A DNA stretch of 64,000 nt, taken from NCBI GenBank assembly GCA_029262335.1, contig JAJCZQ010000017.1:4033-68032 (forward strand). The letters are read 5' to 3'. The position numbers and the translations under genes were made by a program. How positions within the stretch are numbered: position 1 is the first letter of the stretch; every line of letters starts with the position of its first letter. This document shows positions 1 through 64,000 of this stretch, piece by piece. The DNA is from Deltaproteobacteria bacterium. GTDB lineage: Bacteria > Desulfobacterota_D > UBA1144 > Nemesobacterales > JAJCZQ01. Under the pieces are notes generated by a model. That model worked only from the letters and a program-made list of their open reading frames with translations. It was not told the DNA's origin and searched no databases.

Positions 1-1
1 G

Positions 2-165
2 ATCGGCAAGCCTGTAAGCACTGAAAATACTAAAGTAAAATTCCAGATGGACAAAAAACACCCGCTTTATAAACTGAAGCCAAAAAAAGTTGACTGGGCA
101 GTCTGGATACAGGGAAGTTTTGTATACCCGCAGTACCAGGTAATTCATGAAACAGCTAAAAAATA
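2..165 (+). CDS. 3' end of an upstream gene, hypothetical protein (partial)
   Basis: Open frame runs from the window edge to TAA at 163-165 and is followed by a hairpin terminator. No recognisable motif. Confidence 0.3.
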
Positions 166-185
166 ATGTATTTGAACATATTAAA

Positions 186-216
186 AGCCCGGCTGGAAAC
201 CCGGGCTTTTTTATTT
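186..216. terminator. Bidirectional rho-independent terminator
   Basis: AGCCCGG-ctggaaa-CCGGGCT followed by a T-run, with an A-run on the other side. Lies between convergent genes. Confidence 0.7.
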
Positions 217-222
217 TAGATA

Positions 223-579
223 TTATTTCCCGGGAAGTTTCTTTTTCCTGTCATTCTCGTCCAGGTTTACCAGGGTAATATTTGTCTCAAATATAAGTTT
301 TTTTTCATCTTCCCGAAGGTTGCTGTATACAACAACATGATACTGGACCGATGTGGTTCCAACATTTACTTTTTCAAGTTCAAATTCAAGTATCAGGCCT
401 TCTTTTACATTTGCTTTAAAAGAAACTTCATCCATTCCAACAGTAACGAGTTTGCATTTGGGATAATCAAGGCTTGCTGCAATCCAGGCGTATTCGTCTG
501 CCCATTTGAGGAGATTTCCTCCAAATATGTGGCCAAACTGGTTTAAATGTTCGGGCATTACAAGTTTGTAACTTTTCAC
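223..579 (-). CDS. Acyl-CoA thioesterase, hotdog fold (YciA/4HBT-like)
   Basis: N-terminal MPEHLNQFGHIFGGNLLKWADE motif typical of hotdog thioesterases. Length 118 aa. Confidence 0.75.
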   Translation of the reverse strand: MKSYKLVMPEHLNQFGHIFGGNLLKWADEYAWIAASLDYPKCKLVTVGMDEVSFKANVKEGLILEFELEKVNVGTTSVQYHVVVYSNLREDEKKLIFETNITLVNLDENDRKKKLPGK

Positions 580-1007
580 TGGTCCTCCGGCGGTGTTATC
601 TTATACCCTTCTTCCTGCCACTGTTTTATTCCGCCAAACTGGTAGATATGCTGGAATCCAAGTTCAGCCATAATGTCTGAAGAAGCAACTGCTCTTCTTC
701 CAGAGCGGCAATAAACGGCATAAGTCTTATTTTTATCCAGCTTACTGATATTGTCTTTAAAATCATCAGCCTCGTAGTCGATATTTACTGCATTTTGAAT
801 ATGGCCGGTATTAAATTCACGAGGGGTCCGTACATCGAGTATTACAAAATCAGGGTTGTTTTTATTCTTATCGATAAGTTCAGAACCTTCTTTTATATTA
901 AGGTTCTTTACAGTTGTTATGTCAGGCGGGACATCTTTGCAGCCAAGTAAAACAGTTAAGGTGAATAAGGATATAACTAATAATCTTGTTTTCTTCATAA
1001 TAAGCAT
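576..1007 (-). CDS. Rhodanese-domain lipoprotein (sulfurtransferase)
   Basis: Signal peptide with lipobox LLGC. CRSGRR active-site loop (Cx2GxR) characteristic of rhodanese. Confidence 0.8.
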   Translation of the reverse strand: MLIMKKTRLLVISLFTLTVLLGCKDVPPDITTVKNLNIKEGSELIDKNKNNPDFVILDVRTPREFNTGHIQNAVNIDYEADDFKDNISKLDKNKTYAVYCRSGRRAVASSDIMAELGFQHIYQFGGIKQWQEEGYKITPPEDQ

Positions 1008-1124
1008 AATATAGTCATTTTAAAAAAATTTAAAAACCACCGAAGGGTTTTTCATCCTGTGTCGTATAAATATATAAAAGCTAAGGCCAAACGCTTAAAA
1101 TAAATAATTTTCGGAGGCAATACT

Positions 1125-1559
1125 ATGAATAAGAATTTAATACTCGCAACAGCACTATTTGCAACAATCGGATTTTCAATGTCGGTAATAGGATATCCGC
1201 TCCAAAAGCTCGAATCGTTTTCCAAATTACCGCAGGACAAACAAACACTTGTTGTTGAAACTATGGACACAGTCCGTACTGAAAACAAGGAGTTGAGACA
1301 GCAGGCTAAAGAGATAAAGAAGGCTATGAAAGGTGTGTTGACAGCCCCTGAGTTTGATGCAAATGCGTACCAGGCTTATGCTGACCAGTACCAGGCCTTA
1401 AAGGTTCAGATGATGGTAGCCAAGACCGGTGCAATAAAGGACTTGGCTTCACAGATGAATCAGCAGGAAAGGGAAGTACTGTTGGAAATTATGCCAAAAG
1501 GTAAAAAAGGACATGGTAAATACCATGGAGAAAAAAGAAGTGAAAGAACTATACAGTAA
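1125..1559 (+). CDS. Periplasmic Spy/CpxP/ZraP-like (LTxxQ family) protein
   Basis: Signal peptide, helical and Q/K-rich. LTAPEFDANAYQ and KDLASQMNQQEREVLLEI resemble LTxxQ-family periplasmic chaperones. Paralogous to 2621..3106. Confidence 0.55.
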   Translation: MNKNLILATALFATIGFSMSVIGYPLQKLESFSKLPQDKQTLVVETMDTVRTENKELRQQAKEIKKAMKGVLTAPEFDANAYQAYADQYQALKVQMMVAKTGAIKDLASQMNQQEREVLLEIMPKGKKGHGKYHGEKRSERTIQ

Positions 1560-1650
1560 CAGCAATATCAGGCAGGCGGATTCAATATCCGTCTGTCTTT
1601 TTAATATTTTTACCCCTTCAATTATTTCCCAGGCAGTTAATATTTCATCA

Positions 1651-2202
1651 ATGCCGAGTGAACTTACTGATCCACAGCTTCTAAAATTAATTCAGGACGG
1701 AGACAAATCCGCATTTACAGAGCTTGTAAACCGTCACGCAAACAGGTTTTACAGGATATCGTTCAGGTTTCTTAATAACAGGGACAATTCGGAAGATATA
1801 GTACAGGATGCATTTTTAAAACTATGGAACAATACAGGTCTCTGGAAGTCCGATTTTGATGCAAAGTTTACCACCTGGTTTTCAAGGATCATCATAAATC
1901 TTTGCCTTGATTTAAAAAAGAAAAACAAAAGCAGTCTTGAGATCGATGATATGCAAATTTCGGGAGGCGGCGAAACACCTGATCAGGCAGTGTCAACAAG
2001 GCAAAGTAATGAAATATTGAACAGATACCTTGAGGAGCTTCCCGACAGGCAGCAGACTGCTATAAATCTTTGTTTTTACGAGGGCTTCAGTAACAGGGAA
2101 GCAGCAGAGATTATGGAGATTAATATTAAAGCATTAGAGTCACTGCTTATGAGGGCAAAGGCCAGTTTAAGGGAAAAACTTGTGAGCGAGGAGGGCGTTT
2201 AG
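1651..2202 (+). CDS. RNA polymerase ECF-type sigma-70 factor
   Basis: The GDKSAFTELVNRHANRFYRISFRFLNNRDNSEDIVQDAFLKLW block matches sigma-70 region 2, and there is a C-terminal region-4 HTH. An internal ATG at 1651 was chosen over the overlapping 1513 extension. Confidence 0.85.
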   Translation: MPSELTDPQLLKLIQDGDKSAFTELVNRHANRFYRISFRFLNNRDNSEDIVQDAFLKLWNNTGLWKSDFDAKFTTWFSRIIINLCLDLKKKNKSSLEIDDMQISGGGETPDQAVSTRQSNEILNRYLEELPDRQQTAINLCFYEGFSNREAAEIMEINIKALESLLMRAKASLREKLVSEEGV

Positions 2203-2628
2203 ATGGACAGGGAACAGTTTATTGAAAATTTACAACTATACGGGGCTGATATTGAAAAATGGCCTGAGGCAATAAGGCAGCAGGCATTAACAGCTTACCG
2301 GAATGTCCCTGAGATTAAGGGCCTGGTTGAAAGTGAAAAAGGTTTTGAATCGATGCTATTGGAAAGGGCCGTAGATGAACCAAGCTCAGATTTTGAAAGA
2401 AGAATAACTCTTTCGGCTAAGCCAAAGATAGAAAAAGAAGAAAAAGCTTCAGTATTCAGCAGTATTTTTGATCTGATAAGTATCCCAAAACCTGCCTTAA
2501 CAATGGCATTCTTACTGCTTTTTGGTTTTTCTCTTGGTTTTTTCTACGATACATACGCTGATACTGGTGAAGATAACATAGATCTTAGTGAATATATAAC
2601 TTTTGATGAGGGGGAGTATTATGAGTAA
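2203..2628 (+). CDS. Putative anti-sigma factor (single-pass membrane protein)
   Basis: Start immediately follows the sigma factor stop. One TM helix (LTMAFLLLFGFSLGFFY). The call is by position only. Confidence 0.45.
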   Translation: MDREQFIENLQLYGADIEKWPEAIRQQALTAYRNVPEIKGLVESEKGFESMLLERAVDEPSSDFERRITLSAKPKIEKEEKASVFSSIFDLISIPKPALTMAFLLLFGFSLGFFYDTYADTGEDNIDLSEYITFDEGEYYE

Positions 2629-3106
2629 AAAAATAAAGACTGTTCTTACCGTTTCGATAATCCTGAATGTATTGCTGCTGGGTGTTTTAATCGGAATGTC
2701 GGCTGATGATTATAAAGACCATAGAAACAAACGGGCAGAATTTCGCAGTGCAGTTGATAAACTTCCTGCTGAAAAATCCAAATTGGTCAAAAAAACCATG
2801 AGGGGCCTTCATAAAGAGACCAGGAAAATCAGAAATGAAGTAAAAAAAACCAGGAAAAATATTAATAAAATAATCAGTGCTCCCGAATTTGATGAATCAG
2901 CATATGATAAAGAGATTGAAAACCTTCAAAGACTACAGTCTGAAATAATGCTCAAATTCGGAAAGGTCACAAAAGAACTAGCAGTCCAGCTGGAACAGGA
3001 CGAAAGGAAAGTAATTGCCGAATTGCTGAAGAAAAGGACCTTTAAACACCAGAGGCATGATGGACCAAAACCCCCAAAGGGGCTTGACCAGCCGCCGTCA
3101 TTTTAA
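2621..3106 (+). CDS. Periplasmic Spy/CpxP-like (LTxxQ family) protein, paralog
   Basis: ISAPEFDESAYDKEIENLQ...LEQDERKVIAELL parallels the 1125..1559 product. Signal peptide present. GAGGGGGA RBS lies before the ATG at 2621. Confidence 0.55.
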   Translation: MSKKIKTVLTVSIILNVLLLGVLIGMSADDYKDHRNKRAEFRSAVDKLPAEKSKLVKKTMRGLHKETRKIRNEVKKTRKNINKIISAPEFDESAYDKEIENLQRLQSEIMLKFGKVTKELAVQLEQDERKVIAELLKKRTFKHQRHDGPKPPKGLDQPPSF

Positions 3107-3161
3107 TAATTACCATACAGGCCCGGAGGGTACAGGGCCCATATAGCAATTACCTTCATAC

Positions 3162-3398
3162 CTATTTCAGATCATTAATAGCTGCACCAAAATTTATATG
3201 ATAGGTGTTATCCCCTATTACAAGCGCCGGTACTGACTGAACACCACTTGATTCGGCTTCGCCGATCCTTCCGCTTTGTTCACCAAGATGGACCATTTCC
3301 ACTTCATACTTTTCCTGGTCAAGGGAGTTGGCCAGCCCCTGTTCTGCGTCAACACATACCGGGCATCCGGCATGATAAAAAATAGCCTTGGTTTTCAT
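3162..3398 (-). CDS. Glutaredoxin/thioredoxin-fold small protein (CPVC motif)
   Basis: 78 aa with a CPVC dithiol motif near the N-terminus. Confidence 0.55.
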   Translation of the reverse strand: MKTKAIFYHAGCPVCVDAEQGLANSLDQEKYEVEMVHLGEQSGRIGEAESSGVQSVPALVIGDNTYHINFGAAINDLK

Positions 3399-3471
3399 AA
3401 AACAAGACCTCCTTATTTATTATAGTATCGACTCAATACTAACAATAAAAAAATAATTTGTCAAGAATGTT

Positions 3472-4053
3472 TTGATCCGATACTATTTTGCTATGAGCCT
3501 GACAAATATTCTCAATCTTGTGGACAGTATAGGTAATTTACTTAGGTCTGAAGAGAAAAAATTCCTTCAGCCGCTGGGCCTTCAGCCTATTCACCTTCAT
3601 GTGCTTATGTATCTGTCCATGTGTAACAAATATAGTAATAATCCCGCAGCTTTAACTAAATATCTGGGTAACACCAAGGGTACTACTTCACAGAGTATTA
3701 ATGTACTTGAATCAAAGGGATACCTTGTTAAACAAAAGAGTAAGAAGGATAAAAGAATCGTTAAGCTTTATCTGACAGAACAGGCAACAGAGATCATAAA
3801 AAAACTTTCTTTTGAGGATTCTGAAGACTTTTTTAATGACAGGAGTATGGAAATAACAGAGAATGTATTAACAAATATCCTTAAATCACTACAGCTTTCA
3901 AACCAGAGTATGACCTTCGGTATATGTAAAACATGCGACTTTTTTATAGACGAGGGGGACGGGTTCAGATGCGGGTTGACTGAAGAAGTGCTGTTTGATT
4001 ATGAGATAGATCTTGTATGCCAGGAGCACGAGTCCGAGCTCCAGGATATCTAA
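3472..4053 (+). CDS. MarR-family-like transcriptional regulator with C-terminal Cys-cluster domain
   Basis: Winged-helix region (HLHVLMYL...SQSINVLESKGYLVKQKSKKDKRIVKLYLTE). C-terminal CKTCDFF...RCGL...VCQEHE. Confidence 0.6.
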   Translation: MIRYYFAMSLTNILNLVDSIGNLLRSEEKKFLQPLGLQPIHLHVLMYLSMCNKYSNNPAALTKYLGNTKGTTSQSINVLESKGYLVKQKSKKDKRIVKLYLTEQATEIIKKLSFEDSEDFFNDRSMEITENVLTNILKSLQLSNQSMTFGICKTCDFFIDEGDGFRCGLTEEVLFDYEIDLVCQEHESELQDI

Positions 4054-4054
4054 C

Positions 4055-4414
4055 CTATTCGCTAACCCAGCTTTTTGCTTCATCTATGTCTTCAAAGGAA
4101 AAACATTTGATTTCTATACTGCCAAACAGTTTATCAGAAAACTCACCGAGTCTTTTAACCCAGGTCTTATCGGTAACGACTGCTTTTTTATCAAATTTTC
4201 CAAAATTCTTGACTCCAAATTTGAGGTCTTTGAAAAAAGCTTCCAGCGATATACCTTCGAAGTTTTCCATTTCAACATAAACACTGAGTTTTTCGGAATT
4301 TTTAAACTTTTCTTTGGCAAGTTTAGCTGTTTTCTCTATATCCTCTGTGCTGATCCTGCCTTTGATAGCCACACCAAGGATTTTTTCATTATCAAAATCA
4401 ATTATTTCAATCAT
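4055..4414 (-). CDS. STAS/SpoIIAA-like domain protein
   Basis: 119 aa. Pattern resembles STAS-type (DUF3478-like) small proteins. Weak recognition. Confidence 0.45.
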   Translation of the reverse strand: MIEIIDFDNEKILGVAIKGRISTEDIEKTAKLAKEKFKNSEKLSVYVEMENFEGISLEAFFKDLKFGVKNFGKFDKKAVVTDKTWVKRLGEFSDKLFGSIEIKCFSFEDIDEAKSWVSE

Positions 4415-4632
4415 AGTACTTATAGTATAAACACTTAATAACCATTAAGTATTAAATTATTTTTATCCGTTGCATACTTTAAAACCTTCTATATTCTAAA
4501 CAATAAAATCGATTTGCTGATCTTTAACAATAGAATAATTACTACATGTTGCCAGTCAGGGGTTTATTAACATCCTTGTCTAAATTTCCATAAGGGCGGT
4601 TGGAGGAAATCTTATACAGGGAGGTGATAAAT

Positions 4633-4926
4633 ATGAAGAATTTTATAGTTCTTTCAGTACTGGTCTATACTCTTAGTCTTTCATTGCCGCAGTCAGGCCC
4701 GGGCCATATGTCATTATATGAGTCCACCGAAATCGAAAACCGTATAAATTCGGATTTCGAGATTCAGGCTGTGCAAATGGAACTGATGAGTTTTTATACG
4801 GACCCGGATTCATACAAGATGGTTCCATCTTACAGTCCGGTAATCGGTAATTACAGTCAGAAAAAGCCGGATAATAGTAATCTTGAAGTATTCGGCGTTA
4901 AAATACCTACAGAAAATCTTAAATGA
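4633..4926 (+). CDS. Small secreted hypothetical protein
   Basis: GGAGGTGA RBS, ATG at 4633, N-terminal signal peptide. Followed by a strong terminator. Confidence 0.4.
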   Translation: MKNFIVLSVLVYTLSLSLPQSGPGHMSLYESTEIENRINSDFEIQAVQMELMSFYTDPDSYKMVPSYSPVIGNYSQKKPDNSNLEVFGVKIPTENLK

Positions 4927-4950
4927 TATCCGGATGGCGGATTAATACTG

Positions 4951-4986
4951 CCCGGGCAAAGCATATTATGCTTTGTCCGGGTTTTA
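4951..4986 (+). terminator. Rho-independent terminator
   Basis: CCCGGGCAAAGCAT-att-ATGCTTTGTCCGGG followed by TTTT. Confidence 0.8.
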
Positions 4987-5069
4987 TAAATTTCTTTTAT
5001 TTAGGTTATCTCAGCCTATACTAAATATTATTAAATTTTATTAAGGGAAAGATTTTTAAGAAAACTTAA

Positions 5070-7751
5070 ATGAGAATATTCACAGGACTTATAATCGTTG
5101 TTGTTATTATTGGCGCACTAATGGCTTTTGCGTTATTTAACCTAAGCAGCCTTGTTAATAAGAATAAGGGAGTTGTTATTTCAAAGATTGAATCCAGTAT
5201 CGACAGGAAAATAGAGGTCGGCGAGATAGGTGTAAGCATATTTGGCGGGCTTGGACTTTCGCTGGATAATTTTAAAATAGAAGACGACAGGGCATTTTCT
5301 CAGGGTAACTTTGTAGAAGCATCGCAGCTGATTGTAAATGTTAAGTTTCTTCCGCTCCTTAAAAAAGATTTCCAGGTCAAAAAATTTACACTCGATGACC
5401 CCGTGATAAACCTGATAAGAAGTAAAAACGGGACATATAATTTTTCAAGCCTTATAAAAGAATCTGAAAAAGAAACAGATGAAGACGGAAAGGAGTCTTC
5501 ATATTTTATTGGTATTGCTGATATTACAAACGGAACGCTAAACTACGAAGACAGGAAAGACAACACTAAAATCCAGGTTACAAATATTGATTTCAGTTCA
5601 GAGGGGATTGAAAAAAATAAACCCGTTAATTTTGAACTCGCAATGGCGGTTCTGTCCAAAGGCCAGAACATTAAAATAGAGGGTACTGTTGGGCCGGAAG
5701 ACCAGGCAGGAGGTTTTGAAAACGCACCGGTTGACCTTTCGGTGGATATTGATTCGGTAAATTTTGCCGATCTTAATAAAAACTTTCCACAGATTAAAGG
5801 ATTACTGCCCGAGGGCCTTGGGCTAAACGGGCCTCTTAAAACAAGTTTTAAAGCAAAGGGTACAGGATCAAAATTAGAGATAAATGATTTAAACCTTAAA
5901 GGTGCCGTATTTGGTTCAGGGGAGCAGAACCTGCACATAAGCGGCAATGCTGGCCCGGTAGGGTCTGCAGCAAAGGGAAATGTAAAACTTGATCTCAATT
6001 TTTCCCTTGATCCAGTGGAGTTTCAAAATCTTAAGAACTTTAAGCAGATTGGAGATTCAATTCCGAAAGAACTCAGCGGTGAAGGGCCGATTAAGTTAAA
6101 TGGAAAAATCAGCGGTACACCGGAGAATCTTTCACTCTCTTCTGTGGTATTTAACGCTACAGATACCAAACTTACCTACGGTGATTTATTTGCAAAAGAT
6201 AAAGGTACACCTTTTACTGTCAGTACTGATACCGAAATTGGTAAATCCGATATTAAATTCACTAAATTAAACATACTGCTGAATAAACTCGAAACTGATA
6301 TTAAGGGGACTATGGGCCTTGGGGATAAAAACAGTTTTGACCTTTCAATTATTTCAAATAACGCTGACCTTGGATCGCTGGCTGATAACCTTTCTTCGCT
6401 TAAAGACTATAAAGTAAACGGCAGCCTGGATGTTGATATTAATTTAAAAGGCACGAGCGATGACCCCAAAATTTTTGGTACTGCAAAGCTCATTAATGTA
6501 GGAGCAAGTCCGGAAGGACTGGTAAAACCGGTTACCGGGATAAACGGTACTGTTAATTTTACGGGAAACGGTGCTACGCTGGATAAAACTGAGATTGATA
6601 TAGGCGGCTCCAGAATGTATGTTGAAGCAAATCTTACGGATTTTTCTCCGCTTACAGGTTCCTATGACCTTACAGCAGACGAAATTCATCTTTCCGATTT
6701 TTCAAAAAATGCAACAAAGGGTGAAGTCTTTAAAGACGTAAATATCGCCGGGAACATAGACGCCGACGGGACCCAGACTGCTGATATCAGCTCCAGTAAC
6801 GGGAAAATCTCAAAGGTGAACTACAAAAAACTAAACGGCAAAGCCACATTAAAAGACGGTGTTGTTGATTTTAATGATTTTAAATTTGATTTTCTAAATG
6901 CCAAGTTCAAATCAAACGGCACTTTTGACCTGAGCGGTGATGTACCCAAATTCCAGATGGACACCGACCTTACCGGGGTAAGTGTAACTGAGCTGGCAAA
7001 GACATTTCTTAATCCTACCGAGTATCCGCTTGTGGGAGTTTCAACCATAAAACTTGCCTTTAAAGGCATTGGTAAGGGTTGGGAAGAAATAAGTAAAACA
7101 CTCGAGGGTAAGGGTAGTGTAGAGATCAATGAAGGCGGGATCAAAAACGTAAATATTGCAGACAGTGTAGTTGGTGGGATTACAGGGGTCCCCGGCCTTA
7201 CTAACTTTATCTCCGCCGATACCAAGGAAAAATACCCATCGGTGTTTAAAAGCAAAGACACAAATTTTTATAATTTTAAAACGCCTATAAGTATAAAAGA
7301 CGGCAAAGTAAATATGGACAACATTAATATAAGTGCAAAGGACTGCAGGATAAACGGCAAGGGTTACGTGGGCCTCGATGGGTCTATGGATATGAATGGT
7401 GTTGTCGCACTTTCGGGTGATATGTCCGATAACCTTGTTGAACAAAAAGACCTTGTTAAGTACCTAAAAAATAACAAAGGAAATATAGAGATTCCATTTA
7501 AAATGGACGAGTCCATGACACCCCAGCCTGATATGGACTATCTGCAAAACTCTTTCCAGAGGGCCGCGAAAGACAAGTCAAAAGAAGAGCTTAAGAAAAA
7601 GATTATTGAAAGCCTAAGCAGTAACGATGAAGACGAAGAAGAAGCCGAGGGCCAGAACCTTGCGCCGGGTGAAAAACCAAAACCCAAAGAGAAAAAAGAT
7701 GGCCTCGACAGTCTTATAGATGAAGGGTTGGATAAGGTGTTTGGGTTTTAG
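5070..7751 (+). CDS. AsmA-family outer-membrane biogenesis protein
   Basis: 893 aa. N-terminal TM anchor, long repetitive beta-rich body with GT..N.T... repeats, C-terminal AsmA-like region and acidic K/E tail. Confidence 0.75.
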   Translation: MRIFTGLIIVVVIIGALMAFALFNLSSLVNKNKGVVISKIESSIDRKIEVGEIGVSIFGGLGLSLDNFKIEDDRAFSQGNFVEASQLIVNVKFLPLLKKDFQVKKFTLDDPVINLIRSKNGTYNFSSLIKESEKETDEDGKESSYFIGIADITNGTLNYEDRKDNTKIQVTNIDFSSEGIEKNKPVNFELAMAVLSKGQNIKIEGTVGPEDQAGGFENAPVDLSVDIDSVNFADLNKNFPQIKGLLPEGLGLNGPLKTSFKAKGTGSKLEINDLNLKGAVFGSGEQNLHISGNAGPVGSAAKGNVKLDLNFSLDPVEFQNLKNFKQIGDSIPKELSGEGPIKLNGKISGTPENLSLSSVVFNATDTKLTYGDLFAKDKGTPFTVSTDTEIGKSDIKFTKLNILLNKLETDIKGTMGLGDKNSFDLSIISNNADLGSLADNLSSLKDYKVNGSLDVDINLKGTSDDPKIFGTAKLINVGASPEGLVKPVTGINGTVNFTGNGATLDKTEIDIGGSRMYVEANLTDFSPLTGSYDLTADEIHLSDFSKNATKGEVFKDVNIAGNIDADGTQTADISSSNGKISKVNYKKLNGKATLKDGVVDFNDFKFDFLNAKFKSNGTFDLSGDVPKFQMDTDLTGVSVTELAKTFLNPTEYPLVGVSTIKLAFKGIGKGWEEISKTLEGKGSVEINEGGIKNVNIADSVVGGITGVPGLTNFISADTKEKYPSVFKSKDTNFYNFKTPISIKDGKVNMDNINISAKDCRINGKGYVGLDGSMDMNGVVALSGDMSDNLVEQKDLVKYLKNNKGNIEIPFKMDESMTPQPDMDYLQNSFQRAAKDKSKEELKKKIIESLSSNDEDEEEAEGQNLAPGEKPKPKEKKDGLDSLIDEGLDKVFGF

Positions 7752-7772
7752 GAATGTCTGGAAAGATATAAG

Positions 7773-7809
7773 AAAAGGGAGCAAAGAATAATTTCAATGC
7801 TCCCTTTTG
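7773..7809. terminator. Conserved family-B hairpin terminator, copy 1, bidirectional
   Basis: AAAAGGGAGCA-aagaataatttcaa-TGCTCCCTTTT. Shared by the convergent AsmA and paralog-1 genes. Confidence 0.8.
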
Positions 7810-7845
7810 ATTAAATTGTTTTTAATTTACTAAACTAGGCCTGGT

Positions 7846-8847
7846 TTATGATGGATCGATGTCGAAAAAGTTGTCAGTAAAGAATGAATCAAATGAACCT
7901 CTTCCATTGCCGTTGTTAAGTCCTACATAGCCAAAAGCAGCATCTGTTTCTTCACCTATGTTCTCAATTGTTAATATAACTTCACCCTCAGGAATGATGT
8001 TGCCCGGGCAAAGAAGTTCCCCACCTTTACTGTTTGGAATAACGTTGTTGATACCATATTCATACCTTGCTACTGAAGCAGAGGAACGTTCAAATATAAA
8101 TCCACCCTGACTAGCTTGAGTCAGTATTTCCTCTATAAGTGGATTATTCTCATCTACACATGAAAAAACAACGTCACGGCATGAAAAAAGAACCTCGTTG
8201 TTATTGATAATATCAACATCTACAGCAACCCATGTACCAAGTACATTATCAAGGGTTGCTTCAAATATACCTTCACCAACAGAGTCTGTACTAAGAGCGA
8301 TTCCAAATACATCTGAAAGTACTACACCGCTTTCAGAGTTGTAATTAAAGTATGCAGTTGGAAATTGTTCATCAAAAGGGACTCCAACCGAATTGGTAAT
8401 TGCATTGGTCCTGTACTCATAACCAAGGTTGTCATTAATCCTGATATTTCCAATTAATGGCTGAAATATTTCCATGCCTTCATTTACAGGCACAGAAGCG
8501 ACAATTATACCATAGGCATCATCCGGAAGGACTACCCCTGAAGGATTAGTGTCATTTGTTAATATGTTTCTCAGGTTATAAATATGTGTGTCGTTTGGCG
8601 TATAAGCATCAAAAAAGTTGTTCTCGTTACAGAGATTAGCAACATTATAGATCTGTACATGTACTGTCTGACTTGATGAATCTACATTTGTAATCTGGAA
8701 GAAAGACTCCCTGTCCCTCAGGTCAAACGGAACAATTAAAAATATTCCCGCATTGTCTGTTTCCGGAACTATTCCAAAACCGCCGGAAAGAGTATTAGAG
8801 GCAGGAAAAATTAAGGTGATTAATAAGATTAATGTTAATGTTCTCAA
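7846..8847 (-). CDS. Secreted protein, novel paralogous family, member 1
   Basis: Signal peptide. Conserved blocks DLRDRESF, NLCNENNFFD, NDTHIYNLR, GYEYRTN, FSCRDVVFSCVDENNPLIEE, YEYGINNVIPNSKGGELLCPGN, GLNNGNGRGS. TTG start with GGAGG SD. Confidence 0.85.
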   Translation of the reverse strand: MRTLTLILLITLIFPASNTLSGGFGIVPETDNAGIFLIVPFDLRDRESFFQITNVDSSSQTVHVQIYNVANLCNENNFFDAYTPNDTHIYNLRNILTNDTNPSGVVLPDDAYGIIVASVPVNEGMEIFQPLIGNIRINDNLGYEYRTNAITNSVGVPFDEQFPTAYFNYNSESGVVLSDVFGIALSTDSVGEGIFEATLDNVLGTWVAVDVDIINNNEVLFSCRDVVFSCVDENNPLIEEILTQASQGGFIFERSSASVARYEYGINNVIPNSKGGELLCPGNIIPEGEVILTIENIGEETDAAFGYVGLNNGNGRGSFDSFFTDNFFDIDPS

Positions 8848-8973
8848 AATAAAATCCTCCTAAATATTAATTTTGCTTATTTTACAACATTTAAAGTATA
8901 AATACCAGCTTATAGTATATAAAAAAGTAAAGTTTATATATTTGATTTATAGAGATTAAAAGAATTGAGAAAT

Positions 8974-9012
8974 AAAAAAAGGGAGCAAAGAATAATTTCA
9001 ATGCTCCCCTTG
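8974..9012 (-). terminator. Family-B hairpin terminator, copy 2
   Basis: AAAAAAAGGGAGCA-aagaataatttcaa-TGCTCCCCTT, downstream of paralog 2. Confidence 0.75.
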
Positions 9013-9040
9013 ATTAGTGATCTAAGTTTATTTTTTGCTA

Positions 9041-10039
9041 TTACATTTCTTGAAGTATAAAACCATTTTGATAAAAGAATGAATCCATAGACCCTCTTCC
9101 ATTACCATTGTTTAAGCCTACATATCCAAAAAAAGCATCGGTATCATCGCCCTGATTTTCAATTGTTAGAATTACCTCTCCTTCAGGGATTGTATTACCT
9201 GGACAAAGGAGTTCTCCTCCCTTACTGTTTGGAATAACATTGTTTATACCATATTCATAACTTGCAACTGATGCAGAGGAACGTGTGGGAATACCTCCAT
9301 CACTGGCAAGTACAAGTATTTCCTCTATGAGCGGATTGTTTTCATCAACGCAGGAAAACACAACGTCACGGCATGAAAAAAGTACCTCGTTGTTATCGAC
9401 AATATCAACATCTACTGCAACGAATGTACCAAGCACATTATCAAGTGTAGCTTCTGCCTCACTGCCCTCTTCTTCACTTGCTGAAAGGGCGAATCCAAAA
9501 ACATCGGAAAGTACAACTCCACCCTCTGAATTATAGTTAAATGTTAATATTCCAGGTATCTCACTTTCAGGTAAACGGGCAGGGCTGCTTATAATATTGG
9601 ACCTGTATTCATAACCTGAATTATCTGTAATTCTGAAATTGCCGATTAGAGGAGTAGGGGGAATTTCATTAAATTCAACCCCAGCTGATACAAAAACTAT
9701 GCCGTAAGCATCATCGGGCAGCACAACTCCGGAAGGGTTTCCATCATTAGTAAGAATGTCTCTTAAATTATAAACATGTGTGTCGTTTGGTGTATAAACA
9801 TCAAAAAAGTTGTTTTCATTACACAGGTTTGCAACATTATAGATTTGAACATGTATTGTCTGGGAAGCAGAATCCACATTAGTTATCTGTAAAAAGGATT
9901 CTCTGTCTCTCAGGTCAAAAGGCGCAACTGATAAAAAAGACCCGGTGTCTGTTTCGCTTACAACACCTATTCCTCCTGCAATTGAATTGCCTGTAGGGAC
10001 AAACAGTGTTAATAATAAAAGTAAAATAATGGTTCTCAT
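9041..10039 (-). CDS. Secreted protein, novel paralogous family, member 2
   Basis: Same conserved blocks as member 1. Internal ATG at 10039 with GGAGG SD preferred over the 10102 extension. Confidence 0.85.
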   Translation of the reverse strand: MRTIILLLLLTLFVPTGNSIAGGIGVVSETDTGSFLSVAPFDLRDRESFLQITNVDSASQTIHVQIYNVANLCNENNFFDVYTPNDTHVYNLRDILTNDGNPSGVVLPDDAYGIVFVSAGVEFNEIPPTPLIGNFRITDNSGYEYRSNIISSPARLPESEIPGILTFNYNSEGGVVLSDVFGFALSASEEEGSEAEATLDNVLGTFVAVDVDIVDNNEVLFSCRDVVFSCVDENNPLIEEILVLASDGGIPTRSSASVASYEYGINNVIPNSKGGELLCPGNTIPEGEVILTIENQGDDTDAFFGYVGLNNGNGRGSMDSFFYQNGFILQEM

Positions 10040-10130
10040 AAATATCCTCCTAAAAATCAATCCGGTAAAAATAATCTTATTTTTTATATTGTTCAATAGC
10101 ACACATTATATATAAGGTGAATATTGTACA

Positions 10131-10168
10131 AAAAAAGGGAGCAAAGAATAAATTCCATACTCCCTTTC
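10131..10168 (-). terminator. Family-B hairpin terminator, copy 3
   Basis: AAAAAAAGGGAGCA-aagaataaattcca-TACTCCCTTT, one stem mismatch. Confidence 0.65.
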
Positions 10169-10184
10169 TTACTTATGATTTTTT

Positions 10185-11252
10185 TTAGAATTGCCCTATT
10201 TCTTCAGAAAAAATTAAAGCAGGGAAAAACATTGTATCCATTGAACCGCGTCCGTTACCGTTATTTAAACCAATATATCCGTAAAAACCTACAGTATTTT
10301 CTCCACGATTTTCAGGAGTAAGAACTACAACTCCTTCAGAAATTATATTACCGGGGCAAAGGAGTTCTCCTCCTTTACTGTTTGGTATAGCCTCATTAAT
10401 ACCGTATTCAAATCTTGCAACTGAAGCTGATGAACGTGCAAGGGTCTCACTACCTGCGAGTACAAGTATCTCTTCAATCAGGGGGTTGTTTTCATCAACG
10501 CAGGAAAATACAACGTCGCGGCATGAAAACAGGACTTCATTGTTATTAATTATATCCACATCGACTGCAACAAATGATTCAAGGACGTTGTCGAGAGTTG
10601 CTTCAAAAGTAAAAGTTTCATCACCTATGAAGTCATCATCATCATCGCCTATTGCAAACCTATCAGAACTTAATGCTATTCCGAAAACATCTGAAAGTAC
10701 AATTCCGGCCTCAGAGTTAAAATTAAAAGTATTAAAGAACTGTTCAATATTTATAGGTATTATTTGTCCGAAAAAACTCGGTGTGGAAGCAATATTGGTC
10801 CGGTATTCATAACCGGAACTATCTATCATCCTTATATTTCCAATTAGTGGTGTAGTTATGAATTCTGGGTCAATAACTAAAAATGGTATAGGTGCACTAA
10901 TAAACACTATTCCATATGCATCTTCAGGGAGTACTACACCAGAAGGGCTGCCGTCGTTGGTAAGAATGTCCCTTAGGTTGTAAACATGTGTGTCATTTGG
11001 TGTATAAAGGTCGAAAAAATTGTTTTCGTTACAAAGGTTTCCTACGTTATAGATCTGTATATGAAGGTTCTGGCTGGTTGAGTCTATATTAGTCAGCTGA
11101 ATATAAGACTCCCTGTCCCGCAGGTCAAAAGGAGCTGCCAATAGAAAGGACGAGTTGTCAGTCTCTGCCAGGCCAATTGGACCAAGCCCTGCAAAAGAGA
11201 TACCGGCAGGTGTGAAAAGTGTAATTAAAAGCAGTAAAGTTAAAATCCTCAT
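10185..11252 (-). CDS. Secreted protein, novel paralogous family, member 3
   Basis: Same conserved blocks. Poly-Asp variable loop (GDDDDDFIGDE). ATG with GGAGGA SD. Confidence 0.85.
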   Translation of the reverse strand: MRILTLLLLITLFTPAGISFAGLGPIGLAETDNSSFLLAAPFDLRDRESYIQLTNIDSTSQNLHIQIYNVGNLCNENNFFDLYTPNDTHVYNLRDILTNDGSPSGVVLPEDAYGIVFISAPIPFLVIDPEFITTPLIGNIRMIDSSGYEYRTNIASTPSFFGQIIPINIEQFFNTFNFNSEAGIVLSDVFGIALSSDRFAIGDDDDDFIGDETFTFEATLDNVLESFVAVDVDIINNNEVLFSCRDVVFSCVDENNPLIEEILVLAGSETLARSSASVARFEYGINEAIPNSKGGELLCPGNIISEGVVVLTPENRGENTVGFYGYIGLNNGNGRGSMDTMFFPALIFSEEIGQF

Positions 11253-11330
11253 AAATTCCTCCTAATACTTAATTAATATAATTTTACTTCAAATACCTGT
11301 TTTCTGTAATTCACTTGGATGTAGTTACAA

Positions 11331-11362
11331 AAAAAGCAGCAAAGAATAAATTAAGTGCTTCC
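11331..11362. repeat. Degenerate copy 4 of the family-B hairpin (stem eroded)
   Basis: AAAAAAGCAGCAAAGAATAAATTAAGTGCTTCC aligns to copy 3 but retains only a 4-bp stem. No gene is upstream on the minus strand. Confidence 0.5.
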
Positions 11363-11680
11363 TAGTTTAATAATTTTAATATCAGGAAAAGTGCTAAACA
11401 ATCTTTTCTCCCACCCAGTATCCAGTCCAAAATTGAACCAATTAGGTAATTATAAAACCATTTTGACTATATATTCAAGTATGAAATTAACACGCTAAAT
11501 GAATACTGCAATAAGATCTTATATAACATGCTGATATTATTATGTATTATGAAATATATTTATTGGAACATGTAAAAAGTATAAAAGTAGTTTTAAAACT
11601 TTATAAAGTCCCATTCGTATTAATAATTCATCAAAAATAAAATCCTGAATACAGTTTTCAGGTCTATAAGGGGTTTTCAA

Positions 11681-12106
11681 ATGAGGTTTTTATTAATTGC
11701 AGTGTTATTTGTTTTTTCGGCAGTTCCGGTTTTTGCCTGCCAGGTAAATGACTACAACAAGGGTATAAACTCAAGCTTTAATTACGGGGGGGTTGCATAT
11801 AAAACGGTCCTGCCATTTTCGAAACTATCGGAAAGCAAGAATTTTGATATAGAAAGCGGCGATTTTCCGGTAGGTTTTGGCCAGATCATTAAGACTGGAA
11901 AGGGGCTTACTAATAAGGTGGATAGTGAGGCGGTATGGTCAGTAGAATCGGTGGGACTTAATAAATACAACTACAGTAACTGCGTTTACTGGTACTACCA
12001 GATTAATATGCGTTCAAATAATCCTAATAATAACTATCTCTACCTTAATATAGGGGTTAACGGGGAGAAGCCGAATATTTATAAAATCAATGAGGTGCTT
12101 TTATAA
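11681..12106 (+). CDS. Small secreted hypothetical protein
   Basis: Signal peptide (AVPVFACQ). 141 aa, no recognisable motif. Followed by a G/C hairpin terminator. Confidence 0.45.
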   Translation: MRFLLIAVLFVFSAVPVFACQVNDYNKGINSSFNYGGVAYKTVLPFSKLSESKNFDIESGDFPVGFGQIIKTGKGLTNKVDSEAVWSVESVGLNKYNYSNCVYWYYQINMRSNNPNNNYLYLNIGVNGEKPNIYKINEVLL

Positions 12107-12156
12107 ATATGCCTTCATATATTTGAGAGAATTTAACTTTGTGACCCCTGCCCTGG

Positions 12157-12190
12157 CCCTCCCCCTGGAATGGGGAGGGAATTATTGTTT
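12157..12190 (+). terminator. Rho-independent terminator
   Basis: CCCTCCCC-ctggaat-GGGGAGGG followed by a T-rich tail. Confidence 0.65.
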
Positions 12191-12196
12191 TAGGAT

Positions 12197-12360
12197 TTTA
12201 TTATGTCATTCCCGACAATGATCGGGAATCCAGAATAAAAGTCATTGCGAGGAGATCGAAGCAATCTCTTCGTTAAACCGTAGATTCTCACGGTCATTTC
12301 ATTCCCTCAGAATGACTGCTTGTATGTCATTGCGAGGAATGTAGTGACGCGGCAATCCCC
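12197..12360. repeat. Mosaic of short interspersed repeat modules
   Basis: GTCATTCCCGAcaatgaTCGGGAATCCAGAAT and GTCATTGCGAGGA..GCAATC units also occur at 50.70, 51.6 and 53.3-53.5 kb. Confidence 0.7.
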
Positions 12361-12361
12361 C

Positions 12362-12610
12362 GCAAAGAACTTATAGAAAAAACAAACTGATATAATTTGC
12401 AATACTTCATTTTCTTTATCTTGATATAAAGAAAACGAAGCAAAAGAAAGATCAAGGCTGGAAATTTCATACACTAAAAAAACAAATTAAAATCTAAAGC
12501 GTAAAATCCCGCCACAACCCCTTTACGCTTCTTAACGATTTAAATTCATTTTTTCTTAACGTTATTCATTGCAGGCCGTTTATAAAAATTCAAAAAAATT
12601 AATTCCTACA
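12362..12610. repeat. Family-A interspersed structured repeat, copy A1 (5'-truncated)
   Basis: Near-identical to 45.69-45.87 kb and 53.07-53.26 kb. Contains hairpins TTTCTTTATcttgATAAAGAAA and AGCGTAAA-N16-TTTACGCT, and ends ...CATTGCAGGCCGTT. Confidence 0.8.
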
Positions 12611-12625
12611 GATTATTGGAAGGTA

Positions 12626-13210
12626 TTAATTTGAACACCCATTTCCCCCTAATTCTTCAAGATGCAAACTAATCTCAGATTTAATTTCTTCATCATCTTC
12701 CGCTCTTGAACAGGCAATTTGCAAAAGTTCTATAGCTTTTTCACGGCTGCCCGATGCTGAGTACAGCACTGCAAGTGTGTCGAGGGCAAAAGCGGGTGCA
12801 ATCTCGGCAGGGGGCAGGGTTTCTATAAGAACCTCAATCCCTTTATCGAATTCCTTCCCGGTTTCGAGATAGACATTGCCCAGGTTGTTTGCTGCCAGCA
12901 CGTTTTTATTGTCTTTTTTAAGTGCCTTAAGATAGTACTTCCGTGCATCTTTATATTTGCCCTGTTTGAAGTAAACATTCCCGATGTTAATAAGCGGCGT
13001 GACCAGCTCTTCATCTTTTTTGGAAGCGAGTTTGTATTCTTTAATGGCAAGTTTGTATTTTTCTTCCTTCTCATATGCAACGCCCAGATTGTTGTGCTCT
13101 TCTGCAGTTAACGGGTCTTCATAGTTTAATACCGCTGATACATGGGCGCAGCTAATATTCAGGGATATGGACAGAATTAAAAAGAATATCGGTATGGATT
13201 TAATCTTCAT
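12626..13210 (-). CDS. TPR-repeat lipoprotein
   Basis: Lipobox (LNISC). Several TPR units (NNLGVAYEKEEKYKLAIKEYKLA, INIGNVYFKQGKYKDARKYY, NNLGNVY). Confidence 0.7.
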   Translation of the reverse strand: MKIKSIPIFFLILSISLNISCAHVSAVLNYEDPLTAEEHNNLGVAYEKEEKYKLAIKEYKLASKKDEELVTPLINIGNVYFKQGKYKDARKYYLKALKKDNKNVLAANNLGNVYLETGKEFDKGIEVLIETLPPAEIAPAFALDTLAVLYSASGSREKAIELLQIACSRAEDDEEIKSEISLHLEELGGNGCSN

Positions 13211-13754
13211 TATCTATTACCAGCATAAGCCTGTTCATCTTTTCCCACTGTTTATCAAGCTTATCGTAACTTATTGTGTTTCCGTTATTTTTACCATCAT
13301 GGATAAGGAATTGACTGCTGTCCGGGTTGTAACCGTAAACAACATAGTAGTGCTGAACGGGTACACCTAACTTTCCCCTGTCGACAAGAAGGATGACGGG
13401 TTTATTATCGTCTACCAGCCTTGTTAATGTATTCAAATTCCCATTGTCTGTTTTGGATGAAAAACCATTTTCTTCAGCATAATACTTCATGTCTGAAATT
13501 AAAGATCCGTTAAGCTCAGGTGTATATACATTTGCGGCAATTTCATCCTGGTTTGTTTCTTTGCCGTAATATCTGAATACCGAGGTTAATGCCGCAGGGC
13601 CGCATAGCTGGTATTTCTGTTTCACAAATGGGACACCTGTGATTACAGTTCCCGTATTTCCCAGGCTGCTGCTCTCAGGTGCTGTTTTAGTGCAGCTTAA
13701 AAGAACAGCTGAGACAGATAGAAATAACGCAAGTGTAAGGGCAGCGTGTGACAT
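13200..13754 (-). CDS. Secreted papain-like cysteine peptidase, C39-like domain
   Basis: Signal peptide. QKYQLCGPAALTSVFRYYG (catalytic Cys context) and HYYVVYGYNP (His context) resemble the Peptidase_C39-like family. Confidence 0.55.
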   Translation of the reverse strand: MSHAALTLALFLSVSAVLLSCTKTAPESSSLGNTGTVITGVPFVKQKYQLCGPAALTSVFRYYGKETNQDEIAANVYTPELNGSLISDMKYYAEENGFSSKTDNGNLNTLTRLVDDNKPVILLVDRGKLGVPVQHYYVVYGYNPDSSQFLIHDGKNNGNTISYDKLDKQWEKMNRLMLVIDNED

Positions 13755-13783
13755 TACTTGTTGAATGAAGCTTTCAGGCTTTG

Positions 13784-14179
13784 CTACACCCTTTTGTACA
13801 GATAAAGGATTACAAGAACGAGAGCAACTACTACAAGTACCCCGATAACGACCCCAAGGCCATCACCACCCGAAGGGATTCTGTCTGAAAGGGATGTAAT
13901 CTGGTGGACTTCGGCATCACTCATTTTTTCCATCTTTTCCAGTACCTGTTCTTCTGAGAGTCCGTGGCCCATAAGTTTTTCTGCAACAAGCTTGTTTTCA
14001 AGGGCCCTCTTTACTTTAATCTCATCAATGTCACGGGCTGAGACAGTTTTGCCGTCCTCAGTGATATAACGGGAGTCCTGGAATGATGCATTGGCACTGA
14101 TTGATACTAACGAAACAGGTAAAAAGGTAGAGAATATAATTCCTATGATTAAAAATCTGATACCGCGGTTAATTAACAT
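13784..14179 (-). CDS. Small bitopic membrane protein
   Basis: N-terminal signal/TM segment and a C-terminal TM (LGVVIGVLVVVALVLVILYLY) around a charged helical core. Clustered with the C39-like and TPR genes. Confidence 0.4.
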   Translation of the reverse strand: MLINRGIRFLIIGIIFSTFLPVSLVSISANASFQDSRYITEDGKTVSARDIDEIKVKRALENKLVAEKLMGHGLSEEQVLEKMEKMSDAEVHQITSLSDRIPSGGDGLGVVIGVLVVVALVLVILYLYKRV

Positions 14180-14254
14180 TTAAGAGATCCTCCGTGTAAG
14201 AAATAACTAGTTTTATAAGCTAGCATAGTAAAGTTTAATGACAAAGAAATTTTT

Positions 14255-14562
14255 AAATTTTAGTATATTTTTGTTTAGCCGTGATTTTTGGTTCTTTGTA
14301 TCTAGACAAAGAACATAGAGAAATAAACAAACTTACTTATTAGCAATACTTCATTTTCTTTATCTTGATATAAAACTACGGGAAAGCAATAGTACAACTA
14401 CTGAGCTGTATTTAAATTTTTATTTAGAAGAAAGTATTGTACCGAGATAGTTGAAGCTAAACCTAAATATAGATTTAAACTAGCTTCAATGCATGTTCGG
14501 TTTTCTTACCATAGCTATATTCATTGCAGGCCGTATAAAAAATTTAAAAAATTAAATTCCTC
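14255..14562. repeat. Family-A interspersed structured repeat, copy A2 (divergent internal segment)
   Basis: Shares the 5' module (TTTAGTATATTTTTGTTTAGCC...GGTTCTTTGTatctagACAAAGAAC...CTTCATTTTCTTTATCTTGATATAAA) and the 3' end (CATTGCAGGCCGTATAAAAAATT) with A1 and A3. Confidence 0.7.
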
Positions 14563-14623
14563 TCACTGTGAAGGGCAAAGAATTTAGATATCTTTCATAG
14601 TTATTGTATAGTAATCCCTTAAT

Positions 14624-15583
14624 ATGCCTGAAAATATATGCTGTAAAGATTCATCCTCAGATGCGAAGGAACACCTGTACGGTACAGTACCAAAGGTTGA
14701 CCACTGGCTACTCCTGGAATACCCGGAGCACTGGGAAAAAGATTCCCTTGATAAAAGCACAATCCCTGAGGAAGTAAAAGAGGAACTAAATAAGTGCCTT
14801 AAATCATTGGGTAATTCCCGTCTCCAGCTTATACAAAGAGAGCTTCATAAAGAAGGGAAGATAAACTTTTACTATATTAATTCCACGGAGTTTGAACCTA
14901 AAACCTACCATTTTCAGTTCGATAAATACGAAGAACTGCTCGAGCTGGATTTAATAAACCTGATAGAAAATGGCGAAATAAATAACTCGGAAACAGATGA
15001 AAAGATAGCAATTGTATGCACCCATGGGGCGCATGACACGTGCTGCGGTAAATACGGTGTACCGGTATATAATGAGTTAACTAAAGTTGAAGGCATATCG
15101 GCCTGGAGGACCACACATGTTGGTTCGCACAGATTTTCAGCAAACGTCGTAATGCTGCCCGAGGGTATCTATTACGGAAGGGTAAGCCCCGAAAATGTTG
15201 CTGAAATCGCGTGTATTCATTTAAAGGGAGAGATCGCTCTTAATAACTTCAGGGGAAGGTGCTGTTTCAGGCAGGCTGCACAGGTCTCTGACTATTTTCT
15301 CAGAAAACAGCTTGGTGAAAACGGGCTTCAGGTAAATGGAATTTATGAAATAGAGTGGGTTTATGAAAAAGATAGGTACGAATATACTTCTGTTGAATTT
15401 CTGGTCGATAAATTAAATCTTGTTTACAGTGTAAATTCAATGGTCCTAAACAGTGCCATAAAGGTCAGGACTAGCTGTACTGACAGTGAACCTGTATCAA
15501 TGCCCCAGTTTTATTTCTACAGTATTGTCCCCTACACACCTGAGCCGGCAGAAGAGCAGAATGGCCTTGAAAAAAATAGTTAG
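14624..15583 (+). CDS. Sucrase/ferredoxin-like (Suc_Fer-like) family protein
   Basis: CTHGAHDTCCGKYG cysteine motif typical of the thioredoxin-like sucraseferredoxin family. Confidence 0.5.
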   Translation: MPENICCKDSSSDAKEHLYGTVPKVDHWLLLEYPEHWEKDSLDKSTIPEEVKEELNKCLKSLGNSRLQLIQRELHKEGKINFYYINSTEFEPKTYHFQFDKYEELLELDLINLIENGEINNSETDEKIAIVCTHGAHDTCCGKYGVPVYNELTKVEGISAWRTTHVGSHRFSANVVMLPEGIYYGRVSPENVAEIACIHLKGEIALNNFRGRCCFRQAAQVSDYFLRKQLGENGLQVNGIYEIEWVYEKDRYEYTSVEFLVDKLNLVYSVNSMVLNSAIKVRTSCTDSEPVSMPQFYFYSIVPYTPEPAEEQNGLEKNS

Positions 15584-16509
15584 ATATCAAGGAAGTCCAG
15601 AATTCTTCTTGAAAGGGTCTCTGATTTTTCATCATCTGTCATAATTGTATCAGTAACAAACGTGATAATCTCAAGGGAGTTTATAGTTTCGACTTCTCCG
15701 CCGTCTGAGTCATCAAGGACCATTACATCAAGAAAATCTTTGTAGAGTTTAGCAATTTCGGATGACGATGCTTCAAGCCCGAGCCCTCTCATTAACTTGT
15801 CTGCAGGGCCTTTGAGCGGTTTGCCCCCGATAAGCGGACTGATAGCTATTACCTTTGCCGGGCTGTTTACAACGGCTTCCCTTATTCCTTTTACTTCGAG
15901 TATAGGGCCGATGCTGATAATCGGATTGCTTGGGCAGATAATGATAAGGTCAGAATTTGCAAGAGCGTTCAGGACTCCGGGGGATGGTTTTGCATCTTCA
16001 ATACCCCTAAGATTAAGGCCCGTTACCTCCGGCTCCATTCGGCGCTTGATATAGTACTCCTGGAAATGCATTTCGCCTTCATTAGTTTCTATCCATGTTT
16101 CAACTGACTGGTCTGACATTGGCAGTATATTTAAATTACCAAGGCCAAAGGAGGAAGCTGTCAGGTTTGTAATCTCGGTCTTTGATTTGCCGTTAAGAGC
16201 TAGCTCTTTTTTAAAGACCTGGGTTGCAAAATCCCTGTCACCAAGGCCAAACCATGTCTCAATGCCAAAAGATGACAGTGAGTTCAGGACATTCAGGCTG
16301 TCGCCCTTAAGTCCCCAGCCTTTATCAGTATCAATGTTGCCGGAAAGCCTGTATATAATGGTATCAATATCCGGTGAGATATTAAAACCATACAGTTCAA
16401 TGTCATCGGCAGTATTGATAATTAAAGTAAGTTCCTCGTTCGGAACCAGTTTTGTAAGCCCATTTAAAAACTTGGCAGCACCTACTCCGCCGCCCAAAGC
16501 TGTGATCAT
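15580..16509 (-). CDS. CofD/YvcK-family protein (2-phospho-L-lactate transferase-like, UPF0052)
   Basis: N-terminal ITALGGGVGAAKFLNGL glycine-rich motif. Length and pattern match the CofD family. Confidence 0.7.
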   Translation of the reverse strand: MITALGGGVGAAKFLNGLTKLVPNEELTLIINTADDIELYGFNISPDIDTIIYRLSGNIDTDKGWGLKGDSLNVLNSLSSFGIETWFGLGDRDFATQVFKKELALNGKSKTEITNLTASSFGLGNLNILPMSDQSVETWIETNEGEMHFQEYYIKRRMEPEVTGLNLRGIEDAKPSPGVLNALANSDLIIICPSNPIISIGPILEVKGIREAVVNSPAKVIAISPLIGGKPLKGPADKLMRGLGLEASSSEIAKLYKDFLDVMVLDDSDGGEVETINSLEIITFVTDTIMTDDEKSETLSRRILDFLDI

Positions 16510-16673
16510 ATTAATTCCCGGGTCAAAATAAATTTTGGTGAAATTTACTCATCTAACGGGTGATAGTAAAGTTTTATAAATGGGGCGGCAATTTTAATAA
16601 AGATTTCTTTTGCTTGAAACTTTCCAAACATAATATAGATTTGTCCTATTAATTATTAATAAAGAGGAAAAAA

Positions 16674-18278
16674 ATGATCCTAGGATTCTTTGGAGATAAC
16701 ACAAGCTGGCTAAACAGGACAATACTGATACTTATTGCATTATCATTTGTAATGGGTTTCGGATATTTTGGAGTGATTAACCTTACAAATACAGGTGTTT
16801 CAACCGGGACAGCAGCCGAAGTAAACGGTGAAAAGATCCCGCTTGTACAGTTTTATAACGTGAGGGAAAATCTTTACGACCAGTTTGGCGAAGGCCTTCA
16901 AAACATCCCGCCGGAAGCTATGCAGTTCTTTAACGTTCGTGCTCTTCAGCAGCTGGTCGAAGCAAAACTGCTTGCACAAAAGGCGCAGCAGCTTGGATTT
17001 ACTGTTTCGGATGACGAGCTCAGCGAATCAATAAGGACAAACCCTTCTTTTCAGCAGGACGGAAAATTTATAGGCCTCGATAATTACAGAAACCTTATTC
17101 GCCAGGCTTTAAACATGAGTGTGGGGGATTTTGAAAAAGGGTATAAAGAGGAGCTGCTTGTTCAGAAAGTAGTGGAGCTTATAAACAACTCTGCAAAAAT
17201 CACAGACGATGAACTGTTTAACCTTTATAAGGTAGAAAATGAAAATATTAACCTTTACTACATATCTTTTGAGCCGGGTGAGTTCGGTGATTCAGCTGAG
17301 ATAAGTGATGGCGAAATTTCAGAATATTACGACAAAAACAAGGACAAGTTCCTGACAGACGAAGAAAGAAGAATTGATTATATAAAGGTAAACCAGGCTG
17401 ATTTTGAAAAGAACATCCCCATCTCAGACGACGAAGTTGACTCTTATTATAGTTCATACGGTGACGAGTTTAAAGACGAAGAAGGCAATGTAAAGCAGCT
17501 TGCAGATGTTAAGGATGAGATTGTCGGGAACCTAAGGAAAAAAAGAGTAGGCAGTATCTACGACAATTTTGTAAACACTGTTACAAGGAGTGATTCCATA
17601 GACCCACTGGATAAACTGGTTGCAGAGAACACTCTCTCCCCGGCCACCAGCTCAGAATTTTTTACAGCAAAACAGGAAACCGAAGTTTTCCCGATAGAAC
17701 TCAGGAATAAAGCGTTTACTATTAATGCAAATGAGGTCTCGGCATATAATTACCGGGGTGACCTTTGGGTATTTGAAGTTAAAGAAATAAAGGAGCAGTC
17801 ACAAAAATCACTTGATGATGCAAAAGAAGATATAATCTCGACACTAAAGAACGCCAAGGGATCGGAAGCTGCAAAGATAGCTGCCGATGAATCATTAAAG
17901 AAACTGCTTGGCAACAACTCAACCTCATTTAGAAACCTCTCCAAGTCATTTAACCTGGATGTTAAGGAATCAGGACTGTTTACAAGGGCAAAAGCTCCTG
18001 CAGAGCTTAATGTTGAAGATCTGAAACTGGATGCATTTCTGCTTTCAAAATCAAGCCCGACTGCCAAAAAGATCTATAAATCAGGTGACAGTTTTTACAT
18101 TATTTCTTTAAAAGAGAGAAAAGATGTTAGCAAAGAACAGTTTGATCGCGAAAAAGACACAATAATGAACCAGCAGTTATCCAGGCAAAGGGGTGAACTT
18201 CTTTCAGCATGGATAGATACTATCAGGAATGAATCGGAGATTGTGCCGAATCCAAACCTGATTAGTTCAAATAATTAG
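16674..18278 (+). CDS. PpiD/SurA-like periplasmic chaperone, membrane-anchored
   Basis: N-terminal TM, SurA-N-like region (FFNVRALQQLVEAKLLAQKAQQLGFTVSDDEL). No clear rotamase signature. Confidence 0.55.
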   Translation: MILGFFGDNTSWLNRTILILIALSFVMGFGYFGVINLTNTGVSTGTAAEVNGEKIPLVQFYNVRENLYDQFGEGLQNIPPEAMQFFNVRALQQLVEAKLLAQKAQQLGFTVSDDELSESIRTNPSFQQDGKFIGLDNYRNLIRQALNMSVGDFEKGYKEELLVQKVVELINNSAKITDDELFNLYKVENENINLYYISFEPGEFGDSAEISDGEISEYYDKNKDKFLTDEERRIDYIKVNQADFEKNIPISDDEVDSYYSSYGDEFKDEEGNVKQLADVKDEIVGNLRKKRVGSIYDNFVNTVTRSDSIDPLDKLVAENTLSPATSSEFFTAKQETEVFPIELRNKAFTINANEVSAYNYRGDLWVFEVKEIKEQSQKSLDDAKEDIISTLKNAKGSEAAKIAADESLKKLLGNNSTSFRNLSKSFNLDVKESGLFTRAKAPAELNVEDLKLDAFLLSKSSPTAKKIYKSGDSFYIISLKERKDVSKEQFDREKDTIMNQQLSRQRGELLSAWIDTIRNESEIVPNPNLISSNN

Positions 18279-18404
18279 AATATTTTTATGTTTCGTAGCT
18301 TTAAAATCAGGTGAAAAACAGGATTTTCCGGGGAATATTTTTATCCAGGGTGGTATATTTTAATATTTATACAATAGTTTATAAAAAAGTTTTATATTTA
18401 TACT

Positions 18405-20351
18405 GTGAATAGGGCAAACTTGGAATCGCAAAATAACAACTCATTTAGCGGGCAGTTAGACAAAACATCATTACCCTACCTGCTGGTTTACCTGCAAAAT
18501 AGCAGGCAAACCGGTACTTTAGACATTAATTCAAAATACGAAATCTCAATTTTTACGGACCAGGGCAACCCTTATTTTGCCGCCGGGGGCAGCGGGGAAA
18601 CTCTGCTGGGCAAGATACTTTTAAATAAGAACAAGATCACAAAGTATCAGTATGACCGCGCTGTAGAGGAAATAAAAAAAGATAAGGATAAACGAATCGG
18701 TGAAATCCTTGTCAATCTTGGCATGATCACCCCACATGAACTAAACGAATATCTTGATTTGCAGCTCCGGGAGAAAATCCTCGAGACTTTCCTTTATCTT
18801 GAAGGGGATTTTAGTTTCACAGTTGACAATCAAATAAGAAACGATCTTTTTTACTCGAAATTAAATCCCTCCGAATTAATTCACGACGGATTTAACAGAT
18901 ACGTATTTGCAGCAGATACCAACCTGGACCTTCTTGATATTGAAATTAAAAGCAGTTTACAGGAGGAGATCGCCAACCTCGGCCTCGGCCCTAAAGAACT
19001 AAGGCTTGTGCAGCTGCTGGGCCAGAAAAAATCCTTAAGTGAGATAGAATCGTCGGGGCAGTTTAAAAAGGACGATCTTCTGAGGGTAATTTTACTGCTG
19101 GGCCTACATGACAGGATTGAGATAAAAAACATAAAAATTAATGACTTTTTGATTGACCTTTTCAGAAAATTTTTAGTAATGAACCCGCTTCCTAATCCAA
19201 TAGACTCAAACTACACGGTCAGGGAGAGCGAACTTACTGACCCCACCGGGGAAGTACTTTTACTTGATGATGAACTGGAGGCAACTGCAGAGAGAGAAAA
19301 GCTCTACCATAATAATAATGATGAAATAGTAGAGAATAAGGCTGAGGAAGTTTTAATCAACCTGGAAAGTGAAAGTGTCCCTAAAATTGCAGCAGAGCAT
19401 GTTGATATCCCTGCTGAAGAAAAGCCGGAAGAGATGAAATCTATAGAATTAGAACCGGAAGGCGAAGATGATCTGAAAATAAATTCTAATATCGATGGTC
19501 ATTCTTTCCAGGAATCATATGAGGGCACGCAAAAAAGTATTGACATTGAATCCGAAAAAAGCGGTTCAGAAATGAAAGGAGAGCCGTTGGCTCCTGATGA
19601 AGAGCAGCATTCTGAAAAAGACATAATCAATTTTTACGATCATATTCAGAATGAGGAAGACTACTATAAAATACTGAGTATTAAGAAAGATGCCTCGATT
19701 GATGAAGTAAAAGAAGCGTATTTTAAATCTATAAAGAAATTTCATCCCGATGCCAATATGAATTTCCCTGAAGATATAAGAATAAAGGCGGAAAGGATTT
19801 TTACAAAAGTAACCAAGGCATATGAAATCCTGAGTGATGAACACAAAAGGACTACCTTTGATGAGAAAGATGAATTAAGCAAATTCAGGGAACAGGCCAA
19901 CTCTATCTATGAAGCCGAGATAATATATTCCGAAGGAGAAATGCTGCTGAGGCAAAGAAACTTTAAGGAAGCTGAAAAGAAATTTAAAGAAGCTATTCAG
20001 CTAAACCCTGATGAATCGGCATATATTGGAATAAATGCCTGGGCAAAATACCTTGGTGCCCCGGACAAGGAAGTTGTTTACGAGGACGTAAAAAAAGAGC
20101 TTAAAAGTGCAATTGATATGGATACTAACATTGCAGAAAACTATTATTATCTTGCGTCAGTATATAAATTTTCAGAAAACCTCGGCAATGCAGAAAAATA
20201 TTTTGAAATGGCAATACAAAGAGACCCCAATTATATTGAAGCCAAGAGAGAATTAAGACTCCTTCAAAGCCGAAAAGGAAAAAGCCCCGCCCCTAAAAGT
20301 TCTTCCAAAAAAATTGAAAAAAAATTCTGGTCAGGTTTATTTAAGAAATAG
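18405..20351 (+). CDS. DUF4388-like N-domain / J-domain / TPR protein
   Basis: J-domain with HPD (DYYKILSIKKDASIDEVKEAYFKSIKKFHPD). C-terminal TPRs. N-terminal LPYLLVYLQNSRQTGTLD. GTG start. Confidence 0.7.
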   Translation: MNRANLESQNNNSFSGQLDKTSLPYLLVYLQNSRQTGTLDINSKYEISIFTDQGNPYFAAGGSGETLLGKILLNKNKITKYQYDRAVEEIKKDKDKRIGEILVNLGMITPHELNEYLDLQLREKILETFLYLEGDFSFTVDNQIRNDLFYSKLNPSELIHDGFNRYVFAADTNLDLLDIEIKSSLQEEIANLGLGPKELRLVQLLGQKKSLSEIESSGQFKKDDLLRVILLLGLHDRIEIKNIKINDFLIDLFRKFLVMNPLPNPIDSNYTVRESELTDPTGEVLLLDDELEATAEREKLYHNNNDEIVENKAEEVLINLESESVPKIAAEHVDIPAEEKPEEMKSIELEPEGEDDLKINSNIDGHSFQESYEGTQKSIDIESEKSGSEMKGEPLAPDEEQHSEKDIINFYDHIQNEEDYYKILSIKKDASIDEVKEAYFKSIKKFHPDANMNFPEDIRIKAERIFTKVTKAYEILSDEHKRTTFDEKDELSKFREQANSIYEAEIIYSEGEMLLRQRNFKEAEKKFKEAIQLNPDESAYIGINAWAKYLGAPDKEVVYEDVKKELKSAIDMDTNIAENYYYLASVYKFSENLGNAEKYFEMAIQRDPNYIEAKRELRLLQSRKGKSPAPKSSSKKIEKKFWSGLFKK

Positions 20352-20434
20352 CTTTTTTAAACATTGATTCACAGATTTACAGTTCCTTTATTAATTTTGA
20401 GAAGTTTGCAGTCAAATTTTCTTGAACTTAACTT

Positions 20435-23400
20435 ATGCGTATTAAATCATTAGAACTTATAGGATTTAAATCCTTCTACAACAAAACAAAACTTGAGCTA
20501 AGTAACGGCATTAATGCGGTCGTAGGCCCCAATGGCTGCGGCAAGTCCAATATCATTGACGCAATGAGATGGGTACTCGGGGAACAAAACCCCAGGATGC
20601 TCAGGGCGGAAAGCATGGAAGAGCTCATTGCCAACGGCACGGATCTATTAAAGCCGCTTGGTATGGCTGAGGTCTCACTCGTAGTAGAAAACCTGCCGGG
20701 CCTGGGCTTTGAAGAAGTGAATATTAAAAGAAGGTATTACCGTTCCGGTGATAGCGAATACACGATCAACGGAGTTAAGTGCAGGCTCAAGGATATCACA
20801 GAACTTTTTCTTGATACCGGTGCCGGTGCCAGGGGATATTCAATTATTGGCCAGGGTAAGGTTGAAGAGTTTATTACTGCCAAACCTGAAGACAAAAGAA
20901 GGCTGATTGAAGAAGTAGCGGGTGTTGTAAAGTATAAAACAAGAAGAAAAGAGACCCAGAGCAGGATTGAGTCCACAAGGGAAAACCTCAGCAGGGTTTC
21001 CGATATGACAAGGGAAGTATCGAGGCAGATGGAAAGCCTCAGCAGGCAGGCAGAAGAAGCAGAGGAGTATAAAAAACTTACAGAACACCTTAAACTGCTG
21101 GAGTTAAACATACTTCGGTTTCGTTTGAATAAGCTTACAAACGAGAACAACAATCTTGAAACGCAAAAAGCCAAGCTCGGTGTATTAATAAACGAACTAA
21201 GCGAGAAAAGAGAGCAGGGAAGCCAGGCCTTAAGGGACTCCGAGTCTGCAAACAGTAGATTTAATGAAGAAATAAACAGCTTTGAAAATGATATCTATAC
21301 ACTTAAAACAGAAATTAATGAAAAGAATTCATACCAGGAATATGTTAAAAAAGAATCAGCAGGAATTGACGAATATATTAACAGGCTCAAAAAAGAGATC
21401 GCATCAATTGAGTCCGAAAAAAATGAGATAAGAGAGACAGTAGCCAACAAAAGAACTTATCTCCAGCGTAACGAAGAAGAAAAAAAGGGTTTTCAAAACG
21501 AGCTCCAGTCACTTGAAAGTGATTTGGAAAACCTTCGCCAGAAATCCACCAATAATAAAACCGAACTGGATAATACAAAATCCGTACTTTATGAGATTCT
21601 GAATAACTACAGCTCCATAAAAGGTTCTGCGGTAGGTATCGGCAAGGAGCTTGAGGAACTGAAGTCAAGGCGTCTAAGGCTTGATGCAGAAATAGAAAAC
21701 ATTTCGGTCAATGTAAACGATTGTAATACAAGGCTTAGCGGCCTTAAAAATGAGATTGAACAGCTGCAGAATGAAAAAGGCAGTTTCCAGCAAAATAAAG
21801 ACACACTCGTAAATACATACCTTTCCAACAAACGGATGTTTGAAACTGGTATGGAAGAAAATAACAGCATGAGAGAGAGATTAAACGATGCCCTCTCCAA
21901 GATTGAAATACTGAATGATGTTCAGTCCAAATACGAATGGCTCCCCGAAGCTGTAAGGGAATTTCTGGTTGAAAACAAAATTGACGGTGTACTGGGCGTT
22001 GTTTCTGATTTTGTCCAGGTGCCTGAAAATTATGAAAAAGCACTTGAAGCAGCATTAGGCGAGAAATCCAACTGGGTTATTGTAAGAGGCAGTGATGATG
22101 CACTATCTGCAATTGACCTTTTAAAAGGATCTTCATCCGGCCGCGGTACATTCTTCCCTGTTACAAACAGGGACTACCCAAAGTCTTCAGTCCCGGGAAA
22201 CACGAATTATAAAAAAATGAGCGACCTTGTTAATGTAAGGGAAATAGACAGGCAGTTTATTGAATCAATTCTTGACTCAGTCTACGTTGTTTCGAGCCTT
22301 GACGGGGCTATCAAATTAAGGGCCGAGCTTGGTTCCGGAGTATCTGCCGTAACTATGGACGGCAGTTTTGTTGACAGCTATGGTGCTATCTCCGGCGGGT
22401 TTACAACTGGCGGCGTTTTTGAAAGAAAAAGAGAGATTGAAGGCCTTGAAGTACTTTCAGCGGACCTGAAAGAAAAAGTTAGTGTTAATAAAACTAAACT
22501 CGATAACCTCGGGATTGAGATTCAAAAAAACAACAGCGAAATTGAAAACCTCGACAGGGTCCTTCGTGAAAAAGAGTTAAAAGCCGTGGAAATAGACCGC
22601 GACATTTCAAACCTTAAACTTACCATAAAAGAAAACATTGAAAGAAGAGAACGTTTTGAGTCCGAAACAAGGGAAGTTGATGAGCAGATTACATCAAAGA
22701 ATCAGCAGGTAGAGGAGTTTAGCCAAAAACTTACAAATATTGAAAAAGAGAGAGAAGAGCTGGACCAGAGGTTTGCCCGGTTTGAAGATATAGTAAAGAA
22801 CTATGAAAACAGGGAAAAACTTATTGAGCAGGACATTACGGGCCTGAAAGTAAAATCAGCCTCAATCATTGAGACAGAAAGGCTTGTGGAAAGAGAGATA
22901 AACGAACTGCTTGAAAGGGACACCAGGCTTTCCGATAAGATAATTAGTGAAAAAGAAGAGATAAATACCAAGGATAAAGAAAAAGAGGAACTGCTAAGTA
23001 ATGGCCAGGCCTCAAAGGAGCAGGTTGAGACGCTGGGGCAGCAGTTGGTATTTAAGGAAAAAGAACTTCATGAAATTAAGGCAAACCGGGAAAAATCTGC
23101 CGAAAGCCTTATGGACAGCAGACAGGCGATGGAGAATATTGACCAGGAACTAATAAGGTTGAAAGACGATTCTTCCTCCATAGAGATTAAAGCCAACGGG
23201 GTAACACTCGAGATTGTCCATATAAATGAACAGGTACAGAAAATAACAGGTGAAGAAGAAATAAACCTGAGTGATACGGTAGAAGACCAGGGCAGTTTTA
23301 ACCTCGTCGAATCAACCAGGGAGTACAACAAACTCAAAAAACGGGTTGATAGTTTCGGGTTGGTAAATCTGCTTGCACCGGAAGAGTATAAGAAACTCGA

Positions 23401-23953
23401 AGAAAGATTTAATTTCCTTACAGAACAGACTGAGGACCTTGAAAGTGCGCTTGAATCACTGGTAAAGGCGATTAATAAACTGGACAGGGAATCAATTACA
23501 CGATTTAAAGAAGCGTTTGACCTTATAAACAACAGATTTCAGGACATTGTAGGCAAACTGTTTAAAGGCGGAGAAGGTAAGCTCGTAATTACTGACCCCG
23601 AAGATCTTCTTAATACGGGTATTGAGGTCATGGTAAGGCCGGGCGGAAAGAAAATGCAGTCAATCACCCTGCTTTCCGGCGGTGAAAAAGCATTATCGGC
23701 CATTGCATTAATAATATCTGCATGTTTTGTTAAGCCCGTACCATTCCTGTTGCTGGATGAGATTGACGCTCCATTGGATGAAACAAATACCGCAAGGTTT
23801 GCACAGCTTGTGAAAGAGATATCCAGGGATTCCCAGGTTGTGATAATTACACATAATAAGTCCACAATGATGGATGTTGATACACTTGTCGGAATAACGG
23901 CTGGTAAGTCTGTTGCTTCCAAAGTTGTTTCAGTAGAACTAAATGCAGCATAA
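20435..23953 (+). CDS. smc: Chromosome segregation protein SMC
   Basis: Walker A (GPNGCGKSN), long coiled coils, hinge, C-terminal LSGGEKALSAIALI signature and Walker B (LLLDEIDAPLD). 1172 aa. Confidence 0.95.
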   Translation: MRIKSLELIGFKSFYNKTKLELSNGINAVVGPNGCGKSNIIDAMRWVLGEQNPRMLRAESMEELIANGTDLLKPLGMAEVSLVVENLPGLGFEEVNIKRRYYRSGDSEYTINGVKCRLKDITELFLDTGAGARGYSIIGQGKVEEFITAKPEDKRRLIEEVAGVVKYKTRRKETQSRIESTRENLSRVSDMTREVSRQMESLSRQAEEAEEYKKLTEHLKLLELNILRFRLNKLTNENNNLETQKAKLGVLINELSEKREQGSQALRDSESANSRFNEEINSFENDIYTLKTEINEKNSYQEYVKKESAGIDEYINRLKKEIASIESEKNEIRETVANKRTYLQRNEEEKKGFQNELQSLESDLENLRQKSTNNKTELDNTKSVLYEILNNYSSIKGSAVGIGKELEELKSRRLRLDAEIENISVNVNDCNTRLSGLKNEIEQLQNEKGSFQQNKDTLVNTYLSNKRMFETGMEENNSMRERLNDALSKIEILNDVQSKYEWLPEAVREFLVENKIDGVLGVVSDFVQVPENYEKALEAALGEKSNWVIVRGSDDALSAIDLLKGSSSGRGTFFPVTNRDYPKSSVPGNTNYKKMSDLVNVREIDRQFIESILDSVYVVSSLDGAIKLRAELGSGVSAVTMDGSFVDSYGAISGGFTTGGVFERKREIEGLEVLSADLKEKVSVNKTKLDNLGIEIQKNNSEIENLDRVLREKELKAVEIDRDISNLKLTIKENIERRERFESETREVDEQITSKNQQVEEFSQKLTNIEKEREELDQRFARFEDIVKNYENREKLIEQDITGLKVKSASIIETERLVEREINELLERDTRLSDKIISEKEEINTKDKEKEELLSNGQASKEQVETLGQQLVFKEKELHEIKANREKSAESLMDSRQAMENIDQELIRLKDDSSSIEIKANGVTLEIVHINEQVQKITGEEEINLSDTVEDQGSFNLVESTREYNKLKKRVDSFGLVNLLAPEEYKKLEERFNFLTEQTEDLESALESLVKAINKLDRESITRFKEAFDLINNRFQDIVGKLFKGGEGKLVITDPEDLLNTGIEVMVRPGGKKMQSITLLSGGEKALSAIALIISACFVKPVPFLLLDEIDAPLDETNTARFAQLVKEISRDSQVVIITHNKSTMMDVDTLVGITAGKSVASKVVSVELNAA

Positions 23954-24057
23954 TATAATAACCCCTTGTCAAAACCTTCTTCATTATTAAACTGTTATAA
24001 ACATATTTAAGCCTCATACTATTCACTGTTTTTACATTTAACGGAGTATTAATAAAG

Positions 24058-26913
24058 ATGATATCGTTTATTTTAAAGAAAATTGTCGGATCGCAGAACG
24101 AAAGAGAGATAAAGAAATTCCTGGGGATTGTAGAACAGATCAACTCCCTGGAATCCGAGATTATTAAACTGCCGAATGCCGATTTGCAAAGCAAGACAGA
24201 GCAGTTCAAAGAAACAATTAAAAAAGAGGCCGGGCTGGACGGTAACTTCAGGGATGAAAAGTACTTTAATGCACTTCAGGAATCCGTTGAAAAAATACTG
24301 CCGGAGGCATTTGCCGTTGTAAGGGAAGTTGGAAGACGTACCCTCGGGATGAGGCATTTTGATGTGCAGCTCGTGGGGGGGATGGTCCTTCATAATGGCC
24401 GTATTGCCGAGATGAAGACTGGTGAAGGTAAAACACTTGTTGCAGCACTTCCGCTGTATATAAACGGTTTAACGGGATTTGGTGCACACCTTATTACTGT
24501 AAACGATTACCTTGCCGCTAGGGACGCAACCTGGATGGGCTCAATCTATCATTTCCTCGGACTTGATGTTGGGGTCATTAACCACGACGTATCGTATACC
24601 GTGGAATGGGAAGACCCTGAAAGGGCAAATGAGGCAATTGAAAAAAACCTTTCCGTATGGCCAAACGAATATGTAGACCTTGAACTTCCGCCTGAGAAAA
24701 ACTTTGATGTACTTTCTGCTTTTAAAACTACCCTTGTACCATGTTCGAGAAAGGAAGCGTACGGGGCAAATATTTCATACGGCACAAACAACGAGTTCGG
24801 GTTTGATTACCTTAGAGACAATATGAAATTCTCCCTTGATGACTATGTGCAAAGGGACCATTTCTTTTCCATAGTTGATGAGGTCGACAGTATCCTGATA
24901 GATGAAGCGAGGACGCCGCTTATTATTTCCGGCCCTTCCGAAAACTCCACCGAGCTATACTACGATGTGGATAAAGTGGTCAAGGGACTAAAACTGGATG
25001 AAGATTTTACAATAGATGAAAAATCAAAGCAGGTAAATCTGTCTGAAAACGGTACGGAAAAACTGGAAAAACTTTTAAACGTAACCAATTTATATGACCC
25101 AACTAATCTTGAAATGCTCCACCATGTAAACCAGGCACTTAGGGCCCATCACCTCTTTAAGATCGATGTGGACTATATGATCAAGGACGGGATGGTTGTG
25201 ATAGTGGACGAGTTTACCGGAAGACTTATGCCGGGAAGGAGATGGAGCGACGGACTGCACCAGGCCGTGGAAGCAAAGGAAAACGTGGATATCGAAAGTG
25301 AAAACCAGACTCTTGCAACAATCACAATTCAGAACTATTTCAGAATGTACAAAAAGCTTGCCGGTATGACAGGTACTGCAGATACAGAAGCAGCGGAATT
25401 TAAAAACATCTATAAACTTGATGTAAACGTGGTCCCGACTCATAAACCACTTGCGAGAATGGACAACAATGATGCCATATACAAGACTGAAGATGAAAAA
25501 TACAACGCTGTATGCGAGAGCATTCGCGAGTTAAATGATAATGGTGTACCGGTGCTTGTTGGTACTGCTTCAATCGAACAGTCGGAACTTATCAGTAAAT
25601 ATCTTGAGAAACATAAACTTTCACACAACGTGCTTAACGCAAAGCAGCATTCCAGGGAAGCCGAGGTTATTGCACAGGCCGGCAGGATAGGGGCAATCAC
25701 AATTGCTACTAATATGGCTGGTAGGGGTACGGATATCCTGCTTGGAGGAAATCCTGATTTTCTTGTTAAGGATATATTAAAGAAAGACTACAAAGTAGAT
25801 GTGGAAAAAGCTGACCCCCAGCAGTACGAAGAGGCCATGGCAGAAGCACGGGAGATTTGTGATTCGGAAAAATCCAGGGTTATCGAACAGGGCGGGCTTC
25901 ACATCGTAGGGACCTGCAGGCACGAATCCCGAAGGATTGATAATCAGCTCAGGGGTAGGGCAGGAAGACAGGGTGACCCCGGAAATTCCAGGTTCTTTAT
26001 ATCCCTCCAGGACGATTTAATGAGAATTTTTGCTTCTGACAGGATCGCCGGGATTATGGATAAAATGGGCTGGGAAGAAGGCGAGCCCATAGAGCACAAG
26101 ATGATTACCAGATCGATTGAAAATGCACAGAAGAAAGTGGAAGGCAGAAACTTTGATACAAGGAAACACCTTCTTGAATATGATGATGTACTAAACACAC
26201 AAAGGGACGCTGTTTATTCGCTCAGAAAGGAGATACTGCTCGGAGGGGAAACACTTAAAGAGCATTTTTACAGTATTGTAGATGTCTTGATTGACGAACT
26301 TATCACGGACTATCTGCCTGAAAGTATTGAGTCGGATACTGATTTTACAGAATTTAAAGAAGCAATAAACAGGGTGTTCAATATTAATTTTGAGATTGGC
26401 GATGAGATTGGAGATAACCTCAATGCTGAAAATCTTTCTGAGTTTTTAAAGGCAAAGACAAGAGAGTATTATGAACATAAAGAGTCTGAAATAGGTGCCG
26501 ATGTATTAAGGCACGTGGAAAGATACATAATGCTTCAGACGCTCGATTACCTGTGGAAAGACCACCTGCTCAGTATGGACCATTTACGTGAAGGCATCGG
26601 CCTTCGTGGATATGCACAAAAAGACCCGCTCTATGAGTACAAAAAAGAAGGGTTTGATATGTTCTCTTCCATTGTTACAAGGTTTAATGAAGAGGTGTGC
26701 GAAAAGTTGTTTAAAGTACAGCCCGTAAGTGACGTTGATATGAAGCGTATGGAAGAAAAGAGAAAGCAGGAAGAAGAGAAAATGGTACTTGGAAGGGGCG
26801 AAGACCAGGGGGATGAGGTCAAGCAGCCCGTAAGGCGCGGAAAGAAGATCGGAAGGAATGACCCTTGCCCGTGCGGCAGCGGCAAGAAGTACAAGAAATG
26901 CCACGGTAAGTAG
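24058..26913 (+). CDS. secA: Preprotein translocase ATPase SecA
   Basis: KTGEGKT Walker [21 protein letters not shown]-terminal zinc finger [14 protein letters not shown]. 951 aa. Confidence 0.97.
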
Positions 26914-26915
26914 AG

Positions 26916-27863
26916 ATGGATAAAGAGCTAAACGGTATTTCCGAAAAAATAGCTGCTCTTAAAAGCAATATAAAAAATCATATAAAAGGTAAAGACAGTG
27001 TTATTGATAACTGTCTGTGCGCCCTGTTTTCAAACGGCCATGTGCTGATTGAGGATATCCCGGGTGTTGGTAAAACAACACTTGCCCACACACTTGCCCT
27101 TTCAATAAATCTTGAGTTCAACAGGATACAGTTTACAAGTGACCTTCTGCCCTCGGACATTATAGGTGTCTCGGTATATGATCAGAGCACAAAGGAGTTT
27201 GTCTTTAATAAAGGGCCGATATTTGCAAATATTATACTTGCCGATGAAATTAACCGTACTACCCCTAAAACACAGAGTTCACTGCTCGAAGCGATGAATG
27301 AATCAAGTGTCACCGTGGAAGGCAGCAGGTACGATCTTGAACATCCCTTTATGGTAATCGCAACGCAAAACCCTTTTGAATATCATGGGACTTTCCCGCT
27401 TCCTGAAAGCCAGCTGGACAGGTTTGCCATTAAACTGAGCATGGGATACCCGGACAGGGAGAGCGAAAAAATAATTCTCTCCGATAAAAACAGGTCTAAA
27501 CATGAACAAAGAGTATCGCCTGTAATAAGTGCTGAAGAGCTGACCACGATACAGCAGGCTGTGGAAAATGTGCACATTGAAGAAGATGTACTTGATTATC
27601 TCCTCGCAATTGTTGATAAGACAAGAGAAAGTGAGATATTTGAATTGGGGGTAAGCCCAAGAGGTGCTATCATATTAAAGAGACTTGCGATGGCAAGGGC
27701 CGTACTTGAAAACAGAACATACTGCATACCCGATGATATTAAGAAGATGGTTATACCGGCTTTCTCTCACAGGATAGTGCTGAGAAATGCTTCGCAAACG
27801 GGAGCAGGTAAAGAGAGTGAAGCTTTAACAAATTTATTAAGGGAAGTTACAGTACCGGTGTGA
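26916..27863 (+). CDS. MoxR-family AAA+ ATPase
   Basis: GHVLIEDIPGVGKT Walker A, ILLADEINR Walker B, characteristic MoxR length of 315 aa. Confidence 0.9.
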   Translation: MDKELNGISEKIAALKSNIKNHIKGKDSVIDNCLCALFSNGHVLIEDIPGVGKTTLAHTLALSINLEFNRIQFTSDLLPSDIIGVSVYDQSTKEFVFNKGPIFANIILADEINRTTPKTQSSLLEAMNESSVTVEGSRYDLEHPFMVIATQNPFEYHGTFPLPESQLDRFAIKLSMGYPDRESEKIILSDKNRSKHEQRVSPVISAEELTTIQQAVENVHIEEDVLDYLLAIVDKTRESEIFELGVSPRGAIILKRLAMARAVLENRTYCIPDDIKKMVIPAFSHRIVLRNASQTGAGKESEALTNLLREVTVPV

Positions 27864-27870
27864 AATAAAA

Positions 27871-28143
27871 ATGAACAAAGGACCGGAAATAAAAATATAC
27901 CAGGCTAAATCATCGCCATTATTGACAATATTTGTAATATTAATTGTTATAGCGGGGATTTCGCTATTCTTCTTTTTTGGTTTTATAGCCCTTATAGTTG
28001 CGGGCATACTTGCGATAGGGACCTCGCTGTACAGGTTCTTCATTCCAAAAAAACCAGATAAATTTAAAGATTATGACCCAAGGACAGGGACTATAACCCT
28101 CGAAGAAACTGATTACGAAATCACTGATAACGACAAGCAGTAA
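27871..28143 (+). CDS. Small membrane protein
   Basis: Two predicted TM helices. 90 aa. Confidence 0.4.
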   Translation: MNKGPEIKIYQAKSSPLLTIFVILIVIAGISLFFFFGFIALIVAGILAIGTSLYRFFIPKKPDKFKDYDPRTGTITLEETDYEITDNDKQ

Positions 28144-28168
28144 ATTAACCTTCTGATTTTTTCCGATA

Positions 28169-29470
28169 ATGCAGATACCTGTACTCAAAAGAGAGGTTGG
28201 GCCAAAAGGGGCAACAATAATTGGCCTTGGTTCAATGCTTGGGACAGGTGTATATATTGCCCTTGGACTTGCGTCGGGCCTCGTTGGATACTACATTTTC
28301 CTCTCTATTCTTATTGCAGGCGGGCTTGCTATATGCAACGGTTTTTCAAGCGCCCAGCTGGCTGCTAATCATCCGACCAGCGGGGGAAGCTACGAATTCG
28401 GCAGGATACACCTAAGCAAGGAAATAGGTTTTGTTGCAGGATGGGTGTTTATTTTTGCCAAAGGTGCTTCAGCTGCCGCAGCCTCTCTTGCAATAGCCTG
28501 GTATTTGAGATCATATTTCAATATAGAATACGAGCATTTTGATAAACTGCTTCCAGTGGTCACCATTTTTATACTCGGATGCATTATTCAGATGGGACTC
28601 AGGATTACCATAATTGTTAATACGGTAATCGTTTTAATTACGGTTATAACGCTTGTAAGCATAATAGTCTTCGGACTGTTTCTTGCACATAAAACAGGTA
28701 ATGTTCAGTTAACCACACTTCCCATGCATTTTTCGGACACGCAGTTCTTCTCATCATTTCTTTACGCTACTTCAATAGTGTTTGTGGCTTTTACGGGCTA
28801 CAGCAGGATAGCGACAATGGCTGAGGATATGAAGTCACCCGGTACAACAATAAGGTTTGCAATATTCTTTTCAATACTGATAGTGATGTTTTTGTATATC
28901 GGAGTTGCACTCACGGGGCTTTCTGTACTCGGCCCGGACAGTTTTTCTGATTTTTCTGTTAACAACGTTGCACCATTATTCGGCATTGCTGATGGTCTTA
29001 GTTCCAGGTTTTTGATGATTCTTGTTTCAATAGGTGCGGTTACCGCGATGCTTGGGGTTATGCTGAACCTTTTACTTGGAGTTTCAAGGGTCTTTCTTGC
29101 CATGGGAAGAAACGGAGACATGCCCCGGTTCCTTGCCACTATAAAAAATTCAAACCCAATCTACGCAACTATATTTGCATGCATTGTGGTTCTTGCCCTG
29201 ATGCTAATAGGAGATATTAAATCAAACTGGTCACTGAGTGCTTTTAAAGTGCTGGTTTATTATGCTATAACAAACCTTGCGGCATTAAAGCTGAAACCGG
29301 AGGACAGGTTTTTCCCCAGGTGGGTGTCTTACCTCGGGCTTTCGGGATGCCTGCTGCTCGTGGTTTTCTTTGAACACAAGACACTGCTCCAGGGAAGCAA
29401 ACTGATACTTGCAGGTATTATCTGGTTTTATGTCTTCCTTCTAATTAACCGTTTCAGGGTTTCCGGCTAA
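28169..29470 (+). CDS. APC-superfamily amino acid permease
   Basis: About 12 TM segments. Glycine-rich N-terminal helix IIGLGSMLGTGVYIALG typical of APC transporters. Confidence 0.7.
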   Translation: MQIPVLKREVGPKGATIIGLGSMLGTGVYIALGLASGLVGYYIFLSILIAGGLAICNGFSSAQLAANHPTSGGSYEFGRIHLSKEIGFVAGWVFIFAKGASAAAASLAIAWYLRSYFNIEYEHFDKLLPVVTIFILGCIIQMGLRITIIVNTVIVLITVITLVSIIVFGLFLAHKTGNVQLTTLPMHFSDTQFFSSFLYATSIVFVAFTGYSRIATMAEDMKSPGTTIRFAIFFSILIVMFLYIGVALTGLSVLGPDSFSDFSVNNVAPLFGIADGLSSRFLMILVSIGAVTAMLGVMLNLLLGVSRVFLAMGRNGDMPRFLATIKNSNPIYATIFACIVVLALMLIGDIKSNWSLSAFKVLVYYAITNLAALKLKPEDRFFPRWVSYLGLSGCLLLVVFFEHKTLLQGSKLILAGIIWFYVFLLINRFRVSG

Positions 29471-29752
29471 TACTGACTCATGTCTCTTTAGAATATTAAG
29501 GAGCTGTACCGCACCGAGTTCGAGAAGAAGCCAGGCTGTCATAATGGGGAACGAGTCGGGATTGTTTAATTTAAACTGAAAATACAGTCCAAACAGCACT
29601 CCTCCAAAACCGGGGACAATACCAAAAATCCTGATTAGAATCCTGAAAGTACCGAGGGCGTTGGGGTTGTGAACTGCCATCCTCAAAAAAATTACATTTA
29701 AAAACAGTAAAAGTAATGCTGCAGAATATGATCCTATTACGTAGTTGCTCAT
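29441..29752 (-). CDS. Small membrane protein (hypothetical)
   Basis: Three hydrophobic segments. Overlaps the permease 3' end by 30 nt. Uncertain. Confidence 0.35.
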   Translation of the reverse strand: MSNYVIGSYSAALLLLFLNVIFLRMAVHNPNALGTFRILIRIFGIVPGFGGVLFGLYFQFKLNNPDSFPIMTAWLLLELGAVQLLNILKRHESVLAGNPETVN

Positions 29753-30048
29753 GAGTTAAATGCTCCTTCGATTTCACCTGCGAGGTTAAAGTCTTTTTCC
29801 GTAAGGCCGCCGTCACTGTGTGTTGAGAGTGTGATCTTTACCTTGCTGTACTGGATCAGGATGTCGGGGTGGTGGTCGGCTTTTTCTGCAAGTATTGCGA
29901 TCTTGTTTACAAAACCTATTGAAGCTATGAAATTGCTAAGCTTAAAACTCTTTACAATTTCATTGCCGGCCCTTTCCCATCCGTTGAGATTTGCCAGATT
30001 ATTATTGATTTCAGTGTCGTTTAGTAACGCCATATATAACTCCTCCAT
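29749..30048 (-). CDS. Pterin-4a-carbinolamine dehydratase
   Basis: NGWER...EKADHHPDI...Y motif of PCD/DCoH. 99 aa. Confidence 0.85.
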   Translation of the reverse strand: MEELYMALLNDTEINNNLANLNGWERAGNEIVKSFKLSNFIASIGFVNKIAILAEKADHHPDILIQYSKVKITLSTHSDGGLTEKDFNLAGEIEGAFNS

Positions 30049-30105
30049 TCTGTTAGCTATTTCATTATAGTTTAAAATCTGTTTAAATTAAATGGGGAAT
30101 GAAAA

Positions 30106-30603
30106 ATGTTTAATGTATTTATAGGTCTGGGCTCTAACCTTGGCAACAGGACCGAGAACTGCCTTGCAGCTATCGAGCACCTGTCGGACTTTACTATTAT
30201 CAAGTCTGTCTCGTCCTTTTACGAGACAGAACCTGTGGGTAATGAAGACCAGCCGAGGTTTATTAATGCCGTTGCAAAGGTTAATACACTTCTTTCTCCC
30301 CTGAATCTTCTAAACTCTCTTAAGACTGTTGAAAGCCAGCTTGGGCGCGAAAGGAATGAGAAATGGGGCCCAAGGACCATAGACCTCGATATTCTGATAT
30401 ATGAAGATTTTCAGCTGGACTCCCAGGAACTTACAATCCCCCACAAGGAACTTGTAACAAGAAGGTTTATGCTTGAACCGTTATGCGAAATAGAGCCGTG
30501 GCTTGAGCACCCAACTCACAATAAGACCATGAGTACAATCCTCAAAGAGCTTCAGGATGACCGCGAAGTTGTGATTGTCGGTAATTTTTACAAAAACAAT
30601 TAA
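30106..30603 (+). CDS. folK: 2-amino-4-hydroxy-6-hydroxymethyldihydropteridine pyrophosphokinase (HPPK)
   Basis: IGLGSNLGN, ETEPVG, PRTIDLDIL motifs. Confidence 0.9.
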   Translation: MFNVFIGLGSNLGNRTENCLAAIEHLSDFTIIKSVSSFYETEPVGNEDQPRFINAVAKVNTLLSPLNLLNSLKTVESQLGRERNEKWGPRTIDLDILIYEDFQLDSQELTIPHKELVTRRFMLEPLCEIEPWLEHPTHNKTMSTILKELQDDREVVIVGNFYKNN

Positions 30604-30714
30604 CAGTAATCCACAGCTTGTCCACAGCTTTTTAACTAATTATTCACCTGTTAATCCACAATTAATTGCATAATTTTTCTAAAGATGTGCATTCCTTAAT
30701 CAAAACGGCTATTT

Positions 30715-30730
30715 TGGCAGGCAAATTGCA
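30715..30730 (+). promoter_or_regulatory. Sigma-54 (RpoN) -24/-12 promoter element
   Basis: TGGCAG-gcaaa-TTGCA matches the TGGCAC-N5-TTGCA consensus with one mismatch. Lies about 43 nt upstream of the ATG at 30773. Confidence 0.55.
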
Positions 30731-30772
30731 TAGATATTTTAAGTATAGATAAGTTTTTTTAAGGAGAAATGG

Positions 30773-33733
30773 ATGAACCTGATACAATTACCAATACGAA
30801 ATTTATTACTAACTTTATTTACGCTAATCTTCTTTTTAACACTATTTACAATTAACTCTAACTCACAAAGCTGTAATGAAATGAATATACCAATGTGTAC
30901 TGACACCCAGATTGAAAATGATTGTAGTGGGTGTAAAAGTGCAGATCAACAGTACTGCTGTACGGATACAATGGGTTGTAACACTGATTTGACTACAATC
31001 TGTAATCCTCCATGTAATGAAAGTAACATTTGTCAGATGCCTGAAGAATGCACAGGAACCAGCATCCCCGATTGTGCACAGGACTTAACTGATTGTAGTG
31101 TATGTGGTGAAAATGATTTTTGTTGCCCATCCTCAACTGGCGGCACTGCTGCCTGTGGTACAACATTCGATGGTTTATGTAATGGCAATACCTGTACTGA
31201 CCAAAATATATGTAAATATGTGCCGCTTCCCCCTGTACTTGAAAGAGAATTTACATTTATAAATAATTGTAGTGAAACAGTCTGGGTAGGAGCTCTAACC
31301 AACCAGTTTGAAGGCGGTTTCGAACTCACCGGATCCTGCACTATGGATTCTGACTGCATGAATGCCTGTCCTACAATTACAGGAATAAGCAACTGTTCTT
31401 CCTCCTGTTTAAACGGATCATGCACGGTTGAATTTACCGGTAATATTAATACAGCTACTGCAGACAGTATATCAGGAAGGTTCTGGCCAATGACCGGATG
31501 CAGTTTTAATGGTTCTCAGGAATGCGAGGGAACTGACAGGTGCTGTGATACGGGGAGCTGTACTATATCCGGCGGAGGTTTTGGACTTCAGTGCAACAGC
31601 TCCGGGGATTCACCTAACACTGTCGCAGAGTTTACACTTACTTCAGGGGCCAACAATGATTTTTATGATATTAGTTTAATAGACGGATATAACGTGCCGG
31701 TTGAGATGAAGCCTGCCGGAACTGCCGCAGACGCACCGACTGGTTTTGACACTTCTTACTGGTGTGCTAACCCGGGAGGTGTTGAATCAACAATAATTCC
31801 GGAGGTCTGTAACTGGGACACTACTTTCGGTACTGACTGTGCCGGTAACCCTGATTTCAGGACGGTAGGATCACTTCAGACCTGTACTGAGGATTCAGAC
31901 TGTGGTTCAGGAACGTGCAATGTGAGTTCCGGTGTATGCGAATGTAAGGATGATACTGACTGTAATCAAACAGGGAATATATGCGGGGTTCCTGACCCGG
32001 GCTTTACGGGTTTTAAAGCCTGCGGGACTCAGACAGGTTGTACAACGGCAAAAGATATATGCGGCTTGTATTTCGGACAGGGTGAAAAAGGTGATACCTG
32101 CGGACAGGATGAACTTTGCTCAAGTGGTACCTGCCTTGCGCCCAACACTCCGAAAACCTGCATGATGGACAGTGACTGCAATGCTGTTTGTATGAACGGT
32201 ACATGTGAAAATAATAGCAATATAAGCTGTACGCTAGATAGTGAATGCACAGCCAATTGTGTAGATGGGCAATGCTGGAAACCATGCACATTGACAAGTG
32301 ATTGTAATGGTGAGGAAGTATGTGCCGAGGGAGTTTGCCAGTGTATACCTAATGTCTGCAACTCTATGGGTATGTGTACTAATGACGGAGATTCCTGTAC
32401 AACAACTGCAGATTGTACACAGACCTGTGGTGGTTTTTGTACCGAGGGGCCTGCAGATTTTCTTGATTGCAACGAACTTGTAACGACTAATAAACAGGTT
32501 GCATGCTCTGTAGATACGGATTGTCCTGCATTAGTAGGCCTTCCTGCATGTACAACGAATTCCGACTGTCCGGAGAACACTACATGTGAAGATTTTGGTG
32601 CGATGCCGGCTCCGGGACAACCCGAAATTGCAAAAGTATGCAGGCTCACATGTGATACAAATACAGGTTTCTGTTCAGGTCCCACATGTACTGACAACAG
32701 TGACTGTACAGGGATGAGTAACGGTGTAAGCCTGAGCGGAACATTTATGCAGTGTGATACGAGCACCAGTCCAGGCAGCTGCGTTGCAACAAATACAAGC
32801 CTGTATGAAGGTGCCGGTTTAACAGGACAGTCCTGCTATATAAATTATTATGGGGGTTTTGCACCGTCATTATCCTGTAATGGATGCCCGACAGCTTGTG
32901 ATGATCCTCCATGTAATCCGGCACAGGCAGCTAATTCCAAATGGCCTTCACCTGCTACCAATGAGAGTTGTAAAAATACTAATTCGGACTGGGTAAGTGT
33001 TGCGGAACCATTAGTTGAAGGATTCAAGGAAGCATGCCCTTCAGCTTACAGCTTCCCGTTTGACGACCCAACAAGTACTTTCCAGTGTACAAATGATACG
33101 CAGACAAACAGCATGGGGTATGAAATTACTTTTTGTCCCGCGGGAACACCAATACCGCCACCGCCTCCACCTCCGGTAATTGATGATGATACAACGGAAC
33201 CTCCAATAAAAATTAACCCGGGTAGTAACGGGCCGTTTGTTTCGATCGAATTTGATCCCGAACTTGATGGGGGAGGCCAGATTTTTGTAGGCCTTCCGCC
33301 GGGAGTCCTTGCGGAGTTTGCACAGCTGAACCCCGTTGTAGGAGACTGTGAAATAGTAAGCCAGACTGCAAGGGTAACGGACCCAGATGTAATATGCAGG
33401 GTAGATGATTTTCCCGAAAACCTTGATATGCTCATAGAGTTCTGCAAAGAAGCAGATCAGCAGGGTGTTGTTCAGGCCGCTGTTGAGGTACTGAGTGACG
33501 GAATACCCGAAGAAGAATTCAGTAATTTCCTCGACATACTTCTTGATGAGCTGGATTTATGCGCTAGTAATGATGACGATGCAGGTGATGATGGAAGCGG
33601 TGACATTACAACTGGAGATGATACTGGTACCGGTTGTTCGCTGACTCCGGCAGGCAGTGAATCAAACGCCTTGCCTCTACTGCTGTTAATCCCGGCATTT
33701 ATAATTATCAGAAGATTAAGAAATAAAAAGTAG
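30773..33733 (+). CDS. Secreted cysteine-rich thaumatin (PR-5)-like domain protein with C-terminal sorting-signal-like tail
   Basis: Thaumatin blocks: FTFINNCSETVWVGA, GRFWPMTGCSF...CDTGSC...VAEFTL...DFYDISLIDGYNVPVEM, FKEACPSAYSFPFDDPTSTFQC...YEITFCP. Many CTxDSDC modules inserted within domain II. PPPPPPPP linker. C-terminal GCSLTPAG + hydrophobic stretch + RRLRNKK. Confidence 0.8.
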   Translation: MNLIQLPIRNLLLTLFTLIFFLTLFTINSNSQSCNEMNIPMCTDTQIENDCSGCKSADQQYCCTDTMGCNTDLTTICNPPCNESNICQMPEECTGTSIPDCAQDLTDCSVCGENDFCCPSSTGGTAACGTTFDGLCNGNTCTDQNICKYVPLPPVLEREFTFINNCSETVWVGALTNQFEGGFELTGSCTMDSDCMNACPTITGISNCSSSCLNGSCTVEFTGNINTATADSISGRFWPMTGCSFNGSQECEGTDRCCDTGSCTISGGGFGLQCNSSGDSPNTVAEFTLTSGANNDFYDISLIDGYNVPVEMKPAGTAADAPTGFDTSYWCANPGGVESTIIPEVCNWDTTFGTDCAGNPDFRTVGSLQTCTEDSDCGSGTCNVSSGVCECKDDTDCNQTGNICGVPDPGFTGFKACGTQTGCTTAKDICGLYFGQGEKGDTCGQDELCSSGTCLAPNTPKTCMMDSDCNAVCMNGTCENNSNISCTLDSECTANCVDGQCWKPCTLTSDCNGEEVCAEGVCQCIPNVCNSMGMCTNDGDSCTTTADCTQTCGGFCTEGPADFLDCNELVTTNKQVACSVDTDCPALVGLPACTTNSDCPENTTCEDFGAMPAPGQPEIAKVCRLTCDTNTGFCSGPTCTDNSDCTGMSNGVSLSGTFMQCDTSTSPGSCVATNTSLYEGAGLTGQSCYINYYGGFAPSLSCNGCPTACDDPPCNPAQAANSKWPSPATNESCKNTNSDWVSVAEPLVEGFKEACPSAYSFPFDDPTSTFQCTNDTQTNSMGYEITFCPAGTPIPPPPPPPVIDDDTTEPPIKINPGSNGPFVSIEFDPELDGGGQIFVGLPPGVLAEFAQLNPVVGDCEIVSQTARVTDPDVICRVDDFPENLDMLIEFCKEADQQGVVQAAVEVLSDGIPEEEFSNFLDILLDELDLCASNDDDAGDDGSGDITTGDDTGTGCSLTPAGSESNALPLLLLIPAFIIIRRLRNKK

Positions 33734-33735
33734 AA

Positions 33736-33778
33736 TAAAAAAAGGGAGCAATGATTATAGTTCATTGCTCCTTTTTGA
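33736..33778 (+). terminator. Family-B hairpin terminator, copy 5
   Basis: AAAAAAAGGGAGCAATG-attatagtt-CATTGCTCCTTTTT. Confidence 0.75.
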
Positions 33779-33795
33779 GTTTTATCATGTTTTTC

Positions 33796-34092
33796 TTAAC
33801 TCTTATCGCAGTCTGAAAGTTTTTGTGCCACGAGTGAATTTGAAGCGTCTGTAGCAACAAATGGTTTGTAGAAGCATTCTATTTCAGAGTTGTTATTGCT
33901 GAGTTTCTGTACAGCTAATGAATTAGAAGCATCTGTGGCAACAAATGCGTTTGATTCTATACTGGAATTTTCATCCAGCATCTGTACTGCAAGAGAGTTT
34001 GAAGCATCGGTAGCCACGAAAGGTGCTGCATATGAAAATACCGGCATTCCTAGAACAGCAATTAAAGCTAAAATCTTAATATATTTAAACAT
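33796..34092 (-). CDS. Small secreted tandem-repeat protein (3x FVATDASNSLAVQKLS)
   Basis: GGAGG SD, signal peptide MFKYIKILALIAVLGMPVFSYA, then three imperfect roughly 25-aa repeats. Confidence 0.6.
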   Translation of the reverse strand: MFKYIKILALIAVLGMPVFSYAAPFVATDASNSLAVQMLDENSSIESNAFVATDASNSLAVQKLSNNNSEIECFYKPFVATDASNSLVAQKLSDCDKS

Positions 34093-34354
34093 TTTAAAGC
34101 CTCCTGAGTTTTTAGTTACAGTATTATAGTTGCATGTGCAACTATAAGGATTCATAATACTTCAAATTATTTTCAATACCGGAAAATATTCATTAAAAGG
34201 TCTTCAACTCAACTGCTAACTATTTCATATTACTTATTAGAATAAAAACCTGTTATTTCAGAACTTAATTCCCACTAAAATATAAAAATCAGTAGAAACC
34301 GTTAATCCAATAGGCAGACTATGATTTATTGATATCTGTTTTGGAGGACTCAGT

Positions 34355-35458
34355 ATGGCCAGCATTATTAACGATTTTAAAATTGTTGTTTTTATCAGTT
34401 TTATATTAATCGCAATTACATTTTTTAACTGCGGGGGCGATAGTATAGATTCATCCACAAACAGCAGTTCACCGGAACTCAGCAGAATTGACGGACGTGT
34501 TACTGAGGTGCTGGCATTAAAAATAGATGAAAAACAGTCACATTTTGCTGAAATTAAAAATACATTGAGTTTTACCGTGACAGCTACCGCCCAGGGGTCC
34601 TTAGTGGATGGAATTTTAGTTATGGCTATTGGGAATGATTCAAACGGTGAAAAGCTTTTGGACCAGGATACAACAGCCTTTGATGGCAGTTTCAGCCTGT
34701 TTGTCCCGGCCGGGGAAGTTGCTCTGCAGTTTGAAGTTGATAACGAAGTATATGAAAAAGTATTGCAGGTCCCTGAGGAAACCACTGTTGAAATACTGGT
34801 CAGCATAGATAAAGAAGATAAAGTAAACCCGGTTGAAATATCCGGTCCGGATGAAGTTGGCGAAGAGGAAAATACGGAAGATACTATTGATGAAACGGAA
34901 GATAATAGTGAAGACATGAATAATGAAAATGATGTTCCTGAGCCGGAAGATACTAATGACATGCAGGATGAAGATGAGCAGACAGGTAATGATGACGATG
35001 ACAATCAGGGTGATTTTGATCCACCATCTTCGGGAGAAGGGAATATAACTTCGGCAGAATTAGTCTCTTCGGTAAACTCAAGACGGGCCCAGGGGGCAAA
35101 TTGCGGATCCGAAGGGTCATTCGGGCCACAGGGGCCGCTTGGAATAAGTAACTCTCTTGGTGAAGCGGCACTCAGGCATTCAGTAGATATGTCAGAAAAC
35201 AATTTTTTTGAACACCGGGGTTCTGACGGATCAAGCCCTATAGACAGAATGAGGGATGCGGGGTTTGCCGGAAACGGCTGGGGTGAGAATATCTCACGTG
35301 CAAGCTATGAAAGATCAGCCGAGGAAGTAGTAGCAGGCTGGATGACAAGTGACGGGCACTGTTCAAACATTATGACCCCGGGTTTTAATGTCCTGGGTTC
35401 TGCAAAAGCAGCTAACAGCAACTGGGAAAACTGGACACTTAATCTCGGTACTGAGTAA
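34355..35458 (+). CDS. CAP (SCP/PR-1-like, YkwD-type) domain lipoprotein with acidic linker
   Basis: Lipobox FFNCGG. Long D/E-rich linker. C-terminal CAP region (ELVSSVNSRRAQGANCGSEG...EHRGSDGSSPIDRMRDAGF...GENI...AGWMTSDGHCSNIM). Confidence 0.75.
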   Translation: MASIINDFKIVVFISFILIAITFFNCGGDSIDSSTNSSSPELSRIDGRVTEVLALKIDEKQSHFAEIKNTLSFTVTATAQGSLVDGILVMAIGNDSNGEKLLDQDTTAFDGSFSLFVPAGEVALQFEVDNEVYEKVLQVPEETTVEILVSIDKEDKVNPVEISGPDEVGEEENTEDTIDETEDNSEDMNNENDVPEPEDTNDMQDEDEQTGNDDDDNQGDFDPPSSGEGNITSAELVSSVNSRRAQGANCGSEGSFGPQGPLGISNSLGEAALRHSVDMSENNFFEHRGSDGSSPIDRMRDAGFAGNGWGENISRASYERSAEEVVAGWMTSDGHCSNIMTPGFNVLGSAKAANSNWENWTLNLGTE

Positions 35459-35566
35459 ATATAAAATCAGAAGCATTAACTCTGATCTAAACTGAATAGT
35501 TATTCTTAAATTAGTAAAAATAATATATACTTCTAAGGTATTAAAATAGTTTATGGAGGATCATAA

Positions 35567-36556
35567 ATGAGAGTATCATCTTTTTTAATAGCAGTTTCAC
35601 TTTGTTTAAGTTTTACAGTAATTTCAATTCAGGAAAGTTCTTCCCAGGCACTACCTATTGCAGAGTCTGACGCTGCAGGGCCACAGTTGATTGGTTTTTT
35701 TGACCTTAGGGAGAGAGAATCTTTCATGCAGTTAACTAATACCGATAGTGCAGTACAAACAGTACATATTCAGCTTTTCAATGTTAATGACAACTGCAAC
35801 GAAAACAATTTCTTTGATGACTATACCGCTAACGATACACATATATATAATCTGAGAGACATTCAGACTAACGATGGAAACCCACCGGGAGTAGTACTCC
35901 CAGCTGATGCTTATGGAATATTTGTTGCAACTTATGTGAATAAACCAAATGTTATGCAGCCCCCTCTTGCATTAGTAGGAAACCTAAGAGTTATTGACAA
36001 CAGCGGCTACGAATACAGGACAAATCTGCTTAGCTCCCTTGCCTCTGAAATTCAATCAATTTTTGACCCGGTAACCTTCAACTTTAATTCTGAAGCCGGT
36101 GTAACACTTTCAGATGTGATAGGTATTCCACTTGACGATTTAGGTGAATTCGAACTACCTGCTGAAGTGTTTGCAGCTGACGTTACAAATATATGGTTAA
36201 GCTTTGATGTAAATATATTGGATAATATTGAAAATATATTTTCATGCAGGGATATAACATTTGCCTGTGTCAACGATCAGAATCCTTTATTAGAAGAATT
36301 GTTGGCTGCATCACAAACCAGTGTTGCGAGCTTTGAATACGGTATCAACAATGCAATACCTCACAGCAAGGGTGGAGAACTTCTTTGTCCTGGTAATACA
36401 ATATCCGAAGGGGTTGTTACACTAACAAATATTGACGTTGGATTTGAATCACAACCTACTTACTTTATTTTTGTAGGTCTTAACAATGGAAACGGCAGGG
36501 GTAGTCTGGATGTAATCTGGAACGATCAGATACCTGATATGATGGGTGGTGGTTAA
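35567..36556 (+). CDS. Secreted protein, novel paralogous family, member 4
   Basis: FFDLRERESFMQLTN, NDNCNENNFFD, NDTHIYNLRDIQTNDGNPPGVVLP, GYEYRTN, FSCRDITFACVNDQNPLLEE, FEYGINNAIPHSKGGELLCPGN, GLNNGNGRGS. Confidence 0.85.
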   Translation: MRVSSFLIAVSLCLSFTVISIQESSSQALPIAESDAAGPQLIGFFDLRERESFMQLTNTDSAVQTVHIQLFNVNDNCNENNFFDDYTANDTHIYNLRDIQTNDGNPPGVVLPADAYGIFVATYVNKPNVMQPPLALVGNLRVIDNSGYEYRTNLLSSLASEIQSIFDPVTFNFNSEAGVTLSDVIGIPLDDLGEFELPAEVFAADVTNIWLSFDVNILDNIENIFSCRDITFACVNDQNPLLEELLAASQTSVASFEYGINNAIPHSKGGELLCPGNTISEGVVTLTNIDVGFESQPTYFIFVGLNNGNGRGSLDVIWNDQIPDMMGGG

Positions 36557-36571
36557 TAACTAAAAAATCAG

Positions 36572-36612
36572 AAAAAGGGGCAATATTCTTATCATTGCTC
36601 CCCTAATTCTTT
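36572..36612 (+). terminator. Family-B hairpin terminator, copy 6
   Basis: AAAAAGGGGCAAT-attcttatc-ATTGCTCCCC followed by T-rich sequence, with a bulged stem. Confidence 0.6.
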
Positions 36613-36621
36613 TTAGTTTTT

Positions 36622-37476
36622 TTATTTCCCTGCCGAAAGCTTAGCTGACTCGAGTGTGTTCCAGAGCAGCATTGTTATTGTCATTGGGCCTACGCCTCCG
36701 GGTACAGGAGTTATGTATGAAACCTTGTCAGAAAGGTTTGCAAAGTCCACGTCACCTGTGAGCTTGCCTTCTTCGTTCCTGTTTATTCCAACATCAATTA
36801 CAACCGCGCCGTCTTTTACCATGTCTGCTGTAATAAAATTTGCCCTTCCGATAGCAGCCACGAGTATATCAGCACGCCTTGTAACTTCCCCAAGGTCTTT
36901 TGTGCGTGAATGGCATGTTGTTACGGTTGCGTGCCTGTGAAGAAGGAGCATACCTACAGGTTTGCCCACAATGTTGCTTCTTCCAACAACTACAGCCTCT
37001 GCGCCTTTTATTTCAATATTGTAGTAGTCAAGCATCTTGATAATGCCGTAAGGGGTGCAGGAAATAAATCTTGGGTTTCCTTCCACAAGCCTACCTACAT
37101 TTTCAGGATGAAAACCGTCCACGTCTTTAAGGGGGGTTACGTTTCTAAGTATGTTTGTTTCATTTATATGGTCCGGCAGCGGGAGCTGTACGAGTATGCC
37201 GTGAATTTTGTCATCATTGTTTAATTTGTTTACAAGTGCAAGAAGTTCTTCCTCGGTAGTTTCAGCCGGCAGTTTGTGCTCTTCGGAATATATTCCGACC
37301 TTTTCGCATGCTTTTCTTTTATTTCTCACATAGATTTCTGAAGCAGGGTCATCACCAACGAGTACCGCAGCAAGTCCCGGTGTGATACCACTGCTGCTTT
37401 TAAGTTCTTCGACTCCTTTGGCAATTTCCTCGCGTGTATCTTCAGATACTTTTTTACCATCAATTAACTCAGACAT
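36622..37476 (-). CDS. folD: Bifunctional methylenetetrahydrofolate dehydrogenase/cyclohydrolase
   Basis: [33 protein letters not shown] and [15 protein letters not shown] motifs. Confidence 0.92.
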
Positions 37477-37561
37477 ATTAGACAGGCCCTCCTGGATTTA
37501 TTAAGGTTTTAAATATAATTTATTTTTATTTTTTATTCTATATGCTTTAGTAATAAATATT

Positions 37562-38008
37562 ATGAGCAGAATAAATATCCCGCCATTTTATCTTCTGATT
37601 TCAATAATTGCATTATTTGTCCTTAACTATTTAATACCAATTATGGCCCTGTTTTATCCACCATTTAATTATTTTGGGGTAGTTATTATTTTTGTTGGGC
37701 TCGCGGTGATACTTTGGCATGCCGACTATTTTAAAAGACACAATACTCCTATTAAACCATTCGAGCCTTCCACGTTTCTAATCAAAGAGGGGTTGTATAA
37801 ATATAGCCGAAATCCAATTTACCTGTGTATGGGGATAATACTGTTTGGGGGTGCAATGCTGCTCGGGACTCTTTCCCCTTTTGTAGTTGTCCCTGTGTTT
37901 ATTGTTGTAATTGAAAGAAAGTTTATTGTTAAGGAAGAGGGGTTTCTTGAAAATATATTCGGAAATGATTACCTGGAATATAAAAAATCTGTAAGAAGGT
38001 GGCTATAA
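37562..38008 (+). CDS. Isoprenylcysteine carboxyl methyltransferase (ICMT/PEMT)-family membrane protein
   Basis: Multi-TM. YSRNPIYLCMGIILFG and E..F..EE..L motif typical of ICMT-like methyltransferases. Confidence 0.6.
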   Translation: MSRINIPPFYLLISIIALFVLNYLIPIMALFYPPFNYFGVVIIFVGLAVILWHADYFKRHNTPIKPFEPSTFLIKEGLYKYSRNPIYLCMGIILFGGAMLLGTLSPFVVVPVFIVVIERKFIVKEEGFLENIFGNDYLEYKKSVRRWL

Positions 38009-38012
38009 GAGA

Positions 38013-38591
38013 ATGAAAAATAATGCCGGTTTATACTATGTTATTCTTGCTTTATGGCTGGTTGCCGCAGCAGCAGTGGGGCATCTGGGCCTTTTGAATA
38101 AAGTAAGGCCGCCTCTGATAATACCGGCACTGGTACTGCTGCTTGTTGTATTTTATCTCACTGCACCATCTTTCAGAATTTGGCTAAATTCAATCTCTCT
38201 AAATGCTCTGGTATCAATACACCTCATTCGTTTTATAGGATTTTATTTTTTATATCTATACGGAAAAGGACTGCTTCCATATGAATTCGCGGTATACGGA
38301 GGCTGGGGAGATATCGTAGTAGCAGCTCTTGCACTGATTATATTAATTTTAAGTGCCGAGGGAATAATTAAAAATTATAAATATTTTAATAACTGGAACC
38401 TTATAGGCCTGGTAGATATTCTTTTTGTGGTCTCAACTGCAGCAAGGCTGTATAAAGCAGACCCCGCGTCTATGTCAGAGCTTACGCATCTGCCCCTAAG
38501 CCTGCTCCCGACTTTTATTGTGCCTTTAATTATATTTTCACACCTTCTAATATATTTCCGCTTAAGAAAGAAAAGGTTATCTGTGGTTTAG
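38013..38591 (+). CDS. Polytopic membrane protein (hypothetical)
   Basis: About 6 TM segments. No recognised motif. Confidence 0.4.
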   Translation: MKNNAGLYYVILALWLVAAAAVGHLGLLNKVRPPLIIPALVLLLVVFYLTAPSFRIWLNSISLNALVSIHLIRFIGFYFLYLYGKGLLPYEFAVYGGWGDIVVAALALIILILSAEGIIKNYKYFNNWNLIGLVDILFVVSTAARLYKADPASMSELTHLPLSLLPTFIVPLIIFSHLLIYFRLRKKRLSVV

Positions 38592-39263
38592 GTAATACCT
38601 GGAAAGCACTTCGGGGGACCACCCAAAAAAGTAGGCTGTCCTCATCATGCTGATATTAAGTACTGTCTTAAATACACCGCCTCGCTCAAACCTCCTTACG
38701 CTCGTAAGTACATAGTGGTCAATTCTTTTGCCAACTGATATTTCCTTTAATTTTTTGACAAGCTCTACATCTTCCATGATCGGGATGTCCGGGTATCCGC
38801 CTATTTTGTTAAAGTTTTCCCTTTTTACGAAGATGCCGTGGTCCCCGAGCGGTTCCTGTACCAGTTTGGTCCTGTATGAGGCAAGTGTTTCAAGGACCCT
38901 GTAAATAAACTTTGGGGAATCAAGTTTTATGGAAAACCAGCCCCAGTTAAGACTGTTTTCCTTTATCTCTCTTCTGAGCTTATTAATCCCTGTTGCATCA
39001 ATGCTTGTGTCAGCATGCAGGAAAAAAAGATATTCCTTACCTGACTCGCTTGCGCCCCTGTTCATCTGGACGGCCCTTCCCCTTTTGCTTTCCCTGATAA
39101 GGATTACCTCTTTGAACTTCATCACCTTATCAGCTGTATCGTCTTCACTGCCCCCATCGACAACTATTACTTCATCATCAGTTGAAATTAAGGAAAGTAG
39201 TTTACGGATATTATGTTCAATTGTATTTGATTCGTTGTATGTCGGAATTATAAAGGAGATCAT
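38577..39263 (-). CDS. Family 2 glycosyltransferase
   Basis: MISFIIPTYNE start (ATG 39263) preferred over the 39425 extension that overlaps thiD. DGGSEDDT motif. Confidence 0.75.
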   Translation of the reverse strand: MISFIIPTYNESNTIEHNIRKLLSLISTDDEVIVVDGGSEDDTADKVMKFKEVILIRESKRGRAVQMNRGASESGKEYLFFLHADTSIDATGINKLRREIKENSLNWGWFSIKLDSPKFIYRVLETLASYRTKLVQEPLGDHGIFVKRENFNKIGGYPDIPIMEDVELVKKLKEISVGKRIDHYVLTSVRRFERGGVFKTVLNISMMRTAYFFGWSPEVLSRYYLNHR

Positions 39264-39274
39264 TGCTGACTCTT

Positions 39275-40066
39275 TTACCTGTGATGAATTAGCCTTCTCT
39301 CTTTCTTTTTGTACCCAAGTGATTTCCGGAGAGAACCCGATATATATCTCTTGGCAGACCTTACGGCATCTTCCATGCTGTTGCCTTTTGAAAGTCCGGC
39401 ACAAATAGCAGCCGAGAATGTGCATCCGGTCCCGTGAAAATTCATGCTTCTCAGCCTTTTGGCACGAAATTCGATAAATTTCTTTCCATCATAAAGCAGG
39501 TCATTTGAATTAACGGTATCTCTCCGGTGTCCGCCTTTTATCAAAACATACGTACAGCCCAGCTCTCTTAGTTCAATTGCAGCCTGTTTAATTGATTGTA
39601 TTCCGTTTATTGTTTTACCAGTGAGTACTTCAGTCTCATGAATGTTGGGCGTAATTACCAGGCTCTTTGGGATAAGGTCTGATTTTAAGAGGCCGATTGC
39701 GTTTTTATTTAGCAGCAGCGTACCACTTGTAGAAATAATTACGGGGTCAACCACCAAATTTTTGATTTTGTATTTTTTAATCTTATCTGCAACTACTTTT
39801 ATTATCTTTTTATTAGAGAGCATTCCCGTTTTTACTGCATTAAAGCCCATGTCCTTATAAATTGCGTCAATCTGTTTGCCTACAAACTCAGGGGGTATGT
39901 CCTGAATAGCCGTGACTTCATAAATATTTTGAGCAGTAAGAGAGGTTATTACCGACTGTCCGTATACACCCAAAGCGGTAAAAGTTTTAAGGTCGGCCTG
40001 TATACCTGCTCCCCCGCTTGGGTCGGAGCCGGCAATGGTCAAAGCTACTGGCAGATTTGCATTCAC
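39275..40066 (-). CDS. thiD: Hydroxymethylpyrimidine/phosphomethylpyrimidine kinase
   Basis: [19 protein letters not shown] and [10 protein letters not shown] motifs. Confidence 0.9.
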
Positions 40067-40187
40067 AACTTAGATTCTACAAATTGTTTTGCAATTTTAC
40101 AAACCGCGGAATTTTGAATATAATATGAATCCTCTCAATGAGGTTTTGAGGATTATTTTTACTTTAAATTAAAGGAGTATTATTAAG

Positions 40188-40598
40188 ATGAGTGATAATG
40201 CTGAAATTTTCAGACAGGACCTGTTTACTACAGACGACGAAGGAAGGGTAAGGCTTATTGCCGGTTACTCAAAAGATGCCGACAACTATACTTTCCCAAA
40301 ATATCTTGCCGATCCTGTTAGCTTTTCCGATGATGTTGAGGAAAAACTTTTAAGTCCGACAGGTGTTTTACATTCTTTTACAATTGTAAGAAGAAGTATG
40401 CCCGAATTTCCCGTACCTTACGGTTTAGTACTTGTAGATTTTCCTGAAAAAGTAAGAGTTATGGCTCAGGTAGAGTCTGCTGATTTAGAAGGCCTTCAGA
40501 TGGGTGAAGAGATGGCACTTACCACAGGAGTTATTAAAAAGACCTCCGATGGAAGAGATGTTATCTCCTATAAGTTTATTCCCGTCAGAGAACAATAA
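40188..40598 (+). CDS. DUF35-like OB-fold protein (lacks Zn ribbon)
   Basis: YGLVLVDFPEKVRVMAQVE pattern resembles the ChsH2/DUF35 OB-fold C-terminal domain. No Cys residues. Confidence 0.4.
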   Translation: MSDNAEIFRQDLFTTDDEGRVRLIAGYSKDADNYTFPKYLADPVSFSDDVEEKLLSPTGVLHSFTIVRRSMPEFPVPYGLVLVDFPEKVRVMAQVESADLEGLQMGEEMALTTGVIKKTSDGRDVISYKFIPVREQ

Positions 40599-40624
40599 TA
40601 AAAGCTAACTATTTAAAATTATAA

Positions 40625-40652
40625 AAACCTCCTTTCCGGAGGTTTTTTTTTG
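40625..40652 (+). terminator. Rho-independent terminator
   Basis: AAACCTCC-tttcc-GGAGGTTT followed by a T-run. Confidence 0.8.
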
Positions 40653-40702
40653 CCCCTTTTTCCTATTTTCTGGTGTAGACTTATTTCGCTGACAGATATT
40701 AT

Positions 40703-41548
40703 ATGTATACGTTGAACTACATGAGAAGGAAACTTCACTTTATATATATATTCCTGGTACTATTTTCAGTCGTCCCGGCTGAAGGTACTGAGAAAGTAAC
40801 TCTAAATATTAACTACGAGCTTGCCGAGCGGCTCCCCATGTCGGATTTTGATATTTACCTGCTGAGTACTGTTACAGGAAATAAATCCACCGAGAAAGCT
40901 GTAGTAAAAAACCCTATTAATGAACGCATCAAGGCGTATAAACCAGGTGAGATTATAGCTATACTGGAAAATGAAGAGGTAAGGGTTGTAAAGATATTTC
41001 CCTGTATGAGTGTACTGGAACAGGGGGGACGTTATTACAAACTTTACTGTAAATCAAGGATTGTAGACAACAGCTATTTCACAGCTTCATCACTTTCGGG
41101 ATATATTGTCGGGGACTCTAACCAGCTCTTTACTTCCAACGCTTTTAACAAGAGCTTTGATAAGCATATTATACAGGCCTGCAACAAATACGGTGTGGAC
41201 CCCTATCTTGTTAAGGCGGTAATCCGGGCTGAATCCAATTTTGACCCGAATGCAGTTTCCCCTAAAAATGCCAAGGGGCTTATGCAGATAACACCGCCAA
41301 CAGCCAAAGACTATGAAGTAGAAGATGTACTTGACCCGGACTCCAATATTGATGGAGGCGTGAGAATTTTAAAACACCTTATTGAATATTTTGATGGAAA
41401 CGTTGAACTGGCGCTTGCCGGTTACAATGCGGGGAAATACGCAGTTATAAAATATGATAACCAGATACCGCCTTATCCCGAGACCCAGCAGTACGTAGCA
41501 CGGGTATTATCTTTTTATTCGGATATTAAATCTGAAAAGGTAAATTAG
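40703..41548 (+). CDS. Lytic transglycosylase (SLT domain) protein
   Basis: AVIRAESNFDPNAVSPKNAKGLMQITPPTA and AGYNAG motifs of SLT family 1. Confidence 0.85.
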   Translation: MYTLNYMRRKLHFIYIFLVLFSVVPAEGTEKVTLNINYELAERLPMSDFDIYLLSTVTGNKSTEKAVVKNPINERIKAYKPGEIIAILENEEVRVVKIFPCMSVLEQGGRYYKLYCKSRIVDNSYFTASSLSGYIVGDSNQLFTSNAFNKSFDKHIIQACNKYGVDPYLVKAVIRAESNFDPNAVSPKNAKGLMQITPPTAKDYEVEDVLDPDSNIDGGVRILKHLIEYFDGNVELALAGYNAGKYAVIKYDNQIPPYPETQQYVARVLSFYSDIKSEKVN

Positions 41549-41576
41549 GATTTAAGACAAAATATAATATGGCTAA

Positions 41577-44500
41577 ATGGAATTGAAAAAATCCCGTCTA
41601 ATACCACTAATATTTATTATTGTCCTTGTTGTTGCCTATCTTTTCATTGCAAAAATTTATGTGCCCGGACTTGTGAAGAGCGAAATTGCAAAATTCGGTG
41701 AAGAAAGGGGCGTGGCCCTTAGTGTCGGGGGAGCTTCTTTTGGTATATTCAGGGGACTTGTTTTAAGTGATACAAAGCTTGGGGATTCAATATCTGTAGA
41801 CACGATAGAACTGCGGCCATCTTTTCTCGAATTTCTTTCATCCGGGGAACTATTAATAGAAAGTATATTGGTTGACAGGCCCCTGGTCACGGTTGATGAC
41901 AATCTGCCTGAAACTATTATCAGGATTCAAAAAAGTGATGATAAAGAGCCGGGTAGAAATATTGAAATAAGAAATATTGATATAGATGACCTTGTCATTA
42001 AAGCGGGTGGGTCCGAGTACAGTCTTAGCGAGCTTGATATCGAGATGCCGGTGCAGGGGGATGAGGAAGACAGTCTGCAACTTCGCGGAAGACTTGAAAA
42101 TGATTCCTTAAGGCAGGAAGTAAGTTTTATTTCGGATATAGAATTCAGGGATAATAAAAATCTTAAAGTCGACGTTGCATTTACTGATTTAAAAAAGGGT
42201 GATATCACAGGTTTCCTTCGCTTTCCCCATGATCTTTCCATATATATATCAGCAATAGTAGATTACAGTGAGGGGTTAGATTCGAGGGGTAAACTCACAA
42301 TCATTAACAGCCTTGATAAAACCGAAGAAGGTGTAGTTGTCTTTGACCTCTCACATGAAGAAGAAAGTAAAAACCTTGCGATCAATTCTTTAAATGGCAA
42401 TATCGGAGAAGTCCTTAGCCTCGACATGAAAGGGCTGGCGGGAAACCTCCCGGATAACGGCATAGTAAAATTAAACGGAAATCTTAATGTGCCGGAGGCT
42501 TCAGGGCTTGAACCCTGGCTGCCGTTTTTAGACAGTATCAAAATTTCAGGGTCTCTAAACACAGAAAATATATATGTAAAAAAAGAGGGAGATATTACAA
42601 CTGTAATTGCCGGGATAGAATCCGATAATTTTTTACTGGATTTTGGTGAAAACAATAAAATAGCGGCCCGGAACCTAAGCACTAAAGACGGCCTGGAATT
42701 TATCTATACAAATGAGAATGATAAAACCCGTTACGGACTAAAACTCCGGGAAACGGAATACAGTGATTTTATTTATACCGATTACGAATCCTCCGCCGGA
42801 ACTATTAAAAGCCTGGATTTCAATTTCAAAGAGGGTATTTGGGACGTAAAACTCACATCCGGCGGCCCCGGTGTTCTTAACGAATCCCTTGGGGTAATGC
42901 TTAGTGACTACCTGCTTAACCTTGTAATATCGAGTAATGAAGAACTTGAGATCTCCGGAGATATTAAAGGTGTAGACGGAAGTTACGGTGTTTTTAGTCT
43001 CTTAACATTTTTTACAAATTTTAAATATTTAAACAACAAGATTGAGTTTAACAGTGCCAGTGCGGGAATTGAAACATACGGGGATTTTTTTGTGGACTCG
43101 GGGTCACTTTCATTTCCTCCAGTGAGCGGTGGGGAATACCTTCTTGAAATTAAAGATACAAAATTTATATATACAGACCCTGGTATAAATGCCGAAAATA
43201 TTAAGGGGCTTTTTACGATAAAAGCTGCCGGCGAAGGAAGTACAGCTATAGAAGGAAGGATAGTTGCCGAAAATGCCAACGTTTACACCAGTGTTATAAA
43301 GAACCTGAATTTTGATTATTACTCTCTTGGGGACGACTACAAGATAAGCAGTATTACAGGGGGATTTCTGGGCGGCAACCTCGGGGGTAGTCTTGGATTT
43401 AAAACACTTGAGGAGAGTATCTCATTTGAAACTGCCATAAAACTTTCAGGAGTAAAGAACGGCAGCCTCAATGCTGAAGGTGTTAATTTTGATTCAAAAG
43501 GCCATTTTTCTTCCGGGCATTTTAAAGATACAAAGGGAGTCCTTAAGTTTAATGACCTCTTTCTTGGCCAGGGATATACGGAAGTTGACTTTGACGGTGA
43601 GCTGGATTTTACCGTTGACCCTGAAACCATATCGATAGTTAAGGGGTTTATATCTAATGACGAAGGAAAAAGGTTTGAATTTACGGGAGGCCTTAACAAC
43701 TACGCGGAAGAAAAGAGGGATTTTAAACTATTAGCGCCTGAGATCCCGCTGGACTTTCTTATAGATGTTTTTTCCAGCTACCTTCCAGACAGCACTTTTG
43801 TACTTGATGTCGAAGGGGTAGTGTCGGTAGATTTTGATGCATTAAATATTTTAAGCGACGATGAAATATGGAACGGATTAATAAAGATAAAAGATTCAAC
43901 AGTTTCGGCGTTTATCAACAATGCAGATGTTCTTTTGGAAGATGTCGAAGGTTCAATAACAATAAGGGAGATAGACGGAGTTAAAAACAGGCTCGTGGCA
44001 CTGCTGGGTAAAGACCTTACAATTGACAGGTCGGTTTATAAGAAATACCTGGCTGAAGTTAAACAGGAAGCAGACACGGAAACCAGGGACTATCTTAAAA
44101 TCGGCAAACTGCAGTATGGATTTTTTGAGATGAACAACATTGAAGCAAAATTTGAAATGGATAACGACGAATTAAACCTCATCTATCTGAGGTCAGATGT
44201 TTATAACGGCAACATATTTGCGAGCGGGATATTTAATTACGGTGATTCAAAGGAGAACTACAATATAAACCTTTTGTTTTCCAGGCTCAGTCTTAAAAGC
44301 ATATCCGACAGCCTTCCCTCAATGGAGGGCTATATTACGGGCGTTATAGACGGACTGATCTGGTTTTCGGTCGGAAATGGTTATACAACTATTAACGGGC
44401 CTTTTTCATTCTGGGCCAGGGACGGCAAAGGTGAGAAGAGGACAATAGGCCGGGCACTCCTGGAAAAAATCGGAGCAAAGGGCAGATTTTTTACAGGCTC

Positions 44501-44720
44501 TTCAAGGCGGTACGATAAAGGTGAGATTGCGGGATATATAAAAGACGGATTTATAACATTTAAAAAACTTATTATTTCGAATAGAATACTTGGTTATACT
44601 GACTTAAAAATCAAGGTGGACGACAGACAAAACTCGATTACCGTAAAACACCTGTTTTCGGTAATAAGAGAGCTTGCAAGAAGGGCAAGCAGGGGAGATG
44701 TAGAGATTGATTTTCAGTAG
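41577..44720 (+). CDS. YdbH-like AsmA-family giant protein
   Basis: 1047 aa. N-terminal TM anchor, extended beta-rich body. Followed by a YnbE/YdbL-like gene. Confidence 0.7.
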   Translation: MELKKSRLIPLIFIIVLVVAYLFIAKIYVPGLVKSEIAKFGEERGVALSVGGASFGIFRGLVLSDTKLGDSISVDTIELRPSFLEFLSSGELLIESILVDRPLVTVDDNLPETIIRIQKSDDKEPGRNIEIRNIDIDDLVIKAGGSEYSLSELDIEMPVQGDEEDSLQLRGRLENDSLRQEVSFISDIEFRDNKNLKVDVAFTDLKKGDITGFLRFPHDLSIYISAIVDYSEGLDSRGKLTIINSLDKTEEGVVVFDLSHEEESKNLAINSLNGNIGEVLSLDMKGLAGNLPDNGIVKLNGNLNVPEASGLEPWLPFLDSIKISGSLNTENIYVKKEGDITTVIAGIESDNFLLDFGENNKIAARNLSTKDGLEFIYTNENDKTRYGLKLRETEYSDFIYTDYESSAGTIKSLDFNFKEGIWDVKLTSGGPGVLNESLGVMLSDYLLNLVISSNEELEISGDIKGVDGSYGVFSLLTFFTNFKYLNNKIEFNSASAGIETYGDFFVDSGSLSFPPVSGGEYLLEIKDTKFIYTDPGINAENIKGLFTIKAAGEGSTAIEGRIVAENANVYTSVIKNLNFDYYSLGDDYKISSITGGFLGGNLGGSLGFKTLEESISFETAIKLSGVKNGSLNAEGVNFDSKGHFSSGHFKDTKGVLKFNDLFLGQGYTEVDFDGELDFTVDPETISIVKGFISNDEGKRFEFTGGLNNYAEEKRDFKLLAPEIPLDFLIDVFSSYLPDSTFVLDVEGVVSVDFDALNILSDDEIWNGLIKIKDSTVSAFINNADVLLEDVEGSITIREIDGVKNRLVALLGKDLTIDRSVYKKYLAEVKQEADTETRDYLKIGKLQYGFFEMNNIEAKFEMDNDELNLIYLRSDVYNGNIFASGIFNYGDSKENYNINLLFSRLSLKSISDSLPSMEGYITGVIDGLIWFSVGNGYTTINGPFSFWARDGKGEKRTIGRALLEKIGAKGRFFTGSSRRYDKGEIAGYIKDGFITFKKLIISNRILGYTDLKIKVDDRQNSITVKHLFSVIRELARRASRGDVEIDFQ

Positions 44721-44738
44721 AGATAATTTAAGGAGCAA

Positions 44739-45446
44739 ATGATGAGAAATATTACAAATAAACTTAGCTGTTTTTTCTTTTTAATTTTTTCAGTGACCCT
44801 GATTTCATGTGCAACAATTACTGTAAATGTTTATTTCCCTGCAGAAGAGGTAAAGCAGGCTTATACAAATCTTGAAGAAGAGTTTTTACTTGAAGAAATT
44901 CCCGAAAATGAAGATACAACTTCCCCACAGGCACCGCCTCCCCCGGGATCAAGCCTGAGAGAATTTTACGAAGAAGAGCCAACCATTACAGTTACCAAAG
45001 TAGTGCCGCTTACCGGTGAGTTTAACTTTGACCTTATTAATAAAGCTTTTGCCCAGGAAAATATTGCAAGAACAATCGAAGCCGAACTCAAGAAGATGCC
45101 AAATGTTGTTAAAGCATTCCAGGCAAGGTCTGCAAGAAGAGGAAAAGTAAACGCACTACTAAGTTCAAACAAAGTAGGCGAAGGAAATAACGGGATGCTT
45201 GTTGCAAGGGGCGACCTTACTGCAGCTGATAAATCTGTAATGAACGCCGAGAATAAAGACAGGAAAGTTATTATCAAAGGAATGACAGTAGCCATCCTTA
45301 AACTCAACAACCTTGGTGATACTGCCGCTAACGAAAAGAAGGTCTACCCGGAAGCTGCCGAGCAGTTTGCAGCTACCAGGAGAGACGCCTCCAAGTCCGG
45401 CTGGTCAGTACAATTGCCAAACGGGAAATGGGCACGGAAGCGTTAG
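44739..45446 (+). CDS. Fused YnbE-like lipoprotein / YdbL-like (DUF1318) periplasmic protein
   Basis: Lipobox LISC followed by ITVNVYFP, like the YnbE CxxxITINMNV. C-terminal SGWSVQLPNGKWARKR, like the YdbL terminal motif. Confidence 0.5.
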   Translation: MMRNITNKLSCFFFLIFSVTLISCATITVNVYFPAEEVKQAYTNLEEEFLLEEIPENEDTTSPQAPPPPGSSLREFYEEEPTITVTKVVPLTGEFNFDLINKAFAQENIARTIEAELKKMPNVVKAFQARSARRGKVNALLSSNKVGEGNNGMLVARGDLTAADKSVMNAENKDRKVIIKGMTVAILKLNNLGDTAANEKKVYPEAAEQFAATRRDASKSGWSVQLPNGKWARKR

Positions 45447-45596
45447 CATTTCATGCTAAAAACCGGCACTAAGTTAATAGTGCTAAAGAACTATGATAAA
45501 TTAAGAATTTAAAAACTGTTTTTGATCGACATGCAATGAATAGCGTTAAGAATGGCTTTAGGGGTGGGGTGGAATTAAAGACATTTAGTTAAAATA

Positions 45597-45912
45597 TTTA
45601 ATTTTTAGTATATTTTTGTTTAGCCTTGAATTTTGGTTCTTTGTTTCAAGACAAAGAACATAGAAAGATAAATAAAGTTACTTAATAGCTATTCTTCATT
45701 TTCTTTATCTTGATATAAAGAAAACGAAGCAAAAGAAAGATCAAGGCTGGCGATTCATTAACTAAAAAAACAAAATAAAATCTAAAGCGTAAAATCCTGC
45801 CACAACCCCTTTACGCTTCTTACCGATTTTATTTCATTTTTTCTTCACGTTATTCATCGCAGGCCGTTTTATAAAATATTGTGTCATCTCGAACAAATGT
45901 GAGAGATCTATT
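45597..45912. repeat. Family-A interspersed structured repeat, copy A3 (most complete)
   Basis: Contains all modules: GTTCTTTGTttcaagACAAAGAAC hairpin, TTTCTTTATcttgATATAAAGAAA hairpin, AGCGTAAA-N16-TTTACGCT hairpin, ...CATCGCAGGCCGTTTT. Tail GTCATCTCGAACAAATGTGAGAGATCT. Confidence 0.8.
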
Positions 45913-45969
45913 ATGCCTTTTAAACCCTGGTATTTAAACATTCAATTAAATGCTGTACAATAATATTTA

Positions 45970-47424
45970 ATGCCATCATCCAAACATTACCTTACAAAAT
46001 CCAAATTCCTTTCTGGCCTTCAGTGCAGAAAAAAGCTGTGGCTGGGTGTAAACCACCCGGAACTTGCAACTCCCCCTTCTCTGAAACAGCAGTTTATATT
46101 TGACTCGGGCTATGAGTTCGAAGATATAGTAATGAAGAGATACCCGGAAGGGGTGCTTGTAGAGTTCGAGAAACTGGACCGTATGGTTTCCATTACAAAT
46201 GACCTTGTAAATGACAACGCCCCAGTAATTTTCCAGGGGGCTTTTTACCACAAAGGCGTATATGTGATAAGTGATATAATCCGCAAAAATCAGGACGGCA
46301 CCTGGGAACTAAAAGAGATGAAGGCTTCTACGGGGGTAAAAGATGTACATTTCCCTGATCTTGCTATTCAGAAGTATATACTTGAGAACAATGGACTTTA
46401 TGTAAGTGATACCTATGTCATACATATTGATACAAGCGGTAATCTGCCTGACCTGAATTCAATGGTAGGTGTTGAGAAAACTACTGCCAATGTTGCTGAA
46501 TTTAATGTTGGTGAAGTTGTTAATAACTTCCAGGAGCTTATACGTGAAGAAACTGAGCCGGATGTAATGATCGGGGAACACTGCACCAAACCTTATGAAT
46601 GTGAGTTTAAGGATTACTGCTGGAAAGACATTGATGAATATTCAATGCTGAACTTTCCCCGTATGACATGGAAAAAGAAGCTTCAGTTTTATTCCTCTGG
46701 AATCAGGAGTATTAACGAGATACCCCCTGAAACCAAACTCACTGATAATCAGCAGGACTATGTAAACAGGCTTACCAATAAAACAGTTGATATCGATAGT
46801 GAAGCAATAAAGAAAAAACTATCAGAGCTTGAGTACCCGCTTTATTTTTTTGATTTTGAAACTACGCAAAGGGCTATACCCAGGTGGGAGGGAATTCACC
46901 CTTACCAGCAGATACCATTTCAGTGGAGCTGTCATATAATGCAGGAAAATGGTGAAATAACTCATGAAGAGTACCTGCATGATAATGAGTCAGACCCAAG
47001 GTTTGGACTTGCGGAGGCATTAGTAAATACAGTTGGCAATACAGGTTCTGTAATTGCATATAATGCAGTCTTTGAGAGTAATGAATTAAAAAAACTGGCA
47101 GATGCTTTTCCGCAATTTGCTGACAGGCTTCTTTCAATTGAAAGCAGGCTTTGGGACCAGCTGGATATTTTTAGGAAATACTACAAGGACTACAGGTTTG
47201 GCGGTTCAAATTCCATTAAAAGAGTACTTCCTGTAATTGACCCCGAACTCGACCATAAGAACCTGGAACTCTCTTCAGGGGATGAAGCAGATGTTTATTG
47301 GTACATGATGCTGGATGAAACCGACCCCGGGAAAAAGGCAGAGCTTAGAAATACCCTTCTGGAATACTGCAAACTTGATACCTGGGCTATGGTGGTAATC
47401 CATAAACATTTAGACTCGTTGTAA
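45970..47424 (+). CDS. DUF2779-like protein (putative PD-(D/E)XK-type nuclease fold)
   Basis: N-terminal YLTKSKFLSGLQCRKKLWL and FDFETT motifs resemble the DUF2779 family. Confidence 0.45.
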   Translation: MPSSKHYLTKSKFLSGLQCRKKLWLGVNHPELATPPSLKQQFIFDSGYEFEDIVMKRYPEGVLVEFEKLDRMVSITNDLVNDNAPVIFQGAFYHKGVYVISDIIRKNQDGTWELKEMKASTGVKDVHFPDLAIQKYILENNGLYVSDTYVIHIDTSGNLPDLNSMVGVEKTTANVAEFNVGEVVNNFQELIREETEPDVMIGEHCTKPYECEFKDYCWKDIDEYSMLNFPRMTWKKKLQFYSSGIRSINEIPPETKLTDNQQDYVNRLTNKTVDIDSEAIKKKLSELEYPLYFFDFETTQRAIPRWEGIHPYQQIPFQWSCHIMQENGEITHEEYLHDNESDPRFGLAEALVNTVGNTGSVIAYNAVFESNELKKLADAFPQFADRLLSIESRLWDQLDIFRKYYKDYRFGGSNSIKRVLPVIDPELDHKNLELSSGDEADVYWYMMLDETDPGKKAELRNTLLEYCKLDTWAMVVIHKHLDSL

Positions 47425-47688
47425 AATTTTGAGCAACAGTTCAATTATAATTAATTTCTTAAACAATTAAAATAATTGTTTACACCCCTTGTTTTATCAT
47501 TAACCTGTATTCCCTATTACTAATTATTTTTATCCGGAAAACGAGAGTGGAATTTTATCTGCTCTTGCTTAAATACGTTAGTGATTGAGGGATCCTGACA
47601 AATAACAACTAAAGAACGTTCATTAGAAATGGATTTTCCTTTTCTATTAAGAGGGATGGAGGAAATACCTGTATGGAGGTTTTACACG

Positions 47689-49419
47689 ATGAACCATTAT
47701 TTTAGTAAGTTTTTGGCAGCATTAATAATTTTTTCTGTATTATTTATTAGCAGCAGTACTGAGATATTTGCTCAGCAGAATGACTGGGCACGGGACGGTG
47801 AGGGCCGCCGGGATTCAAGTCGACGGATTAATCATGATGATGACCGTCAGAAGAAAGGCGATAAGAGGGATAAGCGCAACAGAGTCCGTAGGGATGAATT
47901 CCGCACTATCGATGGCAGCAGTAACAACCTCGACAACACCGAGATGGGTGCAATATTTACTCCTCTATTAAGGATCGTAAACCCCGCCTATTCAGATGGT
48001 ATTTCAGAACTTGCCGGGGAAGACAGGCTGAGTCCAAGGGAAATAAGTAATATTGTAAACAGTCAGGACGACGTGATATTTAACGAGCTAGGCACTACCG
48101 ATTACCTTTGGCAGTGGGGCCAGTTCCTGGACCATGACATTGACCTTACTGAAATTGCAATCCCCGAGGAAGAAGCAAATATAGAAGTACCTATTGGTGA
48201 TATTTTCTTTGACCCGGAAAGTACAGGTGAAATGATAATTCCTTTCACAAGGTCACTATACGACAGTTCTACAGGAACTGATACCGACAACCCCCGCCAG
48301 CAGTTAAACGAGATTACGGGCTGGATTGATGCTTCAAATGTTTACGGCTCAGAAGAAGAAAGGGCCACAGCATTAAGAACTAATGATGGCACCGGAAAAC
48401 TCAAAACTACTGATGGAAACCTGATGCCGTTTAATCTGGATGGTTTTCCAAATGCAGGTGGGGCTGGTACTGACCTGTTTCTTGCAGGTGATGTAAGGGC
48501 GAACGAACAGGTAGGTCTTACCGCTATGCATACACTTTTTGTAAGGGAACACAACCGCCAGGCGGAAAGAATCGCAGAAGACAATCCGGAACTTTCTGGT
48601 GACCAGATATATGAAAAAGCAAGGGAGATAGTTGCAGCTCAGATGCAGTACATTACCTACAATGAATTTCTACCTGCTCTTCTTGGAGATAGTGCATTAA
48701 AAAGATACAGGCGCTATGACCCTGATATTGATGCCAGTATTGCAAACAGCTTTTCTGCTGCTGCATACAGGTTTGGACACAGTGCTCTAAACCCTTTCCT
48801 TCTACGTGTTGATGCAGAAGGGGTAATGATTGATGCAGGGCATCTGCCGCTCAGGAATGCTTTCTTAGCCCCTAATGAGATTGTGGCAAATGGTATAGAG
48901 CCCATACTAAGGGGGCTCAGCCAGCAGCTTCACCAGAAAATAGATCCTTATGTAATTGATGACGTAAGAAATTTTTTATTCGGTCACCCGGGAAGCGGAG
49001 GGTTTGACCTTGCTTCACTCAATATCCAGAGGGGAAGGGACCACGGCCTGGCATCTTATAACGATACAAGAGAGGCACTTGGACTTGACCGCATAAATTC
49101 CTTTTCAGAAATAAGTTCAGATACCGAAATACAAATCCGGCTTGAAGAAGCATACGGTTCTGTTGAGGATATTGACCTCTGGGTAGGAGGGCTTTCCGAA
49201 GATGCTCTTCAGGGTTCACACCTCGGTGAGACATTCACTACAATAATTACAATCCAGTTTGAAGGTTTAAGAGACGGCGACAGATTCTGGTTTGAGCGCA
49301 GTCTCGGTGAAAGGCAGGCAGACAGGATTAAAAGAACAAGACTCTCTGATATCATTATAAGAAATACCGATATTGAAGAAGGCGAGATTCCAAGAGATGT
49401 ATTCAGAATAGCTAAATAG
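47689..49419 (+). CDS. Animal-type heme peroxidase (peroxidase-cyclooxygenase superfamily), secreted
   Basis: GGAGG SD with ATG 47689 and a signal peptide. WGQFLDHDIDLT (distal His), RDHGLASYN and FWFE motifs. Confidence 0.85.
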   Translation: MNHYFSKFLAALIIFSVLFISSSTEIFAQQNDWARDGEGRRDSSRRINHDDDRQKKGDKRDKRNRVRRDEFRTIDGSSNNLDNTEMGAIFTPLLRIVNPAYSDGISELAGEDRLSPREISNIVNSQDDVIFNELGTTDYLWQWGQFLDHDIDLTEIAIPEEEANIEVPIGDIFFDPESTGEMIIPFTRSLYDSSTGTDTDNPRQQLNEITGWIDASNVYGSEEERATALRTNDGTGKLKTTDGNLMPFNLDGFPNAGGAGTDLFLAGDVRANEQVGLTAMHTLFVREHNRQAERIAEDNPELSGDQIYEKAREIVAAQMQYITYNEFLPALLGDSALKRYRRYDPDIDASIANSFSAAAYRFGHSALNPFLLRVDAEGVMIDAGHLPLRNAFLAPNEIVANGIEPILRGLSQQLHQKIDPYVIDDVRNFLFGHPGSGGFDLASLNIQRGRDHGLASYNDTREALGLDRINSFSEISSDTEIQIRLEEAYGSVEDIDLWVGGLSEDALQGSHLGETFTTIITIQFEGLRDGDRFWFERSLGERQADRIKRTRLSDIIIRNTDIEEGEIPRDVFRIAK

Positions 49420-49434
49420 AATTTAAACTAATTA

Positions 49435-49466
49435 CCCCCTCCCCTCATTTGGAGGGGGGTTATTTT
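49435..49466 (+). terminator. Rho-independent terminator
   Basis: CCCCCTCC-cctcattt-GGAGGGGG followed by TTATTTT. Confidence 0.8.
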
Positions 49467-49637
49467 AACATCCTTTTAATAAAAGACCTGACCCCAGCAT
49501 AGGTATATAATGTTTTCCTGCTCTTAAACTAATAAATCTCAGTAATTATCTGTATTTAATGCTATAGTTAAAAGAAATTATTCAAATAACTTCAATAATA
49601 TTGTATAATTTGATTTAATTCCTTAAAGGAGAAATAA

Positions 49638-50645
49638 ATGAAAAATATAAAAATAATTTCGGTGTTTTTACTTCTTTTGGCTATTACATTTTTTCCGGCC
49701 CAGTCAAAGGCTGGTACTGCTACCCCGTTTAATGCATCCGGGACTGATAGCTCTGCTTTTGACAGTTTAATCTATTTTTTTGACCTGCGAGACAGAGAAA
49801 CATTTATCCAGCTTACATATTTTGAAGAAGTCATTCAGGGGATTTCTGCAAATATACACATTCAGATATTTGATGTTTCAAACAACTGTAACGAAAATAA
49901 TTTCTTTGATGTCTATACACCCAACGATACGCATGTCTACAATATGAGGGATATCCAGACTAACGACGGTAGCCCTTCAGGAGTAGTGCTTCCGGAAGGG
50001 GCTTACGGGATTGTTACAATTATATTTGAACCGGTTATTAATGCTCAGGTCGGTATTGGTATGATCGGAAACATGAGGGTGCTTGATAATAATGGCTACG
50101 AATACAGAACAAATGCTCAGTATTTTTCCAGGGCGGGCGGACCGGGTAGTGGCTCATCACCCGAGGATTTTTATTCCTTTAACTTTAACCAGGAAGCCGG
50201 TGTAACCTTATCTGATGTAATCGGTATTACATTGTCTTCTACTGATACCGAAAATAGCTTTGAATATCTTGCAGATCCTTTAACAGCATTTAATACTTTC
50301 GATATTGATATAATTGACAACAATGAAGTTCCTTTTTCCTGTAGAGACATAATTTTTGCATGTGTCAACCAGGATAGTGTTCTACTCGAACCACTTCTGG
50401 AATTTGCCGGAACTGCAAGTGTGGCGGATTTTGAATATGGAATTAACAATGTAATCCCTCACAGTAAAGGTGGAGAACTTCTCTGTCCTGGCAATGTGAC
50501 AGGTGAAGGTTTTGTTATCTTAAGGCCTGAACTACAGCCAACTACGGAAAGCTTTCGTAGTTTTTATGGTTTTGTTGGATTAAATAACGGCAATGGCAGA
50601 GGCAGCCTTGATTCCTTTTGGCAGTTTTTTGTTCAGCCTACATAA
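49638..50645 (+). CDS. Secreted protein, novel paralogous family, member 5
   Basis: FFDLRDRETFIQLT, NNCNENNFFD, NDTHVYNMRDIQTNDGSPSGVVLP, GYEYRTN, FSCRDIIFACVNQD, FEYGINNVIPHSKGGELLCPGN, GLNNGNGRGS. AAAGGAG SD. Confidence 0.85.
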   Translation: MKNIKIISVFLLLLAITFFPAQSKAGTATPFNASGTDSSAFDSLIYFFDLRDRETFIQLTYFEEVIQGISANIHIQIFDVSNNCNENNFFDVYTPNDTHVYNMRDIQTNDGSPSGVVLPEGAYGIVTIIFEPVINAQVGIGMIGNMRVLDNNGYEYRTNAQYFSRAGGPGSGSSPEDFYSFNFNQEAGVTLSDVIGITLSSTDTENSFEYLADPLTAFNTFDIDIIDNNEVPFSCRDIIFACVNQDSVLLEPLLEFAGTASVADFEYGINNVIPHSKGGELLCPGNVTGEGFVILRPELQPTTESFRSFYGFVGLNNGNGRGSLDSFWQFFVQPT

Positions 50646-50660
50646 AAAAAGTTATGTTTA

Positions 50661-50697
50661 GGGGCAGGGAGTTAACACTTTCTGCCTTTTTTTTCGC
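50661..50697 (+). terminator. Rho-independent terminator
   Basis: GGCAGGGAGttaacactttCTGCC followed by T8. Confidence 0.6.
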
Positions 50698-50830
50698 CCT
50701 ATGTCATTATGTCATTGCGAGGAGCACCGCGACGTGGCAATCTCCGGTTTATCATCCCCTAGTTTTATTGGGAATCCAGAATCCCTTTACAGCAAATCCC
50801 AATCTGGCAAACGTGATTACCGCCTAGTTA
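50698..50830. repeat. Mosaic short-repeat cluster
   Basis: GTCATTGCGAGGAGCACCGCGACGTGGCAATCTCC, GGGAATCCAGAAT and CGTGATTACCGCCTAGTTA modules shared with 12.2, 51.6 and 53.4 kb. Confidence 0.7.
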
Positions 50831-50950
50831 AGTTTTCCTGAATCAAATTCCTTTAAACAAAGAATTGCATTGTTGTATTACATAAATTATAAAATTAATG
50901 TATAGTAAAATTATGCAGTTGTATAAACTAACATATATGTTAGGATTTTA

Positions 50951-51265
50951 ATGTTTATAATAAAAGAATATCTTGATAATAAAGGTAATAGCCCTTTTCA
51001 GTCATGGTTTAATAAATTAAGTGTCCATGCTGCATCAAAAGTAACTATTGCATTAACCAGGTTGGAAAATGGTAATTTGTCCAATGTTAAATCACTAAAA
51101 GGCGGAGTTTTTGAAATAAAGATTAATTATGGCCCTGGTTTTAGAATTTATTATGGTCTTGAGGGAAGAAAAATAATTATAATGCTTTGTGGCGGGACTA
51201 AAAAAAATCAGCAAAAAGATATAAATAAAGCTAAAGATTTATGGAAGATATATAAAGGATTATAA
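50951..51265 (+). CDS. Addiction-module killer protein (HigB/RelE-like, COG3657 type)
   Basis: FQSWFNKL, GNLSNVKSLKGGVFEIKINYGPGFRIYYGLEG..IIMLCGGTKKNQQKDI. Immediately followed by the cognate antidote gene. Confidence 0.8.
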   Translation: MFIIKEYLDNKGNSPFQSWFNKLSVHAASKVTIALTRLENGNLSNVKSLKGGVFEIKINYGPGFRIYYGLEGRKIIIMLCGGTKKNQQKDINKAKDLWKIYKGL

Positions 51266-51266
51266 A

Positions 51267-51581
51267 ATGCCAACCAGAGATTATAAAGAAACAATTCGTG
51301 AGAGAGTAATTAATGACCCGCCCTTCAAAAAGGTCTTATTAGAAGAAGCACTCGTATGCCTTTTGTCCGGTGATGTTGATACAGGTAAAGCAGTATTAAA
51401 AGATTATATAAAGGCAACAACCGGATTTGAAAATCTTTCAAAGAATATTGATAAAAAGCCAGAAAGTTTAATACGAATGCTGGGGCCAAAAGGTAATCCA
51501 ACAGCAAATAATCTTTTTAAAATTATTTCTCATATTCAAAAGAAGGAAAAGTTGAAATTTAAAGTTAGTGTTAGTGACTAA
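51267..51581 (+). CDS. Addiction-module antidote protein (HTH, COG3636 type)
   Basis: Start 1 nt after the toxin stop. HTH region LSKNIDKKPESLIRMLGPKGNPTANNLFKII. Confidence 0.75.
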   Translation: MPTRDYKETIRERVINDPPFKKVLLEEALVCLLSGDVDTGKAVLKDYIKATTGFENLSKNIDKKPESLIRMLGPKGNPTANNLFKIISHIQKKEKLKFKVSVSD

Positions 51582-51790
51582 CTGTTATCCCGTCAACGTG
51601 ATTATCGCCTAGTATCTCTTCCTCCTTGACGGGGGAAGATTAAGATGGGGGTGAACTGTTCACCTGTCATCTCGAAAGAAGAGAGAAATCTTTCTATTAA
51701 TTCTGATCCGGAATCCAGAATTGTGTTGTTGCGAGAAAAAGAGTTACGCAACACCCTTTTTCTTCATTCTTTTAATTTCGGTTTTATAAT
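51582..51790. repeat. Mosaic short-repeat cluster
   Basis: CAACGTGATTATCGCCTAGTAT, GTCATCTCGAAAGAAGAGAGA and CCGGAATCCAGAAT modules. TTGCGAGAAAAAGAGTTACGCAA hairpin. Confidence 0.6.
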
Positions 51791-51796
51791 TATGGA

Positions 51797-52147
51797 ATGA
51801 CCAAAGAAGAAAATCTTATTACAGTATTAAAACAATACAACGACAACGCCAAGCACCTGGCTTTTTTAAACACAGGAGTACTAGCCTTTTTTATAGCATT
51901 TCTTAACAGAATAGAACTTCCAAAGTTAGCAATTGCATTAATGATAATATTACTTTTATTTTCATTAGTACTTTCTTTAATGGTTGTTGGGAGAACATTA
52001 AGGGATATTGAGTTTTTAATTACTAAACAAAAAATTATTGAAGTGGACTTTAAATTAATAAATAAACTCTGGATGTCAGGTGTCTGGTGTTTTATCGGAG
52101 CAATTTATTCTGTAGGAATAATTACTTTGTTTGATTTATTGGATTGA
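51797..52147 (+). CDS. Small 3-TM membrane protein
   Basis: Three hydrophobic helices. 116 aa. Directly upstream of the HNH gene. Confidence 0.45.
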   Translation: MTKEENLITVLKQYNDNAKHLAFLNTGVLAFFIAFLNRIELPKLAIALMIILLLFSLVLSLMVVGRTLRDIEFLITKQKIIEVDFKLINKLWMSGVWCFIGAIYSVGIITLFDLLD

Positions 52148-52153
52148 AAATGT

Positions 52154-52582
52154 GTGCGTTCCCATTACTTGTTTCCTTTATTTTTTTATCATTCCTTTGA
52201 AAAAAATAGAATTAAAGCAAAAGGTTCTAATTTATTCAAAAGAAATGCCGCCGTGGCGAGAGAAAAGTTAAGATTATCAAACTATAAATGTGCAATTGAT
52301 AAAGATCATATTACTTTACTTTGTTTATCAACTGACAAAAACTATGTTGAAGCACATCATTTAATACCAATGAATAAACAAGATGAATTTCAATACAGTA
52401 TTAATGTAGAAGAAAATATTTTTGCTTTATGTCCTAATTGTCATAGGAAAATTCATTACAGATCAATTGAAGATATTTCAAAAATGTTAATAGATTTGCT
52501 AGATAATAAAACTATTATTGTCCTAAAAAAAAGAGGTATTCCTGTTAGTTTACATAAATTATTAAATTATTATTTCTCATGA
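52154..52582 (+). CDS. HNH endonuclease-domain protein
   Basis: CAIDKDH...HHLIP...N...ALCPNCHRKIH, a canonical HNH motif. GTG start, start position uncertain. Confidence 0.65.
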   Translation: MRSHYLFPLFFYHSFEKNRIKAKGSNLFKRNAAVAREKLRLSNYKCAIDKDHITLLCLSTDKNYVEAHHLIPMNKQDEFQYSINVEENIFALCPNCHRKIHYRSIEDISKMLIDLLDNKTIIVLKKRGIPVSLHKLLNYYFS

Positions 52583-52640
52583 GTCCAAAAATTTACAATA
52601 TTCCTTGAACAATAAACGGGCTGTTCCCAATTAATTTTAA

Positions 52641-53003
52641 CTATCCCTCAACATCTGTAATATCTATAGCAATACCACCAACTGAATTGGGGTGGCCTTC
52701 GACATTCACTGGGAATTTGTGGTCGATGAAGGTTAGTTCTCCTTCAGGGGTTTGGACTTTTAGTTTATATGTAATAGGTTTTCCAGCTTCTTTGACACTT
52801 AGATCCATTTTTCTGAAACCGTCGGCTGCTTCTTTAGAATGGTAGTCATAGTCAGTTTTTCCGATAACTTCTTCCGGTTTTTTACCTGCAACGCTTGCGC
52901 CTCTTTTGTTTACCATTAAAAAACGTCCTTCTTCGTCTTTTAGGTAGATTACAGCTTCTGAGCTGTCGATGAATTTTCTTAGTAGTTCTGCTTCGGTTGA
53001 CAT
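52641..53003 (-). CDS. Stand-alone PAS-domain protein
   Basis: EAVIYLKDEEGRFLMVNKRGASVAGKKPEEVIGKTDYD, typical PAS fold sequence. 120 aa. Confidence 0.6.
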   Translation of the reverse strand: MSTEAELLRKFIDSSEAVIYLKDEEGRFLMVNKRGASVAGKKPEEVIGKTDYDYHSKEAADGFRKMDLSVKEAGKPITYKLKVQTPEGELTFIDHKFPVNVEGHPNSVGGIAIDITDVEG

Positions 53004-53063
53004 GGTGGATCCCCCTTTATTTATTTATATAACAAGATTAACTTCAATCTTGTTTGATATAAA

Positions 53064-53292
53064 GAATAATTACCTTCATTTTCTTTATCTTGATACAAAG
53101 AAAACGAAGCAAAAAAAAGATCAAGGCTAGGCGATTCATTAACTAAAAAAACAAAATAAAATCTAAAGCGTAAAATCCCGCCACATCCCCTTTAACGCTT
53201 CTTTACGATTTTATTTCATTTTTTCTTAACGTTATTCATCGCAGGCCGTTATGAAAAGAAAGATCTCTCACATTTGTTCGAGATGACAAAGG
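53064..53292. repeat. Family-A interspersed structured repeat, copy A4
   Basis: Over 90% identical to the A1/A3 core. Its tail AGATCTCTCACATTTGTTCGAGATGAC is the reverse complement of the A3 tail. Confidence 0.8.
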
Positions 53293-53520
53293 AACTGGAT
53301 TCCGGATCAATCTTCTGTCAGATTGGATCTCTTTCCGAAATAAAAATTTCAATAGAGTTAGTTAGTAGTATTGATTACTTTCCATAGTTCTAGTCGGGAA
53401 TGACAAAGAGGGATTGCCGCGCTTGTAGACCGTAGAACTACTGGGAAACATTACCTAATTATAAAATTGAAATTACTAATTTAACATTTGTCACTGAATG
53501 CTACAGTTAGGCTCGCAATG
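53293..53520. repeat. Mosaic short-repeat cluster
   Basis: TCGGGAATGACAAAGAGGGATTGCCGCG and CTCGCAATGAC modules, the reverse complement of GTCATTGCGAG. Confidence 0.55.
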
Positions 53521-53524
53521 ACAG

Positions 53525-54889
53525 TTAGGAAAATTGGGATTTGGCCTGCTCTAACTTACCTTCAATTAGGGAGCGGATTTCGGAGAGGCGGGCTTCAGAT
53601 TCGGCTTCGAAGCGGAGAACCAACGCGGGTTGGGTGTTGGATGCTCTTATAAGTCCCCAACCGTCCGGGAAGTTTACCCTTACGCCGTCAATATCTATTA
53701 CATCATAGTCTGCTCTAAACATATTGGTGACTGTTTCAACAAGCTGGAATTTTGTAGCTTCATCGCAGTCAACTCTGATCTCAGGAGTGGAGAATGTTTT
53801 TGGTACATCCGAGAGTAACTCTGATACTTTTTTTCCGGATTTGGATATTATTTCCAAAAGCCTTAACGCTGCATAAAAGGCATCGTCGTAACCATAAAAT
53901 CTGTCATTAAAAAACATATGCCCGCTCATTTCACCTGCAAGCTCTGCATTAGTTTCCTTTATCTTACTCTTAATAAGGGAATGTCCTGTCTTCCACATAA
54001 TGGCATTACCACCTGCTTTTTCTACTCCTAAAAATAAGTTAGAAGAGCATTTTACATCACCTATAATAGTGGCTCCGGGTTTATCTTCTAATACACTAAG
54101 AGCATAGATAAGCACAAGCATATCACCCCAGATTATTGTCCCGTTTTCATCTACAACTCCTACCCTGTCGCCGTCACCGTCAAAGGCTATTCCTACTTCA
54201 CATTTATTTTCAATTACAGCTTTTTGCAAATCTACTAAATTCTCTTCTACAGTCGGGTCAGGGTGATGGTTCGGGAAAGTACCGTCAGGCTCTGAATAAA
54301 GCTCTGTTAATGAAAAGCCCATTTCCTTTAGAGTCTGCGGGCCGACAAGCCCTACCATTCCGTTGCCGCAGTCTACTGCTATGTTCATGCCGGGGCGGAT
54401 ATGTACTGCGCCCTTCATATAGTTAACGTATTCTTCTGTTATAGACTGATCTGTTACAGTGCCTTCACCTGTTTCAAAGTCGTCTGCTTCTATCATCTTT
54501 CTAAGGCCCTGAATGCCCTGGCCGAAAATAGAATCTCTGTTTATTGAGAGTTTAAGTCCGTTATAGTCGCCCGGGTTATGGCTTGCGGTCAGCATTACGC
54601 CGCCGTCTACTTCCATATTAAAGAGGGAAAAATAAAGAATTGGAGTTGATACAATTCCGATATTGATAACATTTACTCCGGTCGAGGTAATACCTTTTAT
54701 TAATGACTCAGATAGAGAAGGCGAACTTAATCTGCAGTCTCTTCCAAGTGAGATAGTTCTTCCTTTATCCCGTTTGATAAGAGTCCCGTATGCTTTTCCG
54801 ATCAGCTCTACATGTTCTTCTGTGAGGTCGGTCCCGTAGATGCCCCTGATATCGTATTCCCTGAAAATGTCCGGATTAATCTTTGCCAT
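53525..54889 (-). CDS. Phosphomannomutase/phosphoglucomutase (alpha-D-phosphohexomutase)
   Basis: TASHNP active-site Ser loop, GDGDRVGVVDENG Mg-binding loop, GEMSGH sugar-binding loop. Confidence 0.9.
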   Translation of the reverse strand: MAKINPDIFREYDIRGIYGTDLTEEHVELIGKAYGTLIKRDKGRTISLGRDCRLSSPSLSESLIKGITSTGVNVINIGIVSTPILYFSLFNMEVDGGVMLTASHNPGDYNGLKLSINRDSIFGQGIQGLRKMIEADDFETGEGTVTDQSITEEYVNYMKGAVHIRPGMNIAVDCGNGMVGLVGPQTLKEMGFSLTELYSEPDGTFPNHHPDPTVEENLVDLQKAVIENKCEVGIAFDGDGDRVGVVDENGTIIWGDMLVLIYALSVLEDKPGATIIGDVKCSSNLFLGVEKAGGNAIMWKTGHSLIKSKIKETNAELAGEMSGHMFFNDRFYGYDDAFYAALRLLEIISKSGKKVSELLSDVPKTFSTPEIRVDCDEATKFQLVETVTNMFRADYDVIDIDGVRVNFPDGWGLIRASNTQPALVLRFEAESEARLSEIRSLIEGKLEQAKSQFS

Positions 54890-55000
54890 ATCTCTTCCTT
54901 TATTATTTAATAATTAAAATCGGTTTTAAGTATAATGAACCTCTGATAAATCTAAAGTATTTTATTGACTTTAAGTCCCTACATTTTATCCTTTCTACCC

Positions 55001-56482
55001 ATGATTTTTCCGGCGCTCGATGAATTTAAAACTAAGCTTAAAAACGGCAACCTGGTTCCGGTCTGGGAAGAGATTCTTGCGGACTTTGACACCCCCGTTT
55101 CTGCTTTTAAAAAGATAGAGTCGGGAGACCATTCTTTCCTCTTTGAAAGCGTCGAGGGCGGTGAAAAATGGGCGCAGTATAGCTTCATCGGCTCTGATGT
55201 TTCAGTAGTGTTCAGGTCGAAGGGCGAAAACATAGAGATAATTGAAGACGGTATTCTCACAAAACTTTCCGGCAACCCGATAGACGAGCTCAGAAAGCTG
55301 TTATCGCGTTATAACCCGGTTGAAACGCCAGAGCTTCCGAGATTTCACGGAGGTGCGCTTGGTTATTTCACTTATGACATAGTGCGTTTTGTTGAAAAAC
55401 TGCCCGAAGACACAGAAGATGATCTTAATCTATGGGACTCTTACTATGTGATCACGGATTCGCTGGTAATTTTCGATAATATAAATAATAAAATAAAGAT
55501 TATCGCAAATGCCTATGTACCGGAAGGTGCGGACGCGGAAGCAGAGTATAAAAAAGCCACAGACAAAATTGCCGAGATTAAAAACAGGCTCAAAAGCCCT
55601 CTTGCGGACAATCGCCACTACGATTCAAACGGCAGTGACAGTACCGAAGTGGAACTAAACTCAAATTTTGAAAAAGAGGCATATCAGGAAGCAGTACTTA
55701 AAACAAAGGAATACATTAAAGCAGGCGACATAATACAGGCGGTAATAGCGCAGAGGTGGAACACGGAACTCACCGTAGACACTTTTGACCTTTACAGGTC
55801 GCTCCGGGTACTTAACCCGTCTCCATATATGTTTTATCTGAAACTTGAAGACCAGCTCCTTGTCGGATCATCACCTGAGGTAATGGTAAGGACTGAGGGA
55901 GACCGAGTTGAGAGCAGGCCGATTGCAGGGACAAGGCCGAGGGGAAAGACCGAAGACGAAGACAACGGCCTCGCTGATGAACTGCTTGCCGACCCAAAAG
56001 AATGCGCGGAGCACATAATGCTTGTGGATCTTGCACGAAATGATCTAGGCAGGATAGCTGAAGTCGGATCGGTAGTAGTAGATGAGCTTATGACAATAGA
56101 GCGCTACTCACATGTGATGCATATCGTATCAAATGTGATAGCAAAACTTGCGCCTGATAAGGACGCTTTTGATGTTATAAAGGCTACTTTTCCTGCAGGG
56201 ACTTTATCGGGAGCGCCAAAAGTAAGAGCGATGGAGATTATAGAAGAGACCGAGCCCAACAGAAGAGGGGCTTACGGCGGAGCGGTAGGGTACTTTAGCT
56301 ATTCCGGTAATTCCGACACTTGCATTACCATAAGGACTTTTGTTATAAAGAACAATAAGATATATATTCAGGCAGGGGCAGGTATTGTTGCTGATTCAGA
56401 TCCCGAGACTGAGTATTTTGAAACGGTAAATAAGGTAAAGGCGCTCGTAAAGGCAGTTGAGCTTGCCAAGGGCGGATTATAA
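55001..56482 (+). CDS. Anthranilate synthase / aminodeoxychorismate synthase component I
   Basis: Chorismate-binding C-terminal domain (LVDLARNDLGRI, GAYGGAVGYFS, AGAGIVADSDPE). ATG 55001 chosen. A TrpG/PabA-like gene follows. Confidence 0.85.
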   Translation: MIFPALDEFKTKLKNGNLVPVWEEILADFDTPVSAFKKIESGDHSFLFESVEGGEKWAQYSFIGSDVSVVFRSKGENIEIIEDGILTKLSGNPIDELRKLLSRYNPVETPELPRFHGGALGYFTYDIVRFVEKLPEDTEDDLNLWDSYYVITDSLVIFDNINNKIKIIANAYVPEGADAEAEYKKATDKIAEIKNRLKSPLADNRHYDSNGSDSTEVELNSNFEKEAYQEAVLKTKEYIKAGDIIQAVIAQRWNTELTVDTFDLYRSLRVLNPSPYMFYLKLEDQLLVGSSPEVMVRTEGDRVESRPIAGTRPRGKTEDEDNGLADELLADPKECAEHIMLVDLARNDLGRIAEVGSVVVDELMTIERYSHVMHIVSNVIAKLAPDKDAFDVIKATFPAGTLSGAPKVRAMEIIEETEPNRRGAYGGAVGYFSYSGNSDTCITIRTFVIKNNKIYIQAGAGIVADSDPETEYFETVNKVKALVKAVELAKGGL

Positions 56483-56485
56483 TCA

Positions 56486-57061
56486 ATGATACTGATGATC
56501 GACAACTACGATTCGTTTACTTACAACCTTGTTCACTACTTAGGTGAGCTCGGGGAAAAAGTAACCACGATCAGAAACGACGATATTACTCTTGATGAGA
56601 TAAACAGCCTCGACCCTGAGATAATAGTCATATCTCCCGGTCCCTGTACTCCCAAAGATGCCGGGCTTTCAATCGAAATTATAAAGGAATATGCAGGTAA
56701 AAAGCCAATACTAGGCGTTTGCCTTGGCCATCAGTCGATAGCCGATGCCTACGGAGCTGATATAATAAGGGCCGAAAGACTTCTTCACGGCAAGACCTCC
56801 GAGATATTTCATAACAACACCGGGATATTTGAGGGCATTCCAAACCCTTTTGAAGCAACACGTTATCATTCATTAATAATAGACAAAGAAACGCTTTCCG
56901 ATGATTTTGAAATCACAGCATGGACAAAGGAAGACGAGATAATGGGGATCCGTCATAAGAAGTTACTTATTGAGGGTGTGCAGTTTCACCCCGAATCCGT
57001 GCTAACCACATACGGAAAGGATATACTTAACAACTTTTTAAAGCTGGCCAAAGCCGCTTAA
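56486..57061 (+). CDS. Glutamine amidotransferase, anthranilate/aminodeoxychorismate synthase component II
   Basis: ILGVCLGHQ catalytic Cys, HPES His motif. 191 aa. Confidence 0.9.
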   Translation: MILMIDNYDSFTYNLVHYLGELGEKVTTIRNDDITLDEINSLDPEIIVISPGPCTPKDAGLSIEIIKEYAGKKPILGVCLGHQSIADAYGADIIRAERLLHGKTSEIFHNNTGIFEGIPNPFEATRYHSLIIDKETLSDDFEITAWTKEDEIMGIRHKKLLIEGVQFHPESVLTTYGKDILNNFLKLAKAA

Positions 57062-57085
57062 ATTATATTAATAGAGGATGGAGAA

Positions 57086-58810
57086 ATGAAATTACTGTTC
57101 AGACCAAGAGACCCTGAATTCATAGGAAAGGGTTCACTACCCTTCGGTACATTTGACGACACAGAGCAGTGGGAGCCTATATATAAATGCCTTGAAAAAG
57201 GTGCAGTAGAGTTTCCAAAGAAAAAACTTTTCAGCGTTGCGGACCGCGACGGAAATATTAATGAAAGCTATACATGGGGTGAGTCCAACGCATGGGCCAA
57301 CAGGATCGCCCACGGCCTGATTGCAGAATGCGGAGTAAAAAAAGGAAACACAGTCGGCATATATATGCTTAACTCCTCGGAGTTTGTTGTTTCCATACTG
57401 GCTATTCACAAGGTGGGCGGAGTGCAGGTCCCGGTCAATAAAGACGAGATGGGTGAAAGGCTTGCCTATATTTTGAACTACTCTGACCAGGAAGTGCTTA
57501 TTTCAGACGGCGAGAGTTTTAAACTGCTGGAAGATATAAAAGACGACCTTGAGAACCTAAAATATATATTCGTAGCAAAATCAGAGGGCAACCTTCCTGA
57601 AAAACTTGGAAACATTGAAGTGCGCTCTTTTGATTACTTTGATAAGTTTGATTCCTCTGACCCAAATGTGCCGGTTGCTGCGGCAGATGCGGAAAGATGT
57701 ATGTTTACCTCGGGAACTACCGGTATGCCAAAAGGTGTGTCTCGTAATCACGGAGGGGTGGTTTTAACCGTCCGCGGGTATATCCAGATGCACGGAATAA
57801 GAAATCATGACGTATTAATGTCTGTTTTATCGCTCTCTCATGCCAATGCCCAGGTTATGTGCCTTTTTGCTTCAATAGGCTCAGGGGCAGAATGCGTGTT
57901 TTATCCGAGGTTTTCTGCTTCTAATTTCTGGAAGTGGTGTACCGAGTCGGGGGCCACTACAACCAATATGCTGGGCTCGGTATCAGAATATGTATGGGCG
58001 GCTCCGGAAAGCGAATATGACCAGAAACATAATATAAGGACAATACTTGCTGGCCCTGCACCAAAGAACAAACCGGAATTTGAAAAAAGATTTAAAACAA
58101 GGGTTCTTGATGGTTACGGATCAACGGAGATGGGTATGGTTTTCTGGCAGTACCCAGAAGATTTCAGGCCCGCATCATCCGGATTTGTATGTGAAGGCTA
58201 TGTTGTAGAGATAAGAGACCCGGAAGATACAGACAAATTAGTTACCGCCGCATGGAACAGGGACTTAGACGAAGTGCCTCCCGAAGAGACAAAGGGGCTG
58301 CTTTTTATAAAGCCGCTTATACCAAACACAACTCTGAATGAATACTTCAAAGACGAAAAACGTACGGCCGAGGCTTTTGATTCCGAAGGGTTCTTTAACT
58401 CCGACGACCTCTTTATAAGAGGAATAGACGACAGGTACTACTTCCAGGGGCGCTACAGCCGTATCCGCGTATCAGGCGAGAACGTAGACCCGAACGCTGT
58501 TGCCAACTACTCTGCACAGTACCCGCAGATCCAGGACGCAGTGGCTGTCGGAATAAGGCTTCCTAATATCTCAGACGATGAGATTAAACTCAACATCACA
58601 CTTAAAGACGGCGGGGAGTTTGACCATATTGAGTTTTGCAAATGGATGGCTGAGAAAGTGCCCGTTTATATGATCCCGAGATTTATAGAGATGTATGAGG
58701 AGTTTCCATTAACGTCTACAGAAAAGTTCAATGTGGGTCTTATGAAAGAGCTGAACGACAACACTTGGGACCGGAACGAATCGGGTATTAAATTTAAAAC
58801 AAGAAAGTAA
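57086..58810 (+). CDS. AMP-dependent synthetase/ligase (acyl-CoA synthetase-like)
   Basis: MFTSGTTGMPKGV AMP-binding motif. DGYGSTE motif. Confidence 0.85.
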   Translation: MKLLFRPRDPEFIGKGSLPFGTFDDTEQWEPIYKCLEKGAVEFPKKKLFSVADRDGNINESYTWGESNAWANRIAHGLIAECGVKKGNTVGIYMLNSSEFVVSILAIHKVGGVQVPVNKDEMGERLAYILNYSDQEVLISDGESFKLLEDIKDDLENLKYIFVAKSEGNLPEKLGNIEVRSFDYFDKFDSSDPNVPVAAADAERCMFTSGTTGMPKGVSRNHGGVVLTVRGYIQMHGIRNHDVLMSVLSLSHANAQVMCLFASIGSGAECVFYPRFSASNFWKWCTESGATTTNMLGSVSEYVWAAPESEYDQKHNIRTILAGPAPKNKPEFEKRFKTRVLDGYGSTEMGMVFWQYPEDFRPASSGFVCEGYVVEIRDPEDTDKLVTAAWNRDLDEVPPEETKGLLFIKPLIPNTTLNEYFKDEKRTAEAFDSEGFFNSDDLFIRGIDDRYYFQGRYSRIRVSGENVDPNAVANYSAQYPQIQDAVAVGIRLPNISDDEIKLNITLKDGGEFDHIEFCKWMAEKVPVYMIPRFIEMYEEFPLTSTEKFNVGLMKELNDNTWDRNESGIKFKTRK

Positions 58811-58811
58811 T

Positions 58812-59750
58812 CTAAAGAAGGATGTACATAAACCCGAAGTAAGAGCACAGAAGAAGTGCCCCTTCAACACGTGAAATCCTGGAGCCAATCTTCATTACAG
58901 GATAGATCAGGATACTTAGTACGATCATAACCGGAAAATCTAACTTTAACGCCTCAGGGTTTATTGTGATTGGGTGAATCAGTGCTACAAGACCGAGGAT
59001 CCCGAGATTAAAGATATTACTTCCAACAACATTCCCCACAATAATTTCATGTTCGTTTTTAAGGGCAGAAAATATCGCAGTTGAAAGCTCGGGGAGAGAA
59101 GTCCCGATTGCTATTATTGTCACGCCTATAACAAGCTCGCTGAGCCCGAACATCCTTGCAAACTCAATGCCGCTGCTTACGGTCAGCCTTGCACCTAAGA
59201 TAAGAAAGAATAGCCCGGCTGTGAGCATGACGAGCTGGATAATGGGTTTTTTTGAAGAGCCGTTATTTTCGCCGTTTTCAATCTTATCGTTTTTATAACT
59301 GTAGTAGGAATAAAAGATTAATACCGGAAGCATCAGAAAAACTATAAGTCCTTCGGCCCGGCCAATGTAGTGGTTGAGTGCAATAATAAAAACCAGTATT
59401 GTAAGCAAAATCATAAAGGGAGTCTGCACTCTTGTGATGGACTGATGAATACTGATAGGTTTTATAACAGCAGCAACGCCGAGTATTAGGGCAATGTTGG
59501 CAATGTTACTCCCTACGATATTACCGACTGTAATATCGCTTGCCCCCTGGAGGGCCGCCGTAAGGCATACAACAAACTCCGGAGCGGAAGTGCCGAAAGC
59601 AACAACCGTGAGGCCAATTATAACGGGGCTTATACCAAGGTCTTTTGCAAAACGTGATGCACCCCTTACGAGTAATTCACCACCTGCGATAAGGCCCGTG
59701 ATACCGATAATAAAATAGAGAACATTAAGCATTAAAGATGTAGTTGGCAT
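58812..59750 (-). CDS. Ca2+/Na+ antiporter (CaCA/YrbG family)
   Basis: Two alpha-repeat motifs GTSAPE and GTSLPE. About 10 TM segments. ATG 59750 chosen. Confidence 0.8.
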   Translation of the reverse strand: MPTTSLMLNVLYFIIGITGLIAGGELLVRGASRFAKDLGISPVIIGLTVVAFGTSAPEFVVCLTAALQGASDITVGNIVGSNIANIALILGVAAVIKPISIHQSITRVQTPFMILLTILVFIIALNHYIGRAEGLIVFLMLPVLIFYSYYSYKNDKIENGENNGSSKKPIIQLVMLTAGLFFLILGARLTVSSGIEFARMFGLSELVIGVTIIAIGTSLPELSTAIFSALKNEHEIIVGNVVGSNIFNLGILGLVALIHPITINPEALKLDFPVMIVLSILIYPVMKIGSRISRVEGALLLCSYFGFMYILL

Positions 59751-59996
59751 ATGAGTTGTCCGGCGAGATAGAAATAATAATTGCAATAATTTTTTATAGC
59801 AAATGATTTTATACCAGATAGATTTATTTGCTATTTTAAAAATCACATTAAGCTGTTGAAATTGTTTCGTTTTTGATATAAATTAACTGTTCGCTGTAAA
59901 AGGCGATGAGGTTTGGAACAACTCTCTTACTTTTGTTTCAAAAAATACAAATTAGTTTTAAAAACTTGAGAATAGTTCTGTACGAGGAGGAGTAAT

Positions 59997-61718
59997 ATGC
60001 GTTTATTATTTAAGCCACGTGATGCAAAATATACTGGCGACGGAGACCTGCCATTCGGTAAGTTAGAAGATACACAGGAATGGAAACCGGTCACAAACTT
60101 TTTAGAACAGGGAGCCGAAATGTTCCCGGACAAACCGATGTTTAAGGTCGGTGACAGGGACGGGAAGATCGTAGGTTCCTGGACCTATAAAGAAACCAAT
60201 GAATGGGCAAACAAAGTTGCCAACTCACTCATAAATGATTTTGGAATCAAGAAGGGTGACAAAGTTGGTATGTATATGCTTAACCGCGAGGAATATGTTG
60301 TCTCCATTATCGGGATACATAAAACCGGCGGAGTTCAGGTGCCAATTAATAAAGATGAAAAAGGTGAAAGGCTCGCTTACGTAATCAACTACTCAGAGAT
60401 GAGGGCCCTTATCGTAGATGAAGGCAGTATAGATTTTATGGAAGAGATTGCAGGAGACCTTGAGAATCTCGAAGTAATTATTATCACATCAGACGATGTA
60501 CCGGAAAAAATCGGAAATATTAAAGTTCTTCCATTTTCAGCTTTTGATAATGGAAGTGATGCTAACCCGGGTGTTGATGTATCAACATCAGACATGGAAA
60601 GATGTATGTTTACATCCGGTACTACCGGAATGCCAAAAGGTGTTGCACGTGATCATGGCGGTGTTGTCATGACAGTACGTACATACCTTCAGCAGCAGGG
60701 CATAAGAAGTGAAGATACACTTATGAGCGTACTTTCACTTGGACATGCGAATGCACAGGTTATGGCTCTTTTCAGCGCTATGGGCGCAGGGGCAACTGCA
60801 GTATTTTTTCCAAGATTTTCAGCATCCAACTTCTGGAAATGGGCAGCCGACTGCGGCGCTACATGTGTGAACATGCTAGGGGCTGTTGCAGAGTATCTTT
60901 GGGCAGCACCTGACAGTGAGTGGGACAAAAAACACAATGTAAGAATTATGCTTGGATCACCTGCACCAAGAAATCTGCTGGATTTTCAGGACAGATTTAA
61001 TGTAAGGGTGATAGATGGATACGGATCAACAGAGATGGGTATGGTACTTTGGAAAGACCCTGAAGACCACAGACCAGGATCATCCGGATTCCCAATGGAA
61101 GGATACTACACAGAACTTAGAAACCCTGAGGACATTGACCAGGTAGTAAGGCCTTTCTGGGACCCAACCGGCGACATTACACCACCGGACGATGCAAAAG
61201 GGCTTCTATTTATTAAGCCTCTTGTACCAAACACAACACTAAATGAATACTTTAAAGACGAAAGAAGGACAAGAGAAGCATTCGATGACGACGGTTTCTT
61301 TAACTCAGATGACATCTTTGCACGCGGAATCGATGGCAGATACTACTTTGTCGGAAGGTTCAGCAGAATCAGGGTGTCAGGTGAAAACGTTGACCCCGTA
61401 GCAGTTCAGGACGTTGCTAATGAGTATGATGCATTACAGGAAGCAATAGCAGTTGGAATCAGGCTTCCAAACGTATCAGATGATGAGATTAAACTCTGCG
61501 TAACTCTTAAATCGGGAGCTACATTTGACCCGGTTGAGTTCAGCCACTGGATGGCAGAAAAAGTGATGGTGGCAATGGTACCAAGATTCATAGAGATCTA
61601 TGAAGACGGGTTCCCTGTGACTGCAACCCAAAAAGTAAAAGTTGCCGAAATCAAAGAGATTACGGACAAGACCTGGGACAGAAACAAAGCCGGAGTCAAA
61701 TTCAGCGCAAGAAAATAA
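59997..61718 (+). CDS. AMP-dependent synthetase/ligase, paralog of 57086..58810
   Basis: MFTSGTTGMPKGV, DGYGSTEMGMV. Collinear similarity to the upstream ligase along its whole length. Confidence 0.85.
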   Translation: MRLLFKPRDAKYTGDGDLPFGKLEDTQEWKPVTNFLEQGAEMFPDKPMFKVGDRDGKIVGSWTYKETNEWANKVANSLINDFGIKKGDKVGMYMLNREEYVVSIIGIHKTGGVQVPINKDEKGERLAYVINYSEMRALIVDEGSIDFMEEIAGDLENLEVIIITSDDVPEKIGNIKVLPFSAFDNGSDANPGVDVSTSDMERCMFTSGTTGMPKGVARDHGGVVMTVRTYLQQQGIRSEDTLMSVLSLGHANAQVMALFSAMGAGATAVFFPRFSASNFWKWAADCGATCVNMLGAVAEYLWAAPDSEWDKKHNVRIMLGSPAPRNLLDFQDRFNVRVIDGYGSTEMGMVLWKDPEDHRPGSSGFPMEGYYTELRNPEDIDQVVRPFWDPTGDITPPDDAKGLLFIKPLVPNTTLNEYFKDERRTREAFDDDGFFNSDDIFARGIDGRYYFVGRFSRIRVSGENVDPVAVQDVANEYDALQEAIAVGIRLPNVSDDEIKLCVTLKSGATFDPVEFSHWMAEKVMVAMVPRFIEIYEDGFPVTATQKVKVAEIKEITDKTWDRNKAGVKFSARK

Positions 61719-62183
61719 GTGAATGTAAAATCAGACGAACAGTTTATGCAGCTGGCTCTCGGGGAAGCCCGGGAAGCCAGCAGTATAGATGAAGTACCCG
61801 TCGGCGCAGTCATAGTAAACGCCGATGGCCAAATCCTTTCCAAAGCACACAACCTTAGAGAATCCACACAAAATCCTGTAGCACATGCAGAGATAGTTGC
61901 GATCGAAGCGGCCTGCAAAAAAACCGGCAGCTGGCGGTTAAATGAATGCACACTGTATGTAACACTCGAGCCCTGTGTGATGTGTATGGGTGCGGTTATT
62001 AATTCCAGAATTAAAAGAGTTGTATTTGGGGCTGCTGATACCAAAACCGGTGCGGTTATAAGCAATTACGGAATAGGCCTTGATGACACACTTAACCATA
62101 AACCTGAAATAACGCGTTCTGTATTAGAAGAAGAATGCAGCCAGATCTTAAAAAAGTTTTTTGAGCAGCTTAGAAACAGATAA
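61719..62183 (+). CDS. tadA: tRNA-specific adenosine deaminase
   Basis: HAEIVAIE and PCVMCMGA zinc-binding CDA motifs. GTG start, or ATG at 61746. Confidence 0.88.
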   Translation: MNVKSDEQFMQLALGEAREASSIDEVPVGAVIVNADGQILSKAHNLRESTQNPVAHAEIVAIEAACKKTGSWRLNECTLYVTLEPCVMCMGAVINSRIKRVVFGAADTKTGAVISNYGIGLDDTLNHKPEITRSVLEEECSQILKKFFEQLRNR

Positions 62184-62249
62184 CTGCTTCCGGAAAATAA
62201 TCACAGATGTTATTATGAACTGATATATACCTGCCACATTACAGCATTA

Positions 62250-63197
62250 ATGGAGATCCCGATGAACAGAAAATATATGATATTTTATTCAGCCTTTTTA
62301 TTAATTTTCGCTCTTTCCTGCAAAGACAGGTCCGCAGAACCGGAGATTATCGAATATGAGATAAAGAACAAGCCCGGCTTTACACTAAAAATAACGGACC
62401 AGGGCAGTGAACCCAGAAAACTGCTGCAGTTTAAGTACAAAGAGGGTTATACACAAATCAGGAAAATGGTAATGAAGATGGATGTTCAGATGACTATGAA
62501 CGGCAACACCTCTCCCCTGGTTAGTTCACCCCCGGTTATTATGCCAATAATCAGCACGGTAGAAAAAGTGGGTGAGAACGGTGTAGCTAAAATTAAGTAT
62601 GAAATAAAAGATATAACAGTGGGAGATGACCCAAATGCCAACGCTGAACTTGTAGACAGGCTTAAAGAGCAGTACAGCAAGATAAAAAGTATCTCCTGCA
62701 CAAGTGAATTCGACCCTTCAGGCACCAGTACCAGGCCCGAGTGTGAGTTTGATGGTGATGCCGCACTTAATATTGTCCAGTACATAGACCAGATGATGGA
62801 AAACTCCGGTAACAATATCTTTATTCCAACATATCCTGTAGGGGTAGGTGCAAAATGGGAGATATCCAGCCCAAGTATGGAATCAGGGGGGATTGTGGTC
62901 TCTTATAAATCTGTTCAGGAGCTTGTTAAACTTGAGGGGGATATTGCTGAAATTGACTCTGTTCTGACCCAGACTGCAGCAGAGCAGGAGGTAAAGTTTC
63001 CGGGGACCGATTTTAACACAAAGATTGAATCATTTAATGCAGACGGAACCGGTAAGATGGAGATTAACTTTAATGAACTTTTACCAATTGGGGATGCAAA
63101 TTCTAAAGCTGAAATTACAACTATCATACAGCTCCCGGATTCTAATGATAATAAAGTAATTACCGAAATGGATATGAATATAAAATTTACTGATTAA
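62250..63197 (+). CDS. Hypothetical lipoprotein
   Basis: Lipobox FALSCKD. 315 aa, no recognised domain. Confidence 0.45.
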   Translation: MEIPMNRKYMIFYSAFLLIFALSCKDRSAEPEIIEYEIKNKPGFTLKITDQGSEPRKLLQFKYKEGYTQIRKMVMKMDVQMTMNGNTSPLVSSPPVIMPIISTVEKVGENGVAKIKYEIKDITVGDDPNANAELVDRLKEQYSKIKSISCTSEFDPSGTSTRPECEFDGDAALNIVQYIDQMMENSGNNIFIPTYPVGVGAKWEISSPSMESGGIVVSYKSVQELVKLEGDIAEIDSVLTQTAAEQEVKFPGTDFNTKIESFNADGTGKMEINFNELLPIGDANSKAEITTIIQLPDSNDNKVITEMDMNIKFTD

Positions 63198-63387
63198 TTT
63201 TAAAATACTTTATTATTTACTCAATATTTCTATGCAATATCTTGCATAGCATCCCGTATAATGTCATATCTTCTCGAAATTGCAAAGTAAAGCATGGTCT
63301 TTATTAATGGAATTTCCCTTATTAGTGAATAAGAATGGCATTAATATTGCATAATACATTATATAATCGATTTTTTCAGGGGAATAA

Positions 63388-64000
63388 AATGTTAATTGAA
63401 CAGAATATATATACTGATGCTAACGGCTGGGTTAAAAAGGGGGTCAATTTAGATAAATCGGCTGACCTTGTTTACGTATTCGGATCAAGAGAAAAACTTG
63501 AGGAAAGTGATCTTACCGACTATCTATTTAGACTTTATCCGGATTCGGAGTTTATAGGATGTTCTACTTCGGGCGAGATAAGCGGAATAAATGTAATTGA
63601 CGACAGTATAGTTGCTACAGCCATAAAATTTGAAAATACTGATGTAAAAAGTGCCTACACAACTGTTTCAGGCAAAGATGACAGTTTTAATGCAGGAAAA
63701 AGACTCGGAGGGTTGTTTCAGTCTGAAGGGCTCCGTCATCTTTTTGTATTGTCCGAGGGAATAAATATCAACGGTGATGAACTGGTCAGGGGTTTAAAAG
63801 AAAATCTTCCCGACTATGTAAATGTAACCGGCGGTTTGTCAGGGGACGCGGACAGATTTGAAAAAACAGTTGTATTAACAAAAGACAAGGTAGATTACAA
63901 GCTTGTAACCGCTGTAGGTTTTTATGGGGAAAATATAAAAATTGGTTTCGGTTCACTAGGTGGTTGGGACAGCTTCGGGCCTGAAAGGCTTATAACAAAA
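63388..64000 (+). CDS. FIST-domain signal-transduction protein (5' partial, runs off window)
   Basis: ATG 63388. DLVYVFGS...GCSTSGEISG...HLFVLSEGININGDELV pattern of the FIST N domain. Not in the supplied ORF track because it has no stop in the window. Confidence 0.55.

Follow-up and report, generated by a model that had tools for sequence, protein, structure and literature searches.

The variable loop for which this stretch of DNA was singled out is, as we hold with moderate confidence, one of five segments that are under weak constraint and tolerate indels in the members of an old and greatly expanded family of secreted proteins, the paralogs of which may serve as binding modules. A conserved frame carrying variable loops is a familiar pattern in multigene families, and ordinary divergence explains the case of the five paralogs described here (M1 to M5). 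The family as such seems not to have been described before, being without a Pfam, NCBIfam, PADLOC or PDB relative.

According to this interpretation, the copies would have split long ago, saturating their synonymous sites, and strong purifying selection (omega ~0.03-0.14) would hold the scaffold and the motif-rich core. The loops would drift at ~0.3-0.6 of the neutral rate, gaining and losing residues, and the loop of M3 would change its length partly via in-frame (GAT)n slippage. Recombination between terminator hairpin repeats would lengthen or shorten the gene arrays. The proteins would act outside the cytoplasm as lectin- or carbohydrate-binding-type modules, with the fold and a common site or interface for a partner provided by the conserved core, and the ligand of each paralog set by the variable segments.

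Five complete paralogs in the window

The window, i.e., the whole stretch of 64,000 nucleotides that was analysed, contains five intact full-length paralogs, of which M1 to M3 are arranged in tandem, head to tail on the (-) strand, and M4 and M5 are dispersed on the (+) strand.

7846..8847, (-) strand: paralog M1, 333 aa, TTG start, Sec-type signal peptide; family HMM score 493
9041..10039, (-) strand: paralog M2, 332 aa, also 332 aa in the JGI gene call
10185..11252, (-) strand: paralog M3, 355 aa, the gene containing the flagged loop (window 10600-10690)
35567..36556, (+) strand: paralog M4, 329 aa, ~50% identity to M1-M3, within an accessory block of secreted-protein genes
49638..50645, (+) strand: paralog M5, 335 aa, with an animal-haem-peroxidase gene upstream

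The length of M1 is likewise the same in the JGI gene call, and the true start of M2 is the ATG at 10039, which is preceded by AGGAGG, a GTG at 10102 having been discarded. In a full-length alignment of the five proteins, which contains 119 invariant columns, the identities to M1 are 71% for M2, 66% for M3, 52% for M4 and 50% for M5. All tandem copies possess an AGGAGG site and begin with a Sec-type signal peptide, and the terminators of M4 and M5 are unrelated to the hairpin repeat that follows M1 to M3. The five paralogs are independent single genes, each with its own ribosome-binding site, signal peptide and terminator. A JGI contig 99.9% identical to the window differs from it within the array only by the exchange E130G in segment L1 of M3 (see below). 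The remaining content of the window is that of a diderm bacterial chromosome, including SecA, SMC, SurA, AsmA, FolD and TrpE; rRNA, tRNA and Rfam matches are all absent from the window.

Five variable segments in a conserved frame

The extent of variation was judged from a family alignment based on a family HMM, which recovered 151 ORFs in 84 loci, the 128 unique and full-length ones being aligned. Five internal segments (L1 to L5) vary in sequence and length throughout these 128 sequences, and the mature N-terminus and the C-terminal tail are likewise variable.

10842..10907, (-) strand: L1 of M3, residues 116-137, after DAYGI; family length 11-24; mean entropy 3.0 bits
10725..10793, (-) strand: L2 of M3, residues 154-176, after GYEYRTN; family length 16-26; mean entropy 3.3 bits
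10563-10679, (-) strand: L3 of M3, residues 192-230, between VLSDVFG.ALS and ATLDNVL; family length 19-43
10602..10667, (-) strand: exemplar loop SDRFAIGDDDDDFIGDETFTFE, M3 residues 196-217, centre of variable segment L3; predicted beta-hairpin extension, pLDDT 58 at residues 201-210
10632..10646, (-) strand: (GAT)4GAC trinucleotide repeat in the flagged loop, encoding Asp203-207 of M3
10428..10466, (-) strand: L4 of M3, residues 263-275, after EEIL; family length 0-23
10272..10331, (-) strand: L5 of M3, residues 308-327, between EG.V.L and GLNNGNGRGS; family length 17-38

The five loop sequences quoted in the original prediction agree exactly with the translations of M1 to M5, and the three variable positions that it named, after DAYGI, after GYEYRTN and from VLSDVFG.ALS to ATLDNVL, are real: they are L1 to L3, with mean column entropies of 2.8-3.3 bits, compared with 1.7 over the whole alignment and ~0 in the motif blocks. 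L4 and L5 were absent from its list. The variable segments are situated between predicted strands, accept indels and receive low model confidence (in L2 of M3, for example, the AF2 pLDDT is 54 at residues 161-170), and L3 of M3 is near the long end of the family length range. Their composition is uneven, since L1 contains 44% aliphatic and L2 and L5 contain 16% aromatic residues, and L3 and L4 are acidic (17-20% D+E); as judged from the aliphatic share of L1 and the aromatic share of L2 and L5, parts of the variable segments may therefore be buried rather than exposed.

The acidic tract of the flagged loop differs in length between alleles, (GAT)7GAC encoding eight Asp in a 91%-identical allele. 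This difference is one of in-frame slippage, which alters the length of the loop and provides no expression switch. A simple-sequence contingency locus for phase variation was rejected, because the trinucleotide repeat lies within the ORF and a change from four to seven units keeps the frame. Runs of at least four acidic residues occur in L3 of 9 of the 128 members and are mostly encoded by GAT/GAC repeats. The M3 ortholog of another species (71% identical) has kept the poly-Asp tract at the same place, which argues that the M3 loop is constrained and not random.

Age of the copies

The original prediction had described variable loops inside a near-identical paralog scaffold, with flanking nucleotide sequences nearly identical among the tandem copies. 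The protein blocks are indeed alike, but the DNA encoding them is not: in windows of 15 codons the conserved blocks of M1 to M3 are 62-93% identical, the longest identical run of DNA between any two copies in the window is 23 nt, and core pS, which amounts to 0.68-0.78 among M1 to M3 and to 0.73-0.90 in pairs with M4 or M5, is saturated. The claim of nearly identical nucleotide flanks is thereby contradicted. Along the gene, the sliding-window pS is mostly 0.5-0.9, with a single local dip to 0.32-0.47 between M1 and M2, and the core dN/dS of the window paralogs is 0.04-0.09 where it is computable. Because their synonymous sites are saturated, the window copies must be regarded as old, and together with the shortness of the identical runs this indicates that the likeness of the scaffolds stems from purifying selection on the protein and not from recent duplication or gene conversion. 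Gene conversion between the copies was also considered in its own right and rejected, since conversion tracts are absent and pS stays high from one end of the gene to the other.

Terminator repeats and the gain and loss of array genes

On its 3' side, each tandem gene has one copy of a 44-nt repeat. In RNA folding these copies form strong hairpins with an adjoining U run, at energies of -18.9 to -19.6 kcal/mol and z values of -4.2 to -5.9, and a further, degenerate copy is found upstream of M3.

7764..7807, (-) strand: hairpin of the M1 terminator, GGGAGCA...TGCUCCC plus U run; -19.4 kcal/mol, z = -5.0
8968..9011, (-) strand: terminator hairpin after M2, same repeat family; -18.9 kcal/mol, z = -5.9
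10124..10167, (-) strand: terminator hairpin after M3, -19.6 kcal/mol; joined to the M1 copy by the deletion in strain L006
11322..11365, (-) strand: fourth copy of the repeat, degenerate, upstream of M3; 66% identity, folding lost, z = -0.07

The degenerate copy is probably a relic of a former array boundary. In strain L006 (ENA ERZ25072490), M1 and M2 are missing together with the region corresponding to window ~7785-10124, so that only the M3 ortholog adjoins AsmA; the breakpoint is located within the terminator repeat, which is M3-like on one side and M1-like on the other. Since a related species (L011) has both a counterpart of M3 and a counterpart of M1/M2, the state of L006 is most simply explained by a deletion. 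The proposed recombination of arrays at the repeated terminator hairpin would thus account for close strains differing in the copies they carry. At the array locus of two further relatives (L087 and L088), other members of the family occur together with other genes, and the block of secreted-protein genes around M4 is absent from a related circular genome of 3.1 Mb. As both the array locus and the M4 block vary among relatives, the family belongs to the flexible genome.

Selection on the loops

Between the five paralogs of the window, the pN and the pS of the loops each amount to ~0.5-0.7, and a dN/dS comparison between them is uninformative because both classes of sites are saturated; closer pairs from other contigs were therefore used, those with a core pS < 0.55 and a computable omega being regarded as informative. 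In every informative pair, loop pN is 2-16 times core pN, so the outcome that the original prediction had named as speaking against it, a dN/dS in the loops no higher than background, is not what was found. Leaving the recent M3 pair aside, the unsaturated pairs show a core omega of 0.03-0.14 as against a loop omega of 0.10-1.1, mostly 0.3-0.6. The comparison of M1 with its 83%-identical ortholog (L087) may serve as an example: core pN is 0.024 and loop pN 0.265 at an equal pS of 0.47, which corresponds to a loop omega of ~0.44. With an omega of ~0.4 and a dS of ~1.9, a loop dN of ~0.8 is expected, and values of 0.73-0.84 are observed among M1, M2 and M3. Because the expected and observed values agree, time and unequal constraint are sufficient to explain the loop pattern.

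The loops look weakly constrained by these measures, which would not by themselves prove diversifying selection in the pairs compared. The original prediction had proposed such selection on surface loops; the faster change of the loops relative to the core has been borne out (pN 2-16x), and a loop dN/dS above 1 is not established. In its extended form, this alternative takes the proteins as a secreted or surface recognition repertoire, shaped either by an arms race, the opponents being phages, hosts, predators or competitors, or by the tracking of many ligands. Amino acid exchanges in the loops would then be favoured, and repertoires would differ from strain to strain. We consider it rather unlikely. 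The observations in its favour mostly come from the recent pair formed by M3 and its ortholog in L006. The two genes differ in 11 codons, nine of them nonsynonymous and two synonymous (pN 0.013, pS 0.010, omega 1.26), whereas eight neighbouring genes of the same strain pair show omega values of 0.08-0.19 at a pS of 0.04-0.34; the ratio of nonsynonymous to synonymous changes in M3 differs from that of the neighbours (Fisher p=2e-4). Of the nine amino acid changes, eight are located in the signal peptide or in one of the segments L1 to L5 (binomial P=0.009), and the pS of M3 (0.010) is unusually low compared with values of 0.14-0.34 in the flanking genes, as would be expected after a recent sweep or transfer. 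The great expansion of the family and the differences in gene content at the locus among close relatives fit the same reading. However, the single high value derives from ~9 changes: the loop omega of ~5 in this pair is based on 8.5 nonsynonymous and 0.5 synonymous changes and does not exceed the neutral value significantly (P ~0.09). Eight of the nine other measurable pairs have a loop omega of 0.10-0.59 and the remaining one of ~1.1, the value for M1 and L087C being the ~0.44 given above; the M5 alleles, with only three amino acid changes, have an omega of 0.10-0.14, as under ordinary purifying selection, and the poly-Asp tract persists between the 71%-identical orthologs. The excess in M3 is thus a real but small hint, no proof, and may reflect either episodic adaptive change or a very recent relaxation.

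Two observations on the same data were counted against the reading of weakly constrained, drifting segments. A mean omega below 1 over a whole loop is compatible with positive selection at a few sites, and episodic positive selection accounts for the recent M3 allele pair no less well than relaxed constraint does.

Size and distribution of the family

A search with M3 in a collection of 5.8 billion proteins returned 923 clusters at 90% identity, and a profile search returned 383 representatives at 50% identity. Among the matches listed, the Pfam annotation was empty for 120 of 120 M3 homologs, and names were absent as well. Scanning of metagenomes yielded 73 loci, and some of the homologs (SDBT01) come from the deep-sea sediment metagenome of Loki's Castle. 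The genes occur in tandem arrays of up to six (L020) and five (L043) members and reach high densities, with 12 copies within 78 kb of one 296-kb contig and 11 copies within 59 kb of another; the metagenome-assembled genome GCA_905148435.1 contains at least 29 copies distributed over 18 contigs. The identity to the nearest paralog is mostly 60-80%, so the expansion of the family is regarded as old and not ongoing. A search of viral contigs gave zero relatives, which argues against a phage-borne family, and the GTDB representative genomes gave one match, on a 3.3-kb contig in a Hyphomicrobiales-labelled genome bin, this contig being too short for a trustworthy taxonomy.

Scans of the five paralogs against Pfam (E up to 1), NCBIfam and PADLOC yielded nothing, and neither did a comparison of the family profile with the PDB sequences (E up to 1). 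The 149 ORFs neighbouring family genes represent 128 Pfam families, the commonest of which, pentapeptide repeats, appears five times, and no recurrent partner gene or pathway link was found among them. Fusion partners are sporadic and comprise Calx-beta, DUF1554 and an alpha/beta hydrolase region.

The family is represented by hundreds of clusters in metagenomes of marine and deep-sea-sediment origin, has dozens of copies per genome and differs in content between close strains. It would lend itself well to a new domain entry and to structural and ligand screening. Given the size of the investment in one secreted scaffold, the family is expected to have an important task outside the cells of this uncultured lineage, be it binding or the processing of substrates. 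A more far-reaching view, which we hold to be improbable, is that of a strain-variable secreted recognition repertoire of at least 29 genes per genome in an uncultured lineage of marine and deep-sea-sediment bacteria, in which a fixed beta-sandwich frame presents five loops repeatedly reshaped by episodic positive selection, microsatellite slippage and the gain or loss of array genes. If it were true, this repertoire would be the counterpart in bacteria to germline-encoded receptor repertoires, resting on a fold family without a described relative; site-level positive selection in the loops, if true, would make the family a new example of a bacterial recognition repertoire.

Protein features, predicted fold and possible function

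A signal-peptide-like N-terminus, consisting of a K/R-containing n-region and a hydrophobic h-region, is present in 125 of the 128 aligned members, three of the 128 having a lipobox-like motif. The proteins have a calculated pI of ~4 and share four Cys that are invariant in the 128 members (C74, C244, C251 and C299 in M3 numbering). The ~50 invariant and ~45 nearly invariant positions are rich in D, E, H, R, N and Y, and the conserved motifs include DLRDRE, H64, NDTH, GYEYRTN, SCRD, EYGIN and GLNNGNGRGS.

An AF2 model of M3, based on an alignment of 77 sequences, is all-beta (pLDDT 81.8, pTM 0.81), and its low-confidence stretches coincide with the variable segments; two beta-sandwich domains are predicted for the members of the family. 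Foldseek searches of PDB and BFVD with the full-length model gave whole-chain matches that are meaningless (TM 0.1-0.2), the exception being a partial match to the fold of TM1070 and ASRT, the Anabaena sensory rhodopsin transducer. Low-scoring matches aside, these two were again the only ones for the model of the N-terminal domain (residues 30-252), which aligns best with TM1070 (1nc7) over ~139 columns with a probability of 1.0, a target-normalised TM of 0.71 and 8% identity, and with ASRT (2ii7, 2ii8) at a TM of 0.5-0.7, the identities including that to TM1070 ranging over 8-14%. The query-normalised TM to TM1070 is 0.39, and the match spans less than half of the domain. The modelled N-terminal domain therefore weakly resembles the TM1070/ASRT sandwich, which is not equivalent to membership. 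The TM1070/ASRT superfamily, which includes extracellular versions, has been proposed to bind small molecules, probably sugars (De Souza, Iyer, Aravind; PMC2739507). An extracytoplasmic binding role, which is our best guess for the proteins studied here, would be consistent with this partial resemblance of the models and with the general features of the family.

The main alternative to a binding role is that of an enzyme. The paralogs would then be secreted catalysts, such as polysaccharide-active beta-sandwich or jelly-roll proteins, with the invariant polar residues forming the active site, the variable segments lining a substrate groove and the paralogs differing in their substrates. The conserved polar-rich positions and the core omega of 0.03-0.14 would suit such a function, as would the sulfatases and other hydrolases among the neighbouring genes and the occasional fusions with an alpha/beta hydrolase region. 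Speaking against it are the absence of Pfam, NCBIfam and PDB sequence matches, the Foldseek results, in which no enzyme fold scored meaningfully, and the spread of the 149 neighbours over 128 Pfam families, which leaves a metabolic operon context absent; we judge a catalytic function to be improbable. As a point counted against the preferred assignment as binding modules, an enzyme active site would also be compatible with the many charged and polar residues that are invariant (D, E, H, R, N, Y).

The original prediction had also called the variable loops cassette-like. A programmed diversification, by a diversity-generating retroelement or by gene conversion from silent cassettes, is highly improbable and is refuted for this window: the resemblance is a superficial one of conserved flanks around variable inserts and of a tandem layout, whereas Pfam scans of the 30 larger window ORFs and the Pfam annotation of window ~200-11250 contain no reverse transcriptase, a blastn comparison of the array with the remainder of the window detects M4 and M5 by their conserved cores alone, the loops being unrepeated, the loops differ by indels (L3 has 19-43 residues), which retroelements do not make, and the copies are complete and separately terminated, with saturated synonymous sites and no identical run longer than 23 nt. 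The term cassette-like finds no support, as near-identical DNA flanks, silent cassettes, a reverse transcriptase and a template repeat are all absent and every copy is a complete gene.

Comparison with known systems

The family of secreted proteins with weakly constrained segments described here shares features with several known systems of variable or ligand-binding proteins. Antigenic variation by gene conversion from silent cassettes is the principle of the Borrelia vls and Neisseria pilE/pilS systems. These resemble the array in that related sequences stand in tandem and variable regions are flanked by conserved ones, but the copies in the window are all complete genes of the expressed type, and the conserved-block DNA of the tandem copies is only ~70-90% identical with saturated synonymous sites, indicating that there has been no recent conversion. 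The variable proteins of diversity-generating retroelements also display a hypervariable ligand-binding segment on a conserved scaffold. They differ from the family in that the window contains neither a reverse transcriptase nor a pair of template and variable repeats, and in that the variation of the family includes indels and affects five internal sites, while that of the retroelement-diversified proteins is located in one C-terminal region.

For the predicted fold, the TM1070/ASRT ('ASRAH') proteins provide a beta-sandwich to which the model of the N-terminal domain can be aligned in part. That domain is about twice as large in the family and is followed by a second beta domain, and the family proteins are secreted, predicted to be disulfide-bonded and present in dozens of copies; neither the Pfam scan of the five paralogs nor the comparison of the family profile with PDB sequences assigned them to ASRT. 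Carbohydrate-binding modules and beta-sandwich lectins occur as multi-copy secreted families. Even though the family has no significant sequence or fold match to a defined family of such proteins, nor a linkage to glycoside hydrolase genes or polysaccharide-utilisation loci among the 149 neighbouring ORFs, it is like them in consisting of small secreted beta-sandwich proteins with a conserved frame and variable inter-strand loops that are locally rich in aromatic residues, and several carbohydrate-binding modules and lectin-like domains are included among its low-scoring Foldseek matches.

Gene content at the tandem array

The tandem paralogs M1 and M2 of the secreted beta-sandwich family are wholly absent from the near strain L006, in which the flanks are 94-98% identical DNA. 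The L006 breakpoint falls within the 44-nt terminator hairpin, a copy of which follows each tandem gene.

~7785-10124: segment missing from the near strain, corresponding to 11060-11140 of locus L006

Other genes are found between the SucFer/CofD block and AsmA in two further relatives, L087 and L088, which makes the array locus a hotspot of gene-content variation. The remaining tandem member, M3, is 99.0% identical between the window and L006 (10185-11252 versus 10001-11068), with a proportion of synonymous differences (pS) of only 0.010, whereas the genes flanking it show values of 0.14 (AsmA) and 0.34 (orf141) in the same strain pair. The low value between two higher ones points to local recombination or a sweep, recent and limited to M3.

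Three small genes adjoin the array, and the trio, which is conserved in L006, may be a small module for secretion or processing.

12626-14179, minus strand: genes for a DUF6627 protein, a papain-like C39 peptidase domain protein and a TPR protein

Surroundings of the dispersed paralogs

The paralog M4 lies in an accessory block (30773-36556) bordered by HPPK and FolD, which also encodes a CAP-domain protein and a cysteine-rich, thaumatin-domain protein of 986 aa. The related circular 3.1-Mb genome L084 contains a GDSL lipase in place of this block.

30106-30603: HPPK, one border
33796-34155, minus strand: small ORF with three PFVATDASNSL(A/V)(V/A)QKL-type repeats
36622-37476: FolD, other border

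A hairpin located 3' of the thaumatin-domain gene (33734-33778) is 84% like the M1-M3 terminator repeat over 44 nt, indicating that the terminator sequence is reused beyond the array.

M5 is immediately preceded by a gene for a haem peroxidase of animal type (Pfam E=1e-159), a pairing retained in contig L009, and immediately followed by a Gp49/HigB-like gene and a second small gene, which likely form a toxin-antitoxin pair.

47629-49419: haem peroxidase gene, upstream of M5
50951-51581: Gp49/HigB-like gene and second small gene, downstream of M5

Fused family members and a dispersed repeat

Some family members carry extra fused regions (locus L087, 6418-8673; proteins P0134-P0136, P0140 and P0149), namely an alpha/beta hydrolase-like C-terminus (751 aa), Calx-beta, DUF1554 or long N-terminal extensions. 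For many database proteins the match to the family profile covers positions 1-235 only, a pattern that suggests a separable N-terminal module.

An intergenic repeat of ~170 nt is dispersed in three copies over the window and occurs also in contig L006.

~12410-12590, plus strand: repeat copy
~45690-45870, plus strand: repeat copy
~53100-53260, plus strand: repeat copy

A search of Rfam gave no match for this repeat. It contains an inverted repeat (AAAGCGTAAA...TTTACGCTT); possible identities are a MITE/REP-like element and a small RNA.

Follow-up and report, generated by a model that had tools for sequence, protein, structure and literature searches.

Thaumatin family proteins (PF00314) occur in plants and in bacteria. 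The plant PR-5 proteins, osmotins and thaumatin-like proteins are soluble and about 200 residues long, and among bacteria the NCBIfam model LegT (NF045527) carries the name of a Dot/Icm type IV secretion effector. We analysed a 64,000-nucleotide stretch of DNA (the window) from Candidatus Dadabacteria, an uncultured marine-type bacterium, which carries a block of four genes that belongs to one genus-level lineage and includes the genes for a thaumatin-like protein (TLP) and a CAP/SCP-domain lipoprotein. Like other bacterial family members, the TLP carries a thaumatin core and scores above the Pfam gathering cut-off (41.1 bits against 27.4, in two stretches), but it differs from them in additional N-terminal Cys modules and in mosaic alleles. 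Its C-terminal core region aligns with LegT positions 653-764 (E 9e-14), yet reaches 51 bits against an equivalog cut-off of 1200 and, unlike the effector, comes with a Sec signal and a C-terminal anchor tag. Core segments are conserved with the plant proteins, and all five REDDD cleft residues align; of these, E286, D299, D304 and D765 are invariant in the alignment and R236 is conserved among Dadabacteria orthologs.

For the CAP domain, the closest described counterparts are YkwD (TIGR02909), DalA (NF052539) and PDB 4ifa, with which it shares the motifs HS.DM, GENI and W..S.GH..NI. The window protein differs from these by an N-terminal domain of its own and a poly-acidic linker, and its orthologs in genomes at the CAP-only stage lie behind a c-di-GMP-I riboswitch. 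Since its scores (2.5e-17 for DalA, 9e-14 for YkwD) fall below both NCBIfam cut-offs, it does not qualify as an equivalog of DalA or of YkwD.

Organization of the block

In about 45 Dadabacteria species or loci the ancestral order is intact: folD is directly followed by folK, PCD and SecA, with folK 50-400 bp from the folD stop. An earlier note on this DNA had proposed that the block is an insertion splitting the folK-folD neighbourhood, and the synteny comparison bears this out. The features of the locus are as follows.

29749-30048, minus strand: PCD, flank
30106..30603, plus strand: folK (HPPK), left flank of the insertion site (Pfam HPPK, E 2e-40)
30650..34280, approximate, no strand: second insertion (TLP and 98-residue peptide), judged against CAP-only relatives
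30773..33733, plus strand: TLP, 986 residues, thaumatin-like surface protein (Pfam Thaumatin, NCBIfam LegT, PDB osmotin)
TLP residues 1-32: signal peptide
30869-31237, TLP residues 33-155: two N-terminal Cys-rich modules
31238-31732, TLP residues 156-320: thaumatin core, N-terminal part
31733-33004, TLP residues 321-744: expanded Cys-rich domain II
33005-33148, TLP residues 745-792: thaumatin core, C-terminal part
TLP residues 793-952: Pro-rich linker and C-terminal module
33629-33730, TLP residues 953-986: Cys/transmembrane/basic sorting tag
33740..33776, both strands: bidirectional hairpin terminator common to the convergent TLP and peptide genes, 15-bp stem, T runs on both strands
33796..34092, minus strand: secreted peptide of 98 residues (pep98), Sec signal, three repeats
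34355..35458, plus strand: CAP/SCP-domain lipoprotein, 367 residues (Pfam CAP, ortholog alignment)
35057-35455, residues ~235-367 of the lipoprotein: CAP domain
35459..36621, plus strand: strain-level 1.1-kb cassette with its own upstream region, paralog-4 gene and hairpin terminator
35567-36556, plus strand: paralog 4, 329 residues, no Pfam family
~36577-36603: paralog-4 hairpin terminator, related to that at 33740-33776
36622..37476, minus strand: folD, right flank of the insertion site (Pfam THF_DHG_CYH and THF_DHG_CYH_C)

The four genes were found where the note had placed them, and each of them encodes an exported or surface protein, as it had described. Its claim that each gene has a terminator of one family (family B) holds in part: the TLP and peptide genes share one hairpin, whose exact palindrome occurs once in the window, and paralog 4 has a related one, but the CAP gene has none. 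A compositional deviation of the block from its flanks, which the note had also raised, did not appear; GC content and codon usage show no anomaly, which argues for long residence. The folD genes of sister genomes are 97-99% identical to that of the window. Elsewhere in Dadabacteria, loci L027 and L049 carry a pair of P-loop proteins (1365 and 427 residues) at or beside the folK-folD site, L033 carries three giant ORFs, and L002 a carbonic anhydrase and a tagged 783-residue protein.

The thaumatin-like protein and its neighbouring peptide

The best solved-structure matches of the TLP are plant osmotins (4.6e-18, in two stretches); its AF2 model, with a pLDDT of 38, is too poor to support a fold for the expanded domain II or a geometry for the cleft. 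The protein groups with other "long" TLPs in a clade that shares an enlarged Cys-rich domain II, with named relatives from Xanthomonadales, Nannocystaceae, Binatia and Electrothrix and from two eukaryotes (Corallochytrium and Undaria). Domain II of the TLP and its orthologs is the largest seen, at 383-458 residues against 165-320 in other long TLPs and 55-78 in short ones such as the plant sequence P0013. Plant PR-5 proteins match over the core at about 1e-14 to 1e-18 and stand on a branch of their own in the core tree. The description of the TLP as a PR-5-like protein of eukaryote origin is therefore not supported, as its named nearest relatives are mainly bacterial and plant PR-5 proteins are far more distant; nothing in the sequences points to recent descent from plants.

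MYXO-CTERM-type sorting signals consist of a Cys-containing motif, a transmembrane helix and an Arg-rich tail. The C-terminal tag of the TLP (...GTGCSLTPAGSESNALPLLLLIPAFIIIRRLRNKK) has the same three-part layout, but it matches no NCBIfam sorting-signal model at E <= 0.1, and a Pfam scan of about two-thirds of the window ORFs revealed no cognate sorting enzyme. The tag, GC...LLLLIPA..RR, is conserved in orthologs and is also present in P0009 and P0011, and the preceding C-terminal module recurs in proteins with EGF, Ca-EGF, TSP3 (thrombospondin-3) or beta-propeller domains. We infer that the TLP is a Sec-exported, disulfide-rich protein that would be anchored on the cell surface via its C-terminal Cys, transmembrane and basic tag. 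Its acidic cleft, intact in its residues, may serve to bind a polysaccharide of the beta-glucan type, perhaps also to cut it, whether on particles, on prey or on a host.

The ORF of the convergent peptide spans 33796-34155 on the minus strand, and a conserved start at 34092 gives a product of 98 residues. It has no family match in Pfam or NCBIfam. The three repeats that the earlier note had seen are present as PFVATDASNSL(A/V)(V/A)Q, separated by variable linkers and accompanied by two invariant Cys. Across four genomes the peptide is 86-99% identical, with invariant repeats and dN/dS of 0.07-0.31. The FVATDASNSL motif is confined to TLP-bearing loci, in three copies every time, so that the co-occurrence is strict. 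The invariant peptide may be a partner of the TLP.

Mosaic diversity of the thaumatin-like protein

Compared with the sister locus L082, the window is 96-100% identical in the flanks but 64-93% identical over 30.7-33.0 kb, and the nearest lineage differs from segment to segment of the TLP. Synonymous divergence in the TLP is 4-10 times the flank level (dS 0.77 in the N-terminal modules and 0.48 in domain II against about 0.08), while the thaumatin core and the C-terminal anchor module, like the adjacent peptide, are conserved. The alignments show the N-terminal two-thirds of the gene to be a patchwork of old, divergent alleles assembled, on sequence evidence, by homologous recombination. The high dS marks the alleles as old imports, not as products of local relaxation, and because dN/dS in the variable modules is 0.1-0.28 (0.02-0.28 over the TLP), these are under purifying selection and not in decay. 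In having a conserved anchor and core with modules swapped between lineages, and dS well above background with dN/dS below 1, the TLP resembles mosaic surface-protein loci such as phase- or antigen-variable adhesins and phage-receptor loci. It differs in that we saw no silent cassette, invertible promoter or diversity-generating retroelement, and homologous recombination between strains appears to be the only source of its variation.

Such a mosaic would also fit an antagonistic or recognition interface, as expected if the TLP were a host-association factor, an adhesin or mimic of symbiotic Dadabacteria, for example in sponges, whose variable modules evade or match host recognition. Marine sponges are among the habitats of Dadabacteria genomes in a genomic survey (PMC8115339), and the TLP-type anchor is found on proteins with EGF, Ca-EGF and thrombospondin-3 domains, which are typical "eukaryote-like" matrix domains. 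However, the sister contigs stem from a mix of unannotated metagenomes, the nearest block-bearing relatives bear no host-derived label, and the thaumatin cleft is tied to no animal ligand. We consider host association unlikely.

The CAP lipoprotein and the paralog-4 cassette

The lipoprotein matches Pfam CAP at 48.9 bits (residues 260-363) and, as the earlier note had described, carries a poly-acidic linker, preceded by a lipobox-like motif (NCGG), which is conserved, and by an N-terminal domain with no family match. The only PDB match is 4ifa, deposited simply as an extracellular SCP-domain protein, with no match to chains named PR-1 or CRISP. Its assignment to a PR-1-like eukaryotic type thus gives way to a bacterial YkwD/SCP type. 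In L092 and L093 the riboswitch upstream of the CAP gene scores 74 bits (RF01051, gathering score 35); neither the window nor its TLP-bearing sisters have it. The lipoprotein may belong to a c-di-GMP-controlled attachment programme.

Paralog 4 belongs to a secreted beta-sandwich family with multiple copies: the window holds five paralogs, and the identity of paralog 4 to the other four is 48-55%. It has more than 900 homologs, none with a Pfam family, and gives an all-beta AF2 model with a pLDDT of 83.6. Its cassette occupies what in sister genomes is a CAP-folD spacer of 13-21 nt, and the 10-nt direct repeat AAAATCAGAA is found at 35464 and 36565. L081, L082 and L083 lack the cassette, whereas L087/L089 and L088 carry it with 100% identity. 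Its dS of 0.019 compares with 0.09-0.13 in the flanks.

Stepwise assembly of the block

Three nested stages were found among relatives: folK-CAP-folD in L092 and L093; TLP, pep98 and CAP in L081-L084; and these plus paralog 4 in the window, L087/L089 and L088. The spacer of L092 matches the folK 3' flank and then window 34284-34301. These stages show that a CAP/SCP lipoprotein gene entered the folK-folD junction as the oldest layer, followed by the convergent TLP and peptide pair upstream of it and, in some strains only, by the 1.1-kb cassette in the CAP-folD spacer. Because L092 is nested in a TLP-bearing clade, its CAP-only state could instead be a secondary loss.

The earlier note had seen in the block a single horizontally acquired, eukaryote-derived secretome island of PR-5-like and PR-1-like proteins, linked to an animal-type peroxidase downstream. 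Its inference of an insertion with exported products stands, and conserved synteny is really interrupted; thaumatin is counted among eukaryotic motifs in Legionella genome analyses (PMC4256840), the TLP has its top structure matches in plant osmotins, and the protist Corallochytrium supplies one close TLP relative. A single origin, however, is rejected by the intermediates in L092, L093 and L082 and by the ordinary composition, and the CAP type and mainly bacterial TLP clade described above also speak against eukaryote derivation. We found no mobility gene for the block and no phage match, and among plasmids only a short part of a thaumatin-family gene of Legionella matched. The heme peroxidase is not contiguous with the block but lies beyond a folD-to-DUF1318 run whose order is kept in sister genomes. 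A eukaryote-derived single island is thus largely refuted and very improbable.

It is unlikely, too, that the layers are functionally unlinked, with the folK-folD spacer a permissive, recombination-prone site for accessory genes and TLP diversity a product of relaxed constraint on repetitive Cys modules. They may be unrelated passengers, since the TLP and CAP genes, like the block genes generally, lie in separate transcription units and the distant TLPs P0010 and P0011 have no CAP neighbour; other Dadabacteria bear quite different cargo at or beside the site. Against this, TLP and pep98 always occur together with one terminator between them, and the dN/dS and dS values of the variable modules speak for purifying selection and imported alleles.

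We therefore favour, with a probability of roughly 0.6, the reading that the folK-folD junction is a variable chromosomal spot filled in three steps with exported envelope-protein genes, among them a mosaic, variable TLP. The insert most likely encodes a variable cell-surface glycan-binding module, a function read from its sequence, whose exposed Cys-rich modules may owe their lasting diversity to frequency-dependent selection exerted by phages, grazers or hosts.

Results

Four accessory genes split a conserved folK-folD neighbourhood

The window is chromosomal Candidatus Dadabacteria DNA: its folD is 97% identical to that of the MAG CSMAG_3085, the next best matches come from further Dadabacteria or "Thermodesulfobacteriota" MAGs, and SMC, SecA, SurA and AsmA-like genes surround the region. 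Pfam searches identified PCD, folK and folD as the flanks of the block, and the four ORFs that an earlier note on this DNA had placed between folK and folD were all present where it had put them.

Genes of the insert (window positions, strand, product)
30773-33733, +, thaumatin-like protein (TLP), 986 aa; Pfam Thaumatin (PF00314) in two stretches
33796-34155, -, peptide ORF with three FVATDASNSL repeats; ortholog-supported start at 34092, giving 98 aa (pep98)
34355-35458, +, CAP lipoprotein, 367 aa; Pfam CAP (PF00188) at residues 260-363
35567-36556, +, paralog 4, 329 aa; no Pfam family

Both domain assignments exceeded their curated cut-offs (41.1 bits against 27.4 for PF00314 in the TLP, and 48.9 against 21.1 for PF00188 in the CAP protein, which also carries a conserved N-C-G-G lipobox-like motif and a poly-acidic linker). 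Each of the four genes had further been credited with a family-B terminator. A bidirectional hairpin at 33740-33776 is indeed common to the convergent TLP and peptide genes, and a related hairpin lies 3' of paralog 4, but the CAP gene has none.

Our synteny sample comprised 80 genome loci around folD homologs, onto each of which the window proteins were mapped. In approximately 45 Dadabacteria species the gene next to folD, within 50-400 bp, is folK, and PCD and then (MoxR) SecA come after it, so that the block does split a conserved neighbourhood, as had been proposed. Unrelated cargo was found in other species. A pair of P-loop NTPases (1365 and 427 aa) is encoded between folK and PCD at L027:1739-7116 and L049:11532-16909, while cargo at or beside the folD-folK-PCD site consists of three giant ORFs of 545-809 aa (L033:12230-18312) or of a carbonic-anhydrase-like gene and a tagged 783-aa protein (L002:6404-9731), the C-terminus of which, a hydrophobic stretch and a basic tail, is similar to the tag of the TLP. 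Accessory genes have therefore landed repeatedly in the folK-folD neighbourhood.

A second accessory insertion lies beside the same core genes in the window, between MoxR and PCD (27871-29752). It encodes a 90-aa membrane protein and an APC-family amino-acid permease, both missing there in most Dadabacteria, and a 103-aa membrane protein with weak homologs in L002 and L003. Also missing from most Dadabacteria, here between folD and thiD, are the genes at 37562-39425 for an ICMT/PEMT-like methyltransferase, a 192-aa polytopic membrane protein without a family match and a GT2 glycosyltransferase (TIGR04283-type). We considered the methyltransferase, encoded beside folD, as a processor of the cysteine tag of the TLP; this link is unlikely, since the gene is also present in L093, which has no TLP, and in a more distant version in L004. 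Finally, three same-strand DnaA-box-like motifs (TAATCCACA, TTGTCCACA, TAATCCACA) occur within 54 nt (30607-30660) immediately past the 3' end of folK, ahead of the TLP gene. The count of such motifs across the window is at chance level, there is no origin-like GC-skew switch at 30607-30660, and the spacers of L092 and L093 contain similar (T)CACAG motifs.

The insert was built stepwise

The earlier note regarded the block as a single island. Three nested states are preserved among the relatives, however, and these argue against acquisition as one unit. The simplest, folK-CAP-folD without TLP or peptide, occurs in L092 and L093; the latter is an outgroup (folK 74%, folD 92% identical), and L092 falls within the TLP-bearing clade (folK 93% identical). 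A middle state, folK-TLP-peptide-CAP-folD, is found in L081/L084, L082 and L083, where the CAP and folD stop codons lie 13-21 nt apart. Paralog 4 is added only in the window, L087/L089 and L088. Spacer homology places the TLP-peptide insertion at approximately 30650-34280, and the paralog 4 cassette spans 35459-36621, flanked by a 10-nt repeat that is the only flanking repeat of the block. Paralog 4 of L089 shows 100% identity to that of the window and a dS of 0.019, as against 0.09-0.13 for the flanks of the same pair, which indicates that the cassette is younger than the strain split and was spread by recombination. A 329-aa ORF after the SLT gene in L089, considered as an extra paralog insertion, proved to be a fragment of an AsmA-like gene in a 3x-coverage assembly.

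The composition of the block was also ordinary. GC contents of its genes are 0.45, 0.36, 0.44 and 0.38 for a window mean of 0.398 (sd 0.04), and in codon distance they fall among the native genes. No integrase or transposase ORF was found in 29.4-37.7 kb, no Rfam family, tRNA included, reached its gathering score in the window, and no phage matched the block. Plasmids yielded a single hit, to a short stretch of a Legionella thaumatin-family gene. The layers were added one after another at a permissive site, and the insert has been resident long enough to match the composition of its genome. The heme peroxidase, which had been drawn into the same island, is separated from the block by a folD-to-DUF1318 gene run with conserved synteny among sister genomes, and does not belong to it.

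Within the window, the true candidate for a recent arrival is a low-GC islet (GC 0.25-0.32) at 50951-52582. Its codon deviation is the strongest in the window, and it contains genes for a Gp49/HigB-like protein and an HNH endonuclease together with two small unknown ORFs.

A c-di-GMP riboswitch preceded the ancestral CAP gene

In both CAP-only genomes a c-di-GMP-I riboswitch (RF01051) lies approximately 80 nt upstream of the CAP ortholog (L092:4197-4280 and L093:1324-1408), scoring 74 bits against a gathering score of 35 (E ~2e-13). No RF01051 match rose above the gathering score in the window, and no riboswitch was detected in the TLP-bearing sisters. The ancestral CAP gene thus sat behind this riboswitch, and the oldest layer of the insert was formerly c-di-GMP-controlled, a control that was later lost. 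Riboswitches of the c-di-GMP-I class typically govern surface, attachment and motility genes, and the CAP lipoprotein would belong to an attachment programme.

A eukaryotic, PR-1-like affinity had been suggested for the CAP protein. Its sole PDB match at E <= 1 was 4ifa, deposited as an extracellular SCP-domain protein, and no PDB chain named PR-1, CRISP or GAPR matched at that threshold. The best NCBIfam models were DalA and YkwD, both under their cut-offs, and metagenomic or more distant homologs are annotated YkwD. The CAP domain is a bacterial one.

The TLP belongs to a clade of long thaumatin-like proteins

The thaumatin core of the TLP aligned with plant osmotin in the PDB (E 4.6e-18) in two blocks, residues 223-320 and 749-791. 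The REDDD residues of the acidic cleft (R236, E286, D299, D304 and D765) coincide with the osmotin motifs, and E286 and the three aspartates are invariant across 10 aligned sequences. An exhaustive profile-free search returned 1181 relatives, for a minority of which cluster look-ups supplied organism names. Beyond orthologs, the nearest of them are "long" TLPs, which have in common an enlarged Cys-rich domain II. Those with names are from Xanthomonadales, Nannocystaceae, Candidatus Binatia and Candidatus Electrothrix among bacteria and from two eukaryotes, Corallochytrium limacisporum (45% identity, E 2e-95) and Undaria; the plant PR-5 match was at ~1e-14. Domain II forms a length series that runs from 55-78 aa (the shortest class, to which the plant protein P0013 belongs) through 115-135, 165-225 and 260-320 aa to 383-458 aa in proteins of Dadabacteria and Xanthomonadales. 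The core segments of the TLP are 425 aa apart, as compared with 55-78 aa in compact thaumatins of ~200 aa.

In a neighbour-joining tree of the core, built without support values and with most tips unlabelled, the Dadabacteria proteins fell inside the long-TLP clade and away from the plant branch. The TLP belongs to this clade. Rather than being nested among eukaryotes, as a eukaryotic derivation had implied, it has named nearest relatives that are mostly bacterial. Since the closest relatives are long TLPs and plants branch apart, recent descent from a plant-type PR-5 protein is excluded. Transfer between domains may have taken place somewhere within the long-TLP clade, in either direction. 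The Corallochytrium limacisporum protein (P0158; EukProt Clim_evm11s98), which at 552 aa shares the expanded Cys-rich domain II with the Dadabacteria TLP, represents either such a transfer or a contaminant of the eukaryotic assembly. Two more distant TLPs, P0010 and P0011, lie in unrelated gene contexts without a CAP gene, and the pairing of PR-5 and PR-1 domains is therefore a lineage-specific coincidence of location. Our literature search found no papers joining Dadabacteria with thaumatin.

The TLP carries a putative surface-anchor cassette

Sequence and alignment gave the order, from N- to C-terminus, of signal peptide, Cys-rich modules, core N, domain II, core C, linker, C-terminal module and tail. 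There are two N-terminal Cys-rich modules of ~57 aa each (three in the alleles P0004 and P0006), domain II (~425 aa) is made of C-x-D-S-D-C-type modules, and core C is followed by a poly-Pro linker and a conserved C-terminal module of ~160 aa. Neither the N-terminal Cys modules nor the C-terminal anchor module had a Pfam match, and AF2 modelling of the full TLP from a 10-sequence alignment yielded an unusable model (pLDDT 38).

The tail (G-C-S-L-T-P...LLLLIPAFIII-RRLRNKK) places a Cys motif, a TM helix and a basic tail at the extreme C-terminus, an arrangement that is conserved in the alignment and that no other window ORF possesses. Its layout is like that of MYXO-CTERM-type signals, but it matches no curated model, and no NCBIfam sorting-signal match was obtained at E <= 0.1. 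No CPBP, rhomboid or exosortase domain was found among the approximately two-thirds of window ORFs scanned. Residues 805-983 (33185-33733), the module together with the tag, recur in the large proteins P0172, P0183, P0189, P0219 and P0236, and proteins sharing the module carry EGF, Ca-EGF, thrombospondin type 3 or beta-propeller domains. This recurrence suggests that module and tag form a shared surface-anchor cassette.

TLP alleles are mosaics and co-occur with an invariant repeat peptide

L082 and the window represent nearly one strain (SecA, permease and folD 99.3-99.6% identical; background dS ~0.08), yet the TLPs of the two are only 83-88% identical. DNA identity falls to 64-93%, with indels, over 30.7-33.0 kb and is 96-99% in the 3' third of the TLP gene. 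Values of dS are 0.77 for the N-terminal modules, 0.48 for domain II, 0.28-0.45 for the core and 0.07 for the anchor. Positive selection in situ could be ruled out as the source of this divergence, since dS is raised and dN/dS stays below 0.3 (0.02-0.28, with a short signal-peptide segment left out). Instead, the closest lineage changes from segment to segment. Residues 1-100 of the window TLP are 85-98% identical to P0004, as against 51-66% to the L082 allele, and the closest alleles are P0002 for residues 100-320, P0007 for 320-380, P0003 for 440-520 and P0006 or P0004 for 660-720. Together with the high dS, this pattern indicates that old alleles were exchanged by homologous recombination, and the TLP is a mosaic of alleles.

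Across the same genomes pep98 is 86-99% identical, with three invariant repeats and variable linkers. The FVATDASNSL motif occurs only where the TLP occurs and always three times, so that co-occurrence of TLP and peptide is strict. Pep98, which had no Pfam match, has a Sec-type signal ending in SYA and is flanked by the TLP and CAP genes. The repeats could be read as the cores of a RiPP precursor; this was rejected because of the Sec signal and the lack of a neighbouring maturase.

Paralog 4 is one of five secreted proteins of ~330 aa encoded in the window.

Copies of the paralog family (window positions, strand)
7846-8847, -, copy 1
9041-10102, -, copy 2
10185-11252, -, copy 3
35567-36556, +, copy 4 (paralog 4)
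49638-50645, +, copy 5

The five are 48-72% identical overall, and paralog 4 is 48-55% identical to the other four. Copies 1-3 stand in tandem, with near-identical hairpin terminators that are similar to the hairpin of paralog 4, and copy 5 lies directly downstream of the heme peroxidase. The family matches nothing in Pfam or NCBIfam, has more than 900 metagenomic homologs and retains many invariant Asp, Asn, His and Arg residues. A confident AF2 model of paralog 4 (pLDDT 83.6) shows two beta-sandwich domains, and its only structural match in the fold library searched was TM1070, a protein of unknown function. A further pair of paralogs, two 574-aa AMP-binding (acyl-CoA synthetase-like) proteins that are 61% identical, is encoded at 57086-58810 and 59997-61718, on either side of a Na/Ca-exchanger gene.

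Discussion

The observation of the earlier note was confirmed and its interpretation was borne out in part: there is an insertion, but not a eukaryote-derived island. For genome scans this is a caution that PR-5 and PR-1 domains side by side in a bacterium are no sign of such an island. What resembled a secretome island grew layer by layer at one permissive site, with intermediates kept in relatives, and the lost c-di-GMP riboswitch provides a lead to the former regulation of the CAP gene.

The TLP is a giant bacterial member of the thaumatin family, predicted to be anchored, that recombines and has a peptide gene of its own beside it, a new form of a known family. It would leave the cytoplasm by the Sec route, contain many disulfides and be anchored at the surface. 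Its intact acidic cleft may bind beta-glucan-type polysaccharide and its exposed modules probably diversified under frequency-dependent selection, with the peptide as its putative partner. Published genomics (PMC8115339) portrays Dadabacteria as heterotrophic recyclers of microbial organic matter whose clades inhabit pelagic, sediment, hydrothermal and sponge settings; this is compatible with a particle- or host-binding role, but proves nothing. We assign a probability of only about one in eight to the fuller proposal that the TLP and the triple-repeat peptide form a two-part surface recognition system, in which a recombining, hypervariable, cell-displayed lectin of thaumatin type acts with the peptide as ligand, chaperone or co-receptor, and in which the long-TLP clade may have crossed the boundary between bacteria and eukaryotes, as in Corallochytrium.

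The thaumatin fold here forms the core of a giant, predicted surface-anchored protein in an uncultured phylum. Its exposed modules are shuffled between lineages, the mark of an interface that is probably subject to frequency-dependent selection. The peptide, invariant and found strictly together with the TLP, may be its partner, and the intact acidic cleft points to candidate glycans such as laminarin. If the two-part recognition system were true, it would be a bacterial use of the thaumatin fold not described before.

Follow-up and report, generated by a model that had tools for sequence, protein, structure and literature searches.

The window analysed here, a stretch of 64,000 nucleotides, carries on the plus strand at positions 30773–33733 an open reading frame whose translation is a secreted protein of 986 amino acids with 95 Cys residues, exactly the frame and length given by an initial annotation. 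Nine orthologues were found (57–100% identity), and the synteny around the gene is conserved at locus L001. The host is a Dadabacteria-like bacterium; its SecA is 67% identical to that of Candidatus Dadabacteria CSP1-2, and some homologues bearing the same C-terminal tail carry the name Candidatus Dadabacteria. Next to the thaumatin-like gene lies one for a CAP/PR-1-family lipoprotein; at a distance of 14 kb there is also a gene for an animal-type haem peroxidase.

30773–33733, plus strand: whole gene, putative thaumatin-like surface protein (open reading frame; orthologues; synteny kept in L001)
30603–30630, plus strand: CACAG-repeat element CAGTAATCCACAGCTTGTCCACAGC, candidate UAS (alignment of the upstream regions of three orthologous loci)
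30715–30730, plus strand: sigma-54 type promoter motif TGGCAGG-N4-TTGCA (exact consensus match with GG-N10-GC spacing)
30761–30766, plus strand: ribosome-binding site AAGGAG (read directly; invariant in the three-locus alignment)
33740–33776, no strand assigned: bidirectional intrinsic terminator with a 15-bp stem (terminator scan)

A sigma-54 promoter motif is present upstream of the gene, 43 nt before the start codon. This consensus has two matches in the window against 0.33 expected, and the same element occupies the equivalent position in L001 (9948–9964), L085 (7116–7132) and L082 (approximately 887–903). The CACAG-repeat element, located approximately 85–110 bp upstream of the -24/-12 promoter, forms an invariant block in the three-locus alignment while the intergenic flanks diverge, and may represent a site for an enhancer-binding protein. 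The ribosome-binding site sits 6 nt before the ATG, and the terminator is common to the thaumatin-like gene and a convergent small ORF.

Thaumatin fold and expanded domain II

The exported and folded parts of the protein are encoded as follows.

30773–30868, plus strand: Sec-type signal peptide, residues 1–32 (read from the sequence; kept in orthologues)
30872–31213, plus strand: two tandem 10-Cys modules, residues 34–87 and 93–147 (Cys positions and repeat register)
31235–31732, plus strand: N-terminal part of the thaumatin fold, residues 155–320 (Pfam, phmmer, modelled strands, invariant columns)
31328–31438, plus strand: first insertion, residues 186–222, within the N-terminal sheet (motif, model, start of the osmotin alignment)
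31733–33016, plus strand: expanded domain II region, residues 321–748 (54 Cys, eight strict CxxDSDC motifs)
33017–33142, plus strand: C-terminal part of the thaumatin fold, residues 749–790, FKEACPSAYSFPFDDPTSTFQC...ITFCP (phmmer; partial LegT match)

The signal peptide consists of a basic n-region (R9), a hydrophobic core at residues 11–27 and then SNS-Q, a layout that suggests the cleavage site. The Cys-rich region that had been placed N-terminal to the thaumatin domain is present and resolves into two 10-Cys repeats, each module being about 57 amino acids long; a third copy occurs in two orthologues (P0004 and P0006), and the modules gave no match in Pfam or NCBIfam.

Residues ~155–790 form a complete thaumatin fold that contains an excursion and retains the cleft residues. 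All of the thaumatin blocks quoted in the initial annotation were found, with Cys plentiful at the blocks expected for the family, and the PF00314 model matched in two stretches at 41.1 bits (gathering cut-off 27.4; E 2.1e-10). Phmmer searches against thaumatin-like proteins in the PDB gave E values down to 4.6e-18 and aligned query residues 223–320 with osmotin 32–118 and residues 749–791 with osmotin 169–206. An AF2 model of residues 150–800 (pLDDT 89.8, pTM 0.89), in which the strands of residues 155–320 are of high confidence, showed the three-domain thaumatin fold with its beta-sandwich core and disulfide-rich domains II and III, the two halves reassembling around a large Cys-rich excursion. 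When this model was used in Foldseek, the best 17 matches were all thaumatin-like proteins and the next-best folds were GH64 beta-1,3-glucanases. The acidic REDDD cleft is made up of R236, E286, D299 and D304 from the N-terminal part and D765 from the C-terminal part, which align to osmotin R44, E84, D97, D102 and D185; the nine orthologues have all five unchanged, and in the wider set they vary little or not at all. For the N-terminal repeats and the C-terminal domain, no confident structure model was obtained.

The first insertion, of 37 residues, carries the first CTMDSDC module (residue 189); residues 192–226 of this region were modelled as a helix and a beta-hairpin, and the osmotin alignment starts at residue 223, after the insertion. 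The expanded region keeps domain II elements at both of its ends with the disulfide-rich excursion between them. The initial annotation had described an insertion of about 500 residues with some 20 CxxDSDC modules standing in place of domain II. The extent, the number and the placement all required correction: 428 residues (321–748) separate the thaumatin blocks, the Cys array is an excursion inside domain II, and the strict motif C-x2-[DNT]-[ST]-[DE]-C occurs nine times in the protein (eight in the insertion and one at residue 189), which is still far above chance (mean 0.06, maximum 2, in 2000 shuffles).

Canonical thaumatin-like proteins such as Jun a 3 (7p20), osmotin (4l2j) and that of Amycolatopsis rifamycinica (7p22) comprise approximately 200–235 residues with 16 Cys, whereas the body described here has about 636 residues and 70 Cys. 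The extra residues come from domain II (about 395) and from the first sheet (37), and the protein possesses in addition the N-terminal Cys modules, a pre-tail domain and a membrane-sorting tail. An expanded domain II was observed in 45 of the 59 relatives in which both anchor motifs are present, and sequence comparison places the architecture at the extreme end of a graded series of domain II expansions, those of most relatives being shorter (117–355 residues). The giant insertion is seen again in MEE8339520.1 (P0010), which NCBI names "thaumatin family protein" and which comes from a Xanthomonadales MAG; 436 residues separate its blocks, and the part of the query that aligns with it (29% of its length) is 32% identical. 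Like long, unannotated metagenomic relatives of 400–600 amino acids, P0010 has the domain II scaffold of the query, including ICGVP..G..ACG..GCTTAK..CG and SCY..CNGC..W. Neither the N-terminal Cys modules nor the sorting tail is present in P0010, whose C-terminal domains are different ones. The architecture, which had been thought undescribed, is thus not singular but one end of a continuum, and its novelty for a bacterium was overstated, as bacterial thaumatin-like proteins are known (LegT, 7p22 and the Xanthomonadales MAG protein).

The closest curated bacterial family is LegT (NF045527), a Dot/Icm effector of Legionella (PMC4256840). Query residues 686–792 correspond to model positions 653–764 of 776, which is only the shared, bacterial-type C-terminal third of the thaumatin domain, and the protein is not a LegT equivalog because the match scored 50.9 bits against a cut-off of 1200. 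Instead of binding or cutting a glycan, the thaumatin body could nevertheless act on a eukaryotic membrane or receptor, as a "eukaryote-like protein" with which a symbiont combats fungi or protists or interacts with its host. A role of this kind has been proposed for LegT and for plant osmotin, although we regard it here as rather improbable. Plant PR-5 proteins are antifungal, and this, together with the kinship to an effector family, the neighbouring CAP/PR-1-family lipoprotein, the haem peroxidase 14 kb off and the reported presence of Dadabacteria in sponge microbiomes, speaks for such a role. However, LegT is a translocated effector, while the protein here shows a Sec signal, together with a tail for surface anchoring, and no effector translocation signal; its glucan-cleft residues are strictly conserved; and CAP-domain and peroxidase-cyclooxygenase proteins are common among bacteria, whether symbionts or not.

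Pre-tail domain and C-terminal tail

Four further features follow the thaumatin body.

33143–33178, plus strand: proline-rich linker, residues 791–802, GTPIPPPPPPPV (read from the sequence)
33203–33565, plus strand: pre-tail domain, residues 811–931 (representative search; alignment A7)
33566–33631, plus strand: Asp/Gly-rich spacer, residues 932–953 (alignment A7)
33632–33730, plus strand: putative tripartite sorting signal, residues 954–986 (alignments A5 and A7; shared tails; weak Cys-type CTERM matches)

The initial annotation had reported a proline linker, an acidic domain and a C-terminal tail, and all three were found as described. The linker differs in length among orthologues. The pre-tail domain, of about 125 amino acids, is acidic, has four conserved Cys and gave no Pfam match; in the representative search, query residues 805–983 matched proteins without a thaumatin domain, and alignment A7 of 14 pre-tail/tail modules revealed invariant columns. 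The spacer is variable in sequence and length in A7 yet always acidic and glycine-rich.

The tail is composed of G954-C955-S-L-T-P-A-G, a hydrophobic helix LPLLLLIPAFIII containing P974, and a basic RRLRNKK end. The G-C and the Arg are invariant in alignments A5 and A7, and the helix Pro (P974) is invariant or nearly so; all 11 tails and all 14 modules have the G-C, with a hydrophobic helix and Arg/Lys after it. Directly before the helix stands an L-P, I-P or F-P pair. C955 is the unpaired 95th Cys because the other 94 fall in regions with even counts, and it is predicted to be the site of lipidation. Every full-length orthologue keeps the tail, even P0009, whose upstream domain differs. The tail is also portable, as judged by sequence comparison: the tail alone recurs on the unrelated beta-helix proteins of L083 and L084 and on 30 of 120 homologues of these (regular-expression search, with about 10 more variants lacking the G recognized by eye), and the combination of tail and pre-tail domain is found on proteins of the choice-of-anchor Q, YVTN-propeller and EGF/TSP3 kinds. 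The proposal that the protein ends in a sorting signal is thereby supported: the signal is tripartite, it is kept in orthologues, and many unrelated proteins have it as well.

None of the current curated models recognizes this tail. On the tail of the 986-residue protein, MYXO-CTERM (TIGR03901) scored 17.2–17.4 bits against a cut-off of 20 (E 0.004–0.005), and it matched three of 11 related tails. JDVT-CTERM (NF033191) matched eight of the 11 weakly (best E 5.5e-4), reaching with tails alone, among the scores listed, at best 11.9 and 10.8 bits in two scans and on the partner P0050 17.8 bits, against a cut-off of 27, and Synerg-CTERM (TIGR04564) matched two of 11 at 6.6 bits (cut-off 22.5; best E 1.1). 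The sole exceptions to these Cys-type models were weak, sub-threshold Heimdall-CTERM and PTPA-CTERM matches on the partner P0043. All matches being sub-threshold and nearly all of Cys type, the tail is therefore an unmodelled variant. None of the 11 tails matched the GlyGly-CTERM or PEP-CTERM models at E ≤ 10, a result to be read with the caveat that the speed filters of HMMER drop most matches above about E 0.1, so that very weak similarity to these two may escape. Among the sorting types suggested initially, the MYXO-CTERM (Cys) type thus gained support, and the rhombosortase (GlyGly-CTERM) and exosortase (PEP-CTERM) types went unmatched.

The tail resembles the Cys-type CTERM signals in having an invariant-Cys motif, a hydrophobic helix and an Arg-rich end on many unrelated secreted proteins, and in one subset it differs from them in being preceded by a conserved domain of about 125 amino acids. 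In MYXO-CTERM tails the transmembrane helix is free of Pro and of charged residues, and these tails belong to Myxococcota/Bradymonadales with the myxosortases MrtX, MrtC or MrtP (Haft, 2023). The helix here contains P974 and measures, in this protein, only about 14–15 residues, which is likewise unlike MYXO-CTERM, and the lineage is Dadabacteria-like. JDVT-CTERM has a nearly invariant DP before its Leu-rich helix, which is lacking here, and its cognate CPBP protease MrtJ is encoded within a few kb of its clients; none was found at the loci examined. Synerg-CTERM, on the other hand, has a Pro inside its Leu-rich helix, as does the present tail. A conserved domain that travels with, and directly precedes, a sorting signal is also known from archaeal PGF-pre-PGF and PGF-CTERM, although the sequences are unrelated and PGF-CTERM is of the archaeosortase class, has no Cys and occurs in another domain of life.

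A search for the sorting enzyme revealed no CPBP-motif ORF in the window, L001 or L082–L085, no PF02517 protein among the called genes of L001, L088, L089 and L090, and, around two other genes that carry the tail, no gene for a CPBP, exosortase or rhomboid protein over a distance of 10 kb; of the multi-pass membrane proteins encoded in the window, none is a sorting-enzyme candidate. These results, and CTERM scores that all fall below their cut-offs, would agree with the tail being a plain C-terminal membrane anchor, that is, an inner-membrane tether facing the periplasm with no cleavage, lipidation or sorting enzyme. We consider this distinctly improbable. Choice-of-anchor Q, a name given by NCBI to domains with different dedicated sorting signals in different lineages, is found among the tail's partners; a plain anchor needs neither an invariant G-C 15–20 residues before the helix, nor an invariant helix Pro, nor a conserved pre-tail domain; and the hydrophobic stretch, only about 14–15 residues, is short for a stable span. 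Absence of an enzyme near the client genes is moreover to be expected, because MYXO-CTERM systems rely on one housekeeping gene for the enzyme, unlinked to the clients (Haft, 2023).

It is also unlikely, in our view, that the tail is a signal for an enzyme of another class (exosortase- or archaeosortase-like, a rhombosortase or an unknown one) that reads L-I-P-A/G in the helix while the Cys serves otherwise. The helix Pro is as conserved as the Cys, the glycine run before the Cys (GGGGC) recalls GlyGly-CTERM, and the Heimdall-/PTPA-CTERM matches of P0043 extend over LPAIVGFG...RRKK in a protein whose N-terminal region resembles rhombotarget A. Yet Synerg-CTERM too has an invariant Pro inside its Leu-rich helix, the repeated matches are to Cys-type models with GlyGly-CTERM and PEP-CTERM silent, and no exosortase or rhomboid gene was found near any client examined.

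Proposed function and significance

The explanation that we favour, with somewhat better than even confidence, is a lipid-anchored surface thaumatin-like (PR-5/CAZy GH152-type) protein with a processed sorting tail that acts as a beta-glucan binder or glucanase; in it we infer the lipidation, cleavage, enzyme, surface location, ligand and regulation. Transcription would proceed from the sigma-54 promoter through an enhancer-binding activator, and the product would be exported by Sec and fold in the periplasm with about 47 disulfides. Residues ~155–790 would form one rigid body with the acidic cleft intact, from which some 430 extra residues would emerge, out of domain II and slightly out of the first sheet, as a compact, disulfide-knotted superstructure built partly from C-x2-D-S-D-C modules. 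The two 10-Cys modules, the proline linker and the pre-tail domain may serve as a stalk. The last 33 residues would act as a Cys-containing tripartite signal, Cys955 being lipid-modified by analogy with MYXO-CTERM, for which the mechanism has been established experimentally (PMC11980579) and discussed (Haft, 2023). The helix and the basic tail would then be cut off by an intramembrane protease whose gene lies elsewhere in the genome, most likely a CPBP enzyme of the myxosortase kind. A type II secretion system would probably carry the protein, with its lipid anchor, to the outer face of the outer membrane. In that position the thaumatin cleft would bind beta-1,3-linked glucans, or some comparable glycan, and might also cleave them, while the outgrowth would reshape or extend the binding surface.

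Judged from the cleft residues, beta-glucan binding or GH152-type glucanase activity is the likely function. An intact REDDD motif is found in many thaumatin-like proteins that bind glucan but do not hydrolyse it. The motif and the glucanase activity of GH152 have been described (bioRxiv 10.1101/2024.06.03.597214). A more far-reaching possibility, which we hold only tentatively, is a Dadabacteria-wide sorting system (the pre-tail domain plus the G-C ... L-I-P ... R-R tail) whose enzyme is none of the described myxosortases but a new CPBP subfamily, or another class, that reads the helix Pro, combined with a thaumatin body with about 35 disulfides that represents a structurally new class among surface GH152 enzymes or lectins and uses domain II as a large evolvable binding platform.

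Thaumatin-like proteins have been studied almost only as defence proteins and allergens of about 200 residues from plants, fungi and animals. In bacteria, domain II proves to be a hot spot, expanded stepwise up to about 400 extra residues with the glucan cleft kept, and the graded expansions offer a natural series for asking what role domain II plays in ligand choice. Cys-containing signals processed by Rce1-like proteases were established only recently, and few lineages are so far known to have them. This system would be extended by a related signal, not yet modelled, that dozens of surface proteins of the uncultured phylum Dadabacteria carry, and the annotation of Dadabacteria proteins now called hypothetical would improve. 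The tail would mark the surface proteome of the lineage, the part of the cell that meets substrates or hosts.

An enlarged thaumatin fold

The observation made on the 986-aa protein in the initial annotation is real and mostly accurate. It had described a thaumatin domain split in the sequence and proposed structure prediction to test whether the halves reassemble into a single fold, which was borne out at the levels of sequence and model. The sole Pfam match of the protein, from a scan proposed there for PF00314, is Thaumatin, which scores 41.1 bits (gathering score 27.4). Alignment with PDB sequences paired residues 223–320 with osmotin 32–118 and residues 749–791 with osmotin 169–206, and located the acidic REDDD cleft at R236, E286, D299, D304 and D765. 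These residues are invariant in the orthologues, and invariant or nearly so in a wider set that includes plant proteins. A full-length AlphaFold model made from a 15-sequence alignment (pLDDT 41.5) was set aside. The model of residues 150–800, for which an alignment of 150 sequences was used, gave a pLDDT of 89.8 and a pTM of 0.89, with the halves joined into a thaumatin fold, and the best 17 matches obtained with it in Foldseek were thaumatin-like proteins without exception. The confidence of this model and the nature of its top matches show that the two sequence halves do reassemble; as modelled, the whole canonical thaumatin fold is present, domain II included. The high pTM says that the approximately 430 additional residues and the thaumatin core form one rigid body rather than a chain of separate beads.

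Of the 95 Cys residues of the protein, the N-terminal region accounts for 20, the first thaumatin part for 13, residues 321–748 for 54, the last thaumatin part for three, the C-terminal domain for four and the tail for one. Outside the tail the counts are even (with the thaumatin parts taken as 13 + 3), and the tail holds the lone 95th Cys. As a self-BLAST of the 986-aa protein turned up no pairs of internal repeats, motif and Cys spacing served to define the repeats. Nine copies of the strict motif C-x2-[DNT]-[ST]-[DE]-C were found (residues 189, 371, 391, 463, 486, 505, 578, 593 and 639), against an average of 0.06 and never more than 2 in shuffles, and the C-x5-C units at 443 and 542 are degenerate copies of it; the "about 20" modules claimed originally was therefore too high. 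The motif at residue 189 is carried by a 37-residue insertion in the first sheet (residues 186–222), which was modelled as a helix plus hairpin.

The rarity of bacterial thaumatins had been overstated. Searched exhaustively with HMMER, 1.84 billion representatives yielded 1181 relatives at E <= 1e-3, of which 250 had E <= 1e-10. The spacing between two anchors, DFYDIS and CPxAYSFPxDD, was determined for the 59 sequences in which both could be located, drawn from the relatives in the representative search, earlier homologues and the query. The canonical value of 67–97 residues was observed in 14 of the 59 and a spacing of 117–480 in the other 45, the expanded spacings clustering near 200, 225–310, 345 and 410–480; that of the 986-aa protein is 453. 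In P0010, an NCBI "thaumatin family protein" from a Xanthomonadales MAG, the spacing is 436 and the insertion scaffold is common to both proteins, but the N-terminal modules and the tail are absent. The only NCBIfam match of the full protein is a partial one to the Legionella effector LegT, in which a thaumatin motif has been noted (PMC4256840). Bacterial thaumatin-like proteins are thus already known, as evidenced by LegT, the named Xanthomonadales protein and the graded relatives, and the spacing series places the giant domain II, as judged from sequence, at the far end of a continuum. No paper on expanded-domain-II bacterial thaumatins or their continuum came up in literature searches.

Locus, host and promoter

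The position and length first reported for the ORF were exact, and the ribosome-binding site AAGGAG precedes it. The features associated with the gene, and a second promoter match, are:

30603-30630, CACAG-repeat block upstream of the sigma-54 element
30715-30730, perfect sigma-54 element TGGCAGG-N4-TTGCA, 43 nt 5' of the start codon
30773..33733 (+), ORF encoding the 986 residues
33740-33776, bidirectional terminator with a 15-bp stem after the thaumatin gene, from a terminator scan
63336-63351 (+), another exact match to the sigma-54 consensus, TGGCATTAATATTGCA, where the window's last, truncated ORF starts

The gene sits among ordinary bacterial genes. The upstream neighbours are SMC, SecA, MoxR ATPase, an amino-acid permease, pterin dehydratase and FolK, and those downstream are a CAP-domain lipoprotein, FolD, a PEMT/ICMT-like methyltransferase and a GT2 glycosyltransferase. 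This gene order is repeated on L001, a 418-kb contig on which the orthologue is 77% identical. Nine orthologues were found in public data (57–100% identity), and a profile search of the genome contigs with the orthologue alignment revealed no relative. The host is, on the SecA comparison, a Dadabacteria-like bacterium, because the SecA of the window shares 67% identity with that of Candidatus Dadabacteria CSP1-2 and no more than 55% with those of the other genomes returned by the scan. Eukaryotic contamination was rejected on account of the ribosome-binding site, sigma-54 promoter and intrinsic terminator of the thaumatin gene, its bacterial flanking genes (SecA, FolK, FolD) and a synteny kept on several contigs. 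Recent horizontal acquisition was also rejected, the GC content of the gene being barely above that of its neighbours and the locus being syntenic across orthologues of 66–100% identity.

The sigma-54 consensus has two matches in the window against 0.33 expected. Comparison of the upstream regions of three orthologous loci, whose encoded proteins are 100%, 77% and 66% identical, revealed that the sigma-54 element, the CACAG block and the ribosome-binding site are kept amid intervening sequence that drifts, a pattern that points to a probable sigma-54-dependent, activator-controlled expression of the thaumatin gene.

Other genes of the window were also inspected:

33796-34155 (-), small convergent ORF without a family match: a signal peptide, then three copies of FVATDASNSL(A/V)(V/A)Q(K/M)L
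34355-35458 (+), 367-aa putative lipoprotein: an acidic linker, then a CAP / PR-1-type domain
41577-44720 (+), 1047-aa ORF without a Pfam or NCBIfam match
47629-49419 (+), 596-aa protein matching animal haem peroxidase over its full length (PF03098, E 1.3e-159)

The bidirectional terminator is common to the convergent ORF and the thaumatin gene, and an ORF of similar size occupies the matching position in L001. Beyond it, the lipoprotein gene (Pfam CAP E 1.4e-12; weak matches to DalA and YkwD) is the next + strand gene after the thaumatin gene, so that genes of the PR-5 and PR-1 families lie close together, in an order kept in L001. The 1047-aa ORF has a positional counterpart of 1045 aa in L001. 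Animal haem peroxidase is a family better known from eukaryotes.

The Cys-type C-terminal tail

The last 33 residues of the protein consist of G954-C955-SLTPAGSESNA, then LPLLLLIPAFIII, then RRLRNKK. The proposal that this tail resembles a sorting signal held up, as it is present in every full-length orthologue, kept in homologues and found again on unrelated proteins. P0009 and a shorter thaumatin protein, P0011, keep the tail and have TSP3-like repeats in place of the upstream acidic domain. Nine tails (alignment A3) varied too much to be used in a metagenome scan; a five-tail subset was used, and identified two beta-helix proteins of ~600 residues without a thaumatin domain, both terminating in GGGGC(T/V)L..GSNN.SLPLFLLIPA.I..RR. 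In a homologue search with one of them, a simple regex detected the same tail type in 30 of the 120 homologues listed, and about 10 more among the same 120 were seen by eye to carry a G-less variant. The named tail-bearing members are Candidatus Dadabacteria.

Independently, the representative search localized query residues 805–983 (acidic domain plus tail) to the C-terminus of proteins with unrelated N-terminal parts, namely choice-of-anchor Q beta-helices, YVTN beta-propellers, EGF/TSP3 arrays and a domain of unknown type. Among the columns invariant in an alignment of 14 modules are four Cys or Pro positions in the acidic domain, the G-C pair and the helix Pro; the Arg after the helix is nearly invariant (at least 90% of rows). 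A profile search with the C-terminal module (A7) is uninformative on its abundance, since it returned only four short proteins and missed known full-length members.

When 11 tails alone were compared with NCBIfam at E <= 10, JDVT-CTERM was matched by eight (best E 5.5e-4), MYXO-CTERM by three (17.4 bits against a cut-off of 20) and Synerg-CTERM by two; two myxosortase-client families were the only others matched, GlyGly-CTERM and PEP-CTERM never were, and none of the 11 reached any NCBIfam CTERM cut-off. JDVT-CTERM is characterized by a DP motif, Synerg-CTERM by a Pro within a Leu-rich helix, and MYXO-CTERM by a helix without Pro and its confinement to Myxococcota and Bradymonadales (Haft, bioRxiv 10.1101/2023.06.07.544157). 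The present tail combines an invariant Cys with a helix Pro, in another phylum; hence we class it as an unmodelled variant of the Cys-type family and not a member of any named one.

Genes for sigma-54 enhancer-binding activators are located within 2 kb of two other Cys-type-tail genes (in L088 at 7784-9160 (-) and in L090 at 13782-15731 (+)), which echoes the promoter of the thaumatin gene and may be a coincidence.

The window also encodes five paralogous secreted proteins of ~330 aa, 50–71% identical, without a Pfam or NCBIfam match:

7846-8847 (-), paralogue
9041-10102 (-), paralogue
10185-11252 (-), paralogue
35567-36556 (+), paralogue
49638-50645 (+), paralogue

All have an invariant GLNNGNGRGS.D ~10–20 residues before the C-terminus. 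The same ending occurs in P0214 and P0261, choice-of-anchor Q beta-helix proteins not encoded in the window, which suggests that the lineage may have another, so far undescribed domain for C-terminal sorting or secretion. Judged by eye, the paralogues have an N-terminal domain (FDLRDRESF.QLTN...NDTH.YNL) similar to the N-terminal regions of two carriers of the Cys-type tail, P0050 and P0097.

Proposed sorting route and cell-surface function

The CPBP protease MrtX cannot cleave MYXO-CTERM without the Cys, and surface display depends on that cleavage (PMC11980579); lipidation and T2SS-dependent export are predicted (PMC11980579; Haft 2023). By analogy, the 986-aa protein would take a MYXO-CTERM-like route, with C955 as the lipid site. 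The sorting enzyme is the weak point of this proposed route. A CPBP motif regex identified no ORF in the window or five related loci, and Pfam and NCBIfam scans of the window proteins, together with a screen of multi-pass membrane ORFs, found no sorting enzyme; the multi-pass proteins were a permease, a Ca/Na antiporter, a PEMT/ICMT-like methyltransferase and small unknowns. Extending the window edges gained nothing relevant to the enzyme, and two other client genes have no CPBP, exosortase or rhomboid gene closer than 10 kb. Myxosortases in described systems are single unlinked genes (Haft 2023), and absence of the enzyme near its clients is consequently weak evidence.

Other genes considered here are:

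12626-13754 (-), adjacent pair: a peptidase C39-like cysteine protease (184 aa) and a TPR protein (194 aa)
37562-38008 (+), PEMT/ICMT-family membrane methyltransferase with weak matches to protein-S-isoprenylcysteine O-methyltransferase
38013-38591 (+), 192-aa multi-pass membrane protein without a family match, after the methyltransferase

The methyltransferase and the 192-aa protein are encoded 4 kb downstream of the thaumatin gene, as a pair that is syntenic in L001. Because eukaryotic ICMT acts right after Rce1 (CPBP) cleavage of the lipidated Cys, the methyltransferase gene is, by analogy, a lead as a candidate for the Cys-tail pathway. Peptidase C39-like proteins are not known as a class of sorting enzyme for CTERM signals.

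Both the thaumatin outgrowth and the sorting tail are variations on already known themes. The intact REDDD cleft, the fold kinship of the 150–800 model with GH64 laminaripentaose-producing glucanases and the GH152 precedent for beta-glucanase activity (bioRxiv 10.1101/2024.06.03.597214) support a function in which the cleft would bind, and possibly hydrolyse, beta-1,3-type glucans at the cell surface.

Follow-up and report, generated by a model that had tools for sequence, protein, structure and literature searches.

The question raised by this locus is what kind of genetic entity a hairpin-rich repeat can be when it recurs, four times and always on the same strand, among the ordinary genes of a bacterial chromosome. 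The window, by which we mean the whole 64,000-nucleotide stretch that was analysed, is core chromosome (about 40% G+C, with genes for SMC, SecA, FolD, TrpE, phosphoglucomutase and CofD and a SurA-like gene), and the original prediction, made from the letters alone, had proposed that the repeat, here family A, was either a small RNA or a MITE-like element. Family A has no earlier description, although repeats of its kind are well known in bacteria. On balance we regard it as probably a palindromic interspersed repeat, non-autonomous and without genes, of marine Candidatus Dadabacteria, MITE-like in its layout and REPIN-like in its behaviour, that would be spread by an enzyme acting in trans.

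The four copies that had been predicted in the window (A1 to A4), all on the plus strand, were recovered both by pairwise alignment and by a repeat finder. An invariant 22-mer, CTTCATTTTCTTTATCTTGATA, occurs exactly four times in the window, on the plus strand and in all four copies, when no occurrence is expected by chance, and the conserved 3' end, TTCATYGCAGGCCGT, has four exact occurrences against 0.18 expected. Most of the internal landmarks were also where they had been placed, namely the first palindrome (GTTCTTTGT-N6-ACAAAGAAC) in A2 and A3, the third palindrome (AGCGTAAA-N16-TTTACGCT) in A1, A3 and A4, the 5' truncation of A1 inside the first palindrome (cut at 12363) and the replaced internal segment of A2, which is a nested insert at 14376-14518; the first palindrome is missing from A4. 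The second palindrome, TTTCTTTAT-CTTGAT-ATAAAGAAA, exists as well, with a spacer of 6 nt rather than the 4 nt originally given. The extent of the element, in contrast, had to be redrawn: the copies are real, and the centre and the right arm had been captured, but the left boundaries were too narrow, the terminal inverted arms had been missed and the tail lies outside the element. A3 starts at the junction (45457-45468), or else at the arm (45528), and ends at 45867.

To define the element, 64 arms were used, which come from 291 kb of MAG and metagenome sequence of related Candidatus Dadabacteria. A full family A element is about 360 bp long (about 350-430 bp) and is an inverted dimer of a half unit of ~165 nt, whose L-type and R-type versions form long imperfect inverted arms that can be aligned over ~130 nt, i.e. 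terminal inverted repeats are present. Read inwards, the half unit starts with an AT-rich flank (..TTTTAAAAC) and a terminus of 15-20 nt (GGCCTGCAATGAAT in the R type, GGCATTACAAAA in the L type), the arm itself beginning with the conserved terminal GGC(A/C)T.., followed by the box ACGTTAAGAAAA (the first CGTTAAGAA box) and by a 106-nt hairpin made of an 18-bp outer stem, the second CGTTAAGAA box as an internal loop, and a 7-8-bp inner stem enclosing an invariant 16-nt G-rich loop (AGGGGTTGTGGNGGGAT). After the loop come TTTAG, the 3' side of the outer stem, TTTTTAG, about 12 nt and then AGCC(G/T)TGAT, and the arm foot, A4...U5, is invariant at each arm's end. Innermost lies a 24-bp palindrome, TTCTTTRT-N6-AYAAAGAA, called P1 in the left half and P2 in the right half; the two are homologous in inverted orientation, P2 lying on the opposite strand, and the homology extends to their loops (TTCTTTRT-WTCWAG-AYAAAGAA). 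The flanks are inverted-symmetric as well, with ..AAAC abutting GGC at one end and GCC abutting GTTT.. at the other. Boxes and loops are invariant over 50-64 arms, and the termini are also fixed. Copies measure 176-566 bp and contain no ORF; a mini-ORF at the R-type terminus (MNNVKKK, then a stop) does not occur in L-type arms and was taken as coincidental. A possible closing stem, AGCCKTGA/TCAAGGCT, was likewise rejected, as it lacks covariation and merely represents homologous sequence at the inner ends of both arms.

A covariance model of the arm, R1, finds four arms in the window, and both ends are retained only in A3, the other three copies being truncated. The copies and their parts are as follows:

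12363-12579, plus strand: copy A1, the right half plus half of P1
12363-12370, 12405-12440, 12472-12577 and 12565-12579: within A1, the P1 remnant, P2, the right arm ('sense' on the minus strand) and the terminus
12472-12577, minus strand: R1 match, A1 right arm, 114.6 bits
14255-14534, plus strand: copy A2, with left-arm remnant (14255-14284), P1 (14290-14314) and the 5' half of P2 (14349-14375)
45457-45468, plus strand: ancestral left junction of A3, in which TAAAAACC abuts GGCA, a remnant of an L-type terminus, 11 nt past the DUF1318 stop codon
45469-45527, no strand assigned: 59 nt, specific to the window, that replace the outer portion of the A3 left arm, from alignment with L058 and L061
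45528-45610, plus strand: A3 left arm (R1 match, shortened, 38.1 bits, E 9e-6), with the terminus-like GACATGCAATGAAT, one CGTTAAGAA box and the inner hairpin with the G-rich loop GGGGTGGGGTGGAAT
45635-45659, plus strand: P1 palindrome of A3, GGTTCTTTGT-TTCAAG-ACAAAGAAC
45694-45729, plus strand: P2 palindrome of A3, CTTCATTTTCTTTAT-CTTGAT-ATAAAGAAAACGAAG, inverted homologue of P1
45760-45867, minus strand: A3 right arm, the 106-nt hairpin plus the terminus GGCCTGCGATGAAT, from R1 and covariation
45760-45865, minus strand: R1 match, A3 right arm, 109.4 bits
53074-53249, plus strand: copy A4, right half only, with P2 (53074-53109), right arm (53141-53247, 'sense' on the minus strand) and terminus (53235-53249)
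53141-53247, minus strand: R1 match, A4 right arm, 107.2 bits

The left junction of A3, TAG-CA-TAAAAACC followed directly by GGCATTAC, is common to the orthologous loci L058 and L061. Its left arm has lost the 5' half of the outer stem, while its right arm has the 18-bp outer stem, an internal loop CGGTAAGAA/TTTAG, the inner stem GCGTAAA/TTTACGC and the minus-strand loop GGGGTTGTGGCAGGAT. The left part of A1 is replaced by hairpins of the GTCAT type (12205-12360, see below), and in A2 an unrelated 143-nt repeat, the nested insert already mentioned, stands in place of the right-arm hairpin, the right terminus (14520-14534) being kept; the same type of insert is found inside complete elements in L024, L033 and L044. 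The truncation point of A4 is shared by its orthologues in L050 and L021. The gene contexts of the window copies are of four kinds. A terminator scan also picked up a hairpin (GCACTATTAACTTAGTGC, then CGGTTTTTAG) at 45466-45483 on the minus strand, overlapping the 59-nt replacement; it is oriented to stop minus-strand transcripts exiting A3, and was not seen at the other copies.

The stems of the arms covary. In 50 MAFFT-aligned arms 91.3% of the cells are paired, compared with 66.6% in shuffles, and 18 of 25 pairs have changed on both sides; in all 64 arms, aligned with the model, the figures are 91.9% and 20 of 25, in a sample that includes related subtypes. As a control, the partner was slid by 1-3 columns in the 64 arms, which left 36-59% paired. 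RNAalifold recovers the same arm fold unguided, and there are at least four sequence types of the outer stem, each self-complementary. Compensatory changes had been expected for the predicted stems: they are found in the third one, and in the longer outer stem that had not been seen, but P1 and P2 are nearly invariant, their sole covarying position being position 7 (G:C, A:T or T:A). The arms also show a wobble bias on the outside-to-inside strand, with 68 G.U cells versus 11 A.C cells, although wobble cells are often inherited together, so that the independent events are fewer, roughly 10 versus 4. An excess of G.U over A.C on this strand indicates that it is the strand folded in both arms, and the better folding of the minus strand of A3 (z = -4.6) agrees with the wobble bias.

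Strongly covarying stems around invariant loops, a 68:11 ratio as for folding of a single strand, the minus-strand fold of A3 and a conservation exceeding that of the flanking genes (see below) would all suit multi-copy structured sRNA genes, each half unit or entire element having its own promoter and its RNA acting by means of the conserved 16-nt loop. This loop, rich in G on one strand and in C on the other, might, for example, pair with ribosome-binding sites or bind a protein, and the terminator-like hairpin at 45466-45483 does lie just downstream of A3 on the minus strand. We nevertheless consider this explanation distinctly unlikely. No conserved promoter (sigma-70-like) or intrinsic terminator was detected in or beside the copies by a simple consensus scan, the hairpin being specific to A3, and a search of the window against Rfam returned nothing at the gathering threshold and only chance-level hairpin matches in E-value mode. 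Because the 'sense' strands of an element's two arms are opposite ones, no single transcript can contain both arms in the favoured fold; three of the four window copies, and many others, are truncated, at differing points; and deletion derivatives retain the termini rather than any single RNA domain. The small RNA half of the original prediction is therefore not supported.

The other half, a MITE-like element, has fared better. Family A has terminal inverted arms, lacks an ORF, is present in many copies in unrelated intergenic contexts of several Dadabacteria genomes, and has given rise to truncated, nested and deletion derivatives, the last of which keep both termini. Such internal-deletion derivatives were observed at L033:4897-4972 (76 bp) and L018:3053-3228 (176 bp), and also in L057, in L058 and in A2 of the window, one size being ~250 bp; the retention of both termini is what one would expect if propagation needs both ends. 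Copies that are ~98% identical are found in different flanks within one metagenome, and we infer that family A has transposed.

The target-site duplications and the cognate transposase that the original prediction had suggested looking for did not turn up. There is no target-site duplication at any tested length in 25 complete copies, near-identical young ones included, and no clean pair of filled and empty sites at the loci orthologous to A1/A2 (L009), A3 (L057-L062) and A4 (L021, L047, L050), where every related genome has either some form of the element or a rearranged region and no precise insertion boundary is readable. By Pfam, none of 30 ORFs in the window is a transposase, the ORFs being only housekeeping genes and genes of no known function; a crude scan for HUH/Y motifs found no candidate among 571 ORFs of window-related Dadabacteria DNA; and no terminus pair encloses an ORF, as it would in an autonomous copy, in the related loci examined.

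For a small repeat with terminal inverted arms and the conserved terminal GGC(A/C)T.., one may also consider a classical MITE of a DDE transposase, that is, an internally deleted IS that moves by cut-and-paste through its terminal inverted repeats and whose hairpins are incidental palindromy. The size below 600 bp without an ORF, the many copies, the AT-rich flanks and the deletion derivatives that keep both ends would all be in line with such an origin. However, the 25 complete copies lack the direct duplication even where they are near-identical and young, incidental palindromy leaves the 20 of 25 compensatory pairs and the wobble strand bias unexplained, and no parent IS with such ends was present in the related Dadabacteria loci examined. 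We regard this reading, too, as distinctly unlikely. For the preferred reading, a MITE-like repeat mobilised in trans, the hairpins, their strand bias and the missing target-site duplication speak more for a RAYT/HUH-like enzyme that recognises hairpins than for a DDE transposase. Such an enzyme, encoded elsewhere, would have spread the element by reading its termini together with the arm as folded on the outside-to-inside strand.

Resident copies appear to be remodelled after they arrive. Mosaic recombination between copies is frequent, and in one complete copy, L024:1140-1578, the P1-P2 centre is flipped with respect to the arms, an outcome that one would expect if the inverted arm ends (AGCCKTGAT/ATCAAGGCT) had recombined. 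Recombination between arms may have produced centre inversions, arm swaps and deletions, and nested insertion of two other small repeat families would have reshaped resident copies further.

Despite this remodelling, elements persist at the same sites over long evolutionary distances. At the A3 site the same junction, directly past the DUF1318 stop codon, is found in three lineages (the window, L058 and L061), and the DUF2779 proteins of the other two are 86% and 67% identical to that of the window. The A3 element of the window is 87.8% identical to that of L061, versus 84.1% and 71.1% for the DNA of the flanking genes, and A4 is 87.9% identical to its L050 orthologue, where adjacent coding DNA is 80% and adjacent intergenic DNA 69% identical. 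Such conservation above the flanking genes could reflect a host function rather than selfish spread. The paralogues A3 and A4 are 95.9% identical, above the orthologues (86.5% and 90.1%), as would result from tight constraint or else from concerted evolution by gene conversion or replacement. Compensated stems are in part lineage-specific and common to all copies of one genome, a pattern that suggests concerted evolution no less than selection in place. Structural turnover is fast all the same: L057, in which a neighbouring protein is 98% identical, carries a differently built copy at the A3 site, and arm types differ between orthologous sites.

Retention at orthologous sites with identity above that of the flanking genes, together with frequent mosaic recombination, almost invariant P stems in which position 7 alone covaries, and boxes and loops that do not vary over the 50-64 arms, could also be accounted for by a cis-acting DNA module of the host. 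Here P1/P2 (TTCTTTRT-N6-AYAAAGAA), the CGTTAAGAA boxes and the TTTTTAG boxes would be sites for a dimeric DNA-binding or nucleoid-associated protein, and copies would have been duplicated by recombination, not transposition. Yet a site read as duplex needs neither covarying stems nor G.T tolerance on one strand only, and truncated copies exist that lack one or both palindromes. Moreover, family A occupies convergent, divergent and tandem intergenic contexts, with unrelated neighbours and no gene in common, and the survival of both termini in deletion derivatives fits a need for ends. We therefore think a host DNA module rather unlikely.

Position relative to genes may bear on what the repeat does once it is in place. 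Genes read into 33 arms and away from 22, an excess of 3'-adjacent genes that is weak and includes orthologous, non-independent loci, and many arms lie 11-50 nt past a stop codon. A transcript entering from the flanking gene, from either side, would read the arm in its 'sense', favoured fold, and the arms probably double as bidirectional 3'-end hairpins (terminators or mRNA stabilisers). This is a guess consistent with the data; a role of this kind would partly account for the fact that, at orthologous sites, the copies have diverged less than the genes beside them. A more far-reaching idea, possible though unlikely in our judgement, is that the half unit is a dedicated structured RNA or single-stranded DNA ligand, in which the 16-nt G-rich loop, the CGUUAAGAA internal loop and the termini are carried on freely covarying stems and bound by a putative Dadabacteria protein, the population being kept at fixed sites by selection or by enzyme-driven homogenisation. 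If so, family A would represent a new large-format REPIN-like partnership of replicator and host, or a new protein-bound 3'-UTR element, and not decaying transposon debris.

The family is by no means restricted to the window. A scan of species-representative genomes with the 22-mer gave five copies in the MAG Candidatus Dadabacteria CSMAG_3085, several of them at contig ends, and one partial copy in a related single-cell genome; a metagenome scan added ~37 further copies judged real, the marine contigs that carry them reaching 1.2 Mb in length, and copies are also present in GCA_905148435.1 and in several metagenomes. A blastn search of a plasmid collection gave no family A match and the terminus pattern had no matches in viral contigs; three viral-contig matches to a 21-mer of P2 were dismissed as chance hits in unrelated AT-rich DNA. 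A literature search returned nothing on Dadabacteria repeats.

Several known kinds of repeat resemble family A in part, bacterial MITEs and REPINs (see below) being the nearest. The Correia/NEMIS elements of Neisseria and the ERIC/IRU elements of enterobacteria are bacterial MITEs, small (100-400 bp), gene-less and intergenic, with terminal inverted repeats, the whole element being foldable into a long hairpin; they have size variants that arose by internal deletion or insertion, and are co-transcribed with neighbouring genes, with effects on the mRNA. Family A shares with them its small size, intergenic position, absence of genes, terminal inverted repeats and size variants due to internal deletion or insertion. 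Correia elements, however, have a TA duplication and terminal inverted repeats of 26 bp, whereas family A has no duplication, and its ~130-bp arms fold on themselves, not with each other, with stems that covary. BIMEs and the pneumococcal BOX elements are modular mosaics of several small motif types that often lie just past stop codons; here, too, arms, P palindromes, GTCAT hairpins and the ..CCATAGTTCTA repeat (see below) are combined in variable order and orientation, often past stop codons, although the modules of family A differ in sequence and are much larger.

In the ends of IS200/IS605 elements and their miniature derivatives (PATEs) one finds subterminal hairpins that are presumably read as single-stranded DNA, no target-site duplication and no requirement for a duplex repeat at the terminus, all of which recall family A. 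Their hairpins, however, are on the same strand at both ends and they have no inverted arms, whereas R1 matches the left arm of family A on the plus strand and the right arms on the minus strand, i.e. the arms are inverted copies that are 'sense' on opposite strands, and a miniature IS200/IS605 derivative was accordingly rejected. Integron attC sites were rejected as well, since the base of the arm stem is A4/T4 and then TAG, without GTTRRRY, and the copies are dispersed among housekeeping genes. More generally, omegaRNA (TnpB/IscB), bridge RNA, retrons, group II introns and attC do not apply: no cognate gene lies next to the copies, the motifs that define those systems are absent, and family A is laid out symmetrically, with inverted halves.

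In behaviour family A comes close to REPINs, which are REP doublets that RAYT tyrosine/HUH transposases mobilise (Bertels & Rainey, PMC3116915, PMC3337134), and for whose persistence see PMC8049555 and bioRxiv 10.1101/2021.07.10.451892. Like REPINs, family A consists of two hairpin units inverted around a spacer, each arm folding on itself; it has no ORF and no target-site duplication, is intergenic, occurs in many copies and varies in its stems in a structure-preserving manner; and it persists vertically over long times at orthologous sites, its copies evolving as a population. The format, in contrast, is very different, as the unit of family A is a 106-nt two-stem hairpin with fixed loops whereas a REP has ~20-25 nt, so that the arms are four to five times the length of a REP unit. 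In addition, the centre of family A has two extra conserved palindromes, there is no GTAG-type head (the arms start with GGC(A/C)T and have CGTTAAGAA boxes), the neighbouring GTCAT hairpins being a better fit in this respect, and no RAYT gene for family A emerged from the crude motif scan of 571 ORFs. Family A, for which 64 arms have been aligned, covariation is strong and copies are retained at orthologous sites, offers a well-defined case in which to study long-lived repeat populations beyond the Proteobacteria; its partner enzyme, once found, would tell whether a repeat of so different a format can persist in the manner of REPINs. There is also a practical side: Dadabacteria are uncultured, family A, the GTCAT hairpins and the ..CCATAGTTCTA repeat break MAG assemblies at contig ends, and family A marks rearrangement hot spots between closely related strains.

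Finally, the 27-nt tail next to A3 had been predicted to be repeated exactly, in the opposite orientation, next to A4, which is the case, and had been interpreted as an invertible or recombining terminal segment, which is not supported. The tail is a member of a separate family of short REP-like hairpins, not an end of family A. In L059 it is found without family A, it is absent beside the A4 orthologue in L050, and it is missing from L057, a 98%-identical strain. This family has a conserved GTCAT head and a variable self-complementary stem, examples being GTCATTCCCGAC-AATG-ATCGGGAATCC and GTCATCCTGAA...TTCAGGATGAC; its members often lie 12-16 nt outside family A termini, in either orientation, and in other loci flank both ends. 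In the window they are found as follows:

45883-45909, plus strand: the 27-nt tail, a GTCAT-type REP-like hairpin outside family A
53261-53287, minus strand: second copy of the tail, inverted; an indel relative to L050
12205-12360, 50711-50721, 53393-53404 and 53512-53522: other GTCAT hairpins

Two further small repeats nest in or beside family A, in the window (14376-14518 and 53330-53392) and in L010, L012, L023, L024, L033, L044 and L062. One is the A2-type insert, with the core AAACCTAAATATAGATTTAAAC, and the other is a repeat of ~85 nt that ends in ..CCATAGTTCTA and has the core CGAAATAAAAATTTCAATA; both tend to land in or beside the P2 palindrome. A GC-rich terminator-like hairpin, CCCTCCCCCTGGAATGGGGAGGG, accompanies the repeat clusters at 12157-12179 of the window and at about 3750-3790 of the syntenic L009.

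Some genes of the window are also worth recording. Five paralogous genes of 329-355 aa without a Pfam match are located at 7846-11252 (three in tandem, minus strand), 35567-36556 and 49638-50645; each of the tandem paralogues is followed by a conserved hairpin, AAAAAGGGAGCAAAGAATAATTTCAATGCTCCCTTT (repeat family D8), and L021 has an additional paralogue, flanked by two family A copies, at a place where the window lacks one. The 596-aa protein encoded at 47629-49419 matches, along its whole length and unusually for a bacterium, the animal haem peroxidase family (E 1e-159); its gene is present in the 98%-identical strain L057 and is not at this position in L061. Two adjoining ORFs of 104 aa at 50951-51581 are likely a toxin-antitoxin pair, judging from the Gp49 (HigB-like toxin) domain in the L057 and L061 orthologues of the first. 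A 986-aa protein (30773-33733) has a thaumatin domain and a 367-aa protein (34355-35458) a CAP (cysteine-rich secretory protein) domain, both of them eukaryote-like secreted-protein domains in a marine bacterium.
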